Made by a program: the position numbers and the translations under genes. Below are positions 1-55,829 of a stretch of 55,829 nucleotides of DNA, piece after piece. The DNA is from Paramoeba atlantica. Taxonomy: Eukaryota > Protista > Discosea. The first letter of the stretch is position 1. Each line of letters opens with the position of its first letter. The DNA lies in the NCBI GenBank assembly GCA_977017575.1, contig CDRNVI010000101.1, positions 1 to 55,829 of the forward strand, read 5' to 3'. The notes beneath the pieces are model-generated. The model was not told the DNA's origin and made no database searches. It saw nothing but the letters and a program-made list of their open reading frames with translations.

Positions 1-36
1 GACAATCGCAACGGGGGGAAAGAGAAAACGGGAACA

Positions 37-411
37 ATGGGAAGTAAAGGAAAAGATTCAGAGCCATCAGATATCATGAGTAAGGAGAAGAGAAGCAGAG
101 AAGGAGATGAAGAAGCAGGAAACGGTGAAAAGGATGGAGCAGAGAAGGGCATGAAGCAGGAAACGAAGCGTGCAAATCTCAAGACCGGAAAAGGGGGAGA
201 CAACAAGGACAAAACCGTTCGGAGACAGCTTGACCACATTCTGGTCAGTGAACGCTCTGCCTCCAGTAGTAGGCGGCATAAAGTACTTAAGGCGCCGGTG
301 CCTACGTTACACTGTGTTGTTATGGGCATGGAATCGAGCACGACGAATGGTTGTATAACTACCGCTCCTTGTCTTCCTGTTCATCCTCCTCCAACGAAAC
401 AACCTCGCTAG
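37..411 (+). pseudogene. Possible C-terminal fragment of an APE-type endonuclease (non-LTR retroelement remnant)
   Basis: RQLDHILVS...PTLHCVV loosely resembles the APE motifs xIDHILVS...SDHxxV; the rest of the ORF is low-complexity and charged. Weak call. Confidence 0.3.
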
Positions 412-495
412 GAATTTCTTCATGAATGCCACTCAGTTCTTGAGTGCTCATGTTGACAAAAAAAATGATCAGTACACATGTAAAAAAATCGGGTA

Positions 496-1794
496 GGGGG
501 GACCTTCGATGAGTACTCATCGAAGCGTTTTTGAGCGACTCTAATAGCGATTTTCGAGCTTTTTTTATTACTCACCGAAGCGTTTGCGGCAAACAAACTG
601 GAGCATTTGTGGAAAACAAATTCGCAACCCTGCGGAAGGGGTAGACACAGGTTCTCAGCTGCTGGAGCGCACGGGTCGCCAAAAAATATTATTATGTCCC
701 AGGGCTACGCTCACAGTTGGGCCTTGCTTGCAAACAGGGGCTTTTGCCTCCTGAAGTGGGCTACGCTCACAGTTGGGCCTTGCCTCTGGACAATCCTGCG
801 GAAGGGGTAGGTAGACGGGTTGGGGGTACGTTCGTTTAGTTCTCAACGAACGGAAATTTACGGTGGAAGTCACGGACTTTTGCATAAGTCAAGGACTTTT
901 GTGGAACACCCAAGAATTTTTTTTGATTTTCTTTTTCCGTGCGTTCAGTATCCTACACTTTGCTACATACGTTGACAACGCCTGCGTAGCGAAAACTACG
1001 AAATTCAGTGAGCTTCGCAAATTGCTTCCCACTAACGACACACAGGGGAATCCTACGCGGGGTACGGCTCAGGCCCGCTCACGCGGGCCCTCGCCGTTTC
1101 GCGGCCGCGCGCACCCCCGCTCACGCGGGGGCCCCCGCATGGCCAAAATGGGTACTAAAATTTGTTATCAAGGTAGTTGGGTTTCGCCAATTGCTTCCCA
1201 CGAATGGGTACTAAAATTTGTTATCAAGGTAGTTGGGGTTCGCAAATTGCTCCCCACGAATCTAGAGAGAAGCACACGTACAATAATCTTTCACGATAAG
1301 TTAAACGAAGTTTAAGTTAAGTTAACGAAGTTAACGAACAGTTGGGCCTTGCTCGCAAACGGGGGCTTTTGCCACCAGTAGTGGGCTTCGCTCACAGTTG
1401 GGCCTTGCTTGCAGGCGTGGGCTTCGCACACAGTTGGGCCTTTCTTCCTCCTCCCTCTAAGGACCTGCAGATTTTTTACGGTCACAGGGTACGTTCGTTG
1501 AGTGCTCAACGAAAATCCGGATTTTCGTTGAGAAATCAACGAACGTACCCCCAAGCAGGGGTAGACACAGGTTCTCAGTGCGCGACCCGCACGCTGGAGC
1601 GCACGGGTCGCCAAAAAATATTATTATGTCCCAGGGCTACGCTCACAGTTGGCCCTTCGCAAAAAATTGATAAAATACGAAAAATTGAAAAAGTCAAAAA
1701 CACCTTCGATGAGTACTCATCGAAAGTCTACAACTTTCCGTGAGACTCATCGAAAGTCTCCAACTTACGATGAGTACTCATCGAAGGTCCCCCC
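496..1794. mobile_element. Non-autonomous TIR element (MITE family A)
   Basis: Perfect 27-bp TIRs GGGGGGACCTTCGATGAGTACTCATCG (496-522 and reverse complement 1768-1794); TA at 494-495 and 1795-1796; internal direct repeats and palindromes; no transposase. Confidence 0.85.
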
Positions 1795-1820
1795 TAGCCA
1801 AAAAATCTCAATTAAAAAAA

Positions 1821-2000
1821 AACCAGGGTAATGGGGACGAGGGAGATACCAACAGTGTAGGTGCGGCAGTTTCCAAAGGAAAAACGGCATCTCTACATTT
1901 TTAGGCGCTTTTCTTCATGCCATAAGGGAGATACCGTTTTTCCTGTGGAAACTGCCGCACCTACGCTGTTGGTATCTCCCTCGTCCCCTTTACCCTGGTT
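1821..2000. repeat. Fold-back inverted repeat (~73-bp arms, ~33-bp loop)
   Basis: 1821-1893 (AACCAGGGTAATGGGGACGAGGGAGATACCAACAG...) is the near-perfect reverse complement of 1928-2000. Confidence 0.85.
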
Positions 2001-2464
2001 ACATGGTAAAACCATGTTCCCTAGGACTCCTTACAGCTTCCCACGCGAGGAAGTCGTCGTCGCTGCGGGAAAAAGGCAGAAGGCTCCGCCTTCTGCTTTT
2101 TGCCTTGCGCCTCCTCCTTGCTCTACGGTCTTGTGTATCCCAAACTTCAAGTTGAAAAAAAGCATACGTGGCAAATCGGGCTTTGCAAATCGCTTCCGAA
2201 GAAGGGTCTCGAGTCGTCAAAAAGGTGCGTTTTCCTTTCCTAAAACTATCTGTTTAAGGTGCTGCCTTTCGTTCTTTGCGAAAAAAACTTTTTTCCAGAA
2301 ATTATTTTTTTCGGGCCAAATTTCGGGCCAATTTTTATTAATACTGGGCGGCGAGGGTGTAGTATCTCTCTCAATAAAAGAAAAAAATATAGAAAGGGGC
2401 CCCAAATTGGAGAAGAAAATATAGAAAGGGTGGTCCAAAATTGAAAAAAAAGATTGAAAAAAAT

Positions 2465-2665
2465 GGGGGGTCCAGGGGGGGGTGCAGGGGGGGGTGTCCA
2501 GGGGGGGGTCCAGGGGGGGGTCCAGGGGGGGGTCCAGGGGGGGTCCAGGGGGGGGTCCAGGGGGGGTCCAGGGGGGTCCAGGGGGGAGTCCAGGGGGGGT
2601 CCAGGGGGGTCCAGGGGGGGTCCAGGGGGGGTCCAGGGGGGTCCAGGGGGGTCCAGGGGTGGGGG
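2465..2665 (+). repeat. G-rich minisatellite (G5-8 TCCA) x ~17
   Basis: About 17 GnTCCA units read directly from the sequence. Confidence 0.95.
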
Positions 2666-3086
2666 CATACGTCATTTTTTTGAAATTTTCAAAATTTTGA
2701 TTTTCGAAATCGAGCGCGGGGAAGTGGTAGAGTAGGCCGCGGCGATGACTCCCCATCCCTTCACCTGGGGGTACGCCCCCTGGTACGCGCAGGAGGGGTC
2801 CGACAAGGTCAAAAATTCCTAAAAAATTTTGGGATGACAAAAAAAAAGTTTTTTGGCCCAAAAAGAAGTAAAAATACTACTTTTCCAAAATCGACGCCTA
2901 AACCGTATTTGGAGAGTTTTGGGACCTCAGCTACCATTCTACGACGTTTTTGTCGTCAGATTCGCCTCCTACCCCTATTCGTAAGGCATCAAAACCAGCT
3001 CAAAACTGAGTAAAAAGTTCGCAATTTTTGCCGAAAAATCGAGCATTTTCCCCCAAAAAAGTAGATTATTCATGATCATTTGGAGA

Positions 3087-3192
3087 TTTTTCTTTTTTAG
3101 ACTCTTCGTTAAACGAGGTGGTAGTTTTCAACGCGAAGCGCACAGCATGAGTGACTTCTAAGTTGAAAACAACCACCGCGTTTAACGAAGAT
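3087..3192. repeat. Short hairpin element, copy 1
   Basis: Inverted arms ...CTCTTCGTTAAACG...GTTTTCAAC / GTTGAAAAC...CGTTTAACGAAG; near-identical to 45872-45992. Confidence 0.8.
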
Positions 3193-3204
3193 CCTATTGT
3201 AATA

Positions 3205-3385
3205 CTAATGGGAGGGGGGGTTAAGTTTCATTTTATGATTTTTTTTGGAAAAAAGTATTTTACCTATTTTTAGAAAGTGACAGATAACTCGGGGGGGTAG
3301 TCGACGAAAAAAAAGAATCGAAGTCCCAAAAAGTGACAGATAACTAGGGGGGGGTGACGTGTGACAGATAAATAAGGGGGTACAG
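3205..3385. mobile_element. MITE end (family C) with GTGACAGATAA subrepeats
   Basis: Ends GGGGGTACAG followed by TA (3386-3387); three GTGACAGATAA copies; homologous to 6914-7015. Confidence 0.6.
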
Positions 3386-3614
3386 TAATTATGTTCACAT
3401 GGAGATCCCTGTTGAAGATACCGAAGTCGATCGAACAATGCAATGTCTCAATAGTACTTTCTTTCTTCCTCTGTTAAAGGATGCTTCTCGTGCTTCCGAT
3501 ATCGATATCTGTAACGTCTATCGTGCTGATCTTCATCTCTCTTGGTGACGAATTTTCTAAGGCATACGATCGGTCTGACCTAAACACTGAATACATACAT
3601 ACGTACATAAAATT

Positions 3615-4846
3615 ATGGCCGAAGCACCATGTACGTTGATTGACGCTATATTACACTTTGTATCTATGGCAACGGAAGTCGATTATACTTCCGACAGTCT
3701 TCTTGAACTACTCGGTCAACATGTCTCCCAGTTTTCTCAGGCGTACAAATTTACACCCCCCGCCGAAAAGTATTGTTCACAAAAATGGCGGACACAAAAA
3801 GTATTGTATTTATTAGTATCGACTATTTTTTTGAGTTTTGACCTGAATTCTAGTTGTTTTTCTCAAATTTTCAGGAAATTAGCATAATGAGTTCTGATAT
3901 ACGCGGCCACTTGATCATCTCGAGGGAAGCTGAGTGATTTCTCTCCTATTTTTATGCTTTATTATACGTTTACACAGATCCGATATGATAAAGTCCAACT
4001 TTTTGGAGGCCAGTGGCAACTCGTGGAAATCGCCAAAAAGTATTGTATTTATTAGTATCGACCAAAAACTCGTGGTCGATACTAATAAACTACAATACTT
4101 TTTGGCGGGGGTGTATGCTTGACGTGAGCATTCTTCCAGACATTTTGCACATTTCCACGTTTCTAGAAATTACCGACATTACAATGTCGTTTCACTATCG
4201 AAATTTTATACTTTTCGCACTTCGCGTAATGGCTTCAGTACTCGGTGTTCCTACTGTTGTGTACAGGCCGCACGTCAAACTCATTGACATCATTCCCCCT
4301 TTTCTAGTTGTCGACACTTTTCCCGTTACAGAACTCCATCTTTTCACGTTTATTGCGAACGGCGTCAGCAACTTGATACCAGCTACTTTTCGGAGTGAAA
4401 TAAAGCTCCTTGCTCCTCAGCCCTTAAGCTCAATTCAGAATACAACGCCCGCAGAAAAATTCTTGGTCACTAGTGATGCACCCGAGCCCCAAAGGTTTGG
4501 AATAGAAGAAGGCCGAGCTCTGGCCACTACGTACAAATGTGCCGCAGATTTATATCCGCGTAGAGCCCGTAGAGCGCATCACGTTTTAGCACCCTCGTGC
4601 ACAGAGAAGATTAACCCGTCGGGGTTAGTTAGAGATAACTGGCCCAATGATGAGTATGAGGCATTTCTATCGAAGGTGCATCGTTGTCTAGAAACAGTGA
4701 CGAAGAAAACTTCTGATGGGATCGTAGCGCAGTGTAATATTTCGCGCTGCACAAATGGAAACGTTATGGAAAGATATCCGAGCTGCCAATCCCACTTTCA
4801 CTTCGCGCACAGCTGCCCGTGGGGAATGGGGAAGTTTTCAAAATAG
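3615..4846 (+). pseudogene. Hypothetical ORF (289 aa when reconstructed) interrupted by a MITE
   Basis: Removing 3754-4113 plus one TA joins ...QAYKF to MLDVSILPD... in frame (870 nt). Confidence 0.45.
3754..4113. mobile_element. 360-bp MITE (family D)
   Basis: TIR CACCCCC(C)GCC(G/A)AAAAGTATTGT at both ends; TA at 3752-3753 and 4114-4115; internal 17-bp hairpin. Confidence 0.85.
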
Positions 4847-5297
4847 TTAAGAAGTCAAAAAAATGACATCGCTATTTAGATCCTAATGAAGCCCCTTCAT
4901 ATAAAAACCTAATGAGTTCCTCTGAGCGCGCTGGTGAGCAGAAGAAGCTCGAGCGCTTGCAATGATAAAAAAGTTATTTTTTAAGTCTGATACCGTATTT
5001 GTCTGCTTTAGATTTTATTCGTATATTGGGTTTATTATTCATACAGATATTATCTTCTGTGAATACGAGCTTAAAGGAGTTTAGTTTACCTCTCGAGTTT
5101 TTTTATGCTGATTCCTTCGCCAAACATACGACAAAATTCGAGATCTATCGAATGCCGAAGGAATTAGGTAAAACGAACCCAAAAGTTAAGGGGGGAATGT
5201 TATCTTTTAAGGGGTGTATCATCCGCAACTCCTTACATGAATTCTCTTTCATAATTCATTACTATCGTGCATGCAAAATTCTTTTATGCGACGCCTC

Positions 5298-6061
5298 TCA
5301 ATCAAGAAAGCACAAACGAATATTCGTGTTCGCGGCGATCTTTCGTACTGCATGACCCTTTTGTAGAACAGACGGAAGTTTCTTCAATTCTAACGTACCT
5401 TCCAGAAGATTATTATTCGCCAAAAAAAAGGTCGTTAAGAGTTGCAGGAAGACATGATAAGTCTACGAGTCCTTGAAACTCATTCGCGTTCATATAAACT
5501 TTATATGAGCCAAAAAAATATTCTTTATAAGCCGCATAAAGTGCTCGGGAGTGACTGCAAATTGATTTTTCCTGTTAAATAATTCTCACTGATGTCGAGA
5601 TAATTCAAATACATAGGTAACTGCGTAAGGCATATTTCGCCGGAAAATTCGTTGCTATCCATCCATGCGCCATACAAATTCACAGGCAGAGCTGTGAGGT
5701 CTGGATTTCCTCTAAATGCATTCCCACGAATGAGCCAATGAGTGAGATCCATGAGAGGAGATAAATCGCTCAGAAATATTTCCCCTGATAACAAATTGTT
5801 GTGAATTTCCAAGCGAGTGATAGAGATTGGGATGTATGCAAAGTTGAAGGCCCTCCAAATATCGACAGAACCATTTTATTTTTGTAATTATCTGCTCTGA
5901 ATTGCACTCTATGCCATTCCATTTACAAGGCGCGATATCGGAACTCCAACTCTCATGTCGCGGATGTACGTCAATAATGAGGCGCTCAATGTCCATTTCT
6001 TGTGGTAAACGTTCACCACGAATTTTGGCGTTGTTTTAGGGCATGGATTCGGGCAATCCAT
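5298..6061 (-). pseudogene. LRR family pseudogene
   Basis: Frameshifted pieces give KIRGERLPQEMDIERL...CKWNGIEC...GNPDLTALP...LANNNLLEG, homologous to 11597-12325; several frameshifts and a ~30-bp insertion near 5500-5530. Confidence 0.8.
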
Positions 6062-6394
6062 TTTCTCGTTGCGTAAAAAATATGGCAAAAACAAAATCAA
6101 ATCCTAATAATTGATATAGCTTCAATGTATTATTCGTAATTTTGTTCGACTACCAATAGAGGAAAGTTTTGCTGTTCAAAGAATGTGTGTATATCGCCCC
6201 TCTTGTTCAACCTAAAGAGAAGCTCCTTATAGAGGGCCTATCTTGAAGATCATTATTATCATACTGTCCCCCCCCACTTAAGCGCAACCAGGTTTTGGCC
6301 TAAAATTGCGCATAAGTAGCCGGGTCAAAAAAAAGGGCGGCGCGTGCTTCAATCATGAGTTACGCGGGGTGCCCTGGGGGCTGCTTTTTATATA

Positions 6395-6911
6395 CTATCC
6401 CCCCTATCCTAGCGTGGCTGGGTTGGGATGAAATGCAACGCTAGGAGGGGGGGCAAAAACTGGGGACGAAGAATTGCTAAGCCGAAGATGTTGTGGGATT
6501 ACTGAGGAACATTTTCAAAAAAATCGCTGTTCACGGTACATTTTTACCATAGCTTCGCGGCAAGAGACAGTCTAAAAAGCAACACTGGCCCCCTGGGTGC
6601 CATGGGGGGGGCTGCTTTTAATATACTATCTCCACTATCCTAGCGTGGCTTTGTCGGGATGAAATGCAACCCTAGGAGGGGGGGCAAAAACTGGGGACGA
6701 AGAATTGCTAAGTCGAAGATGTTGTGGGATTACTGAGGAACATTTTCAAAAAAATCGCTGTTCAGGGTAGGTTTTTACCATAGCTTCACGGCAAGAGACA
6801 CAAAAAGCAACACTAAAGCAACAGACACAAAAGCAACAGACACAAAAGCAACTGGCACAAAAGCAACACTAATGGGGGGCTACCGAGGCAACGCTAGGAT
6901 AGGGGGGATAG
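6395..6911. mobile_element. Nested MITE (family B) with internal ~230-bp tandem duplication
   Basis: Perfect 21-bp TIR CTATCCCCCCTATCCTAGCGT; TA at 6393-6394 and 6912-6913. Confidence 0.85.
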
Positions 6912-6913
6912 TA

Positions 6914-7015
6914 CTGTACCCCCCCTAGTTATCTGTCACAACTTTTCGTGGAAAGGTGACAGATAACTAGGGGGGGGTAAGTTTCGTTTTAAGATTTTTT
7001 TTGGAAAGCAATAGC
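6914..7015. mobile_element. MITE family C left end abutting family B at a shared TA
   Basis: CTGTACCCCCCCTAGTTATCTGTCAC is the reverse-complement counterpart of the end at 3360-3385. Confidence 0.6.
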
Positions 7016-7344
7016 TAAGACAAAAGCGTACAGTACGTGGCAGGAGCGTTCCTCTGATGTACAGTACAGTATAGTATGCAAAGACTCGCCGTACAGATCG
7101 GTGGAGGTCAGTGTGGATCAGAGGAGATCGCTGGAGATGAAGATCATTTTTGAACGTCCAAAGGGACTACCTGCAGACTTTCCATTTCAATAGCGGCGAA
7201 AATTGGTACAAAAATTCGTACCACGAAAAAAAACGCGCCGCTTTGCGGCGCTGTTCTTCTGAACGATGCGTCAATATTGCGCTTAAGTGGCCGGGTCAAA
7301 CGGTTGCGCATAAGTAGGGGGGGACAGTAAGTATCCAAGATAAC

Positions 7345-8016
7345 TTATCCCTCCATTAGAGGAACAACTTCCTTCTTCGTATTTTGCTCTATTAAGGAAT
7401 TACCACTGAGATTAATTTTATTCAAGTGGATCGGAAGCATCGACAAATCAACGAGACCGCACAGTTTATTATTATGTAAGTACAATATACGCAGTTGGGT
7501 CGGGAGTGACCGCAAGTCAAGACTTCCTGCTAATAAATTGTCACTGAGATCAAGATACCACAGGGTAGGGGGCAACTGTGTGAGGCATATCTCTCCTGAA
7601 AGTTTGTTTCCTTCCATCCACAACGAAACCAATCTCTTAGGCAAAGCCGTAAAATCCGGATTTCCGGTAAATTCATTTTTACCCATAATTAAATCATTAA
7701 GGTGAGTAATGGAAGATAACTCACAAAGCTTTACCTCCCCTTTTATCGTATTTTCCTCAATATCAAAGCCTTTAACCGTTTCAGGAACAAACACAAAATT
7801 TAATGACCCCATCAGCTTCATACGGCTCCATCGTATTTCTGAAACGTTTTCATCCGGGTTGCACATGATGCCTTGCCATTTACATGCGGGTGTCTGTGAA
7901 CTCCAAGTGCGGTGTCGTGTGATTATATCACGAGTGAGACGCTCCAGATCCATTTCTTGCGGTACTTTTAGACCACGTACCTTTGCAAGACGCGTCTTAC
8001 GTGCCGGATACTCCAT
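7345..8016 (-). CDS. Short LRR protein with plant-type LRRNT cap
   Basis: MEYPARK... ATG at 8016; W..CKWQGIMC cap; repeats LxxLxLxxNxLxGxxDLxxLP. A possible hydrophobic upstream extension runs to 8091. Confidence 0.85.
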   Translation of the reverse strand: MEYPARKTRLAKVRGLKVPQEMDLERLTRDIITRHRTWSSQTPACKWQGIMCNPDENVSEIRWSRMKLMGSLNFVFVPETVKGFDIEENTIKGEVKLCELSSITHLNDLIMGKNEFTGNPDFTALPKRLVSLWMEGNKLSGEICLTQLPPTLWYLDLSDNLLAGSLDLRSLPTQLRILYLHNNKLCGLVDLSMLPIHLNKINLSGNSLIEQNTKKEVVPLMEG

Positions 8017-8399
8017 TGTGTGGCAGAAACAATCTATGGAATGTAAAAAGAGTAAGAAAATCAAATAAAAAAACGAAAGCTCACACCACATGTGTTTTTG
8101 TTGAATGTATTACAAACGGTGTGCTTCCAACGACAAACGGACAAAGTAGTTTACTGGTGAATAGAAGAGCGCGACAAGGGAATGCCGCTTTCAAAGATGG
8201 TGCAATTGTAAATTTGCACATTTCCTCCACAAGTTTACACATTTAACGGAGAGAGAATAAACCGAGTTTCGGTTTTAAAAGTTTAAAAAAGTTATATTTA
8301 ACGGAGTATGTATAATTTGTACTCCATTAAATACAGTTTGAAATATAGTTTGAAAAGCCCCACAATCATGCTAGCCTCGACGATGCCATTAAAAATGGC

Positions 8400-8762
8400 T
8401 TATCAGATTCTAAAACGTCCCCAAGCAAAACGTAAAGTGTGCACCACAATTGATTCAGTCCCACATAGACTTCAAAAAGTGTTGCAAAACAATAGGCGCC
8501 ATTTCGGATGCTAGTTCTTTGCCTTCAGAGTTAACCTTTGACGAATTCCTTTTTTTGGTCCATTTTATATAGGTAAAAAAATTGCTGTTTTTTGATTTTG
8601 GTCAACTTTCGGGCCGCCCAGGGGGCACGAGGGGATCTATATGAAAAAGAGGCGACAAAGCTCTTCGCTAGGGGAATGAGATCTCTCCAACGCTGCAAAA
8701 CTGAGAAAAAAACGGAGAAAAAAAAATCCGCGGAGGGGGAGCAAGATCAGCGGAAACCACTG
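8400..8762 (+). mobile_element. Tc1-like remnant: transposase C-terminus plus right TIR
   Basis: IDSVPHRLQKVLQNNRRHF resembles a Tc1 C-terminus; ends AAACCACTG then TA; homologous to 19900-20378. Confidence 0.65.
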
Positions 8763-9066
8763 TATAATACTGTACCCCCTGTGTAGGCGAATCTCACTCT
8801 GATTCGTCTTCTTTTCGTAAATGTAAGTTTCGCTTCTTTTCTCGGAAGTCGTTCACTCGGTCCGTTCATGGTTGAAACGGGCAGTGAAGGACGAAATGCA
8901 CGAACTACGCTTACAAGCTTAAAAACGTTTTACAAAACTTCTTTCACAAAAAGACAGCCATTCCATATTAAGCTCTCACTTCCATAGGCCTCCCTATGAG
9001 ATGTTTGAAATCTTTTCAAATGCGGAGAACATTCTTTCCTTTAGCGTACAACGTTCATCATACACG

Positions 9067-9693
9067 TTACATCAGTCTGCAATATTTCGATTCCACGATG
9101 CCCGTGTTATGATAAAAAAAGCCTTTCCCTAATCCAACTGGAAGGGCTTCACGATGAAAGCGTCCGACAAGCTTATGATTTCCTAAAATAGAAAAATAAG
9201 AAAGTTCACTAGGGAGTGAAGAGAGGCACACATTCCCCTCGAATTGGTTACAACTTAAGTCGAGGCGAACTATCGTACTTGGTAATTTGCCGAGACTTAA
9301 CTTACCCGTGAGCTGATTGTAATCTACCAGAAAAACAATTAACGTTGGTGGCAGATCTTGCAATGGGAGAAAACCTGTCAACGCATTTTCGGACAAGTAA
9401 ATAGTCTCCAGAGTCTGCGGTAGGTGAACCCATTTGGGCGGACCTCTTAGGCTCAAACCTTTCCATGACAGTGAAGTCACTTCTCCATCGGTGTTACAAT
9501 CCACTCCTCCCCATAAACATGCCGATTTTTCGATACTCCATGATCCCAGGGCGTTCTGAACTTCCTGCAGGAAACGGGTTAGAAGGCATTCTGGTGGCAG
9601 CCCTGCGGCACGTACTCTTCCCAAACGACAACCAGAGTGAGGAGTGTCAGCTGTCAAAATGAAAATTGAATCGTTCATAAGAAACATTACCAT
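9067..9693 (-). CDS. Short LRR protein
   Basis: ACLWGGVDC cap; LPQTLETIYLSENALTG-type repeats; intact 208-aa ORF. Confidence 0.85.
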   Translation of the reverse strand: MVMFLMNDSIFILTADTPHSGCRLGRVRAAGLPPECLLTRFLQEVQNALGSWSIEKSACLWGGVDCNTDGEVTSLSWKGLSLRGPPKWVHLPQTLETIYLSENALTGFLPLQDLPPTLIVFLVDYNQLTGKLSLGKLPSTIVRLDLSCNQFEGNVCLSSLPSELSYFSILGNHKLVGRFHREALPVGLGKGFFYHNTGIVESKYCRLM

Positions 9694-9847
9694 TTTCTGA
9701 TTCAGAAAATAAAGAGTTCAGCTTTCTGGAAGAGTCCTTTCTGAAGAGATATTTCATTGTATTACATGCACTGATACTACACGTAGGGACTGCATGTAAG
9801 GCGCTGCGGAAATAGTACAACAAAGTAAAACTATTCATAAGTAAGTA

Positions 9848-11209
9848 TAAACCCCTGGCCAAAATAAGGCACCCCCCTCTAAAAATTCGATGCTTTGTTT
9901 GTTTGAGCTAATTTCAATGGCATTTTGCAGATCTCAATTCGGGATTTATGTCCTCCCACACTTGGTCACTAGTCCTATAGCTATATATAAAGTGGAAACT
10001 ATTTACCACTTTTTTACCTTTTCGCCACCTAGTTCGACGCAGGCCTTCAGTCTACGATCGAAACTTAAGATGGTATCATTTATCATCTCAGTCGGTAAAG
10101 AACTCCATGTGTTTAGAATACACCTTTGCAGTTCGGAAACTGTAGATGGTAGCTTTTCATTTACGTCTTGTTGTACCATTGACCATATGTTTTCAATGGG
10201 AGAAAGATCGGGAGAATTTGGGGGCCAATTTTTTAGTAGATTAATTTTTCGTTTGTTCAGGTAATTTATGGTGGCCTTGGCCGTATGAGCGGTGGCACCA
10301 TCTTGTTGAAATATTCTTTTGCGGGGGAAATAAACATTTAGTGTGACACTAAAACAGTTTTAGTGTGTCTATGTATGTTTCGTGGGTAATAGAGGTCCTG
10401 CTGGATAAAATTTTTAAGCATCTCCAGTTAATTCCTATAGCACCCCACACCTGACACTTAGGCGCCCAGCGCACCTTTAGTCTCTTTGCAGGGGTCTCTC
10501 CTTTTTTTACCCACATTTTCATTCGATTATCGTTTGTATCAAACACCTTCTCATCTGAGAATATCAATTTCGATGTGTCCTCTTTGTAATTTAAAGAAAA
10601 TTGTACGCGTTTTTCTTTTTGTACAGCGGTGAGCCCTTGTGAAATTGGGCGTGGCCTATATTGATGCCCTGCTTGCCTCAAATCTCGACGAACAGTTCGA
10701 GGGCTTGCAGTAACACCCTTTCTGCACAAAACAACAGAAATACGCTTTGAACTGTTGTACTTTGGCACCCCTGCCGGATCTTTCTTAGAAATAATGGTTT
10801 CAATCCCTTTTTTACGAGACTTTATTTTTTTTTCTGTGAGGATTTCTTTAGGCTTTTTTTCGTCTCAATTTTGGGGTGATCACGGAGGCATTTTCGAATG
10901 TATTTCACGCTTACATTCAATTCACGTGCTATTCGTTTCTTTGGGATGCCATCTTGAAACCTTAAAAGCATGAGTTCCTTCCCCAGGGGGCTGAGGCCAC
11001 CTTTCGGAGGCCTGCGGAATGATTTTTTCATAAATCGACCCTAATGTTAAAGTGGTAAAATATTTTTTTATTTTTTTATTTTTCATGAGCTAAAAACAGC
11101 GGGAACGTACAGATCTCAAAATTTTGAACGAAAACATGGTATGATAACCCTACCATACCCCCTCATGCAAAAAATAAGGGGGGGTGCCTTATTGGTGGCC
11201 AGGGGTTTA
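9848..11209 (-). mobile_element. Tc1/IS630-like DNA transposon (1362 bp)
   Basis: TIR TAAACCCCTGGCCA..AATAAGGCACCCCCC; TA at 9846-9847 and 11210-11211; encloses a transposase. Confidence 0.9.
10003..11031 (-). pseudogene. Tc1-like transposase, disrupted
   Basis: HTH region, IFSDEK, VWGAIG, FQQDGATAH, WPPNSPDLSPIENIW; frameshift in an A-run near 10825 and a stop/frameshift near 10330-10350. Confidence 0.9.
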
Positions 11210-11240
11210 TAATAAGTAAAAATATATATTTAATAACCTA

Positions 11241-11539
11241 CTGTGATCCCCCCTTTACACTTCTCCCATTTTGAGCAATAACGAAGTATAAAGGGGGGGT
11301 CTGAATTTTTTCCCCGCTGTAAAAAAAGGCCGCGCCGCTTCCCGGCGCGGCTCATCCAGTTTTCCTGTCTTTCCTTCTATATCACCTTCCATTTCTAGGA
11401 AGATTTAGAACGTTCTTGTTTTTTTTCAATTTTAAAAAAAAAAATTTAAAAAATTTAAAAAACAGTCGTTCCCCCACACGAAAAAAGAAGCATAGGGGGG
11501 GGGTCTGACCAGTGAAGTATAAAGCGGGGGGGGTCATAG
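11241..11539. mobile_element. MITE with imperfect CT(G/A)TGA(T/C)CCCCCC TIRs
   Basis: TA at 11239-11240 and 11540-11541; central GC hairpin GCCGCGCCGCTTCCCGGCGCGGC. Confidence 0.65.
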
Positions 11540-11596
11540 TAAATTAATATTTAATAATTTAATAAGTAAAAATACATAAGTAAATAATAAGTAAAT

Positions 11597-12325
11597 CTAT
11601 TCATATATCACAATTTTCGTCTCCAAGAAGGATTGTGCAATTTGGAACTTTCCTCCAAGTTTAGGAGGCATTTTATCCAATATTACTCTACCTTCTAGGA
11701 GTTTGTTATCTCCCAACTTGAGTGTAGAAAGATTTTCCGGGAGGTACGACAAGTCCACGCTTCCAACAAAATTATTTCCCTTCAGATACAAGCTTACTAG
11801 AGTAGCGGGAAGAGACCGCAGGTCAATTGTCCCCGTCAAAAAATTGCTGCTGACGTCAAGGTATTTTAGACCAGGAGGCAATTGAGTAAGACACACGTCC
11901 CCTGATAATCTGTTACTTTCCATCCATGCTGAAGTCATACGTCCGGGGAAAACAGTAAGATCTGGATTTCCTGTAAAAAGATTCCCACCGAGAAACAAAC
12001 CAGCAAGATTTGAAAGCGGGGAGAGGTCACAAAGGTCGGTTCGTTCTCCAGACAGCGAGTTTTCTTCAATGTCAAACTCCGTAACGGAGCTCGGAATATG
12101 CACGAGCTTCAAGGACCCACTCAGCTCTTCATGGTCCCATACTATTTCTGTGACCAGCATATCAGCGCTGCATGCTATACCTTTCCATTCACAAGCAGGT
12201 GTCAGTGAACTCCAACTTTGGTGTTGCGGGTGTATTCCACTAATGAGTCGTTCCATCCCCATCTCTTGCGGTAGATTTGAGCCAGAGACCTTGGCCGCAC
12301 GCGACTTGTGTCTCACGGAATCCAT
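11597..12325 (-). CDS. Short LRR protein
   Basis: MDSVRHKSRAAKVSGSNLPQEM...ACEWKGIAC; about six LRRs; intact 242-aa ORF. Confidence 0.9.
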   Translation of the reverse strand: MDSVRHKSRAAKVSGSNLPQEMGMERLISGIHPQHQSWSSLTPACEWKGIACSADMLVTEIVWDHEELSGSLKLVHIPSSVTEFDIEENSLSGERTDLCDLSPLSNLAGLFLGGNLFTGNPDLTVFPGRMTSAWMESNRLSGDVCLTQLPPGLKYLDVSSNFLTGTIDLRSLPATLVSLYLKGNNFVGSVDLSYLPENLSTLKLGDNKLLEGRVILDKMPPKLGGKFQIAQSFLETKIVIYE

Positions 12326-13237
12326 TGTAAAGTTCTACGAAATGGAGAAGAACAATTGTGAGAAAAAAAACTTCTTATTGTAGGTCCGGGGTCTCCTTTA
12401 ACCCTGCTAAACCGGCCCAAATCCCGGGGACTATGTAAACAAATACATAGAAAGGTGATTGAAGGATTTGTAACTTTATAAAAAGTGTAGGATGGAAAAT
12501 TGTTTAGGGGTCCGAAAAACTTCAAAAACTATAGATATAGGACTTTATAGTACTATAATCTTTTTTTTGCTATATATTGACAAACTATATTAAATATAGA
12601 AAAATATTATTTTTCACCGGAAGTTTGCGATTATCGAAGAGTGACAGAACATCTTTAATTAATTTTCTCTTGTTCAGTAAAATGTAAACCTTAGTGGTGT
12701 ATTGCCTCAAATCTAATCTTTTTGTGTCTATAGAGCTTCAAACCTTATTTTTCAGACCAAGTAGCCCAATATGGGAAACAACAAATTCAATGATGAGTCC
12801 CGAGATGCTTTCGTATCATCACATTTCGCACCTGTTGCTGGGCAGGGAAAAAAATTGAGTGCCAAGTTTGCTCCGAAGGGTCGCGAAAAGTTTTCTTATG
12901 TGAGAAGGGTATACGGTCGTCGTATACCGATCCTCTCTCGCCTTTAACAAATTCCCACAAGGTTGCTTTTGATGAGTGGAAAAGCGAAACGAGAAATAAA
13001 AAGAGGCTCTCCGAACAAACTTTGAAAGGTTTTACTACGGGTCCAAACTTACAAAGTATGAAACGACTGATAAGATGGAAATGCAAGCATGGTGTTTCTA
13101 ATGCGAGCCTACAAGATGAAGATTTTAATTGGATGGTGACGAAAGGACTTGTTTCAGTTCCTAGTGAGCCTACCATGAATAATCTCATTTTACAATATGC
13201 TCAAGAATGTCGTACAGAGTTTTGCAGGTCAAACATA

Positions 13238-14788
13238 CAGGGGTGTAAATTTGGATGTGGGGGGGGTCTAAAATTTGTAAAACTTGGCCAATTGTGGAAA
13301 ATAATAGCGCATTCGAGAGCTCTCGAACAGGGCTCATGAACGCAACATGGCCGCGATAGGCACAAGGGGGTATTGCCCCCTCGACAAAGGGCCCCCAAAT
13401 GCGATTTGCAACTTTCTAAAGCACGGGAAAAAATAGAAAAAATAATAATAATTGCAGTTTCCGCCGTTCTTTTCAATCACAATACGGCATCGCTTACGAA
13501 AGCTCTTCATAGTGTTTTCAGAGGCTATAGAAAATGTCGTTTGAAGATCTTGAAACGCTGCTTCGATCGTAATGATCAAATCTGTATGATTTCTAGGGGC
13601 CAAACTATTTTTGAAATTGTCCATTATGGACCATAAATTTTCAACGGGCATCAGATCAGGTGATTTTGCTGGCCAAGGAAGAACAGTAATTCCTGTCTCT
13701 TGAAAGCTTGTCCTGGCCAGATTGTGCACCGTACAGTTATCCATTGCAATAACGCTAGAACGGTGCCGCTTAAGGTAAGAAATTAACCCTCCACGCTTCT
13801 TCATGGCTTCATCAAAAATAGCCCCCATCACTGTACCTCGGTTTCCTTGAGAACGAACAGAAGGAAGAACGTGAAGGTGAAACCCATGCTTAAGGCTCGC
13901 TGCCATCCAAACCATAACACCATTCCCCCCATGCCATGCATCCAATTCACCTTGCTGCTCCTTGGGAGCGTCAGTTTTGCGGCAGAGGTACGTGATGTGC
14001 CCCCCACTCTTCCCACAAGTAAATTTTTTTTCATCCATCCAAATGATATTGGACAGTTCCGCGTCACTCCACGTTAGCATTTCTTCACAGAAACGTACTC
14101 GTTTCTCTTTATGCACTGAGGTAAGTGCAGGGGATTTCCGGACTGTGCGCAAGACGATGCCATGTGATTTCATGTGGGTCGTCAAAGTTTGACGAGAGCA
14201 AGTGAACCCAAGATTTTCCATTAACCGATGGAGCTCACTCCAGCTCGTGATGCCATAGGGTTGATCTCGAACACCCTCGTCTATCGCTTTCAAAGCAGCC
14301 TCACGTAGTTCAGGTGTCACAGCGATGTTCGTTGGGGCGTGTTTCTGGTTCTTGGAGTCTACTTCTCCAGTATCACGATAGCGCTCCACCCAGCGCTTCA
14401 CAGTAGCTTCATGAACTTGAAAATTGCGCGCGGTTAGGGAAAAAGACTGTGTTGCTTCGTAATCGGCAACAAGAAGCATGCGCCAGCTTGCTTTTATGTG
14501 CCCAGGCGAGGAATAAGCCCTTTCGGAGTGCTTATGTTCCGGAGATCGTCCACAATCCCGTCGTTGTGGCATGAATAAGGGCAAAAAACAGAAAAATTGT
14601 GAAAATTGCAGGATTTCGTCTTCCAAAAAACTAAGCTTTTTATGTGCATCCGAAAATCTATTTAACACGGATACGGTATATGCACGTTCATGAGCCCTGT
14701 TCGAGATCTCTCGAATGCGCTATTATTTTCCAAAAATGGCCAAATTTTACGAATTTTAGACCCCCCCACATCCAAATTTACACCCCTG
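13238..14788 (-). mobile_element. Tc1-like transposon with ~105-bp TIRs (1551 bp)
   Basis: TIR begins CAGGGGTGTAAATTTGGATGTGGGGGGG; TA at 13236-13237 and 14789-14790. Confidence 0.95.
13334..14572 (-). CDS. Tc1-like DDE transposase, uninterrupted ORF
   Basis: TVKRWVERYRDTG HTH, IIWMDEKKF, VMVW, AMDNCTVH, WPAKSPDLMPVENLW; ATG at 14572; the ORF runs on into the TIR. Confidence 0.9.
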   Translation of the reverse strand: MPQRRDCGRSPEHKHSERAYSSPGHIKASWRMLLVADYEATQSFSLTARNFQVHEATVKRWVERYRDTGEVDSKNQKHAPTNIAVTPELREAALKAIDEGVRDQPYGITSWSELHRLMENLGFTCSRQTLTTHMKSHGIVLRTVRKSPALTSVHKEKRVRFCEEMLTWSDAELSNIIWMDEKKFTCGKSGGHITYLCRKTDAPKEQQGELDAWHGGNGVMVWMAASLKHGFHLHVLPSVRSQGNRGTVMGAIFDEAMKKRGGLISYLKRHRSSVIAMDNCTVHNLARTSFQETGITVLPWPAKSPDLMPVENLWSIMDNFKNSLAPRNHTDLIITIEAAFQDLQTTFSIASENTMKSFRKRCRIVIEKNGGNCNYYYFFYFFPCFRKLQIAFGGPLSRGQYPLVPIAAMLRS

Positions 14789-16498
14789 TAGGTTGCAAGC
14801 ATTGCAATTGATGGGGAGACGTTTTTTAAGCTTCTTGTTCAGTTTGTATTGTGAGCGCGGAAACGTCGTTTCCGTGGAGTATAAAAGAGCTGCCTCCCGT
14901 CCGAGATGCCGACGCGTACAAAGAGTTAATAGTCACAATCATCTCAGAACTACAGGAGCAACGCGTATGCATCACCCATGTAGTTTCTGATGGTGACTAC
15001 ACAATTCGGAAAGCGCTCCGATTGGCATGCAAGGAAACAGCAACAGTTGAAACTGTGTGTGTTGCACACGCACTCCAACTTTCAATGAATCCAATTTTCT
15101 TCTTGGAGAAAACTTCCGATGTAACAGCTCTGGCGGAGGATTGTTCGGTCTGGCGAACACCCGTTTGAACACGGTGGTGGTCCGTTGTAATCGAAGTACA
15201 GCGGGCACTAAAGTGCGCCGCTTGTGAAAATCATGTAGCCGAAGGAACTTTACAAACTTTGTTGGATGTCATGATTTCCTTCCAAACAGTGGGAAGGTTG
15301 TTTGAACGAGACGATTGCTCTCTCGCAATTTCCCTTGGACTAAATCGTGACAAAGGGAAACGCGACCCGGAACCAAGAGTCAAAACCTAATCCAATTATA
15401 GGGCAACATGATTTTAGCAAGAAACTGATTTTTACTATAGCGAAAATGAGCACGGTTTCATACTCTTCTTTAATTCTTCTTTAGTTCTGAGATACTCCAA
15501 TTCTGAGACATAATTCTTTTAGCTGAGCGCAAATTCCTGGTTTCGTCGAATATTTATCGTTTTTCGTTGCAATGTTAGTTTCATTGTTCGTGCAGTCAAT
15601 TTCGTATTAAATTTCTGTTCAAGTTGATGCTTACACGTGAGTTTTCAATACATACCTGTAGTACTTATAATAATTAAAAGAAAAAACACGTTCAATAGCG
15701 GGGTTTGTTTCCTTTCTTATTTAAATATCATAAGCATTCCGGCAGAGGTAAAATGCTCTACAGTGTATAGTAGTACTTTTACATACGTATTAAACACAAA
15801 GTAGTTGTTCTATAGTTTACTTCCAGTAATGAAAGTTTACAAGTATAGTGCAAGTATAGCATCACGAAATATAGCGTAGAAGGCATAAGATACCTAGAAG
15901 ATATCTCTTTACGGGGAGTTTGGCGTTACAGCCAGGCAGATCTGAGTGAGATTAGTAACCTTATGGGTTAATAGTTTATGAAGAATATCGTACATTAGAA
16001 GTAGAAGATAGAAATTCGAGAAAGATACGAAAGATACCGTTCTCTTGACGTGCACCGCCACCTTGCTCAGCTTGCAGTTACGAGACAAACTGCCGCGAGA
16101 CGAGAATGTTACTTTGCAAGACTGGAAAGCCTCTTGCAGGTCCGCGGCGTGGTTAATGTACTTGAGAAACACATTTTAGCCTTGTGCGCAAGTCTAGCGC
16201 GTTTCTATCGTGCCTCCACATTACAATCATTTCATGCCGCCCTCGTGTGCTGCCAGGTAGAAGACATGCCCATAGAGGCATGCTGGACGCAGTCTATTCG
16301 GTTTCGTAGACGATAGAGGTGCACTGAAGCTTTGTTTGGATCCCGTGCCCCTGGGATCTGTAACGTTCGGTCAGTTGCGAACTTTAGCAAGTCACTGCTC
16401 TGAGCGAGGTGAAATAGACTATGCCAGAGGTTTTATCGTCGCCTTATACGGGCTGTTGCGACATAGCGAAATCACTTCATTAAGACGAAGCGATATAG

Positions 16499-17108
16499 AA
16501 TGACCGTTCATCGAAGGTGCGGCACCTTCGATGAATCATTCATCTAACGGTTCAAAACTGCTTTTCCGAGAAAAATCCAAAAAAAATCACCCCCAAAAAA
16601 AAGTTCCCCCCCAAAAAATTCAGTTCGCTATATGAGTAAGCGTATTCTTTTTTATGCGTATTCTTTTCTAGTTTGCGTGTCTGGAGGCAAGGACCAACTG
16701 TTAGCGAAGCCAACTTCTGCGAACAAGGCCCCAGTTTGCGAGCAAGGCCCAACTGTGTGCGAAGCCAATTTATGGAGGCGAAAGCCCCCGTTTAAGAGCA
16801 AGGCCCAACTGTGAGCGTAGCTCTGGGACAGAATTATATTTTTTGACAATCCGCGCGCTCCAGCGCGCGGGTCGCGCGCTAAGAACCTGGATGTCTGTCA
16901 CTTCCGCAGGATTCTGTATTAATTTTGCTCTGCTGCGATACCGAGTTTACGAGTCTGGAGCTATGACCCAACTCTGAGATTTTGTTTACATGACAGGATT
17001 AAATGACGACATTTTTTTTTATTTTTTTCTCGAAAAGCACTTTCAAACCCTTCGATGAAAGATTCATCGAAGGTGTCGCACCTTCAATGACCGTTCATCG
17101 AAGGACCA
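16499..17108. mobile_element. Relative of MITE family A
   Basis: Ends built from CCTTCGATGAA/TTCATCGAAGG palindromes; carries the GCTCACAGTTGGGCCTTGC repeat and TGGAGCGCxCGGGTCGC motif of 496-1794 in reverse orientation. Confidence 0.65.
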
Positions 17109-17349
17109 TACTCTACTTCGGAGCATACTCCTGTGTTTCGAGGACATCGGAGTTTATCGAAGTGGTTTTGAAAGTTCGAAAAGTTCTGAAAGTTCACTTA
17201 TCTCCACAATAGACTAAAGTGTAATATTTATACTGCGTGTAAAACGACAATACGCGTAATTCTTCACTCGCTGTCAGTATTTCAAGAACGAAACCTTATC
17301 ATTTCGAGCTTGTACATTTGTATTACCTCTTACTTCGCTCGCTTCACTC

Positions 17350-18024
17350 ATGCAAATGGATTCTCTTCTAGTCTCTGACAAGTCAGACTGTCTGGTCGAA
17401 CCAGACTGCTTTCTCCCTCCCTGCGATATCAGGTGGGGCCGTGGAGCGTACGCTACGGATAATGATGTTTTATGTCCGCTTGTGAACGTGGCCGGAATGA
17501 AACTTTGTCCTTCACTTTTTGAATATGCTCCTTCCGCGAAAGGAGCGTTAGAACTTCTAAGCAGGGACCCATTTAAGTCTAATTACGAGGAAAGAAAATT
17601 GGAAGAGACACCAAACTCAGAGTGCTTCAGGTCTCACATACAAACGCTAGAGAATGCAAAGGTTCTAGTGCCCGCCTCGTGGGAAGTGCCTCACGCTATA
17701 GGAAATTATATGGCCGCACTCAAGGACCAAACTTACGCTAGAGCCATATTCGACTTGCGATGGACGAACGAGCGGATCACCGTAGTCGATTTAGCGTTTC
17801 ATACCTTAGGCACCAGCGAACTGGTGAGAGCCCTCATTCAATTAGGTAATACTGCCTAATCCAAAATTTGATTTCTTCACGGGAACATAAAGAATATGTA
17901 TCAAATACCCATCTCTGCGGCACTTAGCTAGGCATGCTGTATTAGGCAAGGTAAAAGATTATTACGCCCTACAGTACTTTCTATGGGCTACAAACATGAC
18001 TGTAGCACTGCACAGTCCATGGGG
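17350..18024 (+). pseudogene. DIRS/VIPER/TATE-type reverse transcriptase fragment
   Basis: KDQTYARAIFDLRWTN, then in the same frame past stops HGNIKNMYQIPI and PTVLSMG; truncated before YxDD. Confidence 0.55.
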
Positions 18025-18130
18025 GGGCATACGTCACGATTTGTTTTTCGAATTTTTCGCTTCTCAAAATCGAGCGCACGGAAGTAGTAGGGTATGCCGC
18101 GGCGATGATTTTCGCGATGAATCAAGGCGG
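18015..18130 (+). repeat. Dispersed repeat homologous to 2655-2750
   Basis: GGGGGCATACGTCA...AAATCGAGCGC..GGAAGT.GTAG....GCCGCGGCGATGA is shared between the two sites. Confidence 0.7.
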
Positions 18131-18643
18131 GTGATAAAATCGCGAAAAAAGGGGGGGTATGGTCGATGAAAGGAATACTCATGATTTTCACTTTCGCCAG
18201 GGGGTGTGATTAGACAAGTCGTTAGGTCCAGTAACTCTACATCTGAGATTGTTGGGTTCGATTCCCACGGAGGTACTTTTCGTCCGGCTACACAGGGATT
18301 AGCTAAGAAGCTTGGGTCCACGATATCTGAACGGATTGGTCCATTTTTCAATCCCACCCAATAGCATGTGCGTTGGACGCGACTTGTAGTTTTTTTACAC
18401 GAACTACATGCAGCACGAACGTCGTTAGTGGGAAGCAAGTTGCGAAGTCGAAGGAGTGGTAGGGTGAGGAGCGCAACGATGATGCGGATACCACTAAAAG
18501 AAAGCGACAACGCACTTTCGAATCTAGTGGGTATAAGATGCACGATATTGATGATTGGTTGTTATCGTTTCATTGATGTTGAAATTTATTGCGGTCAATG
18601 CATAACCGGTTTTCCTTATTTACGGAATTTCTTAATTTTGGTT

Positions 18644-18880
18644 CCTCTCTAATTACGGCTCCCCCTAATTACGGTTTCTCTTTAATTACGGTTCCTCTTT
18701 AATTACGGTTCCTCTCTAATTACGGTTCCTCTCTAATTACGGTTCCTCTCTAATTACGGTTCCTCTCTAATTACGGTTCCTCTCTAATTACGGTTCCTCT
18801 CTAATTACGGTTCCTCTCTAATTACGGTTCCTCTCTAATTACGGTTCCTCTCTAATTACGGTTTCTCTCTAATTACGGTT
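18644..18880 (+). repeat. 17-bp tandem array (CTCTCTAATTACGGTTC) x14
   Basis: 14 AATTACGG cores at ~17-bp spacing. Confidence 0.95.
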
Positions 18881-18957
18881 AACCGATTTAAGGTTAAAAT
18901 TCTCGGCACTGGTGGAATAACCGTAAAACAGCGTTCCAAGGACCTGAAATCGCCGAT

Positions 18958-19147
18958 CCACGAGAGTGCGCTTTGTCTGGCGCCTCGTTTTCGTGAGAAT
19001 CAACAGTCATTAAATGGATGAAGGGAACTACGCCGCGTACACTATACGCAGTCCAATGCCCTGCATGGAAGGGCCACGAGTGTGCGCTTTGTCCGGCGCC
19101 TCATTTTCGTGAGAACCAGCAGTCATGGAATGGATGAGGGGAACTAA
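18958..19147 (+). repeat. Two diverged ~72-bp direct repeats
   Basis: CCACGAG.GTGCGCTTTGTC.GGCGCCTC.TTTTCGTGAGAA...GGGAACTA at 18958 and 19075. Confidence 0.8.
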
Positions 19148-19460
19148 AAATAAAGTCTCAATGATTTCCAGAAATGAAAATGTTAGAAATTTACACCATA
19201 TTTACTCTACCTTTTTGGTCAAAAAAATTGGTCAATTTTTTTCGGACATTTTTTTTTCAAAACAGCACTATAAGTGGGGGGGGTACCCCGCGGCACTATA
19301 AGTGGGGGGGGGCACAGTAACCGTAATTAAGTAACGCCGGGTACATTTTTCCACATTGATGAATATGATGAAAAAAGAGCACCGAAACATAGAACCGAAA
19401 AAGAAGTTTCTAAAGCCATTAGACTGCTTAATGCCTGAAATACAAAATTTTTGAAATATA

Positions 19461-20378
19461 CAGTGTTTTCAGTTCATCTTGCCCCCCCTCGGAATTTTGA
19501 GTTTTTTTGATCCGTTTTTGCTCATCTTTGCAGCATTGGAGAGATCTCGTTCCCCTAGCGAAGAGCTATGCCGCCTTTTTTTAATACAGACCCCCTGGTG
19601 CCGCCTGGGTCCAAAAAACACTGTTTTTTTAGGACGTTTTCTGTGTGCACAACCATTTTTTGCCACATTTGCCCCATTTTCTGTATATTTTACACATGTA
19701 CGTACGAGTGATAGTGTTCTAAATTGATATTTTGAAAGCTCTATGTCTAGTACCCTCTCTATTCCCTAGTTTTAGTAAACACCTCTACATTATTAAGATC
19801 AGACCCTCTAACCCCAAACAGGGGGAGTACATAGAACGATGTAATGTCAAAAGAGAAGACAACCCCACAATATGTGCAACACAATCTATTCCGTCCCTAT
19901 TAGACTTCGAAACGTGTTGCAAAACAATGGAAGCCATTCCAGATACTACACCCCCCCTGCTTGCGAGTTCCCCCAATTCTGGTACGCTTATCAGTTCCTT
20001 TTTCTAAGGCGAATGTTTTTGTACCGCAAAAAGAATTTGTACCCACTTTTCGCGAAGCGATTTTTTTTGGACTGAACAAAAATTCATAATTTTCCCAACT
20101 ATTGTACGTCAGGCTGCTGTACAGACTAGTTCTTTACCCTCATAGCTAACTTTTGGACACAAATTCCGTTTTTTGTTTCATTTTTCATAGGCAAAAAAAT
20201 GTCATTTTTAATTTTGGTAAACTTTCGGGTCATCCATGGGGCACCTGGGGTCTATGAAAAAAAAGCGGCAATGCTCTTCGATAGGGGAACAAGATCTCTC
20301 CAATGTGGCAAAGATGAGCAAAAACGGATATAGAAAATCAAAATTCCGAGGGGGGGGCAAGATCAACTGAAACCACTG
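19461..20378 (+). mobile_element. Internally deleted Tc1-like element with long TIRs
   Basis: Termini CAGTG(T/G)TTTCAG; TA at 19459-19460 and 20379-20380; >100-bp inverted ends; retains SVPIRLRNVLQNNGSH transposase tail. Confidence 0.8.
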
Positions 20379-20480
20379 TACATCTGATACGCGAACTAGA
20401 ATGAGAAGTACGCGTATTTCAGTATACTGATATTATACGTAGGGACTACAGGTAAGGGGCCGCGGGAATAGAAAAACTAT

Positions 20481-21140
20481 TCATAAATCACAATTTTCGT
20501 CTCCAAGAAGGATTGCAATTTGGAACTTTCCTCCAAGTTTAGGAGGCATTTTATCCAATATTACTCTACCTTCTAGGAGTTTGTTATCTCCCAACTTGAG
20601 TGTAGAAAGATTTTCCGGGAGGTACGACAAGTCCACGCTTCCAACAAAATTATTTCCCTTCAGATACAAGCTTACTAGAGTAGCGGGAAGAGACCGCAGG
20701 TCAATTGTCCCCGTCAAAAAATTGCTGCTGACGTCAAGGTATTTTAGACCAGGAGGCAATTGAGTAAGACACACGTCCCCTGATAATCTGTTACTTTCCA
20801 TCCATGCTGAAGTCATACGTCCGGGGAAAACAGTAAGATCTGGATTTCCTGTAAAAAGATTCCCACCGAGAAACAAACCAGCAAGATTTGAAAGCGGGGA
20901 GAGGTCACAAAGGTCGGTTCGTTCTCCAGACAGCGAGTTTTCTTCAATGTCAAACTCCGTAACGGAGCTCCATAACGCAGCGTTGCATGCTATACCTTTC
21001 CATTCACAAGCAGGTGTCAGTGAACTCCAACTTTGGTGTTGCGGGTGTATTCCACTAATGAGTCATTCCAGCCCCATCTCTTGCGGTAGATTTGAGCCAG
21101 AGACCTTGGCCGCACGCGACTTGTGTCTCACGGAATCCAT
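20481..21140 (-). pseudogene. LRR pseudogene, near-identical duplicate of 11597-12325
   Basis: Mostly identical to 11597-12325, with a ~70-bp deletion near 20970 and a 2-bp deletion near 20515. Confidence 0.85.
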
Positions 21141-21406
21141 TGTAAAGTTCTACGAAATGGAGAAGAACGATTGTCCGAAAAAACATATTGAAAGCTGTTA
21201 TTTAAAAAGACTGTTTTACAAAATATTTTTTGTCGCGTGATAGGCTGATGTCAAAGAAAGTGCTCTATAATGGGAGCGAAGGACATTTTTGTTCGTTTGC
21301 AGAGTTAATGAGCAAACACATAAACAGATGTGGGACTGTAGATGTACATATCTGTATTCCAAAGGGGAACATAGATTAACTAAACAAAACGCTGTATAAC
21401 CCATCA

Positions 21407-21739
21407 TTAGTCCTGCTCTTTCGGTTTTTTCTTCCACACCTTTTCCCATTTTTGTATCGCCTCCTCATCTTTAAAAGGGGCACGATACGCCGCCCACTGC
21501 CGATATCGCACCCACACATTGCCCCACGATAGAGCACATGCATCCACAATATTTTTGCCTTCCATTCTGGCCTCCTGTAAGCATTTTCGGTGATCCTCCT
21601 GGGCTTGTGTAAGCAGTGCAACTAAGGCATCGGAGGGTTTCATGTTATTTTGCTCCTCTTTCGAGACACCTCGCAAACCACCATCTACCGGATCGGGATA
21701 AAGCCGCGGATTCGTCTCGTCGATTTGACTGATTGGCAT
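21407..21739 (-). CDS. Small hypothetical protein (110 aa)
   Basis: Clean ATG-to-stop ORF on the cluster strand with protein-like composition; no family recognised with certainty. Confidence 0.7.
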   Translation of the reverse strand: MPISQIDETNPRLYPDPVDGGLRGVSKEEQNNMKPSDALVALLTQAQEDHRKCLQEARMEGKNIVDACALSWGNVWVRYRQWAAYRAPFKDEEAIQKWEKVWKKKPKEQD

Positions 21740-22164
21740 TACAACGAAGGACGAATTGTCTGAATGAAGAAAAGATGATTTAACACAAACTATTTAACAA
21801 GAAAAGTGCGATTACTTTTTATGTAGAACACCGAAGCGTTATTCTTTTGTCGCTTTTAGTCCTAGTAGGAAAAGTAATACAAACATCCCGAACAACACCT
21901 ATTTACAACGGAAAGAGTCTTTAAGACTAACAAAAAGAATATTATTAAAAGTAAGCAAAGCAAGAAATACAATGAAACGATGTTCAAAATAATCCAGGAT
22001 AGTAAGGCATGCTTTCTAGTGCAAAAATCGATTTACAACAAAACAGAATGTACGAAAAGGTTTCCTAAAGAATTACAGCATCTGCATTACATCCAAAGCA
22101 AAATGAGCTCGCAATAAATGGGCTTGCGATAAAATAAGCCAACTGCCCTTCATCCCCATCTGGG

Positions 22165-25100
22165 CTAGTCATACAGCGCAAATACCTCACATTGAATAAT
22201 GTGAAACTCATTTCTCACACAGCCCTGCACAAGGGGAGGGCTGCAAAAGGAGGGACAGCACTCCGTGGTGCCGGTGTGGAGGTCAGCGGCGAGACACAGG
22301 GCTGGACCGTAGCACGTTCCCTTCTCACTCACCTCCACACCACGGCTGTTACACGGTTGTTCGGTTTCCACTACCTCCTTATGGGGTAACCCTCCCGAAA
22401 CCTGCGCCTTCACAGCGCTGATGATGTTTGTGTTCACATCAGAACAAGCACCTAATTCTTGTTTGAAGATTGTCTTAATAGATCGGTTATCTTGTGAGAT
22501 GCATGGCGTCTCACTCGGTCCCGTCATATCCTTCGCGGGATCTACAAGATTGGCTCCACAGGAGTCTTTGTCTTGCGAGATGAATTCTGTCTCACCAGGA
22601 TAAATATTATCCTTTGTTAGATTGGCTCTACAAGAGTCGTTTTCCTCTTGTGAGATGAATTCACCAGGACGCCTCATGTCCTTTGCTCGACTTGACCCAC
22701 AAGAGTCTTTTTTATCCTGTGAGGGGAGTCGATGCAACGAAGGGGATGGTGTTCCCCGGGAGCTGTGCTTTCCAATGGAAAGGGTTTGAGGGGCGCATCG
22801 AAGCACCCCGGGCTCTGCCGCAACAAAGCGCTGCGCATGAGGAAAAAGGGTAAAGACTAAACCGTGTTCTGGAAAGGAACCTTTTTCGGGTGGGATGGGC
22901 CTTGGAGAATCTAAGCAAAAGGGAGAGGATGGAGAGGGCGTGTCGATGGGTTTCTGGGGTCGGGGCAGAGGCGAACGTGCAGGGCTGAGACTGGGATTAT
23001 GAGGGCTTCGGGTCAGGGAACACTCAAAGGTTCCAGGAAGGATGGCGCCGATAAGAACCCGACGGGTTTTAGGAGGAACGGTTTCTTTTTTGGAATTTGA
23101 GTCGTGTTCGGATGGCTCCAAGATTCTTTCAGTAGAACTCGGTTTTGTTGCGTCTTCTGTTGTTTCCAAAATTCGGACACCTTTTTCAAAAACTCGTGGA
23201 GGAGACTTTGGGACGTATGGAAGTGAAGAATCAAACGGGAAAGAAGAAAACTCCGAAGCTGATTTGGATTTCAAATTCTCTGTTTTGTCATAAGATTTGC
23301 TTTCAGTATTCAGATCAGCACGTATCTCCGTATGCTTCGGCGTGGCATGAAGCAAAAGTAACGTACTGACAACTCCTTTCTTTCGAGCTTTTTTCATACT
23401 CTCGTTAAGTGTTTTTATACGCGCGTAAAGTGTATGAAGAGACCATCCATGTACCGATGTGCTGTACGCTAACGCAAGCGTATGGCCACAGGAAAATCCG
23501 AGTGAGTCATACCAGAGCACAAAAAGATCCTCCCAAATCATTGGTGTAGTAAGAATTACGCTTTCTCCCTCAATTTCGGGGCGATTGGAAATGGAGAGAC
23601 GACCAACGCCTCTTCGAAGTTCATCCCAAAGTGTGCTTGCAGATTTTGACGTAAATGAATCGGGATCTCGATGGTAATCGCTGCACGTGCGAGATGAAGA
23701 AACTTTCGAGGAGTGTTGCTCTACGTCTTGATGCTCTTCTAAGGTCAGTAATTCTCGTCGGCTCAATTTCCATTTGTAAGAACGAGTCATGAAAGTATCC
23801 CAGTATTCCTTTGCGAAGGTCTTCTTTTTTGCAAGCTCCAGAAGAGAAGACACAGAGCGACAAGTGGGTAAGTGTTCAGCGAAATCAACTGTCAGCGTTA
23901 GAGCGAAGCGAAGTAACACTTTGACACCTTCATTTAAGTACGCATCAAATAGGTGTACCGCATAGTGTAATGGGAAAACCGTCGTAAACATTGTACACAA
24001 CAAATGATGCAGCAAATGGGCAAGATCCACACGATGTGCGACAAATAACGATGCAGTGCGAGCGCTTTTATAAGACACTAAGGCTGGAAAGCTGCACAAC
24101 GTTTTTGTATAGCTCGTAAAACACACTGGAAGATAATACACTGCTTCGTTTCGCCAAGGCAGCTTCGAGACACGAATCATTCCTACAATACTCGAAAGAG
24201 CCTCCTCGGGAGATAGAAACAAAAGGAGTAAGGAGAGAGCGACGGGTAACATGGGAGCGCAATGTATTTCTGGAAACTTATGTGCCACCACCCCAAGTAA
24301 GAGCTTGAAAATCTTTTCTCCATAACTCGTGAGCCACTTAGCTACCTGGGTAAGATCATGCAATGCAAAACAAGGTGTTTTGCGGGGACAAAAATCTGGA
24401 AATCGTTGCAATAAATTTTCCCAATGATAGGTTTGACTTAGCGCGACATCGAAATAGTGGGGCCGCGTGTCCAGCATTTGCCGGGCTTGTGTGAGTGTAA
24501 GCCAAACCGGCCTGCGAAATACGAAAGGGATCCCATCACGGATTAGTTTTTTCCACTGTACCTCTTTGTAATTCACGACGGGGGCCGTATTTTTTTCAAA
24601 GCGTGCTGACCAAATTGCCTTCCGAGCTTCTTCTGTTTCTGAGGCTGTTGCCGGATAGGTCGCAAAAAAGTAGTTCACATCGACTTGAGCAACTTGGAGT
24701 TGGTGTTCACGTTTAATATTTTGAAGCGAATGAGAAGGAAGAGATCCTTCTTTTACGTCTTCCAAGCTCTGACTAGGCTTACGATGGAAAGGCATGAGTA
24801 GAGAAAACGATCTACGTGGTCGGGTTGCGCAGGAAATTTTCGAGGATTCCTTCTCGACATTTGTTTGAGGGAAAGCAGAAAAATTCTGGATATGTTCGTT
24901 GTGTTCATCTTTTCTTCGCGGGTTCAGCACACTAGTTTTTCTTCTGGGTTTCGGATACTGTGATTTGATTCCAGGTCCAGGCAGAGATTTCGAGGAGGCG
25001 TTGTATTTTAATGCTTCATTTCCCGGCTCTAAATTTGATTCCCACGCGCATGAATGTTCAATCATTTCCCAAACCAATACAATCGAGTTATGGACAAAGC

Positions 25101-25872
25101 ACTCAGAAGGAATCACCCAAGAGTTACGTTTCGTCAATCGTACGTAACCTTTGTGCGTGGAATCAAAATAGCGAAGCGCAGACGAAGTTGGTAGATTGGC
25201 TGCTCCATGGAAATTTGTGTTCTCTGCGACACGTTCTGTAAAAGGATCTGTGTTTGAATGATCTTGATCTATATACAACTTGTCAGAAATTACATTTTCA
25301 ACGTCGGCAAACGAAATCTGACACTCGTTCGAAGATTGCAGCTTACTCCGTAGCAAATGTCTTCGAATGCAGTGCGCGTTGTGGAGATTTTCATTCTGGT
25401 AGCACAACTCCACATCAAAAATATTTACAACCTTTGGGGTGATATGAAATACTTTATCCGGTTCATGAGATGTGGGCCTTGAAGACGTGATGAAGTCTGA
25501 GTCTTGAATATCTGTGAGCGGGTTTATTCCGGTGGCATTATTTTGATAAAGCCGCGATTGCTGAAACATGTTCAGATATTCCTGCGGACGCTTAATTTCG
25601 ATCCAACCAGTGGAATCATTTACGAAAATAGACTGTAGAGGCTGAAAGTGAAGCAGAAGTTCGTCTTCGAAAAGCACGTTAAGGAAGAGGTCATGGGATA
25701 GTATGTGAGAGGTGGTGGCTGGGTCAAACTGTTCGGATCTCGTGTGCTCTTCTATTTTTGATTCATCAACTGAAATCGATAACGTGCGCTGAATCACTCG
25801 AACAAAATCTTCGTCGAATTCATCAAATACACGGAGCAAAACGGAAATGTGAATCTCATCTTTGAGAGGCAT
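22165..25872 (-). CDS. TBC (RabGAP) + TLDc domain protein, TBC1D24-like architecture
   Basis: WKKLIRDGIP...RRPVWL and HLFDAYLNEGVKVLLRFAL (TBC); LAYSTSVHGWSLHTLY, IGAIL, FVFTL-like GLVFTL and ALCL...GTT..C.SF.SPPL...EVFAL (TLDc). Confidence 0.85.
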   Translation of the reverse strand: MPLKDEIHISVLLRVFDEFDEDFVRVIQRTLSISVDESKIEEHTRSEQFDPATTSHILSHDLFLNVLFEDELLLHFQPLQSIFVNDSTGWIEIKRPQEYLNMFQQSRLYQNNATGINPLTDIQDSDFITSSRPTSHEPDKVFHITPKVVNIFDVELCYQNENLHNAHCIRRHLLRSKLQSSNECQISFADVENVISDKLYIDQDHSNTDPFTERVAENTNFHGAANLPTSSALRYFDSTHKGYVRLTKRNSWVIPSECFVHNSIVLVWEMIEHSCAWESNLEPGNEALKYNASSKSLPGPGIKSQYPKPRRKTSVLNPRRKDEHNEHIQNFSAFPQTNVEKESSKISCATRPRRSFSLLMPFHRKPSQSLEDVKEGSLPSHSLQNIKREHQLQVAQVDVNYFFATYPATASETEEARKAIWSARFEKNTAPVVNYKEVQWKKLIRDGIPFVFRRPVWLTLTQARQMLDTRPHYFDVALSQTYHWENLLQRFPDFCPRKTPCFALHDLTQVAKWLTSYGEKIFKLLLGVVAHKFPEIHCAPMLPVALSLLLLFLSPEEALSSIVGMIRVSKLPWRNEAVYYLPVCFTSYTKTLCSFPALVSYKSARTASLFVAHRVDLAHLLHHLLCTMFTTVFPLHYAVHLFDAYLNEGVKVLLRFALTLTVDFAEHLPTCRSVSSLLELAKKKTFAKEYWDTFMTRSYKWKLSRRELLTLEEHQDVEQHSSKVSSSRTCSDYHRDPDSFTSKSASTLWDELRRGVGRLSISNRPEIEGESVILTTPMIWEDLFVLWYDSLGFSCGHTLALAYSTSVHGWSLHTLYARIKTLNESMKKARKKGVVSTLLLLHATPKHTEIRADLNTESKSYDKTENLKSKSASEFSSFPFDSSLPYVPKSPPRVFEKGVRILETTEDATKPSSTERILEPSEHDSNSKKETVPPKTRRVLIGAILPGTFECSLTRSPHNPSLSPARSPLPRPQKPIDTPSPSSPFCLDSPRPIPPEKGSFPEHGLVFTLFPHAQRFVAAEPGVLRCAPQTLSIGKHSSRGTPSPSLHRLPSQDKKDSCGSSRAKDMRRPGEFISQEENDSCRANLTKDNIYPGETEFISQDKDSCGANLVDPAKDMTGPSETPCISQDNRSIKTIFKQELGACSDVNTNIISAVKAQVSGGLPHKEVVETEQPCNSRGVEVSEKGTCYGPALCLAADLHTGTTECCPSFCSPPLVQGCVRNEFHIIQCEVFALYD

Positions 25873-26202
25873 TTCGGAGTAATTGTTCGAAAAACAAATC
25901 TTCTCTTGAGAGCAAATTTCGTAAAAATGAAAAGAATAGAGATTTCTGAATTATTCCTCTTCTCAATATGATCCTCTATCTCAATACAAAATACTACAAA
26001 AGTGCACTTAATCCATTTTCATTCAACAGTATCTTAATCAAACTTATCCAGCTTTAACAGTATCCCTCATAAATTTGTATCCAGAGCTGCTTTCTTCATT
26101 TCTTCCTTTCGCTATTTCCACTTCTTCATTGTTTTCTTTATTTCTCAACTTCTCCCTCTTTCATCTCCACCCTTCCTCCCCACCCCTTCCTTCCCCCTCT
26201 CC

Positions 26203-26724
26203 TCACCGTCTTCCTCCTCCCCTCCCTCCTTTCCCTCCCCCCCTCCCCCCTTGTCGAGCATACCCCCCCTGTCCCCTCCCCGCGGCGGACTGCGGCATCG
26301 CCACACTCACCCCCGCCTCCCCCGCCCCCCCGTGCTGTCCCCCGCGCTCCCCCGCCGCGCGCTGCACGGTGCTGGGGCGGGAGCACGGCAGCCCCTCGAC
26401 CATCTTCCACGTCTCCTCATCCACCACGATCCCGGAGGTGGCGGTCTGGTCCACGATGGAGACCTCGGGGACGTAGTCCATCCGCTTCTCCCGCTCCTCC
26501 TCCTGGAGCCTCAGCGAGATGCCGCGGACGGGCCCGAGCGCGATGCGTTTGATCAGGTGGGTGGTGTACCCGGTGATCTTGTTCCGCAGGCGCCGGGAGG
26601 GGATAGTCCCGATGTCGAGGAGGATGCGCTTGTTGGTGTAGTAGTCCCGGGTGAGTTTGGGGTAGTACCGCTCGACAATGAGCCGGGAGGCACGTTTGAT
26701 GGTCTTGGTACGGACTTTGCCCAT
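26203..26724 (-). CDS. RPS17: 40S ribosomal protein S17 (eS17) with RGG-rich tail
   Basis: MGKVRTKTIKRASRLIVERYY...RNKITGYTTHL...GPVRGISLRLQEEERE; ATG at 26724 preceded by a pyrimidine tract. Confidence 0.97.
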   Translation of the reverse strand: MGKVRTKTIKRASRLIVERYYPKLTRDYYTNKRILLDIGTIPSRRLRNKITGYTTHLIKRIALGPVRGISLRLQEEEREKRMDYVPEVSIVDQTATSGIVVDEETWKMVEGLPCSRPSTVQRAAGERGGQHGGAGEAGVSVAMPQSAAGRGQGGYARQGGRGGGKGGRGGGRR

Positions 26725-26890
26725 GGTGGAGGGGAAAAAAGTAGAGTAGGTAAGAAAGTAAAGAATGTGAAAAAAGGTGCAAAAATAGAGGAAGAGAACA
26801 TTATGGAAAATAAAAGAGTAGAGAACAGAAAATGCGAAAAACAGAAAATAGAACGAAAATGCTACCCTGTAAGTTACACTTCCAGAACGT

Positions 26891-27499
26891 TTATTGAAGT
26901 GGAGCATACTCTATCCATGATGCAGGAATCTTCCAACATGCTTGAGTAGGCATGTGACTTCGAGCTATCTTTCCACGAAGTCCAGGATTCCCCGTTATGT
27001 CGAATGCAGCAGTAGGCTTCATAAGAGTCGTGTGCTGCAAACACGAAAGATCCACAAATCCGGTGAATCTACAACTGGATACATTTAACACATCAATGTT
27101 AGGCGGAAGATGGGCAAAGTCTGGCTCCCCTGTAAAAAAATTGTGTTGAAGCCACATGCACGTCAAAGGCTGAGGTAAGGTTGTGAAGTCAACATCGCCA
27201 CCCAACCGATTCATCAGCAGCCGGGCTTGTTGTATCGTACGCGGTAAATACAGCCAATGTAATGTCCCATTCAGTTCACGTTGACGCCATCTTAAATCAA
27301 CTATACTCTTAGATTTGTCACATTCCACGCCGTCCCACTCGCAGGCAGCCGTATGCGTATCCCATGAGGGGTGCGGGTTCTTAACATCACGGACAAATTT
27401 AGCAAGTTCGTATTCCTGCGGCAGAGCAACGCCCTTTACCTTACCTGCACGTGCTGCTGAGGGTGCAACGTCGGCTGCCTCATACAATAGGAGTGACAT
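26891..27499 (-). CDS. Short LRR protein (AAD...RAGKVKGVALPQEY subfamily)
   Basis: ACEWDGVEC cap and LRRs; intact 202-aa ORF. Confidence 0.85.
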   Translation of the reverse strand: MSLLLYEAADVAPSAARAGKVKGVALPQEYELAKFVRDVKNPHPSWDTHTAACEWDGVECDKSKSIVDLRWRQRELNGTLHWLYLPRTIQQARLLMNRLGGDVDFTTLPQPLTCMWLQHNFFTGEPDFAHLPPNIDVLNVSSCRFTGFVDLSCLQHTTLMKPTAAFDITGNPGLRGKIARSHMPTQACWKIPASWIEYAPLQ

Positions 27500-27583
27500 G
27501 GATACCTTAATTCTATGGGGATACCATTGATATTAATTTGAACTAGAAAGGTTCTAATTAAAAAAATCTAATTGAATAATGTA

Positions 27584-27762
27584 CTGCCCCCCCGTTTAAG
27601 TGTACCTCGCTTTCCGTGAAAGGTGCGCTTAAACGGGGGGGGTCTGAATCAGTACATAAAAAAGATTTGGCGCCGCTTCGCGGCGCCGAAGTCTGCACCT
27701 CAACTCTATGTGCGCTTAAACGGGGGCGTCTGACCGGGTGCGCTTAGGGGGAGGGGGGACAG
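27584..27762. mobile_element. 179-bp MITE
   Basis: CTG(C/T)CCCCCC termini; TA at 27582-27583 and 27763-27764; central GGCGCCGCTTCGCGGCGCC hairpin. Confidence 0.65.
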
Positions 27763-28109
27763 TAATCGAAAAAAAAGTTTCTGATGATCGCTTACTTAGT
27801 AATGCAGAAAATGCCGATCAGTAAGAACTAATACGTGATTTAAACTTTGTAGATTAGTACCCAGAATGTCCGCCGTCATTTTCTAATTCGGAGTCTTTTG
27901 TGTTTAGGGTTTGTAGGTCTTGTTTTCACAGTTTCACAAAAGGGAAAAATGTACGTGAGGGATACAAATTTGCTAAACATCATGTTTTATATTCCATGAG
28001 AGCTCTAAGGAGCCATTAAAAAAGAAATGCAGCAAGGCTATTAGCTATGAGGACGAGATTCATCAAACGCGATTAAAACGAGCAAAAATGCAAAGGACAT
28101 AATTTCATA

Positions 28110-28250
28110 AAACATAAAAAAATGCAAAAAAATGGGTGCGCTCCAGAAAAATGGTATCAAAAAACCAGTTTTTTTTGGACCTAGGGGGTCCCAGGGGGTC
28201 CCTATGAAAAAAAGGCGGCAAAGGCCTTCGCCAGGAAAACCTTCCCGACC
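28110..28250 (+). repeat. Subterminal fragment of the 19461-20378 Tc1 family
   Basis: AAAAAAxCAGTTTTTTTGGACC.AGG.GG..CCAGGGGGTC..TAT.AAAAAAAGGCGGCA resembles the reverse complement of 19560-19680. Confidence 0.5.
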
Positions 28251-28490
28251 CGTCTCCGAAACACACAACTCGCAGACAATTCAACATCCCTTTTTGTTCT
28301 CCAAAATCAGAAAACCTTTCTTTTAAGTAGTTCCGGAAGCATTCTCCAGTCGCTTCCGGTCCCCTAGAAAAAAGGTCGGGGTGTGTCCATTAGCTGAAAC
28401 AATTTGGCACAGGATTGCAGGAGCGGGTTACATGGGTTCTAATGTCCCAGCCTTTATGGACGCTATCTTTAGCGTCCATAAAGTCTTTTG

Positions 28491-31163
28491 CGAGCGAACG
28501 CGGGCACAAATTAAGGAATGTCGCAAAGCGATCAAGCTGAGGGAGGAGGAAGCTACAATGCAACGCAGAGATCTAGATGAAAGATGGGCCGCACAGAGAT
28601 TCTCTAGAAACTCGTGGACCGCGGCATCCGAAACGATTGATAAACCTAACGGAAGAGAGGTAGAAAACACCGCATTTCCCACCTGTGACAGATCTAGCAT
28701 TGAATCATACTTTCAAGAAAGTTTTACCCCCAATGAGCAATCCTCGCGTCTCCCTCCTTCAGATCTACTAGGTCCGACAGCTAGCCAGCCAATGCAATGG
28801 AACCCGATCTCCCGTGAGGATGTCACTGCAGCTGTCACAATGAAGCGCAACGCCAGTTCTCCAGGAACCGACACGATAACTAACAAAATACTCAAAAACT
28901 GCCCATCGACACACGAATACTTTGCATCTGTGTTCAACGATATAATGACTTTCTCTGTGTGCCCGCTATCATGGAAAACCGCAGTAACCAGGCTGATATA
29001 TAAAGCAGGTAGCAAAGAAAATCCGAAAAACTGGCGCCCGATCTCCCTTACTAGTGCTCTAGGTAAAACCTTTCACACGATCATCGCACATCGACTGACT
29101 CAACACCTGACTGAACACCATGTCATTGACCCTCAAATACAAAAAGGCTTTCTCCCTTCCATTAACGGTACACTGGAACACACCCAAACTCTTTGCTCAC
29201 TCCTGCGACATTACCAGAAACACAAAACTCAATATTGCCTCGCACAACTCGACCTGAGCAATGCCTTCGGGTCTGTCCCACATCATATCATACATGCCGC
29301 TCTGAAATGGGCCCAAGTACCGCCGGAGGTCATCCACTACATCAAAAATACCCTAACGGATGCGCACATGCGCATTAAGTGCTAGGAAGGTCTTACGCAA
29401 CCTATCTCTATACGAAAAGGTGTCCTCCAAGGGGATACCCTCTCTCCTATTGTCTTCCTGATAGTGATGTAAATTGTTTTGCGATATGTCCGATTCTCCT
29501 GCCCCCACTTCGGTATGAAACTCCCAAACGGTCTGAACAACTTCCTTAAGGCTTTTGCTGATAACTTAACTATTCTTACTGAAAGCGACGGAGACATGCA
29601 AAACGCACTTGATGCAGTTACCAAAGTGCTGGGCGAGCTAGGCCTTAAGATTAACGTGAACAAGAGTCGAATACAGTGCATGAGCACCCGTAAAGGCGAG
29701 GAACATCCAGGCTATATGACAAGACGTCCGGAAATAAAAGTCTACGGAGAGACCATACCACACATATGTGATGTCGGTAGCACCTTCCTCGGGATGACCT
29801 TGGCACCGGGGTCCCAACAACTGAAAGAGCTGTTTCGTAAACTCGACTCAAAACTAAAACAGTGGATGGAGAACATCACACAAAGTGCCCACAGCCTTCC
29901 CGCTAAGCTTTTGATGTACAAAAATGCCGTTCTCTCACGTCTCCGTTTTCAGTTCGTTATTCACCCGTCGTTAATTTCACCCATCGTTATTCGGATCCGT
30001 GCTACGCCTTCAGAAGCGAGCCACGTCTCACATACGGAAATGGATAAACATGGCGTGTGCCGGAAGCTCTGAAGTCCTGTACTCTTGCCGAGGCTGGAAC
30101 CTTACGAGCCTGTCAAAACTTTGGTACGAATGCACGGGAGAATCTATGACGCAAATGAACAAATCCAAAGATCCAAATGTCCTACATACACTTCGCATAC
30201 GCATACAGGAAGAGCAACACAAACGTCAAAGAGGTCAAATATGACCCGCTACTTTAATTACAGAACATCTGGATGATCCCCGAATGACTCATCAACGGCT
30301 TCGTGAAGCACATGAGGAGCAGCAACGCGCGCCCATCGCAGCCCTATGGTGGCAATTTCCTACGGATCCAGAAATGGCCCAAGAATTCGCTTCTGCCATA
30401 AATGGGATCCGGAATGCGAAGATCTCCCGCTTTGTAGCATCCGTCATGACTCTTACACCGCTCCCTTCCCGAGCAGCGCTTGTTCAATGGGGCCGCAGCA
30501 CCTACAGTAACATGAAATGCCCTATTTGCAACGACCGAGTGCAAACCGTCAGACACACCCTTTCCGCCTGCACCACTTCACTTCAGCAAGGACGATATAC
30601 TTTCCGTCATAACCTTGTCCTTGCCGAATTTGCGAAACATATTAGGGAAGCACAGGGAACTGAGTTTTCATATTTCGACCTACCAGGAGAGCGTAACCCA
30701 CCAGCTTGGCTGAGGGAACACGATACACTGCTCCGTCCCGACGGTTACATTAAACTTCACAATGGGACAGAGTTCCTCATCGAACTCACAGTCCCATGGG
30801 AGGAGAATGCGGAGAACGCTCATCGGAGAAAATCCGAGAAGTACAACATCCTTTTACATACACGGCGACAGGAAAACCCGGACACCTACATAATAGCCTT
30901 TGAAATAGGTGCCCGGGGATTCCCCAATGGGTCATGCAAATATAGTAATGCCATCTTTAACGGCGACCATATTTTGGCCACAAAGTGTCGAGAAAGCATG
31001 ACACAGATGGCCCTCAGGGGGAGTTACATACTCTGGGCTCGCCGAAATGAGGCGACATGGTCGGAGGAGGAAACGTATTGACATTGTCTTCTAAAAAGGG
31101 GGCAATCCCGATGAATGCGGGTCATACCCCCGACTTACTCTACTGGAAAGTATGAAAAATAAA
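28491..31163 (+). mobile_element. RLE-type non-LTR retrotransposon, 5'-truncated copy 1 (defective)
   Basis: RT motifs PGTD, WRPISL, QKGF, LDLSNAFGSV, GVLQGDTLSP, FADN; CPIC...H...C knuckle; RHN, RPDG, IELTVPWEE, RKSEKY; ends TATGAAAAATAAA; near-identical to 38316-40991. Confidence 0.95.
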
Positions 31164-31292
31164 GATCTATTTACAGCTATTTCTACTTTGGGACCCTGCA
31201 GTTTGTGACATGTTTTCGCATTTGTACGACGACTGTTTCACTCCTTTCGTAACGAACCTGCAACAGGCATCTCCATTTATTTTAAATACATT

Positions 31293-31904
31293 TCAAGACT
31301 CCTTTTGAACCCATAATGCAGGAATCTTCCACCATGCTTTAGTTGGAAAAATACTGCGAGCTATTGTTCCATTAAGCCCAGGATTCCCCAGTATAGCGAG
31401 TGTAGCAGTGGGCTTTGCAAGACTCGAGTGCACCAGACAGGAAAGATCCACAAATCCTGTGAATCGACAATTCGATACATTTAATATATTAATGTTGGGG
31501 GGTAGATGGGTCAAGTCCAGCTCCCCTGTAAATAAATTGTTTTGAACCCACAAGTTCAGTAAAAGTTCAGGCAAGGTTGCGAAGTCAACATCGCCACCCA
31601 ACTGATTCGTCATCACCCGGGCTCGTTGCATCGTACGCGGCAAATGCAGCCAACGTAATGACCCTTTCAGCGCACGTGAATACCATCTTACTTCGCTTAT
31701 ACTTTTAGATTCGTCACATTCCACACCGTTCCACTCGCAGGCAGGCGTATGCGTATCCCACGAGGGGTGCGGGTTCCTAACACCACGGACAAATTTAGCA
31801 AGTTCGTATTCTTGCGGCAGAGCAACGCCCTTTACCTTACCTGCGCGTGTCGCTGAGGATGTAGCATCGGCTGCCTCACACAATAGGAGCGAAGAACGTG
31901 TCAT
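31293..31904 (-). CDS. Short LRR protein (AAD subfamily)
   Basis: Intact 203-aa paralogue of 26891-27499. Confidence 0.85.
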   Translation of the reverse strand: MTRSSLLLCEAADATSSATRAGKVKGVALPQEYELAKFVRGVRNPHPSWDTHTPACEWNGVECDESKSISEVRWYSRALKGSLRWLHLPRTMQRARVMTNQLGGDVDFATLPELLLNLWVQNNLFTGELDLTHLPPNINILNVSNCRFTGFVDLSCLVHSSLAKPTATLAILGNPGLNGTIARSIFPTKAWWKIPALWVQKES

Positions 31905-32237
31905 AATATTCTCGGGAGTGAACTCGGATGAATCAAGACTAGTTCTAGAACAAAAAACATTGCAATCGAAGTTCTCTCAATCGTTTTCCGTACATTGTGC
32001 TGCCCCGCACATAAATAAACTTATAAATGACTATGCAGTTTATCATACCCCCGGTATTCTGCGAAAGTACGGATACCTTATGTTAAATAGCACTATGTAA
32101 TTGCTGATTAAGTTGATTTGATGATCATGCGCTCGTTGGCACAGATATAATTCCCCTATTGCGATGGCCGATATCACCACGAAGGTCCACTCGGGCCCTA
32201 CATTGGGTCCACTGTAAACCCTGTTCTGGGTTAATGT

Positions 32238-32720
32238 GCCTATAGCTAATTATTGTGCCGGGGGGCACAATAAGTGGGAAGGACCGCTATTATTATGCCC
32301 CCCGCAAGTAAAAAGGGGTCTTAAGACAATTTTCGCGACTGCTGCAGACGAGGCATTGCGGTAGTCGAAAAATCTAAACCAAAAAATTCATCACGTTGGC
32401 TCGGCATTGACATTTCATAAATATTTTCGGCCTCTATAACAAAAAGGCACTGCGAAGCGGCGCCATTTTTTTTGGGGGCTTTTTCACGAAGGCTAATTAA
32501 AGGGCTGAAACCAGTAAAATGCAAACCCAGGTAAATACAGTCAGGTCCCAAGAGAAACCAATGGCAAAGGTATTTGGCGTTTTTTCGGTTATGGAGTTCG
32601 CTGGAGGATCCGGGTAGGGGGTCTAGGAGGCTACAGTGGGATATATGGAAGGTATTCGGGGTGACTATAGCCACGTATTTTGCCTATAGCTGGTTATTGT
32701 GCCGGGGGGGGGCACAATTA
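32238..32720. repeat. Segment bounded by a directly repeated palindrome TTATTGTGCC(G)nGGCACAAT
   Basis: GCCTATAGCT..TTATTGTGCCGGGGGGCACAAT at 32238-32271 and 32682-32718; probable MITE remnant. Confidence 0.45.
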
Positions 32721-33042
32721 CTCGGAACAGGGTTATTTTGTAATTAATGAGCAGATGTGGGTGAGGCCAAAACGAGATCACGCGAGATCACATGAGATCG
32801 CGCTAGCCCCTCAAATGAAGCATTTTGTTTTCGCAAATCGAAGAAAAGAACCGAATTAGAAGTTTTAACTAGAAGACCTTTCTGTTGGAGAGGGGTTACG
32901 TTCTAAACATCGAAATGTAAAAGGGGTTCTGACAAGACACATACATGTACGATCGAGGGGTCACCGCAACTACTTTGTCTCTTGCAAAAGGATTGATAAA
33001 TACTTCTACAAGTACGTTACTTGTAGAAACTCTGAGAGAATG

Positions 33043-33762
33043 TTACTCTACAACAACAAGATTCGTGTTCGAAACAATCTTAAGTATATTTTTTTGTAAC
33101 TCTGGATGAAGTTTACTCACTGCTATTGTACCTTCGAGAAGGGTATTGTTCTCTAATGATAAACTCTCAAGGTTTTCGGGAAAAAATGAGAAATCAACGA
33201 ATCCTTCAAAAGTATTGTCGGCCAAGTATAAAGCTTCCAGAGTGCGAGGAAGTGCCCCGAAATTAAGTTTTCCTGTCAATAAATTATCACTGATGTCCAA
33301 ATACCACAAATCAGCAGGTAACTGTGTAAGGCATACATCACCATACAATTTATTTCTCTCCAGCCATGCGGCATTCAAACATTGCGGGAGCTCTGTGAGA
33401 TCCGGATTTCCTGTGAACGTATTTCTCCCCAGAAAAAAATCTGTCAGCTCTTCTAATCGAGAAAAATCGCTGAGTCCTATTTCACCACCGACAGAGTTGT
33501 ATTCAATGTCAAAACTGGAAACGGATCTTGGAATATACTGAAATTTCATGAATCCTGTTAACTTTTTACCACTCCAGCGTACCTCTTTAATTAGCTTATC
33601 TGCATCGCACGCTATGCCTTCCCATTCACAAGCCGAGCGGTCTGCGGTCCAACTCGCTGCTCGGTTGTGTAAACCACTAGTGAGTCTCTCAAGATCGAAT
33701 TCTTGTAGCACATTCACTGCACGAACCTTTGACGGACATGTTGAACGTTGAGGGTGATCCAT
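33043..33762 (-). CDS. Short LRR protein
   Basis: ACEWEGIAC cap, GNPDLTELP and LRRs; intact 239-aa ORF. Confidence 0.9.
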   Translation of the reverse strand: MDHPQRSTCPSKVRAVNVLQEFDLERLTSGLHNRAASWTADRSACEWEGIACDADKLIKEVRWSGKKLTGFMKFQYIPRSVSSFDIEYNSVGGEIGLSDFSRLEELTDFFLGRNTFTGNPDLTELPQCLNAAWLERNKLYGDVCLTQLPADLWYLDISDNLLTGKLNFGALPRTLEALYLADNTFEGFVDFSFFPENLESLSLENNTLLEGTIAVSKLHPELQKNILKIVSNTNLVVVE

Positions 33763-34061
33763 TTTGCGGGAGAAGGTTCAGATATTCGGTAGGTAAAATA
33801 GACAATAGAATATAAACTTATATTGCTCTTTTGGTAATCAACATGCATGTAGCAGTGTTTGGAAGTTCGTCCCAATGCAATGCATCTCCAACCGGTAAAA
33901 CCATTTGAAAAAATAATGAGTATCGTATACCATATACCAAGAGTCAAGTGTACCATATACCAGTGTAAAGTACAGGTTAAGGCAAACCTAAACATTTACT
34001 TACTCTTTCGGTTCGCTCATCTCGCCTGGTCGGCTTTGTACACAAATGGGATACCGCACCG

Positions 34062-36155
34062 CTACCCGTTGGCACGTCCCCACGTAGAGCAGCGAATGTA
34101 CCTTGCCTGCACGCCCTCCTCCGTTTCCCCGTCGTCGTACTCTACGCGATATTGAATGTGTTGAGGCGACACCGATCGGTTCGGTTTCACAGGCGACAGC
34201 GCTATAATTTTTGCCCGACACCACAGTGTGCCTTGTTGCCACCGCACCTCCACGGTATCCCCCACATTATATGGGGCTGCTTTTTGTGTGTTTTCAAATC
34301 CTATCGGGTTGGAAGGGGTTTCGAGGCTCAGCCTTGTTGTCGAAGCCATAAAGGTCTCGGATTTGGATGACTCGGAAAGTCCAGATACGCCGGTAAAGGG
34401 TAACAGGGTAGTGCTGGAGATATTCGAATCGGGTTTCACATCCGTCCGTTTTCGTATACGCGTCGTTTCGGGGGAGTACACCTCCCTTCTCCTGTCACTG
34501 TCTTTGTTGGTAAAATTTGCTATCTTGGGCTCCGGCATGTCAGGAGCAGAGTGTGCAGTGACGTTCGGAGAGTGGGGATACTCGTTTTGATTTTTCGTCT
34601 TTCTGCATTCAGGCTCCTTGACGCAGCCATAATCCATATCCAAACAAAAGCGCGTGCCCTCCTCGAGATAATGTCGTGGATTCAGCACAATGAGCACCAC
34701 CGAAATGTCATCATGGAAGTGACGACGTTTCCCACATGGGATGGAGAGTAGATCGGGAAGACTCATGGCGTGAGCCGAGGCCACTTTGGTGCGCAGTGCG
34801 TGTCGGATTAAGTCCGCGGGCACGGCGCTGCACCACTCACTGGCATCCGCAGCCTCGGGTCGTGCAAAAACCCGGAAAGGGCTGGATGCGGTCGAAGAGT
34901 CACGATGACGTACAAAGGAGGGAAACTGAGACTCGGCTGGGGTGTGTTTGTGAGTTGAAGGCAATTCTTTTGACTCCGAGGACGCCTTAATTTGTTCGTC
35001 TCTCCACACAACGCTTTTGGAGTGATTCTCCAAGTCTCGGTCCTGCAGGCATTCATCGGTAAATCGTTGAGCGGCTCTCCTTAACAGCACGTCCGTGAGA
35101 TACACAATCTCCTCATTTGTGAGTAAATTATGTAACCCATCGGACATCAAAACTACAAAAAGATCACTAACGGAGACCAGACGAGAAGTAATCTCCGGGC
35201 TGGCATGGATATAAGGGATATAATCGGAATACGGCGTCATGGAGAGATTTTTATGTTTTAAATAACCGTCCCCGAGACTCCGGGTGACCATTAAGCTCCC
35301 CGCAACCCGCAAAGGGGCGCCTGGGACTTTCAAATGGAAAGGAGTACGGCGTAGGGGGGTGGGATCCGAGGTGCGGGCTTGAAGATCGGAAACCTCGGAT
35401 TCGTTCTCAACATCGTGGTCCCGGGTCAGGGGAATGGCCTCGAGTATGGAGATGTATCCGTTCTGTGAGATAGAACAGCTGCGCGTGCTCGAAATCCTGG
35501 ACACGGGTGGTTCCATAGCAGAAAACGAAAATGGCTTTGATTTTTTTGACGCGGGTGAAATGATCCGGATTTTTTCTTCCTCCGCGAATTGCAAGGATGC
35601 GGATTGAGACGCCCTTTTTTCTTTTGAATTTTTACAGAACTGTGCTTCGTTATTTTCCAAATTAGCGTTTCCATACTCCCGAACAATACGCATCCTACTT
35701 CCTGACCTTCCTTTAGAAATTTTCATTTCCTTCGACATTTTCTCATTTTTTTCTGTTTCTTCTTCTCGCGTAATGCGACGGCGACACAACACAGCTCGAC
35801 AGTCCCCGACATGGGCTGTCGTAATCCGCTCTTTTCCCAACACCAACGTCAGAGCACACGCCCCGGATGTCTTCTTCCGTACCCCCTCCGTAGCCAGAAA
35901 TTCCCTGTCCATGTTCTCGTAGCTCGCGCGTAACGCTGCCTCGATGGAGCTCGCGTTTGTATTGTGGATTTGAGAAAAATAAGTATCCGCAATTTCGGGA
36001 AATTCTGCAGCACAATAGGAGGAGCATACCGGCCCTCCGTGGCCATCAAACAAGGAGAACAAGGCAAGGCTTTGGTTGCGAACATAGCCGAAGCAAGCGC
36101 GGTCCTCGTTGTGGGTGTTGGCTGCGACGGTCGCGAAAGAAACAGGGCGCGTCAT
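34062..36155 (-). CDS. PP2C/PPM phosphatase with C-terminal Tudor/Agenet-like domain
   Basis: FDGHGG, HVGDCRAVL, LTRDH, VTRSLGDGYLK, MSDGL, RRHFHDDISV; C-terminal VGDTVEVRW...YRVEYDDGETE. Confidence 0.9.
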   Translation of the reverse strand: MTRPVSFATVAANTHNEDRACFGYVRNQSLALFSLFDGHGGPVCSSYCAAEFPEIADTYFSQIHNTNASSIEAALRASYENMDREFLATEGVRKKTSGACALTLVLGKERITTAHVGDCRAVLCRRRITREEETEKNEKMSKEMKISKGRSGSRMRIVREYGNANLENNEAQFCKNSKEKRASQSASLQFAEEEKIRIISPASKKSKPFSFSAMEPPVSRISSTRSCSISQNGYISILEAIPLTRDHDVENESEVSDLQARTSDPTPLRRTPFHLKVPGAPLRVAGSLMVTRSLGDGYLKHKNLSMTPYSDYIPYIHASPEITSRLVSVSDLFVVLMSDGLHNLLTNEEIVYLTDVLLRRAAQRFTDECLQDRDLENHSKSVVWRDEQIKASSESKELPSTHKHTPAESQFPSFVRHRDSSTASSPFRVFARPEAADASEWCSAVPADLIRHALRTKVASAHAMSLPDLLSIPCGKRRHFHDDISVVLIVLNPRHYLEEGTRFCLDMDYGCVKEPECRKTKNQNEYPHSPNVTAHSAPDMPEPKIANFTNKDSDRRREVYSPETTRIRKRTDVKPDSNISSTTLLPFTGVSGLSESSKSETFMASTTRLSLETPSNPIGFENTQKAAPYNVGDTVEVRWQQGTLWCRAKIIALSPVKPNRSVSPQHIQYRVEYDDGETEEGVQARYIRCSTWGRANG

Positions 36156-36408
36156 ATAAAATCGTACAAAGTATACCGCAAGGTGATATAAATGGTAAGT
36201 CGGAGTTGTGAGTTAGCACTAATTCTTCTTAAACCACCGGTGTGAACTGTAGTTAAGGTTGGTGAAAGAAAATGATAATATAATAATAATAATAATGATC
36301 ATATAATAATAAAGTTTACTTTCTGCAATATTACACATATAACTATGAACTAAAACTAGAAAGATATAGAAAATTTATTGCTTTAGTCTTCCACGGTTAT
36401 CAGCGTGT

Positions 36409-36831
36409 TCACCCAACTTTTCTGTCCAGTGCAGCAAAGTGTTTCTGTCCCTCTAATAGCCAACGGTAGCCCTGTAAGACGAACCTGTTCATACATTTCT
36501 CGATTATCGTCCAACAACAAACCATGCAATCCCCACGGAAGAGCAGCAAAATCGAAAAACCCCGAAAAACGATTTTTAGATATACTGTAGATAAGAAGGC
36601 TAACGATCGAGGGAGAAGTGATACATCAATTTCCCCAGTAAATAGATTTCCTGTTAAACAAAACGATTCCAGTCCAGGGGGCAAAACTGTAAAGTCCACT
36701 GACCCCGCAAGTCCGCAATAAGCAGCAGAAAAATGAATGATTATTGATGGAAAGTGCTCCCACTTTAGGTTTCCACCCAGATCGTACAAGGCCCATTGTA
36801 TTTCATCGATGTTACCAGAGGAGCTTTGCAT
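36409..36831 (-). pseudogene. Degenerate or short LRR gene
   Basis: GSVDFTVLPPGLESFCLTGNLFTGEIDVSLLPRSL; the N-terminal cap is not in frame. Confidence 0.6.
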
Positions 36832-37493
36832 TGTTTTTATGCCATTCCACTCACATACAGGATCCTAACATTATTCGAAATTCTTCATTATCAATAGCAT
36901 TCTTACGTATGTATTTTATACGTTCTAACCCTCCTGTCTCCCGGTGGCGTTTAACCCATCGAGAGACAGTTGCTTCACTTCATTTCGTAAAAGCAGCACT
37001 GTCTGCAATCGAACGCCTCTGGTTTTGTATCTCATGGAGGCAAATTACACGTGTTTCATAAGTGATTTGTTGCGTCCAGAAGGTGCGCCTCTGGCGGCGA
37101 AGTGTTTTCGGCATAAAATGGGTTAGAAAGAGTTAAATGGTATTTTATTCATAGTTTGATGCGCTAGAATGACAAAAAATGATAAAAATCTGATTTTTTG
37201 CAGAATTTGTGGTTAAGAATTTCAGTAATTTATTCTCAAGTCGTCATATCAGCTTCAGGGGCGGCAACAATGGTGCCAGTAGTCTTAAAATTTCGAGATC
37301 TGTTGAATGCCGTAGGAATTAGGTCAAAAGCTCGCACGATACAAATTTTAGACCCCCCCACCTTTTTCGTGACCCCCCCTGTATAGTGGCGATGCCGCAT
37401 TTTATGCATACCCCCCTACTATTCGCAATAAAAAAAGTTAAGAACACGATCCTACGAATATTGAGACGGATAGGTTCGCGTAATAAATACGTT

Positions 37494-37678
37494 TCAAGAC
37501 TCTTCTTGAATCCACGACGGAGGAATGTTCCACCATGCTCGAGTAGGCATGTGACTGCGGGCTATTGTTCCATTAAGCCCAGGATTCCCTGTTATGTCGA
37601 ATCCAGCAACAGGCTTTGCAAGATTCGAGTGCACCAGACAGGAAAGATCCACAAATCCGGTGAATTGACAATTGGATA
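37494..37678 (-). pseudogene. LRR gene 3' part (orphaned)
   Basis: SNCQFTGFVDLSCLVH...WIQEES; the upstream part is cut off by the 576-bp insert. Confidence 0.85.
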
Positions 37679-38254
37679 GTGTTTTATCATGCACTTATAG
37701 TGCAGAGATTTACTCACCATGTCCTTATCCCGCATACGCCGGGTGGATCATGTGAGGTTTCGTCCTCGCCGGAGGTGTGCGGGTGCGGAGAGCTGGCGTC
37801 CCAGGTGCAGAGAGCTCGGTTGTCATGTGCAGGTGCAGAGAGCCGGATGCGTAATCCCCATATTACAGTTTCGGGGGCAATCCGGGTGCAGAGAGCTGCG
37901 ACAGAGCCGAGGTGCGGAGAGCTGGGCGACCGCCAGGTGCAGAGAACCGAGTCTCGTCGGCGGAGGACACGTCTAGTGGTCCTCAAGGGAGGCCACCGTG
38001 ACGCATGGCCCTCTCGGAGAGGAAAAAGACAAGTCGAAAAAAGCCGAGAGGGGGAAGCACACTCACTCCAGGGGAGTGAGTCGGGGAGGGGTGAAGTGGT
38101 GAAAGCGCGTCCCCTGCTTCAGCGACAAGAGGGACAGTTCCGACCTTAGTGCCGGCCGGCAACGGGCATGAAAATACAGTAAGAGTATGCCCGTTGCCGG
38201 GGAAAGAAAGGATGAACTAAGGAAAAAGTACCAACAAGGTACAGAAACTGTATC
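37679..38254 (-). mobile_element. 576-bp spliced-leader-headed non-coding insert (SINE-like), copy A
   Basis: Begins GATACAGTTTCTGTACCTTG; splits LRR codons ...GTGTTAAA | TATCCAAT...; GC-rich with CTCTCTGCACC repeats. Confidence 0.75.
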
Positions 38255-38315
38255 TTTAACACATCAATGTTGGGAGGTAAATGAGCAAAGTCCAGCTCGC
38301 CTGTGAATAAATTGT
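38255..38315 (-). pseudogene. LRR gene middle fragment
   Basis: Encodes NLFTGELDFAHLPPNIDVL between the two inserts. Confidence 0.85.
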
Positions 38316-40095
38316 TTTTATTTTTTCATACTTTCCAGTAGAGTAAGTCGGGGGTATGACCCGCATTCAACGGGATTGCCCCCTTTTTAGAAGACAATGT
38401 CAATACGTTTCCTCCTCCGACCATGTCGCCTCATTTCGGCGAGCCCAGAGTATGTAAGTCCCCCTGAGGGCCATCTGTGTCATGCTTTCTCGACACTTTG
38501 TGGCCAAAATATGGTCGCCGTTAAAGATGGCATTACTATATTTGCATGACCCATTGGGGAATCCCCGGGCACCTATTTCAAAGGCTATTATGTAGGTGTC
38601 CGGGTTTTCCTGTCGCCGTGTATGTAAAAGGATGTTGTACTTCTCGGATTTTCTCCGATGAGCGTTCTCCGCATTCTCCTCCCATGGGACTGTGAGTTCG
38701 ATGAGGAACTCTGTCCCATTGTGAAGTTTAATGTAACCGTCGGGACGGAGCAGTGTATCGTGTTCCCTCAGCCAAGCTGGTGGGTTACGCTCTCCTGGTA
38801 GGTCGAAATATGAAAACTCAGTTCCCTGTGCTTCCCTAATATGTTTCGCAAATTCGGCAAGGACAAGGTTATGACGGAAAGTATATCGTCCTTGCTGAAG
38901 TGAAGTGGTGCAGGCGGAAAGGGTGTGTCTGACGGTTTGCACTCGGTCGTTGCAAATAGGGCATTTCATGTTACTGTAGGTGCTGCGGCCCCATTGAACA
39001 AGCGCTGCTCGGGAAGGGAGCGGTGTAAGAGTCATGACGGATGCTACAAAGCGGGAGATCTTCGCATTCCGGATCCCATTTATGGCAGAAGCGAATTCTT
39101 GGGCCATTTCTGGATCCGTAGGAAATTGCCACCATAGGGCTGCGATGGGCGCGCGTTGCTGCTCCTCATGTGCTTCACGAAGCCGTTGACGAGTCATTCG
39201 GGGATCATCCAGATGTTCTGTAATTAAAGTAGCGGGTCATATTTGACCTCTTTGACGTTTGTGTTGCTCTTCCTGTATGCGTATGCGAAGTGTATGTAGG
39301 ACATTTGGATCTTTGGATTTGTTCATTTGCGTCATAGATTCTCCCGTGCATTCGTACCAAAGTTTTGACAGGCTCGTAAGGTTCCAGCCTCGGCAAGAGT
39401 ACAGGACTTCAGAGCTTCCGGCACGCGCCATGTTTATCCATTTCCGTATGTGAGACGTGGCTCGCTTCTGAAGGCGTAGCACGGATCCGAATAACGATGG
39501 GTGAAATTAACGACGGGTGAATAACGAACTGAAAACGGAGACGTGAGAGAACGGCATTTTTGTACATCAAAAGCTTAGCGGGAAGGCTGTGGGCACTTTG
39601 TGTGATGTTCTCCATCCACTGTTTTAGTTTTGAGTCGAGTTTACGAAACAGCTCTTTCAGTTGTTGGGACCCCGGTGCCAAGGTCATCCCGAGGAAGGTG
39701 CTACCGACATCACATATGTGTGGTATGGTCTCTCCGTAGACTTTTATTTCCGGACGTCTTGTCATATAGCCTGGATGTTCCTCGCCTTTACGGGTGCTCA
39801 TGCACTGTATTCGACTCTTGTTCACGTTAATCTTAAGGCCTAGCTCGCCCAGCACTTTGGTAACTGCATCAAGTGCGTTTTGCATGTCTCCGTCGCTTTC
39901 AGTAAGAATAGTTAAGTTATCAGCAAAAGCCTTAAGGAAGTTGTTCAGACCGTTTGGGAGTTTCATACCGAAGTGCGGGCAGGAGAATCGGACATATCGC
40001 AAAACAATTTACATCACTATCAGGAAGACAATAGGAGAGAGGGTATCCCCTTGGAGGACACCTTTTCGTATAGAGATAGGTTGCGTAAGACCTTC

Positions 40096-43000
40096 CTAGC
40101 ACTTAATGCGCATGTGCGCATCCGTTAGGGTATTTTTGATGTAGTGGATGACCTCCGGCGGTACTTGGGCCCATTTCAGAGCGGCATGTATGATATGATG
40201 TGGGACAGACCCGAAGGCATTGCTCAGGTCGAGTTGTGCGAGGCAATATTGAGTTTTGTGTTTCTGGTAATGTCGCAGGAGTGAGCAAAGAGTTTGGGTG
40301 TGTTCCAGTGTACCGTTAATGGAAGGGAGAAAGCCTTTTTGTATTTGAGGGTCAATGACATGGTGTTCAGTCAGGTGTTGAGTCAGTCGATGTGCGATGA
40401 TCGTGTGAAAGGTTTTACCTAGAGCACTAGTAAGGGAGATCGGGCGCCAGTTTTTCGGATTTTCTTTGCTACCTGCTTTATATATCAGCCTGGTTACTGC
40501 GGTTTTCCATGATAGCGGGCACACAGAGAAAGTCATTATATCGTTGAACACAGATGCAAAGTATTCGTGTGTCGATGGGCAGTTTTTGAGTATTTTGTTA
40601 GTTATCGTGTCGGTTCCTGGAGAACTGGCGTTGCGCTTCATTGTGACAGCTGCAGTGACATCCTCACGGGAGATCGGGTTCCATTGCATTGGCTGGCTAG
40701 CTGTCGGACCTAGTAGATCTGAAGGAGGGAGACGCGAGGATTGCTCATTGGGGGTAAAACTTTCTTGAAAGTATGATTCAATGCTAGATCTGTCACAGGT
40801 GGGAAATGCGGTGTTTTCTACCTCTCTTCCGTTAGGTTTATCAATCGTTTCGGATGCCGCGGTCCACGAGTTTCTAGAGAATCTCTGTGCGGCCCATCTT
40901 TCATCTAGATCTCTGCGTTGCATTGTAGCTTCCTCCTCCCTCAGCTTGATCGCTTTGCGACATTCCTTAATTTGTGCCCGCGTTCTCTCGCGTTCCGCCC
41001 GGTTCCTCGTGTAACGTAGCGATCGTTTCATCGTTTCTAAATGGTGTTTGAGATCGGTTACGGTTCTTTCCGCCGCGAGTGGTCGGTATCTACGTCGTGC
41101 ATGTCCGGTACTGGTCCTTATCAGGAAACCTTTCGTCGGATTTGCCTCTATGGCGACTTCATGTGCTGAGACTGCTAATGCGGCACTGAGTAATTCCGCG
41201 TTTCGTACAGCTGCCTCTTTATCCGGTGTAGGGGTAAGTAGTTGAATGCATCTCTCTTTCGCTCTCGATTCGACAATCCGCCACTGTGCCTCATTTAGTC
41301 GTATCGTAACCTTACCTCCGCTTATGGCTTCGTGCTTCTGGAGAAGTTGCGTTTGCAATCTGGTTCGAGAGTAGGCTGCTTGCTCGGGGGAGGCAGGGTA
41401 CTCTGCAGCCGGAGGAGGGCTGTTCGGGTGCTGGATGGCTGCTGCATCGGTCTCTGAGTCTTCGGTGTCTCTTTGCGTAGTGTTCCTCCGGGCATACACT
41501 GGTCCGTATACTTTGCAGCACTTGTGGGCACATTCCACTTTGTTTCGACATGTGTGCTGACACGGGTGCAAACTAAGCTTCGTAGGTGCCCTACTGATAG
41601 TTTGGATGCGGTGAGGGGATACTTCTCGGCACGGGTTCTTTTCATAGTGTACGTCTGAGGGATCTTCATCCCGCTTATGTAGTGTAATATGCAGATGTTG
41701 AAGGAGGGGCACATCCCGTCCGGCAAGAACCTTGAGGATTGCGCGGCCGAGTGCTCCCGCGGAGCTGTATGACTCACCAAGTTTGAAGGTATCATCTTTG
41801 TAGAGGGAAGTCCAGCTGGCGTGCCGTCGGTGTTCTTGCGCGTGCGCTTGTTTTACAACCCTTATATAGTCACATCCCTGGTGATCCATGAGTTCGTCCA
41901 GTGAGGCTGGCTGAACAATTAGGTCGTGGGAGCTTCCGTTCCCTGAAAGCATTTTACTGAGTGCCGCTTGCGCTGCTTGATGAGAAGCAATTCTGGCCAA
42001 ATGAAGATTTTGTTTGTGTTGAAGCGATGCACTCAGTCCAGTAGGTGTTGTGGCGGCGTCATCTAGGTTTCCCGAGTGTTGGTTGTTGAACACCCAGGTG
42101 GGAACTTCATCCGTGCTTTCTTCCAGTAGGATGTGATGGTCTACGGAGACGCTAGGTACCGGTAGTGGGGAAGGGAGGCGAGCGAGCACCTCGGGATACA
42201 GAGATTCTGTATTTTGGTTTTCGTATCCAGGGATCTCGTCGTTTTTAGTGGCACTGCATGAGGTAGCTATCGCGGCGTCGTTTTTGCTGTCGCAGTTTGG
42301 TTGCTCGGGAGCGCGATTTTCAAGGTGCAATAGTGGATTCGTACAATTGGGTTCATCATTCTCTGCTTGTACATTATGCGCGCTTGGAGCTTTGGGGGTA
42401 AGGAAGTCTATGTACCAGAGAAAGATGCGTAGTGGTAATTTTACAAGTTCCAAAATGATGGTCGATGTTGATGTCTTCTTGGTCTTCCCAAGTAGCAACC
42501 AAAGTTCATCGTATTTCCGTGAGACAGGCGTTTTGAAGTTGGAGAGGGTTAGATAGATCTGGTTGATTGCCACTGGAACTAGAGGTATGCTGCTTCGCAA
42601 AAGACTGAGCGCATACCATGTGAGTGCGAATATTAAGTGGACAAGTGTGCAGAATAGTTCCATGAGGTACTTCACGTTATGAAATAGTATTGCAACCTTG
42701 AGGGTCTGCTCCGTGTAGGGGTTGCTCATTTGATCTGGAGTAGTGTGTACTAAGTGGCGTTTGCAGCAGGCATGCTTGCATGTGTTTTTGTTTAGACATT
42801 TAAGTTTACATGGCTTCGTTTGAGGTGGTTCTGTAGAGTTTCGGCAATATGCAGGTTGGGTTACGAAGTAGGGTATTTTCATGAATATTGTCGCCAGTAA
42901 TGCTTCGACGATGCAATATACTCTCCCGAAGAATCTCGGTGGGGTGCTTATATTCGTCAAGTTCGGTGCTGTAGGAATATCGATTTTGTTTATGCGAGGC

Positions 43001-43275
43001 TGTTGCCTCTTACAACACGGGTGAAGACATGTTCGTTTGTTGAGGCACCTGTGTTTACATGGTGTTCCGTGGGTCATGGGGGTTTGCGGTACCATATTTG
43101 CAGTCACTAGTTCGGTTGGCGTGACGCATGATGGTCGTTCGGAGGGGGCACCATTCTCGTCGACGGGACGTCCATGGTCTAAGAGATCAACGGTTGACAT
43201 ATCAACGCCGCGTGGTCCTCCTGTAAGGTCCTGCGGCGCATCAGCATGAGTGCAATGTGAAGGGGGTCGCGTCAT
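40096..43275 (-). pseudogene. Retrotransposon ORF, N-terminal 1059 aa up to the first premature stop
   Basis: Continues in frame through TAG (40096-40098) and TAA (40009-40011) into GVLQGDTLSP and FADN. Confidence 0.9.
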
Positions 43276-43304
43276 GGTAACGATAAAGATAAGAGAAAAA
43301 AAAA

Positions 43305-43333
43305 CAAGGTACAGAAACTGTATTTTTATCGTT
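43305..43333 (-). other. Spliced-leader (mini-exon)-like sequence AACGATAAAAATACAGTTTCTGTACCTTG
   Basis: Contains the kinetoplastid/diplonemid SL core CAGTTTCTGTAC; starts exactly where the flank stops matching 37041. Confidence 0.8.
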
Positions 43334-43483
43334 CAAATTACACGTGTTTCATAAGTGATTTGTTGCGTCCAGAAGATGCGCCTCTGGCGGCGAAGTGTTT
43401 TCGGCATAAAATGGGTTAGAAAGAGTTAAATGGTATTTTATTCATAGTTTGATGCGCTAGAATGACAAAAAATGATAAAAATC

Positions 43484-43531
<48 letters not shown>

Positions 43532-43823
43532 AGAATTTGTGGTTAAGAATTTCAGTAATTTATTCTCAAGTCGTCATATCAGCTTCAGGGGCGGCAACAA
43601 TGGTGCCAGTAGTCTTAAAATTTCGAGATCTGTTGAATGCCGTAGGAATTAGGTCAAAAGCTCGCACGATACAAATTTTAGACCCCCCCACCTTTTTCGT
43701 GACCCCCCCTGTATAGTGGCGATGCCGCATTTTATGCATACCCCCCTACTATTCGCAATAAAAAAAGTTAAGAACACGATCCTACGAATATTGAGACGGA
43801 TAGGTTCGCGTAATAAATACGTT

Positions 43824-44008
43824 TCAAGACTCTTCTTGAATCCACGACGGAGGAATGTTCCACCATGCTCGAGTAGGCATGTGACTGCGGGCTATTGTTC
43901 CATTAAGCCCAGGATTCCCTGTTATGTCGAATCCAGCAACAGGCTTTGCAAGATTCGAGTGCACCAGACAGGAAAGATCCACAAATCCGGTGAATTGACA
44001 ATTGGATA
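43824..44008 (-). pseudogene. LRR gene 3' part, duplicate
   Basis: Identical to 37494-37678. Confidence 0.85.
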
Positions 44009-44584
44009 GTGTTTTATCATGCACTTATAGTGCAGAGATTTACTCACCATGTCCTTATCCCGCATACGCCGGGTGGATCATGTGAGGTTTCGTCCTCGCC
44101 GGAGGTGTGCGGGTGCGGAGAGCTGGCGTCCCAGGTGCAGAGAGCTCGGTTGTCATGTGCAGGTGCAGAGAGCCGGATGCGTAATCCCCATATTACAGTT
44201 TCGGGGGCAATCCGGGTGCAGAGAGCTGCGACAGAGCCGAGGTGCGGAGAGCTGGGCGACCGCCAGGTGCAGAGAACCGAGTCTCGTCGGCGGAGGACAC
44301 GTCTAGTGGTCCTCAAGGGAGGCCACCGTGACGCATGGCCCTCTCGGAGAGGAAAAAGACAAGTCGAAAAAAGCCGAGAGGGGGAAGCACACTCACTCCA
44401 GGGGAGTGAGTCGGGGAGGGGTGAAGTGGTGAAAGCGCGTCCCCTGCTTCAGCGACAAGAGGGACAGTTCCGACCTTAGTGCCGGCCGGCAACGGGCATG
44501 AAAATACAGTAAGAGTATGCCCGTTGCCGGGGAAAGAAAGGATGAACTAAGGAAAAAGTACCAACAAGGTACAGAAACTGTATC
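44009..44584 (-). mobile_element. 576-bp SL-headed insert, copy B
   Basis: Identical to 37679-38254. Confidence 0.75.
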
Positions 44585-44645
44585 TTTAACACATCAATGT
44601 TGGGAGGTAAATGAGCAAAGTCCAGCTCGCCTGTGAATAAATTGT

Positions 44646-45066
44646 ATTTATTTTTTCATACTTTCCAGTAGAGTAAGTCGGGGGTATGACCCGCATTCAA
44701 CGGGATTGCCCCCTTTTTAGAAGACAATGTCAATACGTTTCCTCCTCCGACCATGTCGCCTCATTTCGGCGAGCCCAGAGTATGTAAGTCCCCCTGAGGG
44801 CCATCTGTGTCATGCTTTCTCGACACTTTGTGGCCAAAATATGGTCGCCGTTAAAGATGGCATTACTATATTTGCATGACCCATTGGGGAATCCCCGGGC
44901 ACCTATTTCAAAGGCTATTATGTAGGTGTCCGGGTTTTCCTGTCGCCGTGTATGTAAAAGGATGTTGTACTTCTCGGATTTTCTCCGATGAGCGTTCTCC
45001 GCATTCTCCTCCCATGGGACTGTGAGTTCGATGAGGAACTCTGTCCCATTGGGTAGAACTCTGTCC
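44646..45066 (-). mobile_element. RLE retrotransposon, severely 5'-truncated copy 3 (~0.4 kb)
   Basis: Only NGTEFLIELTVPWEE...EEETY plus the 3' UTR remain; rearranged 5' junction at 45051-45066. Confidence 0.9.
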
Positions 45067-45475
45067 TGGGGGGTAGATGGGTCAAGTCCAGCTCCCCTGT
45101 AAATAAATTGTTTTGAACCCACAAGTTCAGTAAAAGTTCAGGCAAGGTTGCGAAGTCAACATCGCCACCCAACTGATTCGTCATCACCCGGGCTCGTTGC
45201 ATCGTACGCGGCAAATGCAGCCAACGTAATGACCCTTTCAGCGCACGTGAATACCATCTTACTTCGCTTATACTTTTAGATTCGTCACATTCCACACCGT
45301 TCCACTCGCAGGCAGGCGTATGCGTATCCCACGAGGGGTGCGGGTTCCTAACATCACGGACAAATTTAGCAAGTTCGTATTCCTGCGGCAGAGCAACGCC
45401 CTTTACCTTACCTGGGCGCGCTGCTGGGGGTGTAGCGTCGGCTGCCTCACACAATAGGAGCGAAGAACGTGGCAT
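45067..45475 (-). pseudogene. LRR gene 5' part, reading into the retroelement (chimeric ORF 44918-45475)
   Basis: Near-identical to the first 136 aa of 31293-31904, up to LTHLPP. Confidence 0.85.
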
Positions 45476-45871
45476 AATATTCTCCGGAATGAACTCGGTT
45501 GATTAAAGCTACATGTATGTAGTTCTAGAAATAAAGAATTTGCAATTGTAGTTTTATCAATTGTTTTCCATACATAATAAAGCATATTCCAGGATAGTAT
45601 ACCTTGTAGGTATATTAAATGGGTACGGTATACTAAATGTTGTCTAAAAAGCCAAAAAAACGCGGCGCTTCGTGGCGCATTCCTTATCTGTAGTTGCTAG
45701 AAAAATGGTGGCTTGGCCTTCAAATAAGATTTCTTGGGTTGCGCTTGCTAGAAAAGTTGCTCTGTCGCTTCTAAAAATGGGACGTCTACCGCTTATGTTG
45801 TGTTGAAGGGGGTAGGTTTGCAAAATGGCCTTGGGTAGTAGGTCCCGAAATTATTAATGATCTTTTTGCGA

Positions 45872-45992
45872 TTTTTCTTTTTTAGGCTCTTCGTTAAACG
45901 CGGAGGTAGTTTTCAACGCGAAGCGCGACGCATGAGTGACTTCTAAGTTGAAAACAACTACCGCGTTTAACGAAGAGTCTAAAAAAGAAAAA
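45872..45992. repeat. Short hairpin element, copy 2
   Basis: ~45-bp inverted arms and ~30-nt spacer; matches 3087-3192. Confidence 0.85.
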
Positions 45993-46004
45993 TTGTCATT
46001 AATA

Positions 46005-46622
46005 CTACAAATTCATGTATACTTCACGGCGCTGCTCTCCGTTCGACGTTGTAATCTGTGTGTACTGGAAATCATAACTTAAGTAGGCGCAGTATAAAGC
46101 TACGTCGAAAACCCCATGAAGGTTTCCATTCATTTCTAACGAAAGAACCCGAAGAGTTGAAGGAAGTGAGCTCAAATCTACGGTCCCGCTAAAAAACATT
46201 CGATTACTTAGCAATTGCCTTAACATAGGCGGTAGGCAAAGAAGATTGGGTGTACCAGTGAAATCATTTCCAGCTATCAAAATATGCGTCATGTTCGGAG
46301 GAAACTCTTCAAAAGGAACTTCACCTCGTAAGCCTCACTGCTGTATGTTGAGAAAAACTAAGCTTGCTGGGAGGTATTTCCAAAACTAGTACTCCACGCA
46401 GCTCCCGGAGACGCCAATCAATTTTATCAACTTGTTTCTTCTCATTGCATGCAACGCCGACCCATTCACACGCAGGTGCTTTTTATCTGCGTTTTCAACA
46501 AGTCTCTCTAAATTATATTCGTCTGGTAAAGAAATAGAAATGATTTTTGCTGCACGGCGATTGCTTGCAGATTGAGTGTCTGTCGTACGCAGCGCGCAGG
46601 CAAACGCAACGAAGATGAACAT
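46005..46622 (-). pseudogene. Degenerate LRR gene
   Basis: RAAKIISISLPDEYNLERL at the N-terminus and GNDFTGTPNLLCLPP...GTVDLSSLP in a different frame. Confidence 0.7.
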
Positions 46623-46787
46623 TAAAAGTAGAAAGACAAAAACACACTGAGCTAAAATTATTTTATTCTTTTTTCGAACATAGCTTTATACAACAGTAAA
46701 GTCGGCACCTTAACGCTCAGTAAATGCTGAAGAACTTAAAATGAGTGCATAATAAGGGTTGCGGAGAGTTTTCGCGGGAGATATCTT

Positions 46788-47648
46788 TTAAGAACGAACG
46801 TGCCCAATGTAAGGAGTACGCACTTTGGGATTGCAGCTTCTCTCCCGGATCCTGCGCAACGCTCCTCCATACCACATAATTTGTAGGGCAATGAGCCCAT
46901 TTAATACGCAGCTGAGTGCATGCTGGGTAGCAAGAACCACTTTTCCTTGATCGAGTGCCACACGGACCAGAGTGGTAAGAACACGCACCGCAGACCCCGC
47001 AGACGAAAGAAAGAACGTTGTAAAACTTAACACCCCGGTGGTATGTCGGGAATAATTGACAATGAGCTGTGGAATCCGCGAACACAGCGAGGCGGCGGTT
47101 TGTATAGCGAATAAGAAACAGGAGTAGTGAGTAAAAGGCAAAATACGACCCGGGATCACAACAATCCCGGTCAGAGAGATGAGAAGCGCAGACCAAACAA
47201 GCGCCGGATTCCGGGAGTGATCTGCTACGAAATGTTTTGGCACTGTACTCAAACGCGTACCTTGTAGGAATCGCGGCAATGAAGATATTGATTTCTGAGT
47301 ATTTTTCGTGGTTATGCGTTGCCTTGTACTTTTGGCTGTTGTCTTTTCCGCTACCGATGGGGTTCGATACCAGAAATAGAGATAAAGGATTACTGTGTTT
47401 TGTGTGAGTAAAATAAGTGCCTCACCAAAATCCCAGAAAGATAATTTGTTTAAAAGCGCAGTCTGAGCTACTGCGAGAAGTGACAGAATATCAAGCATCA
47501 CCATGGCCAAGCTGAGATTCTGAACACTTCTTAATTTGATGATTCGAAACAATTGTGGAAATTTCACGGCGGCGGAGCCTAGAACAATAAAAACGCTTAC
47601 ATAATAGGAGACGAGGTCCATCGTTTCTACATTAACGTGCATATTCAT
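46788..47648 (-). CDS. PQ-loop membrane protein, MPDU1/Lec35-like
   Basis: Two PQ motifs (VKFPQL...SVQNLS; SRIPQL...TTGVLSF) with flanking hydrophobic helices. Confidence 0.85.
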   Translation of the reverse strand: MNMHVNVETMDLVSYYVSVFIVLGSAAVKFPQLFRIIKLRSVQNLSLAMVMLDILSLLAVAQTALLNKLSFWDFGEALILLTQNTVILYLYFWYRTPSVAEKTTAKSTRQRITTKNTQKSISSLPRFLQGTRLSTVPKHFVADHSRNPALVWSALLISLTGIVVIPGRILPFTHYSCFLFAIQTAASLCSRIPQLIVNYSRHTTGVLSFTTFFLSSAGSAVRVLTTLVRVALDQGKVVLATQHALSCVLNGLIALQIMWYGGALRRIRERSCNPKVRTPYIGHVRS

Positions 47649-48247
47649 GGATCACCACGTTTTCTAAGGCTAAGTTACGGATCACGCTAATGAAATTAGA
47701 ATTATTACTGAATCATAATACTTTTCTATGATTTTTTCTGTTCCCTCCCTATTATGTAAACGAAGGGTTTGTGCACGAATTCTACTTCTATTTCTCACTT
47801 GAATTTTGTAACTATTTGTACATCGCAGTATTATTAGCTACATCGTAGCTAATAATATTTGGGTTATGCAGAAATCGCTAAATCGCAGAGTACATTCTAC
47901 TAAAAATATGGGGTCCTCTCATTATGGTTTTACATTGAACTGCGAAGATCCATACATCGCGAAAGACAAATTCAATTGGTACGAAGGCGTCCTTTGCACC
48001 TGTTGCATAAAGTTGTATTCCGCCATTCAGTTGTGTTCTGTCCTTTAAACATCCGTCGAGAACTCAACGCCGTGCATCCTGTTTGGGCTATAACATACGA
48101 CACTCCTCGGACAGTTCAACAGAATCCTGCACGTACCTATCTTCTCGAAAACTTCCCAACCCTGTACCAAATACAGTACAAGTCGGGATATCTCTCCATT
48201 CAGCGTTCAATGTCTCTTTTCCGCTGTTCTCTTCCGCCATTTTCTTC

Positions 48248-49663
48248 CTACCCCCAACGATACATCAAACTCCCCCACACAAAATGCCCCACAAACAACA
48301 CCACCCCAAGGGCCACAAACGGGACCATGGCGCCCATCATGAAGAGCACAAAAAGCAGCAACGGAATCAGCACCACCCCGGCCACAAAAACATCAAAACT
48401 CGAGGACACGATACTCCGAAAAGATTGAAATCCCGACACCAGCGCGTCCCGCGGGTCGTTGTACTCTGCGAGATTCGCTGTTCGAGCCCCAAGGGTAAAC
48501 GGGAGTTTCGGTAACGTCCGCAACCAGCGGGAGTAGAAAGGCCGAGAATTAAACGAGCGCAATAAGAAACCTAAATCATGCCCGTAGTAGGAAGGAGGAA
48601 CAGAGTCGTCAATCACCCAATGACCCCTTTGTTTTCCACCTCCACCTTCCTCCCTTTCTCTCCTCTGTGCTAAACCCTCTGAAACCCTTTCCCTCCCCCC
48701 CTCCTCGCTCCCTTCGACCTTCACCCCTTCCCCGTGGTCCTCCCCCTCCCACCCCCCCTCCTTTCCCCCCTTTCGCGCCCCCTCTCGTTTTTCTCCCTTT
48801 TTCTCCCCCTTCCCCCACCTTTTTGGTCTTCTTCCTTGTTCTTCCCCCTCCCCCCCCTCCCCCTCCACCCACTTATAGTAATACCGCCGCCCCCGCCGCA
48901 CCGCCTCCCCCACACAGGCCTCCACCGACACCTGCGGCAGCAGCCGTACCCGGGCCTCCACCCCCTGCCCCCTCGAGAGCCCGTGGACCCTCTCCGCACT
49001 GACCGGCACATCCTCCAGGGTCAGGTGCGTGCAGTTCCCGTTCTTTGAGTACTCAATGTATTCGACAAAGGTCTCCTCAAAGGCGGCAATCAACGCCTCC
49101 CGTATCCCGTGGAGCAGATTTTGATCCACCGGGAAGGAGGGGGCGGAGGGGGGGAGGGGGGGGAAGGCGTCCCCGTGGAGGGAGAGGGAGGGGGAGGGGG
49201 CGTAGCAGTGGCCCGGGGGGTCGGGGAGGATTTGGATTTTGTTCATGCGGGGAGAAGAAGTAGGGTTGGAAAAAAGAGGGGGGGGAAAAAAAGAGGAGCG
49301 ATTTTTGGAAAGGGTATTTTGAGGGTTGGAACGACCAACGGAGATGTTGGAGCGACCCATGCCGTAGAGATCGTGGGGTTCAGATTTTGGGGGTGAAGGG
49401 TTTTGGTTTCGGTTTTGGTTTCTGAGGTTCACTGCGGAGGACCGACGGGGGGAGGGGGTCCATTTTTCGTTTTCCTTGGAGGTTGTCTCGGAAGGGAGAG
49501 GTTTTAAGGTGTAGTAATGGAGATGGGAGCGTCGTTTGGAGCGGGGGGGTTGGGGAGGAGGAGGAGGGGAGGCGTCATAGGGTGTGATTTTTGTGAAGAT
49601 GGGGGGTTGGGGAGAGAGGAGGAGGAGGCTGTAGAGAAATAAGAGGAGAAAGCAGCGGTCCAT
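48248..49663 (-). CDS. Hypothetical membrane protein
   Basis: N-terminal hydrophobic segment, Pro-rich and Glu/Gly-rich tracts, two C-terminal hydrophobic helices; on the cluster strand. Confidence 0.6.
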   Translation of the reverse strand: MDRCFLLLFLYSLLLLSPQPPIFTKITPYDASPPPPPQPPRSKRRSHLHYYTLKPLPSETTSKENEKWTPSPRRSSAVNLRNQNRNQNPSPPKSEPHDLYGMGRSNISVGRSNPQNTLSKNRSSFFPPPLFSNPTSSPRMNKIQILPDPPGHCYAPSPSLSLHGDAFPPLPPSAPSFPVDQNLLHGIREALIAAFEETFVEYIEYSKNGNCTHLTLEDVPVSAERVHGLSRGQGVEARVRLLPQVSVEACVGEAVRRGRRYYYKWVEGEGGEGEEQGRRPKRWGKGEKKGEKREGARKGGKEGGWEGEDHGEGVKVEGSEEGGRERVSEGLAQRREREEGGGGKQRGHWVIDDSVPPSYYGHDLGFLLRSFNSRPFYSRWLRTLPKLPFTLGARTANLAEYNDPRDALVSGFQSFRSIVSSSFDVFVAGVVLIPLLLFVLFMMGAMVPFVALGVVLFVGHFVWGSLMYRWG

Positions 49664-49922
49664 GGTGAGTTTTGAAAATAAGAAGACGGGCTAAAAATAA
49701 TGACATTTTTTGCGAGATCAAGGGGTCTTATTGTATGCAAACGTAATGAAACCTGTTTAGCCATAGTTTAAATACACTGCAATTTTTTACATTGTATTTT
49801 TGTGGTTTACTTCAAGTGTTTGCGCAACTTGTCTGTGTACTATTCATGTTCAAAATATACCAAACTACACTTCCTACATACAATACAAGCCAAAAACAAA
49901 AGAAGGCATAGATCTCCTTCGG

Positions 49923-52900
49923 TCACGGAAAGTGTGGAATCTCTCGTACGATTTTTGCCAATTGCTCAAACTCTTGTGTGCGCAGCACCTCTAGATACGC
50001 CTTTCGAAACTGATCTCCCACGTTCTTTACCTTCTTTGCACTAAAATTCGCATTTCGCCCAGACGCCGCATAACACTCAAACGAACTCACCAAACGACGC
50101 AACACCTCACTGCACAATCGCGAGAACCGACGTTTTAACATTTCAAGCACGTTTTTGCATGTTAATTCTTCACCCTCTTCTTCCTTACCGAATCCACCGT
50201 CTATTCTTTCACACCAGTGCACAATTTTCACTACTTGTTGCAGGGCTTTCTGTTGTACCCAAAAAACGGCCGGGTCCTCATTGGGTCGCGTAAAGCGAGC
50301 GGAAAGAAAAGTAGAGGGTGGGGTGAGTTGATTTTCCCTGGCCTGCTCCTGGGCATTTTGAATCAACTGGTCGCGCTGCTTCCATTCCCGTGCAAGGAGA
50401 TCAAAATGGAGAAGAAAGAAACCAATGTAGGATAAACCGGCGCGTATGGTTTGTACGCTATTCGGGTCGGTTTGGGAGAGCAAGGTGTCGGCTTGTTCCC
50501 AGGCATGGGAGGTTAGTTTTTTCATCGAGGCGTAGAGCTCACGCAGTCGAAGAATGAGATCCGCCTCCGGATGGACTTCGGTTTGGGTAAGATTGAGCTC
50601 AATTTCACGGAAAGTGAGTTGGAGAGTGCGAAGTTGGGTTTCACGGACTCCGGTCGGGTTGTGTAGACTCCGGTAAGCACTTTCAGCTTTGCTGAGTAAG
50701 TCATAGATGTCATCTTCTTTAGGGGATTTAGTGGAAAATGAAGAGTTCTCTTTTTTATTTTCAACTCTCTTATTTTCCTCACCTTTTTCAGCCTTCCCGT
50801 TTTCGGAATCCCGTAATGTTTTGGGAGACTCCCATTGATCGGCTACTAGTCGCATGGTGACCTTTGCCATAAGCTGCATTTCGGGAATCATACGTTTCGG
50901 GCGGGTTTTACGGAATAAAATATCCAATGCTTCAAGATAGTCTTCTTTTTGCGAACAAGAAAGGGCAGGATGGGAAGTCCAAGGGAGAAACAAGAAGTCG
51001 TAAAGAGGTGTTTTCGGTTCTTTTGGTTTTGTACATACCAGATTGGTCTGATCTTCCGATTCGGAATTATTAGGCTCATGCTCTTCGAATCTTTCATTCT
51101 CTGATGAAGAGAAAACGCTTGTCGTTTTCATGTGCGCTCGCTTTACGTATGCCAATGCTCGATTTAAATCCGTAATGGACAAGTTAACGTCATCTGCACT
51201 TTTTAACATGTATTCTCGGGCGGTCTCGAAATGCTTCAAAGCATCATTAAAGTTATCTGTGGCGAAACAGGACTCTCCACGTAAGTTGTAGAGGTCACCT
51301 AATTTTCGACAGATTGTTTTTGTCGTCGAACTCGCAGAGCTTTGCCTCCGCAGAAAAGGGTTGGAAAGAGTAATATCAGTTTGCTCGGTTAAAAGCGGAG
51401 GTTCTGCGAGTGATGAGACTGGAATGAGTTGCATTTCAGAAGGATTGGTTTTCTTCGCTCGTTTGGTACCTCCCATTGCTTCATCCAGTAATGCGAGGTA
51501 GTATTTCAGGGAGTGGGAAAAATGTACGTCCACAGACTCACTCATATTTCGCATGACCAAAGTGTTTGCATCCACAAGAGGTAGAACAATTTCGTTTTCA
51601 TCAGACTTCAACTGCGAACTATTCCCCCAATGGTTGGTGTCGATGTCCGAATTAGTATCTCGTTCCTTTTCAGTAGATACCTCACGCAAAGAATTCAAAG
51701 CTTTGCATTCATTCTGGTTCATAATTTGCAAAACATTTCTACTTTCGTTTTTCACTTCACTAGCAGCCCATTCTTTCATTCGTGTTTGCAAATCTTTAAT
51801 TTTAATTTTCTTCTTAAAACACGCAGTAGCAACATGATGATGCCAATCTCCCAGTATTTCTGCCAACCTTTCTTCTCGGCTGGTAGGAGACAACTCGTTC
51901 AGCCAATTGGGCTTCAAGTTCAACCCGGTTTGTAAATTTTGCAATAATTGCCAAGTATCGAATAATTCGTATTTCTCCAACTGGATGTGAAGCAAAACAT
52001 ATTGAGCCTCCCATAGACGTGTTCGAGAAATACTTTTCGCGTCCAGGCGCAATGCATGCTCCATATGATTCACCAAAAGATCGTGATAGCGTAGATTTTC
52101 CTCATCTTCCGTTTCTTTCGCTTCCGCATTCGGTACGGTTTCTGCTATCTTATCCTCCCTTGTTGCTACATCCATTCCCTTTCCTTTTCCTGCCGATTTT
52201 TTATTTCCGTGTGGTTTCGACTTCAGTTTCACTTCCACAGCAACGGGCGCCGACACGGTTCTCCGCTTCTGCTCCAAAGTACGAATAGCTTTTTCATACA
52301 AATCAATGAGCAAAAGTAGTGCTTGAACGGTCGTCCCGGGTTGACTCTTTTCATCGATCAGGGCGACGCATTTCTCCAGTAGTCCCCGAGCATGGAGATA
52401 TTCTGTAGATCCTTTGCGCGGTTGTGCGAGTGCCATTTCTGCCATACGAAAGTAGAGTGTAGACATAGGAAGGGAAAGTTCGGATGGCGATGTTCCCTTC
52501 ATTGCACTCCCGGTTTCTTTCCCAACATTTCGGTCGGATAACAGTGTTGCAGAATCCTGTTGTCCTTCCATAATTTGTCGTGGAATCTTGTCCTTCGCAT
52601 TTCCTTCCCCTTTTCTTTCTTCGTCACTCTGTGCCGTGTAATACTTTGTAAATCCGCACAAATCATATAATTTTAAGCTCCCACTATTTGGGTCTTTTAG
52701 CACCAAATAACTTGCGCCTTTTCGCGTACAATGCGCTCGAAGCCATTTCAGGACACGTCCAGAAAACTGCTGCAACTCCACGGGCTCAAACGAGGCGGAA
52801 GGAAAAGAATTGGGCAGCTCACTTGTGGGAATAATTTGATACCCCTCGACAATGCCCTCATTGTGGTAACAAAGCGCTACATGACTTACCGCACTGAGTA

Positions 52901-54320
52901 CATTTTCCAACCACAGCTCTAAAAGTTCAAGCTGGGAGAGAGAAGCAACCGTGGAGGATTTGTTGCCTTGTTCAGAACCGGAAGATGAAGACACATTTTG
53001 AAGATGAAGCCTTAAATCGGTACCATGCTCCTCACTATGGACCAAGGGGAGGTTGGAGCCGACCAGCATTTTAAGCTCACCCATACGCCAGCATACGGAG
53101 CGAGCGTAAGTATCGGGGGAAGGTTTGTCGGGAGGCGAATCCAAAGACGGTCTAATTCTTTGGCGTGTGGAAAGTTGTGGAGAACTCGCGTCCGTGTTGC
53201 TTTCATTCGATTGGTTAGATTTGTTTCCCAAATTATTTTCATCTTTTTCTTCCTCTTTTTTCCCTCCGGTTGATTCTGTTGTTGCATCTTTATTTTCCTC
53301 TGCACTTTCCACGCCTGCGAGCACAGAGTAATACAACAATTTTGTTTGTAGTGAACGATAATGCGTTTCCGAGACATTCGCACAGGATTGCATCGGTTGT
53401 GTGCTACTGGACTCAATTACAATTGCCCGTCCGACTTTGTGGACGGCTAGAGCCAATGCTTTTTTGGAAGGCGTCGCGGGAGTACTTAGCAAATCTCGCA
53501 AAGTATCGACAGAGGAAATGACATCAAACTGATCGGCGGCGCTGGTTTCAGAGGAATACGTGTTTGGGTCTTTTTCATGTTCTAAATGGGGATGAGAAAA
53601 TGGGGAAATATTTTCGGAAATGGACTGAGCGCTGGAATTTTCAGTCAATGGTTTCGAAGGCAACTCGAATTTGTTGTCTATTGGCTCAACCGTATGGGAA
53701 AGAGCTAAGGCACTTTCGGGAAAGACGGAAATCGCGTGAGGAGATCGAGATGCTGTTCTGAGGTAAGATGTTTTGGACTTTCTTCCCGAGTACATCCCAG
53801 AGGGCGTCTCGTTGAGATTCGTGCCTGAGAGGTCGGAAAATTTAGGAATCGGTTCAGTAGATAGTGCAGGAGACATTTTCGACATTTGATTTGACGCAGA
53901 AGTGTTTGATTTGAATATTGGCAGCTTCGCATGCGCTTTGGCATCTTTGTGTCGATTGTTGAGATTTTTCTCATCACGCGACATTTTAGATAACTTTTTG
54001 ATCGACAGATTCGCAGTTTCTTCTCCTACACTCTTAGGCTCGTCTTGTTCCTTGTCTTTCAATGTTATGACAGATGATGTGCCTCGGGGAGGGTGGATGC
54101 GCGTAACGTCGAACTCACTTAAAAAGTTTGGAGGGAGAAGAGTGTAGGACGCGGTTAATGGATTCCATGCGCGAGCTGAGGGATCCGAAAACGAAGAATG
54201 GACATGGGGCCTCTCTGACGAAAACTTCGAATTTACTGCCGATGTGTGTTTGTGGGAGAAAACGTCGCCTGTAGACATGGAAAAGTGGTTGTTTTCTACG
54301 CAATAGAATATGAATTCCAA
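49923..54320 (-). CDS. EDRF1-like protein with TPR-like region
   Basis: DVISSVDTLRDLL..P...LAVHKVG, MLVGSNLP and LELWLENVL..V..VALCYHNEGIV..Y resemble the EDRF1 N-terminal domain; helical repeats follow. Confidence 0.75.
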   Translation of the reverse strand: MEFIFYCVENNHFSMSTGDVFSHKHTSAVNSKFSSERPHVHSSFSDPSARAWNPLTASYTLLPPNFLSEFDVTRIHPPRGTSSVITLKDKEQDEPKSVGEETANLSIKKLSKMSRDEKNLNNRHKDAKAHAKLPIFKSNTSASNQMSKMSPALSTEPIPKFSDLSGTNLNETPSGMYSGRKSKTSYLRTASRSPHAISVFPESALALSHTVEPIDNKFELPSKPLTENSSAQSISENISPFSHPHLEHEKDPNTYSSETSAADQFDVISSVDTLRDLLSTPATPSKKALALAVHKVGRAIVIESSSTQPMQSCANVSETHYRSLQTKLLYYSVLAGVESAEENKDATTESTGGKKEEEKDENNLGNKSNQSNESNTDASSPQLSTRQRIRPSLDSPPDKPSPDTYARSVCWRMGELKMLVGSNLPLVHSEEHGTDLRLHLQNVSSSSGSEQGNKSSTVASLSQLELLELWLENVLSAVSHVALCYHNEGIVEGYQIIPTSELPNSFPSASFEPVELQQFSGRVLKWLRAHCTRKGASYLVLKDPNSGSLKLYDLCGFTKYYTAQSDEERKGEGNAKDKIPRQIMEGQQDSATLLSDRNVGKETGSAMKGTSPSELSLPMSTLYFRMAEMALAQPRKGSTEYLHARGLLEKCVALIDEKSQPGTTVQALLLLIDLYEKAIRTLEQKRRTVSAPVAVEVKLKSKPHGNKKSAGKGKGMDVATREDKIAETVPNAEAKETEDEENLRYHDLLVNHMEHALRLDAKSISRTRLWEAQYVLLHIQLEKYELFDTWQLLQNLQTGLNLKPNWLNELSPTSREERLAEILGDWHHHVATACFKKKIKIKDLQTRMKEWAASEVKNESRNVLQIMNQNECKALNSLREVSTEKERDTNSDIDTNHWGNSSQLKSDENEIVLPLVDANTLVMRNMSESVDVHFSHSLKYYLALLDEAMGGTKRAKKTNPSEMQLIPVSSLAEPPLLTEQTDITLSNPFLRRQSSASSTTKTICRKLGDLYNLRGESCFATDNFNDALKHFETAREYMLKSADDVNLSITDLNRALAYVKRAHMKTTSVFSSSENERFEEHEPNNSESEDQTNLVCTKPKEPKTPLYDFLFLPWTSHPALSCSQKEDYLEALDILFRKTRPKRMIPEMQLMAKVTMRLVADQWESPKTLRDSENGKAEKGEENKRVENKKENSSFSTKSPKEDDIYDLLSKAESAYRSLHNPTGVRETQLRTLQLTFREIELNLTQTEVHPEADLILRLRELYASMKKLTSHAWEQADTLLSQTDPNSVQTIRAGLSYIGFFLLHFDLLAREWKQRDQLIQNAQEQARENQLTPPSTFLSARFTRPNEDPAVFWVQQKALQQVVKIVHWCERIDGGFGKEEEGEELTCKNVLEMLKRRFSRLCSEVLRRLVSSFECYAASGRNANFSAKKVKNVGDQFRKAYLEVLRTQEFEQLAKIVREIPHFP

Positions 54321-54718
54321 AGTTTAAATATTTTTGTAAACTTGGCAATACCACAGCAAGTCACGGGTCACTCACTAAACAAAAAAGTATTTTTTGGCCT
54401 CGTATTTCGTGATGTTTCTATTCTAGAACTGTAAAATTGCGCATGTCATGTCGCTTTATAAAAGGCGTACACGAATCACACCCTTCGAGCGCATCACGGT
54501 TGAATATGAATGCAACACATTCTCATCGGAATTTTAATCTATGTACACAGCGCTCCAAAAAATGCGGCGGTTGATTCCTTGGTAAAAACTTGGAGATCAA
54601 CTCTTTTATAAAAAAAAACATGGTTTCAAATGTGTATAAAATCAGCAAGTTATCCAAACTATACTTTTTCGATTTGGTTCTGAATCATTTTTTTAACCCA
54701 ACGTTTTCCGTCATCATC

Positions 54719-55792
54719 TTAAAAAGGTACAAAACAGGCCACCAAACAAAGGAAAACACTTGCGAGCATCCAAAAAAGCGAACCCCAAAGCGAGCTGGAT
54801 GTCCCGAGCTCAGCTTCCGTTTCCCCTTCCTCCACTGACATCGACTTTTCCTCTTGCATCCTCTGCGGGGTGCGTTTTCCAATAAAAGGTCCATGGAGAC
54901 TTCCCCCCAGGCCATCCATTCCGGCATAAAAGGGGGAACTCCCTGCTTCCTCCCCCAGTGCGCTCGAAGAGGTCCATCGGCGTAGAAACTGAGACGCGGA
55001 GTAGGACAGCGGGGAGGTATACTCACTTGCGGCATTCACCACGCACTGCCCCGTGCGCTCACTGTTGCCACAGACCCGGATGCCGACCACAGACACCGCA
55101 GAGCTCTCGAGCGGACGGTTCTCGTTTTGGAAGCACGCAACGGTGTGCGGGTTGGTCCCAGAGCGCTCTTCATCGGAGGCCGTTTTCCCGGTCTGATTTT
55201 TAGCCTCCTCCTTGGAGGTTCCACCTTCCTCCTGCGCACGCTCCGCCTCCCCTGTTGGAAACGCTTTCGAGGAGCGTGGAAGCGCTGAGTGGGCATAGTA
55301 CCCCTCCGCCGCTAAATCGTTCATGTCCATCGAGGCCGAGTGTCGTGTCCTGCGAAGCTGCAAATCCCCTTTGGGGAGGAGACGCTTACTCACAAACGGG
55401 TTGCCCACCATAATCAGTTTCCCTCGCGGCATATGCCAGCACGGGGACTTCTCCGAAATCTCGTTAAACGACAAGTCAATGAGCCGCGCAGGAGGCGTGG
55501 GGAGTTTCGAAAAAGGCGTTTCCCCCCTCTCTGAGGACCCATCAAACTCCGAGCGATACCCCACCCTACTCACCCCTCGCTCCAGCCACCCTTTTCTCGA
55601 AAACAACGGCCACTTTGTCAGTTTGTTCTGCGCCATGTCAATCTTCACCACACTCTCCGGGAGCTCTGAAAAATCAACCTCCGTCGGAACCTCCTCCTCC
55701 CCACTCCCCTCCCCATTCGTCAAAAACAACCCCGGCTCTCGACAATGCTCATTAAAACACAAACCCCGGGGAACCGGACGAAACGGCACCAC
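54719..55792 (-). CDS. LRR-containing protein with C-terminal hydrophobic anchor, probably 5'-partial
   Basis: VDFSELPESVVKIDMAQNKL and LIDLSFNEI; C-terminal LFWMLASVFLCLVACFVPF; starts at GTG next to the window edge. Confidence 0.6.
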   Translation of the reverse strand: MVPFRPVPRGLCFNEHCREPGLFLTNGEGSGEEEVPTEVDFSELPESVVKIDMAQNKLTKWPLFSRKGWLERGVSRVGYRSEFDGSSERGETPFSKLPTPPARLIDLSFNEISEKSPCWHMPRGKLIMVGNPFVSKRLLPKGDLQLRRTRHSASMDMNDLAAEGYYAHSALPRSSKAFPTGEAERAQEEGGTSKEEAKNQTGKTASDEERSGTNPHTVACFQNENRPLESSAVSVVGIRVCGNSERTGQCVVNAASEYTSPLSYSASQFLRRWTSSSALGEEAGSSPFYAGMDGLGGSLHGPFIGKRTPQRMQEEKSMSVEEGETEAELGTSSSLWGSLFWMLASVFLCLVACFVPF

Positions 55793-55829
55793 TCCCCCCT
55801 CCCCCCCCTCCTCCCCCTCCCCCCTCCCC

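Follow-up and report, generated by a model that had tools for sequence, protein, structure and literature searches.

R2/CRE-like retrotransposons and a short non-coding rider at LRR coding repeats of Paramoeba atlantica

Retrotransposons of the CRE clade (CRE1, CRE2, SLACS, CZAR), which have a single ORF, are known from kinetoplastids, and Bodo saltans, a free-living species, is among the reported hosts (PMC4728078, PMC12278014); for the members described, the insertion site is a single position within the spliced-leader RNA gene (PMC12278014). The elements considered here resemble this clade in being site-specific non-LTR elements with a restriction-like endonuclease (RLE), zinc-finger-like motifs and target duplications of variable size. 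They differ in that the copies studied occupy LRR coding repeats or other places, in that the spliced-leader exon is a 5' head on the element rather than its flank, and in ending with a hairpin and a short A/T-rich tail instead of plain poly(A). With R2 of the 28S rDNA (8gh6, 9nl3, 9dou) they have in common the order RT, CCHC, PD-(D/E)xK endonuclease, TPRT with a precise 3' junction, loss of few target bases and frequent 5' truncation, a structured 3' UTR (the likely RT handle), and head-to-tail chains that are compatible with template jumping or site re-use. However, the R2 target is one unique, invariant rDNA sequence, whereas here it is a degenerate motif in thousands of protein-coding repeats, and no R2-type N-terminal ZF or Myb was detected.

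Other RLE LINEs (NeSL-1 and the Utopia/Keno/Mutsu/Dong types) also home to multicopy targets, namely spliced-leader genes, U2 snRNA, 5S rRNA and microsatellites (PMC4640811); these are RNA genes or simple repeats, in contrast to LRR coding sequence. Library searches found no paper that connects RLE LINEs to the coding sequence of LRRs or of any other protein domain as a target. One fixed LRR codon position is an unusual protein-coding target. Here we describe a window, the whole analysed stretch of 55,829 nt (contig CDRNVI010000101.1) in a genome of kinetoplastid type, for which a first-pass annotation had proposed, from three events, that retroelement 3' junctions converge on an octamer encoding the LRR residues F-T-G.

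Retroelements and LRR genes of the window

The window holds three copies of an RT/RLE element (element E), two copies of a 576-bp element (S576), two LRR genes (B and C) and a long direct duplication that flanks E copy 2 on both sides:

28490..31163, + strand: E copy 1, a 5'-truncated R2-like RT/CCHC/RLE retrotransposon of 2.67 kb
31164..31176, + strand: 3' flank of E copy 1, GATCTATTTACAG, containing ATTTACAG; intergenic spacer / 3' UTR of LRR gene B, antisense
31293..31904, - strand: LRR gene B, an intact 203-aa paralogue with LRRNT_2 and 23-24-aa repeats
37041..38315, - strand: downstream copy of the duplication; LRR gene 3' half from ACAATTTATTCACAGG, nested S576 and the gene's downstream spacer
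37679..38254, - strand: S576 copy a, non-coding; spliced-leader head (A)AAGATACAGTTTCTGTACCTTGTTG, 3' end CTCTGCACTATAAGTGCATGATAAAACAC
38316..43333, - strand: E copy 2, full length, about 5.0 kb
43334..44645, - strand: upstream copy of the duplication; gene C 3' half and spacer, with S576 in this haplotype
43824..44008, - strand: LRR gene C 3' end, downstream of S576; SNCQFTGFVDLS... through the stop codon
44009..44584, - strand: S576 copy b, identical to copy a; a duplicate of one event
44646..45051, - strand: E copy 3, the final ~410 bp of E
45068..45475, - strand: LRR gene C 5' part, start codon at 45475

E copy 1 is 99.6% identical to 40991..38308 and its ORFs match Pfam RVT_1. It ends ...GTATGAAAAATAAA at 31163, followed by GATCTATTTACAGC, and lies between genes, in the spacer 3' of the LRR gene at 31904..31293 and antisense to it; neither of its flanks reads as LRR coding sequence. 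E copy 2 begins with nucleotides 7-38 of the spliced leader (one mismatch), and its ORF contains two in-frame stops as well as a 13-nt indel that shifts the frame. Because the window's E copies are broken, their mobilisation in trans is probable. At ~38315 and 44645 (- strand), copies 2 and 3 terminate in ...ATAAA(A/T) and continue into ACAATTTATTCACAGG. Copy 3 is a secondary duplicate of the copy 2 3' end and flank rather than an independent insertion: 37194-38721 equals 43524-45051 at 99.9% identity, and haplotig C98 is without copy 3, so that counting copies 2 and 3 as a single event, as had been done at the outset, holds. Copy 3 is linked to gene C through ~16 nt of filler (45052-45067), a 5' junction for which reads gave no confirmation.

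Both target sites exist in uninterrupted form in gene B, to which the gene C 5' part is 93% identical (98% to the intact C98 allele). C98 has the gene intact, as ...GTTCAAAACAATTTATTCACAGG...GTTAAATGTATCCAATTG, and there the upstream copy of the duplication runs without interruption for ~695 bp of this LRR gene. Both C98 and contigs from three public runs show the S576 site unfilled, the dinucleotide TG standing where the insert would be (in the public-run contigs 44008 joins 44585 with CA between, + strand). S576 thus replaced 2 bp of its target, and the insertion is polymorphic between haplotypes. Two insertions had been placed in consecutive LRR repeats of one gene 61 bp apart; the consecutive repeats are borne out, and the distance between the two nicks, measured on the empty allele, is 63-64 nt.

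Pfam RVT_1 is found (5e-12) on the ORF at 43275..40096 and continues in the ORF at 40002..39409; the best PDB matches of the RT piece are R2Bm 8gh6 (2e-9) and L1 ORF2p. C-terminal to the RT lie a CCHC zinc knuckle and then a PD-(D/E)xK restriction-like endonuclease, seen in E copy 2 as CCHC and the RLE motifs RPD..ELT..K..KY, while Pfam gave no APE on a 1059-aa piece of these broken window ORFs. Across 13 C-terminal paralogues C92, C95, H104, C109, R164-P165-D166, E180-L181-T182, K196, K199 and Y200 are invariant, and a profile of these pieces matches the C-terminal domains of the R2 proteins 9nl3 and 9dou (E = 7e-9), superposing CCHC, (K/R)PD, (D/E)xT and KxxKY. No DNA-binding domain was recognised in the ~900-aa N-terminal part. 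RLE-domain loci number at least 140 in the genome, many with open frames of 1500-1860 aa. The footprints of TPRT are present: a 3' end common to full-length E and to its copies of 2.67 kb and 779 bp, an empty allele, loss of TG and the ~695-bp duplication. The window elements are probably members of a large and diverse R2/CRE-like non-LTR retrotransposon superfamily, together with one non-coding rider.

That rider is S576. On the - strand each window copy (38254..37679 and 44584..44009) is followed by TATCCAATTGTCAATTCACCGG; genome-wide there are 53 copies with 40 unique 3' junctions, counted as independent after merging near-identical flanks, since haplotig pairs inflate raw counts. Its only ORF has no Pfam match. 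Its 3' end AATCTCTGCACTATAAGTGCATGAT, a hairpin and ATGA tail, is common to the LINE copies L123 and L132, and S576 is a non-autonomous, SINE-like rider of autonomous LINEs. In its short, non-coding make-up and borrowed 3' end S576 resembles LINE-dependent SINEs; it differs in having no tRNA, 7SL or 5S head but a variably 5'-truncated host spliced-leader exon (AACTTTAACGATAAAGATACAGTTTCTGTACCTTGTTG, from the spliced-leader gene arrays). This relic marks a trans-spliced RNA template, as in spliced-leader-bearing retrocopies (e.g. dinoflagellate retrogenes), although S576 differs from SINEs and retrocopies alike in inheriting a codon-register target preference. One subfamily has its leader joined 15 nt farther along, where a pyrimidine tract and an AG precede the joint. 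S576 is not itself a spliced-leader RNA gene unit: CCTTGTTG is followed by GTATGAGAAGCTTCGAAC in the real gene and by GTACTTTTTCCTTAGTTCATCC in S576, the intron being different.

A codon register at the insertion sites

If LRR genes are a genuine target, then independent insertions should recur there at one position. Seventeen of the 40 independent S576 junctions lie in LRR coding sequence, all in sense orientation, and read (L/I/V)xx(N/C)x(F/L)xG..LP; by regex, S576 flanks contain 14 sense LRR motifs and no antisense ones. In these junctions the Asn codon follows ...GATAAAAC by 8-14 nt (21 nt in one case). The nick site falls directly 5' of the sixth repeat codon, ~9 nt ahead of the conserved Asn codon, and the 5' flanks stop right after the fourth. 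The register of S576 recurs among autonomous LINEs in 12 of 40 sampled 3' flanks (10 of these by strict regex), the sample being drawn from at least 140 R2-like copies and its junctions placed by eye and regex without family consensus sequences; in one LINE family six of eight independent copies use it. As a null, the strict regex is satisfied at 1.4% of positions in the LRR-rich window, so that independent insertions recur at the sixth-codon boundary far above chance.

The RLE retroelements of this genome target LRR coding repeats, and the support for this extends far beyond the original three events. The constant feature of the targets is the register: a nick 9±1 nt 5' of the Asn codon in LxxLxLxxNxLxG. 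No nucleotide feature of targeted repeats beyond the general LRR consensus was found. About half of all junctions fall outside LRR DNA, and the specificity is thus a strong preference rather than absolute.

Element E itself occupies only five independent sites – two in LRR genes, two in another repeat and one intergenic (copy 1). Site 2 lies in gene C; at site 3 a copy of 779 bp interrupts an LRR gene, which reads ..SSLPEVMF before the element and LRGNNFES after it; repeat R400 was hit twice, independently, at the same position (sites 4 and 5). The two LRR sites are near the register described above, but their offsets differ, the nick preceding the Asn codon by ~4 nt in one and by ~10 nt in the other. 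The LRR preference of the E subfamily is weaker than in other elements, and the evidence for E is thin.

Competing readings and a route of integration

The first-pass proposal can be read as an endonuclease that recognises the octamer ATTYACMG (F-T-G codons) 5-13 nt past the nick, with LRR genes struck as its carriers. Observations in the window speak for it: the three junction strings (copy 1, copies 2/3 and the 576-bp insert) are where they had been placed, each with the octamer at that distance, and even the non-LRR flank of copy 1 agrees in 11 of 12 letters with ATTTATTTACAG, an LRR string found in genes B and C. The octamer, however, was defined post hoc, has 14 occurrences in the window where 7.4 would be expected, and is common to two of the three cases because these are homologous F-T-G codons of one gene. 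Genome-wide it is found at only one of 40 S576 and one of 40 sampled LINE junctions, and F-T-G codons follow the junction at three of 40 in each set, targeted repeats encoding FSG, LSG, LEG, FDG, FNG and others. The wider junction survey thus upholds the enrichment in LRR genes and not the convergence on a motif: the F-T-G octamer is not the general target determinant, and we consider recognition of it an unlikely account of the targeting. Four of the five independent E sites do have a core TTYACA, so that the E subfamily may prefer something close to this motif, but the distance of the core from the nick ranges from 6 to 15 nt and E site 3 carries TTTGAAAG in its place.

Pairing of the element's RNA or cDNA ends with LRR DNA, in place of recognition by protein, might also place the nick. 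R2-type reverse transcriptases use terminal microhomology, and 5' junctions here often show 1-4 nt of it between target and spliced-leader head (G, GA, GATA, AAA). Yet the register stays constant while 3' tails differ by family (ATGATAAATTAAA, ATGATATCATCA, ATGATAAACAAAA, ATGAAAAAATAAA, ATGATAAAAC), no element end is similar to LRR sequence, and the targets at the nick are too diverse for pairing, all of which makes this very improbable. Still less can be said for insertion at random with retention only in dispensable, abundant LRR genes. Such genes do abound (the stringent pattern NxFxGxxDL counts 2056 against 29 for a control, so that LRR targets are at least this abundant) and many broken ones have intact paralogues nearby, but retention cannot yield one nick position per 69-72-nt repeat or the exclusive sense orientation, and the copies are 97-100% identical, and hence young, and polymorphic between haplotypes. 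Nor do we give appreciable weight to one ancient LRR insertion that multiplied as LRR genes were duplicated or converted, the junctions being copies of one event: this happened once in the window, where copy 3 and S576 b duplicate the copy 2 end and S576 a, and haplotig pairs do swell the raw counts, but the 40 merged junctions have unrelated nucleotide flanks although element identity is 85-100%, LINE families that differ in their tails nevertheless share the register, and empty alleles exist.

The best explanation, to which we assign a probability of roughly 0.8, is that R2/CRE-like LINEs and S576 integrate by TPRT with a strong preference for one LRR codon position, in sense. TPRT is the route for all elements, LINEs and S576 alike. 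The RNA intermediate is trans-spliced, as copies start with a variably 5'-truncated host spliced-leader exon. The antisense strand is nicked directly 5' of the sixth codon of LxxLxLxxNxLxG, 9±1 nt ahead of the Asn codon, and the 5' junction is made right after the fourth codon with loss of few target bases (TG at the window site); the full-length window copy differs in being flanked by the ~695-bp target duplication. The element protein may read a degenerate LRR-codon consensus downstream of the nick, with T at -8, AAY at 0-2, TT at 6-7, GG at 12-13 and T at 19. If so, the downstream half-site would remain intact after an insertion, and the head-to-tail chains of elements that share a site would be accounted for.

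Whether LRR homing is more than parasitism is a speculative matter. Because they cut at a codon boundary common to every repeat, the elements could serve as a permanent source of mutation or recombination, one that breaks, truncates, duplicates and reshuffles the LRR genes, a large family with secreted or surface products; one insertion in the window produced a ~695-bp duplication of half an LRR gene. We think this rather unlikely. Relatedly, the element protein might serve in nature to read a DNA motif set by the codon register.

Targeting of spliced-leader genes in the manner of CRE was rejected for these elements, none of the five E sites and none of the 40 sampled LINE flanks lying in a spliced-leader gene. 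The spliced-leader gene arrays are located elsewhere, on C97 and C107; true relatives that target the spliced leader may be present in some of the wider array units of C74 and C97.

Insertion in sense at a fixed codon boundary of LRR repeats

Genome-wide 3' junctions were collected for S576 – the 576-bp non-coding, spliced-leader-headed retroposon present twice in the window – and for autonomous LINEs carrying the restriction-like endonuclease (RLE) domain of element E, the window's R2-like retrotransposon. The 3' end of S576 occurs 53 times, giving 40 junctions once haplotig duplicates are merged. Seventeen of these run on, in the orientation of the element, as (L/I/V/M)xx(N/C)x(F/L)xG..(D)L..LP, with the Asn codon 8–14 nt (once 21 nt) past the element's end (...GATAAAAC). 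A strict regular expression, which matches 1.4% of positions in the LRR-rich window, found 14 sense and 0 antisense motifs.

The endonuclease domain was found at at least 140 loci, many of them in open frames of 1500–1860 aa. The LINE sample comprised the 411 nt downstream of 40 such loci from several families, with junctions called without family consensus sequences. All families end in CTCTGC, a hairpin and (G/T)(C/T)ATGA, followed by a short A/T-rich tail; the end of E fits this scheme (CTCTAC TGGAAA GTATGAAAAAATAAA). Twelve of the 40 flanks (L102, L104, L105, L107, L110, L111, L117, L119, L125, L127, L131 and L132) are LRR at the S576 register, and 10 of the 12 pass the strict expression, against the same 1.4% null. 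One family has flanks that start exactly at the sixth codon of the repeat (ATTAAA|CTATCATACAACAAGTTTACAGGA, and similar); by pattern census, 6 of its 8 independent copies lie in LRRs, with one more uncertain. For the family nearest to E the score is 0 of 4. Since the LINE copies L123 and L132 carry the 3' hairpin of S576 itself, they are likely to be its partners.

These are RLE-type LINEs with a fixed 3' junction and 5' truncation, and their insertion at a fixed codon boundary is in sense only. LRR repeats are abundant: a stringent DNA pattern for NxFxGxxDL has 2056 occurrences across 45.7 Mb of genome vs. 29 for the control (this degenerate pattern was used because LRR_8 is uninformative on the content of this LRR type). 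Sixth-codon boundaries of this kind have a genomic frequency of ~0.1%. Neither chance, nor LRR abundance, nor retention bias can yield a single nick position together with a single orientation.

The first-pass annotation had claimed that retroelement 3' junctions converge on ATTYACMG, the F-T-G codons of LRR genes. Its three junction strings are present in the window as described, each with ATTYACMG on its 3' side, and convergence on LRRs is borne out by the census; the octamer, however, does not generalize. Only 1 of 40 S576 and 1 of 40 sampled LINE junctions have ATTYACMG, and 3 of 40 in each set have F-T-G codons, which rules out the octamer as the general target motif. What remains is TTYACA, 6–15 nt downstream at four of the five E sites: this is the sole remaining support for a motif of this kind, and it holds for the E subfamily and not for other families. 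Comparison of targeted with untargeted LRR repeats of the same loci revealed no extra nucleotide signal, the profiles being the same. Given this identity and the rarity of octamer and F-T-G codons, the site, as read from these profiles, is the entire LRR consensus (T at -8, AAY at 0–2, TT at 6–7, GG at 12–13, T at 19, GA at 21–22).

The N-terminal domains of R2 bind rDNA. By analogy, the element protein would bind downstream of the nick, at the LRR-encoded motif. The single site for which there is an empty allele lost 2 bp of target; elsewhere, S576 5' flanks that are LRR stop directly after the fourth repeat codon, plus 0–3 nt. There is one case of a long duplication. Elements are chained head to tail, each leader head following directly on the 3' tail of the element before it, at three LINE flanks (L106, L130, L135), at several S576 copies (L050, L056, L061/L062) and on C98, the other haplotype of the window region (L003), where a ~440-bp 5'-truncated element lies between the LRR flank and S576 at the gene C site itself. 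Such chains fit either re-use of a half-site that survives downstream or a template jump of the reverse transcriptase.

CRE-clade elements (SLACS, CZAR, CRE1/2), the known kinetoplastid RLE LINEs, have been reported in Bodo saltans and are described as inserting into spliced-leader genes at a single position (PMC4728078, PMC12278014); further RLE LINEs with target specificity occupy RNA genes or microsatellites (PMC4640811). Known targets are RNA genes, microsatellites and other repeats; the target here is a fixed codon position in protein-domain repeats. A literature search found no report of an RLE LINE homing to an LRR or other protein-domain target, or to a fixed codon position. The case shows that R2-like machinery can evolve recognition of a degenerate motif with thousands of copies instead of a single invariant site, which bears on the evolution of target choice in the RLE/R2-like clade. 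These insertions also disrupt and partly duplicate LRR genes of a free-living, kinetoplastid-type protist in a recurrent and directed manner. R2 proteins are under development as gene-insertion tools (PMC13580325).

Element E and its five sites

The window is eukaryotic DNA, with intron-free long ORFs and small LRR genes bearing a plant-type N-terminal cap. Self-comparison showed one retroelement, E, in three pieces, listed below with other features.

Features of the window
43333..38316, minus strand: element E copy 2, full length
28490..31163, plus strand: element E copy 1, 5'-truncated, 2.67 kb
45051..44646, minus strand: element E copy 3, 3' fragment of ~410 bp
38254..37679 and 44584..44009, minus strand: two occurrences of S576
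26891-27499, 31293-31904, 33043-33762 and 43824-45475, minus strand: four small LRR genes (~200-240 aa, LRRNT_2 cap)
40099-43332, minus strand: PCxHxCxNKxxCxHxCCK in three copies (translation residues ~92-110, 174-192, 617-635)

The four LRR genes all lie on one strand, with PP2C, RabGAP-TBC and PQ-loop genes in between. A 17-nt unit is repeated in tandem at 18614-18919 (~18 copies, 92–97% identity).

The ORF pieces of E encode a non-LTR reverse transcriptase, closest among solved proteins to R2Bm (8gh6) and L1 ORF2p. The C-terminal piece reads CPIC..H....C, then RPDG..ELTVPWEEN..K..KY, residues that are invariant in 13 paralogues of this genome. As a single sequence this piece gave no R2 match in the PDB; the 13-sequence profile was required, and matched R2 proteins 9nl3 and 9dou in their zinc-knuckle and restriction-like endonuclease domain (E = 7e-9). 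ESM Atlas matches were unnamed zf-RVT fragments only. The N-terminal 900 aa contain the three Cys/His motifs listed above; neither region nor motifs matched Pfam, and the motif may be a module that binds metal or DNA.

In the window copies of E there are two in-frame stops and also an indel of 13 nt, which is absent from the copies on contigs C2 and C55. At E nt 3330, where the window and C55 copies have a TAA stop, those on C2 and C98 read GAA. Three defects common to both window copies (38403-43275 and 28490-31081) are missing from C2 and C55: a stop at E nt 4102, a deletion of 18 nt and the 13-nt insertion. The C98 allele has the insertion without that stop or the deletion. A repeat search scores the inverted arms of the two window copies at 100% over 2684 nt. 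This pattern of derived defects suggests conversion between the inverted copies.

E occupies only five independent sites in the genome.

Sites of element E
Site 1: copy 1, intergenic, with non-LRR flanks
Site 2: in LRR gene C of the window
Site 3: contig C52 (C8 is its haplotig), a copy of 779 bp within an LRR gene, ...SSLPEVMF|E|LRGNNFES
Sites 4 and 5: contigs C2 and C55, independent insertions (junction details differ) at one position of an unrelated ~420-bp repeat

The nick at site 3 lies 10 nt before the Asn codon. Two of the five sites are at the LRR register, well in excess of chance (~2.5e-4 under a generous null), although the sample is small. Copy 1 was considered as an insertion into a decayed LRR gene, a reading ruled out by flanks that are not readable as LRR. 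The ~420-bp repeat (5' flanks of E on C55 and C2: L015:800-1511, L016:780-1485) starts with (TTG)n TTTAACCCGTTTGGCC, and its end reads ...CACCAGCGGRGCTCGAC..TTCACAWTTTAA; this too may be a retroposon, its leader head reduced to a remnant.

Empty alleles and a long duplication at gene C

Window segments 37194-38721 and 43524-45051 are 99.9% identical, so that the end of copy 2, with flank and insert, is duplicated in copy 3 with its own flank and S576. Being such a duplicate, and missing from C98, copy 3 is ruled out as a separate insertion. The only length difference between these two segments is in the spacer, a run of 6 A vs. ~43 A (37194-37199 vs. 43477-43538).

C98, 98–99% identical to the window, carries full-length E with the same ~695-bp stretch on either side, which begins at ACAATTTATTCACAGG within an LRR gene and extends as far as ...gtgtaatttg of the spacer downstream. 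Its upstream copy of the stretch lies in an intact LRR gene, without copy 3 and without S576. The limits of the duplication coincide exactly with both ends of E, and its copies are 99.4% identical, vs. 83–93% for other LRR paralogues here: we therefore read it as a probable long target-site duplication created by insertion of E. The window arrangement with copy 3 is then, on this comparison of haplotypes, a later duplication or conversion. None of the listed public-run pieces spans copy 3 at its 5' junction (43300-45600 compared), where there may be an assembly error or artefact.

The intact C98 gene supplies the empty target (...TGGGTTCAAAACAATTTATTCACAGGAGAG...GATGTGTTAAATGTATCCAATTGTCAATTCACCGG). 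E joins by its 3' end at CAAA|ACAATTT, ~4 nt ahead of the conserved Asn codon of repeat LLNLWVQNNLFTG; S576 stands in place of TG in GTTAAA[TG]TATCC, within the sixth codon of the next repeat (IDVLNVSNCQFTG). The same empty S576 form is found in contigs of three public runs (same organism, one study), joining 44008>44585 with CA between (plus strand).

Spliced-leader heads

Both E and S576 begin ...CAGTTTCTGTACCTTGTTG, a string found 903 times in the genome. The leader gene in the tandem arrays on contigs C97 and C107 (2.56-kb period) reads AACTTTAACGATAAAGATACAGTTTCTGTACCTTGTTG|GTATGAGAAG..., its leader being a spliced leader of kinetoplastid type. The elements have the leader exon only in common. 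Their heads begin at nt 7 of the leader (E copy 2), at 9–10, 13–15 or 22, and these starts rule out 11|12 as a fixed cutting point. The body of S576 is unlike the leader intron, which rules out a spliced-leader RNA gene unit, and in one S576 subfamily the leader is joined 15 nt further on, after TTTTTCCTTAG. Together these features lead us to read the heads as probable relics of trans-spliced RNA templates; as such they would directly document, in the genome, the use of trans-spliced RNAs as templates for retrotransposition.

The true arrays of spliced-leader RNA genes lie on C97 and C107 (period ~2.56 kb), C11 and C74. A few neighbouring units are 7.3–7.7 kb apart, not ~2.6 kb (C74 106880>114174>121486; C97 20864>28600), and an RLE-domain locus (C74:100274-101128, L148) adjoins the C74 array; relatives targeting spliced-leader genes may thus coexist with those targeting LRRs. 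On contig C1, leader 3' strings at 9752, 14845, 19938 and 25030 – four in all, with an exact spacing of 5093 bp – look like a leader-headed unit, about as long as a LINE, that is repeated in tandem.

What the first reader, a model, noticed from the sequence alone, without database searches (positions are those of the whole stretch)
43276..43333. Full-length retrotransposon carries a spliced leader at its 5' end
AACGATAAAAATACAGTTTCTGTACCTTG is followed by a 29-nt pyrimidine-rich UTR and the ATG. Its first base is exactly where the flank stops matching the uninserted duplicate (37041). This suggests the element lacks its own promoter, is cut out of polycistronic RNA by trans-splicing and was reverse-transcribed almost to the cap. 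That differs from SLACS/CZAR/CRE, which insert into SL RNA genes: this copy is not in an SL array and has LRR sequence at its 3' side. Alternatively the SL is a relic of an SL-gene-targeting ancestor.
Basis: partly seen in the sequence, partly recalled or inferred. Interest (0 to 1): 0.85.

Follow-up and report, generated by a model that had tools for sequence, protein, structure and literature searches.

The report
Retrotransposon headed by host spliced leader
A jumping gene of the R2 type in a kinetoplastid-like protist begins with a DNA copy of the cell's own spliced leader, so it was copied back from leader-carrying RNA rather than aimed at leader genes, a 5'-end habit I found no published report of for this group.

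Summary
On the minus strand, 43333-43302 is nt 7-38 of this genome's own spliced-leader (SL) exon. I identified that exon from about 40 tandem SL RNA genes linked to 5S rRNA genes. The window copy has two changes. The allelic contig C98 has the same insertion with a perfect SL. The SL ends exactly at the exon boundary and runs into a 26-nt pyrimidine-rich UTR and the ATG.

The element (43333-38317, 5,017 nt) is an R2-type non-LTR retrotransposon with a reverse transcriptase, a CCHC knuckle and a restriction-like endonuclease. It is intact (1,614 aa) in a sister copy but broken here. Independent copies start at different SL positions and share the same SL/UTR joint. None lies in an SL gene.

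Genome-wide there are about 600 SL heads. Fourteen carry a stacked 16-nt SL relic, which shows re-splicing at the leader's internal AG. I found no source copy with an AG acceptor and no RNA data, so how the leader is renewed each cycle is open.

This scan has already noted SL-headed retroelements on other DNA of this genome. I found no paper describing it in kinetoplastids. The nearest precedent is SL-tagged retrogenes in dinoflagellates.

The parts
43302..43333 (-). DNA copy of host spliced-leader exon nt 7-38 (2 mismatches: G16>A, G38>T). This is the 5' end of the element.
   Evidence: The C98 allele has the same head without mismatches.
43276..43301 (-). 26-nt pyrimidine-rich 5' UTR between the SL and the ATG (ATG at 43275-43273).
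   Evidence: The same UTR follows the SL in the C98, C55 and C2 copies.
38317..43333 (-). Whole R2-type (RLE-bearing) non-LTR retrotransposon, 5,017 nt, ending ...GGAAAGTATGAAAAAATAAA.
40096..43275 (-). ORF piece 1 (1,059 aa): N-terminal region with three Cys/His motifs and the first half of the reverse transcriptase.
39409..40002 (-). ORF piece 2: second half of the reverse transcriptase.
38400..39197 (-). ORF piece 3: CCHC zinc knuckle (CPICNDRVQTVRHTLSAC) and restriction-like endonuclease (RPD...ELTV...K).
   Evidence: R2 structures align to the C-terminus of the intact sister ORF.
43205..43241 (-). 37-nt island inside the start of the ORF, near-invariant (two variable positions) across three otherwise diverged sister families. 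Predicted hairpin.
43334..44646 (-). Upstream copy of the target duplication: LRR codons 44584-44646, SL-headed SINE 44009-44583, LRR 3' part plus a piece of a dispersed repeat 43334-44008.
37041..38316 (-). Downstream copy of the target duplication: LRR codons 38254-38316, SINE 37679-38253, remainder 37041-37678.
44647..45050 (-). 404-nt 3' fragment of the same retrotransposon, preceded by 16 nt of filler (45051-45066). Absent from the C98 haplotype.
28490..31173 (+). Inverted, 5'-truncated copy of the same element. It is 100% identical over 2,684 nt to 38308-40991.

Best explanation
The element is an R2-type non-LTR retrotransposon with a reverse transcriptase, a CCHC knuckle and a restriction-like endonuclease. 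It lies co-oriented with a minus-strand gene cluster.

Its transposition template was an RNA that carried the host spliced leader at its extreme 5' end. The leader was joined at the exon's last base to the element's pyrimidine-rich UTR, which is the product expected of SL trans-splicing.

Target-primed reverse transcription started at a nick in an LRR codon repeat. It copied the RNA up to SL nt 7, six bases short of the cap. The cDNA end was joined to a second nick about 700 nt or more downstream. This duplicated the sequence in between, giving the long target-site duplication.

Shown:
- the identity of the head with the host SL;
- the exact exon-boundary joint;
- the absence of SL-gene context;
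- independent 5' truncation points;
- the duplication bounded by the element's two ends.

Inferred:
- that trans-splicing of a read-through transcript produced the template;
- that reverse transcriptase stalls near the modified cap.

Open: how SL-headed DNA copies, which have no AG at the joint, give rise to new SL-headed RNA.
For: SL identity:
- SL genes with the canonical GTATGAGAAGC intron start lie in 5S-linked tandem arrays.
- The window head equals nt 7-38. The C98 allele is perfect.

Joint at the exon boundary, same UTR, different truncation points:
- window and C98 start at nt 7;
- C55 starts at about nt 16, with 7-10 extra bases;
- C2 starts at about nt 21, plus a 10-nt repeat of the SL end.

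Sister families with unalignable UTRs are all SL-headed at G38.

Stacked SL plus the 16-nt relic that follows the leader's internal CAG occurs 14 times in the genome against 0 for the control. One case is in sister family C36. This shows an SL-headed DNA copy was transcribed, trans-spliced and copied again.

In an arbitrary sample, 23 of 27 SL heads outside the SINE family and the SL genes start at nt 1-5, with the mode at nt 3. At least 10 directly follow an A-run.

R2-type protein: intact 1,614-aa ORF in the C2 copy; RVT_1 at E = 2e-30; best solved relatives are R2 proteins; CCHC plus PD..E.K motif; no APE domain.

Target duplication:
- the C98 upstream copy (703 nt) is about 99% identical to the window's downstream copy once the SINE is removed;
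- the X|Y breakpoint at 37040/37041 is contiguous in 24 other loci at 90-93% identity;
- the LRR reading frame is continuous across the other boundary.

Neighbouring genes (PP2C, RabGAP, EDRF1-like, LRR) are all on the minus strand, as is the element.
Against: - No copy of this family or of the neighbouring SINE family has an AG acceptor in place of the SL. The SL/UTR joint in DNA (TTG|TTTT) cannot be re-spliced, so ordinary trans-splicing of daughter copies cannot regenerate the same joint.
- Only about 2% of SL heads show the relic that re-splicing predicts.
- There is no RNA evidence. The only candidate RNA run has no contig on the element.
- The family is small, with three independent 5' ends.
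- A target duplication of 703 nt or more is unusually long for this class. The two haplotypes disagree on its content, so later recombination has reshaped the locus.
Confidence: 0.72

Rival explanations
1. The SL head is a heritable, functional 5' module of the element. It was acquired once by trans-splicing, then passed on as DNA and kept by selection. It might act as an internal promoter or initiator, or as a sequence needed for capping or translation. On this reading it is not renewed by trans-splicing in each cycle.
For: - All 5'-complete copies of this family and its sister families are SL-headed, and no AG-acceptor source exists in the assembly.
- Relic-bearing copies are rare.
- The SINE family's heads start at nt 11-13, not at nt 3. 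This fits an inherited truncated head.
- A 37-nt near-invariant island lies just downstream.
- There is a precedent for a 5' internal promoter in kinetoplastid non-LTR elements: Pr77, bound by factors named TBP and SNAP50 (PMC8190864, PMC1874656, as listed).
Against: - The SL promoter elements known from trypanosomatids lie upstream of the gene and are not carried (my knowledge, not tested).
- Heads truncated at nt 7, 16 and 21 occur in one young family.
- A-run|SL joints place the SL at a true RNA 5' end, which equally fits trans-spliced RNA.
- The 14 stacked relics prove that fresh trans-splicing onto SL-headed copies does happen.
Confidence: 0.17
2. The leader was added during reverse transcription. 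The R2-type enzyme jumped from the 5' end of an unspliced element RNA onto the 3' end of a free SL exon, which is the first-step intermediate of trans-splicing. No AG acceptor would then be needed.
For: - The joint is exactly at the SL exon's last base, without any AG in any copy.
- One to five variable bases lie at the SL/UTR joint in a sister family.
- A-run|SL chimeric joints are common in the genome.
- End-to-end template jumping is an established property of R2 reverse transcriptase (my knowledge).
Against: - Free SL exon is a short-lived species bound in the spliceosome.
- Nothing defines the element RNA's 5' end. There is no ribozyme hit.
- The 16-nt relics after the internal CAG are splicing products, not jumps.
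Confidence: 0.07
3. The head is a relic of SL-gene targeting, as in SLACS, CZAR and CRE. The element, or its ancestor, inserted into an SL RNA gene and carried gene sequence away with it.
For: The element belongs to the RLE-bearing group that includes the CRE clade. The neighbouring SINE's heads begin near SL nt 11-12, which is the SLACS/CZAR insertion point (PMC5814959).
Against: - SLACS/CZAR insert between nt 11 and 12 (PMC5814959). That would leave nt 1-11 upstream. Here nt 7-38 is fused to a UTR.
- There is no SL promoter upstream and no GTATGAGAAGC intron downstream.
- The 3' flanks are LRR or other sequences.
- None of the roughly 40 SL genes lies near any copy.
- The only insertion I found in an SL array is an APE-type LINE in the spacer.
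Confidence: 0.03
4. Chance resemblance, or an assembly or cDNA-contamination artefact.
For: Contigs of the DNA runs break at the SL because it is highly repeated.
Against: - A 32-nt match with two mismatches lies at the exact element boundary, against 0 control hits.
- The same junction is present on two separately assembled haplotype contigs, with flanks and a target duplication.
Confidence: 0.01

Closest known systems
SLACS / CZAR / CRE1-2 (CRE clade, site-specific non-LTR retrotransposons of trypanosomatids)
   Same: Kinetoplastid host. Early-branching non-LTR type with a C-terminal restriction-like endonuclease rather than APE. Physically associated with spliced-leader sequence.
   Different: Those elements insert between nt 11 and 12 of the SL exon in SL RNA genes (PMC5814959) and are flanked by SL-gene sequence. 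This element carries SL nt 7-38 as its own 5' end, fused to its UTR. It sits in an LRR gene, and its sister copies sit in unrelated sequence. Clade placement was not tested.
R2 retrotransposons (28S rDNA-specific; solved structures 8gh6, 9nl3)
   Same: Best solved relatives by sequence. Single ORF with central RT, a CCHC knuckle and a PD..E.K endonuclease. 5' ends are variable with extra bases.
   Different: R2 is co-transcribed with rRNA and, from my knowledge, frees its 5' end with an HDV-like ribozyme. Here the 5' end is the host SL, no ribozyme was detected, there is no rDNA target, and the target duplication is very long.
DinoSL-tagged retrogenes of dinoflagellates (relic spliced leaders)
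   Same: DNA-encoded SL at the 5' end of retrocopies. Stacked truncated relics arise by re-splicing at an AG inside the encoded leader (PMC6050394, PMC5585692, PMC12014239, as listed). This genome holds 14 such stacks.
   Different: There the tagged sequences are mainly cellular genes, copied by unknown enzymes. Here the tagged sequences are the autonomous retrotransposon itself and its relatives, in a kinetoplastid.
L1Tc / ingi with the Pr77 5' hallmark
   Same: Kinetoplastid non-LTR elements whose first tens of bases solve the 5'-end problem.
   Different: Pr77 is an internal promoter that gives unspliced transcripts (PMC1874656, PMC8190864), and those elements are APE-type. Here the first bases are the host SL itself.

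Membership tests
RLE-bearing (R2-type) non-LTR retrotransposons | Single ORF with a central reverse transcriptase | tested here: met
   The intact sister copy L086:385-5229:- has 1,614 aa, with RVT_1 at 971-1207, E = 2.1e-30. The window copy has the same ORF in three pieces.
RLE-bearing (R2-type) non-LTR retrotransposons | C-terminal CCHC knuckle followed by a PD-(D/E)xK restriction-like endonuclease, and no APE domain | tested here: met
   CPICNDRVQTVRHTLSAC at residue 1474, then RPD...ELTV...K (also in the window's piece 3). R2 chain 9nl3_A aligns to residues 906-1607. There is no Exo_endo_phos hit. Catalysis was not tested.
RLE-bearing (R2-type) non-LTR retrotransposons | Target-primed insertion marks: fixed 3' end, variable 5' truncation, target duplication or deletion | tested here: met
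   Nine 3' ends at 98-100% identity all end ...GTATG followed by A5-7 TAAA. The 5' ends fall at SL nt 7, about 16 and about 21, and there are truncated copies of 2.7 kb and 0.4 kb. Target duplications: 10 nt (C55), about 4 nt (C2) and 703 nt or more (this locus).
CRE clade / SLACS-CZAR-type SL-gene-specific elements | Insertion between nt 11 and 12 of the SL exon, flanked on both sides by SL-gene sequence | tested here: not met
   The upstream flank is LRR-gene 3' region plus a dispersed repeat. The downstream flank is LRR codons. Other copies have other flanks. The SL genes lie on other contigs.
CRE clade / SLACS-CZAR-type SL-gene-specific elements | Phylogenetic placement of the RT within the CRE clade | not tested
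   No named CRE, SLACS or CZAR protein came back from the homology search, so I had no reference sequences.
SL-tagged retrocopies (as defined in dinoflagellates) | Complete 3' end of the SL exon joined directly to the transcript's 5' UTR in genomic DNA | tested here: met
   ...CCTTGTTG|TTTTTTT(T)CTCTTATC in the C98, C55 and C2 copies. The window copy has G38>T.
SL-tagged retrocopies (as defined in dinoflagellates) | Stacked relic leaders from re-splicing at an AG inside the encoded SL | tested here: inconclusive
   Not present in this copy. It occurs 14 times in the genome, including sister family C36. The C2 copy has a 10-nt repeat of the SL end that does not follow an AG.

The most novel reading that the evidence does not exclude
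The spliced leader is not just a fossil of one trans-splicing event. It is a working 5' module that these retrotransposons, and a partner SINE, carry in their DNA and depend on. It may be maintained as an internal start signal or a capping or translation signal. Alternatively it may be re-attached by the reverse transcriptase jumping onto free SL exon. Either way it would be a way for a mobile element to obtain a host-type mRNA 5' end in a cell without gene-specific promoters. This reading would explain why no copy with an AG acceptor exists.
Probability: 0.2. Interest if true: 0.88.

Novelty: new variant of a known kind. Interest (0 to 1): 0.7.

Why it matters
Kinetoplastids transcribe genes in long polycistrons and give every mRNA its cap through the spliced leader. 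How mobile elements obtain a usable 5' end there has two known answers. One is an internal promoter (Pr77 of L1Tc/ingi). The other is parasitising SL genes (SLACS/CZAR/CRE).

This locus, together with about 600 others in the genome, shows a third solution written into DNA: the element's template RNA carried the host leader itself. That gives three things:
- a natural tag for dating and counting retrotransposition events;
- a record of how close reverse transcriptase gets to the hypermodified cap;
- a clear puzzle about how the leader is renewed when the joint has no AG, which can be tested with 5' RACE or direct RNA sequencing.

The allele pair (C101 and C98) also documents an insertion-linked target duplication of 703 nt or more, which is unusual for this class.

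Tried and rejected
- RNA evidence. One run search found three holders of unrecorded library type, which I take to be DNA, and one possible RNA run. All were kept as contigs. The RNA-like run has a single SL-only contig and nothing on the element. Expression, transcript starts and SL addition therefore could not be tested.
- Ribozyme or other known RNA at the 5' end. An Rfam scan of 42700-43400 at E <= 10 gave only two chance bacterial sRNA hits.
- Source copy with an AG acceptor. The first 400 nt of the element find only four close copies, all SL-headed. A pattern for AG|SINE-start found only TG| (SL-headed) copies.
- Literature. The 3' part of the SL sequence is in no paper of the library. 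The searches for SL-headed retrotransposons, and passages found by term search in three of the listed papers, gave no report for kinetoplastids. The B. saltans genome paper lists only ingi, SLACS/CZAR, VIPER and TATE.
- Is the phenomenon general mRNA retroposition? Pfam on ten ORFs that follow other SL heads gave no significant family; none of the weak hits reached its curated cut-off (LsmAD-like in three, AFT/GST_N_5 in one). I cannot say that ordinary genes are copied.
- SL-array insertions. The 7.3-kb units on C74 hold an APE-type LINE in the spacer, not this element and not in the exon.
- Simple insertion relative to an 'empty' duplicate at 37041. Rejected in favour of a target duplication.
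- Origin of the window-only block 44009-45066 (RT fragment + LRR + SINE). Three readings remain: a retrocopy of an unspliced read-through RNA, gene conversion, or an older insertion with a 1.3-kb duplication. The near-identity of the two repeats (2 differences in 1,685 nt) slightly favours recent conversion or duplication. This is unresolved.
- Clade placement against CRE/SLACS/CZAR. Not possible, because no reference sequences were available.

Full report
**1. What is at the coordinates**

The feature lies on the minus strand. Reading 43333 downward gives AACGATAAAAATACAGTTTCTGTACCTTGTTT. A pyrimidine-rich stretch follows, then the ATG at 43275-43273, which opens a 1,059-aa ORF with a reverse-transcriptase domain.

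I looked for the organism's real spliced leader in the window's own genome (45.7 Mb, 248 contigs). About 40 places read AACTTTAACGATAAAGATACAGTTTCTGTACCTTGTTG followed by GTATGAGAAGC. They lie in tandem arrays of about 1.5-2.9 kb on contigs C97, C107, C74, C11 and C3. Where I scanned array units, they contain 5S rRNA genes.

The conserved CAGTTTCTGTAC core, the AACT start and the GTATGAG intron start are those of kinetoplastid SL RNA genes (my knowledge). I take the exon to be these 38 nt.

The reversed control pattern has no hit in the genome, against about 610 for the real one.

**2. The element**

Repeats and sister copies bound the element at 43333 (5') and 38317 (3'). It ends ...GGAAAGTATGAAAAAATAAA and is 5,017 nt long.

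Compared with a sister copy on contig C2, the window copy:
- lacks 102 nt at 41998/41999;
- has 13 extra bases around 39494-39512;
- lacks 18 nt at 39162.

Its ORF is in three pieces. The C2 copy has one intact ORF of 1,614 aa, with:
- RVT_1 at residues 971-1207;
- a CCHC knuckle at residue 1474, followed by RPD...ELTV...K, the pattern of a restriction-like endonuclease;
- no APE domain;
- R2 proteins as the best solved relatives, one aligned up to the C-terminus.

Database relatives beyond the organism's own are R2-like proteins of animals at 24-35% identity. A protein-atlas look-up agrees. The element is an R2-type, RLE-bearing non-LTR retrotransposon. I could not test whether it falls in the CRE clade.

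**3. Sister copies and the 5' joint**

The family is small. Nine 3' ends at 98-100% identity fall at about six loci. Four copies keep the 5' end.

| Copy | 5' head | Joint and UTR |
|---|---|---|
| Window (C101) | SL nt 7-38, G16>A and G38>T | TTT\|T8 CTCTTATC (G38>T) |
| C98 (allele of the window) | perfect SL nt 7-38 | TTG\|T8 CTCTTATC |
| C55 | a few extra bases, then SL from about nt 16 to 38 | same UTR |
| C2 | SL from about nt 21 to 38, plus a repeat of its last 10 nt | same UTR |

Contig C98 is colinear with the window over 30 kb at 98-99% identity, so I treat it as the other haplotype. Its perfect head means the window's two mismatches are later changes or assembly errors.

There are therefore three independent insertions. 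All have the SL exon ending exactly at its last base and joined to one UTR, and all are truncated at different SL positions. This is what 5' truncation of a cDNA made on an SL-carrying RNA predicts.

Two related families share only about 75% identity over the first 130 nt. Their UTRs are different, but each is also headed by the SL at G38.

**4. Not an SL-gene insertion**

SLACS and CZAR insert between nt 11 and 12 of the mini-exon (PMC5814959).

- Here the sequence upstream of the head is ...CACGTGTAATTTG, not the SL gene's upstream sequence.
- The SL is followed by a UTR, not by the intron.
- The 3' flank is LRR coding sequence, AAC AAT TTA TTC ACA GGC GAG CTG....
- Other copies have other 3' flanks.
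- No SL gene lies on the contigs or positions of any copy.
- The one enlarged SL-array unit I inspected holds an APE-type LINE in the spacer.

**5. The 'uninserted duplicate' is a target-site duplication**

In the C98 haplotype the order on the minus strand is:

LRR gene ...TGGGTTCAA | AACAATTTATTCACAGG...TTAAATGTATCC... (703 nt) | SL-element | AACAATTTATTCACAGG...TTAAAG [SINE] TATCC... to 37041 | other sequence

The 703-nt upstream block and the window's downstream block, with the SINE removed, are about 99% identical.

- The left edge of the upstream block is continuous LRR reading frame, as in the paralogues at 31543 and 27147. The left edge of the downstream block abuts the element's 3' end.
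- The right edge of the upstream block abuts the SL. The right edge of the downstream block continues into sequence that is contiguous with it in 24 other loci of the genome at 90-93% identity, so it is part of a dispersed repeat. DNA-run contigs show the same continuity (loose ends at 43334).

Both edges of the duplication therefore coincide with the two ends of the element. That defines a duplication made at insertion: a first nick at the LRR site and a second nick about 700 nt downstream. It explains why the flank match stops at the first SL base.

The window haplotype has an extra block in the upstream repeat: a 404-nt 3' fragment of the element, 16 nt of filler, the LRR codons and the SINE (44009-45066). 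With this block its two repeats differ at only 2 of 1,685 positions. I could not decide whether that reflects recent conversion, a retrocopy of an unspliced read-through RNA, or an older insertion with a 1.3-kb duplication.

By contrast, C55 has a 10-nt duplication (GGAGCTCGAC) and C2 one of about 4 nt.

**6. The genome-wide setting**

About 610 places match SL nt 7-35. I took the hits on the first contigs as an arbitrary sample.
- Of 27 SL heads that belong neither to the SL genes nor to the SINE family, 23 start at SL nt 1-5, with the mode at nt 3.
- At least 10 of them follow an A-run directly.

This fits cDNA that runs almost to the cap and then continues on the poly(A) end of another RNA. 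End-to-end template jumping is an established property of R2 reverse transcriptase (my knowledge).

The exact string SL end + TTTCTGTACCTTGTTG, which is the part of the SL after its internal CAG, occurs 14 times against 0 for the control. One case is in sister family C36. This is the mark of an SL-headed DNA copy being transcribed, trans-spliced at the leader's own AG and copied again. It matches the relic leaders of dinoflagellate retrogenes (PMC6050394, PMC5585692, PMC12014239).

**7. What remains open**

The DNA joint is TTG|TTTT and has no AG, so a daughter copy cannot regain the same joint by normal trans-splicing. Yet every 5'-complete copy of this family and its sisters has that kind of joint.
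- No copy with an AG acceptor in place of the SL was found for the element or for the SINE.
- Relic-bearing copies are only about 2% of heads.

Three readings remain:
- rare master copies are missing from the assembly;
- the head is inherited and functional, in which case a 37-nt island at 43205-43241, near-invariant across three diverged families and predicted to form a hairpin, could be part of such a module;
- the leader is attached by a template jump onto free SL exon.

No RNA data exist for the element and no known ribozyme is detectable. All large genes in the window are on the minus strand, as is the element. Read-through transcription is therefore plausible but not shown.

**8. Comparison and novelty**

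The element works like an R2-type retrotransposon. Its 5' end behaves like that of a dinoflagellate SL-tagged retrocopy. It is not a SLACS/CZAR/CRE-type SL-gene parasite. It also differs from L1Tc/ingi, whose Pr77 head is an internal promoter giving unspliced RNA (PMC1874656, PMC8190864).

My literature searches, and term look-ups in three of the papers they listed, found no report of SL-headed retrotransposons in kinetoplastids.

Earlier notes of this scan describe the same habit on other DNA of this genome. I used them as leads and re-tested the SL identity, the 16-nt relic, the R2-type protein and the SINE partner here.

The points specific to this locus are:
- the perfect-SL allele;
- the three truncation points in one young family;
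- the absence of any AG-acceptor source.

Noticed in passing
window 37679-38253 and 44009-44583 (minus strand); about 130 further copies, e.g. L041-L070: A roughly 575-nt non-coding SINE-like family. Its 5' end is SL nt ~11-38 followed by GTAC(A/T)TTTT..., then a hairpin CCGGCAACGGGCAT...ATGCCCGTTGCCGG. Heads start mostly at SL nt 11-13, not at nt 3 as in other families. The base after the SL is GT in all copies seen. No AG-acceptor version exists. In the window it sits at TTAAA^TGTATCC of an LRR gene.
   Followed up: partly
C98:33881-34320 (L085), the allele of window 38253/38254: A 440-nt insertion lies inside the SINE's SL head, between ...AAAG and ACAGTTTCTG, in the other haplotype. It begins with three CCCGGCT(C/G)T(C/G)...AAAG-like repeats.
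   Followed up: no
window 43205-43241 (minus strand): The 37-nt island ATGCGCCGCAGGACCTTACAGGAGGACCACGCGGCGT is near-invariant (two variable positions) in three sister families whose flanking sequence is largely diverged. It is predicted to form a hairpin. It contains the first AG after the UTR's pyrimidine tract.
   Followed up: partly
L001-L030 (contigs C1, C2, C4): Many SL heads directly follow an A-run of another sequence (at least 10 of 27 sampled). This looks like chimeric cDNAs made by template jumping from an SL 5' end to a poly(A) tail.
   Followed up: partly
G000:C1:9755-25061 (L003-L006): Tandem array with a 5,093-bp period. In each unit the SL is flanked on both sides by the same 33-nt sequence (CTTTTCTTATTTGTATTTCGCACGAATAAAAGT).
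   Followed up: no
G000:C74:106800-114300 (L096): SL RNA gene units of 7.3 kb carry a 4.7-kb APE-type non-LTR element (Exo_endo_phos + RVT_1, broken) in the spacer, not in the exon.
   Followed up: partly
L046, L060 (C3, C11 SL arrays): SL RNA genes are linked to 5S rRNA genes on the opposite strand within the same repeat unit.
   Followed up: partly
window 36880-37200: Part of a dispersed repeat with 24 further copies at 90-93% identity. The retrotransposon's second nick fell inside it.
   Followed up: partly
window 43493-43523: A T-run of about 37 (an A-run on the minus strand) where the other repeat copy (37194-37199) and C98 have 6. This is a length change inside the upstream copy of the duplication.
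   Followed up: no
L086:385-5229:- residues 73-92, 156-175, 605-624 (same ORF as window 40096-43275): Three copies of a Cys/His motif C-x-H-x-C-x-N-K-x2-C-x-H-x-C-C-K in the N-terminal half of the ORF. No Pfam match. It may be a DNA-binding module.
   Followed up: no
window 28490-31173 vs 38308-40991: The inverted truncated copy is 100% identical over 2,684 nt to the full copy, while the allelic copies on C98 differ by 1-2%. This suggests conversion between the inverted repeats. Its 3' flank (ATCTATTTACAG) resembles the LRR target (ATTTATTCACAG).
   Followed up: no
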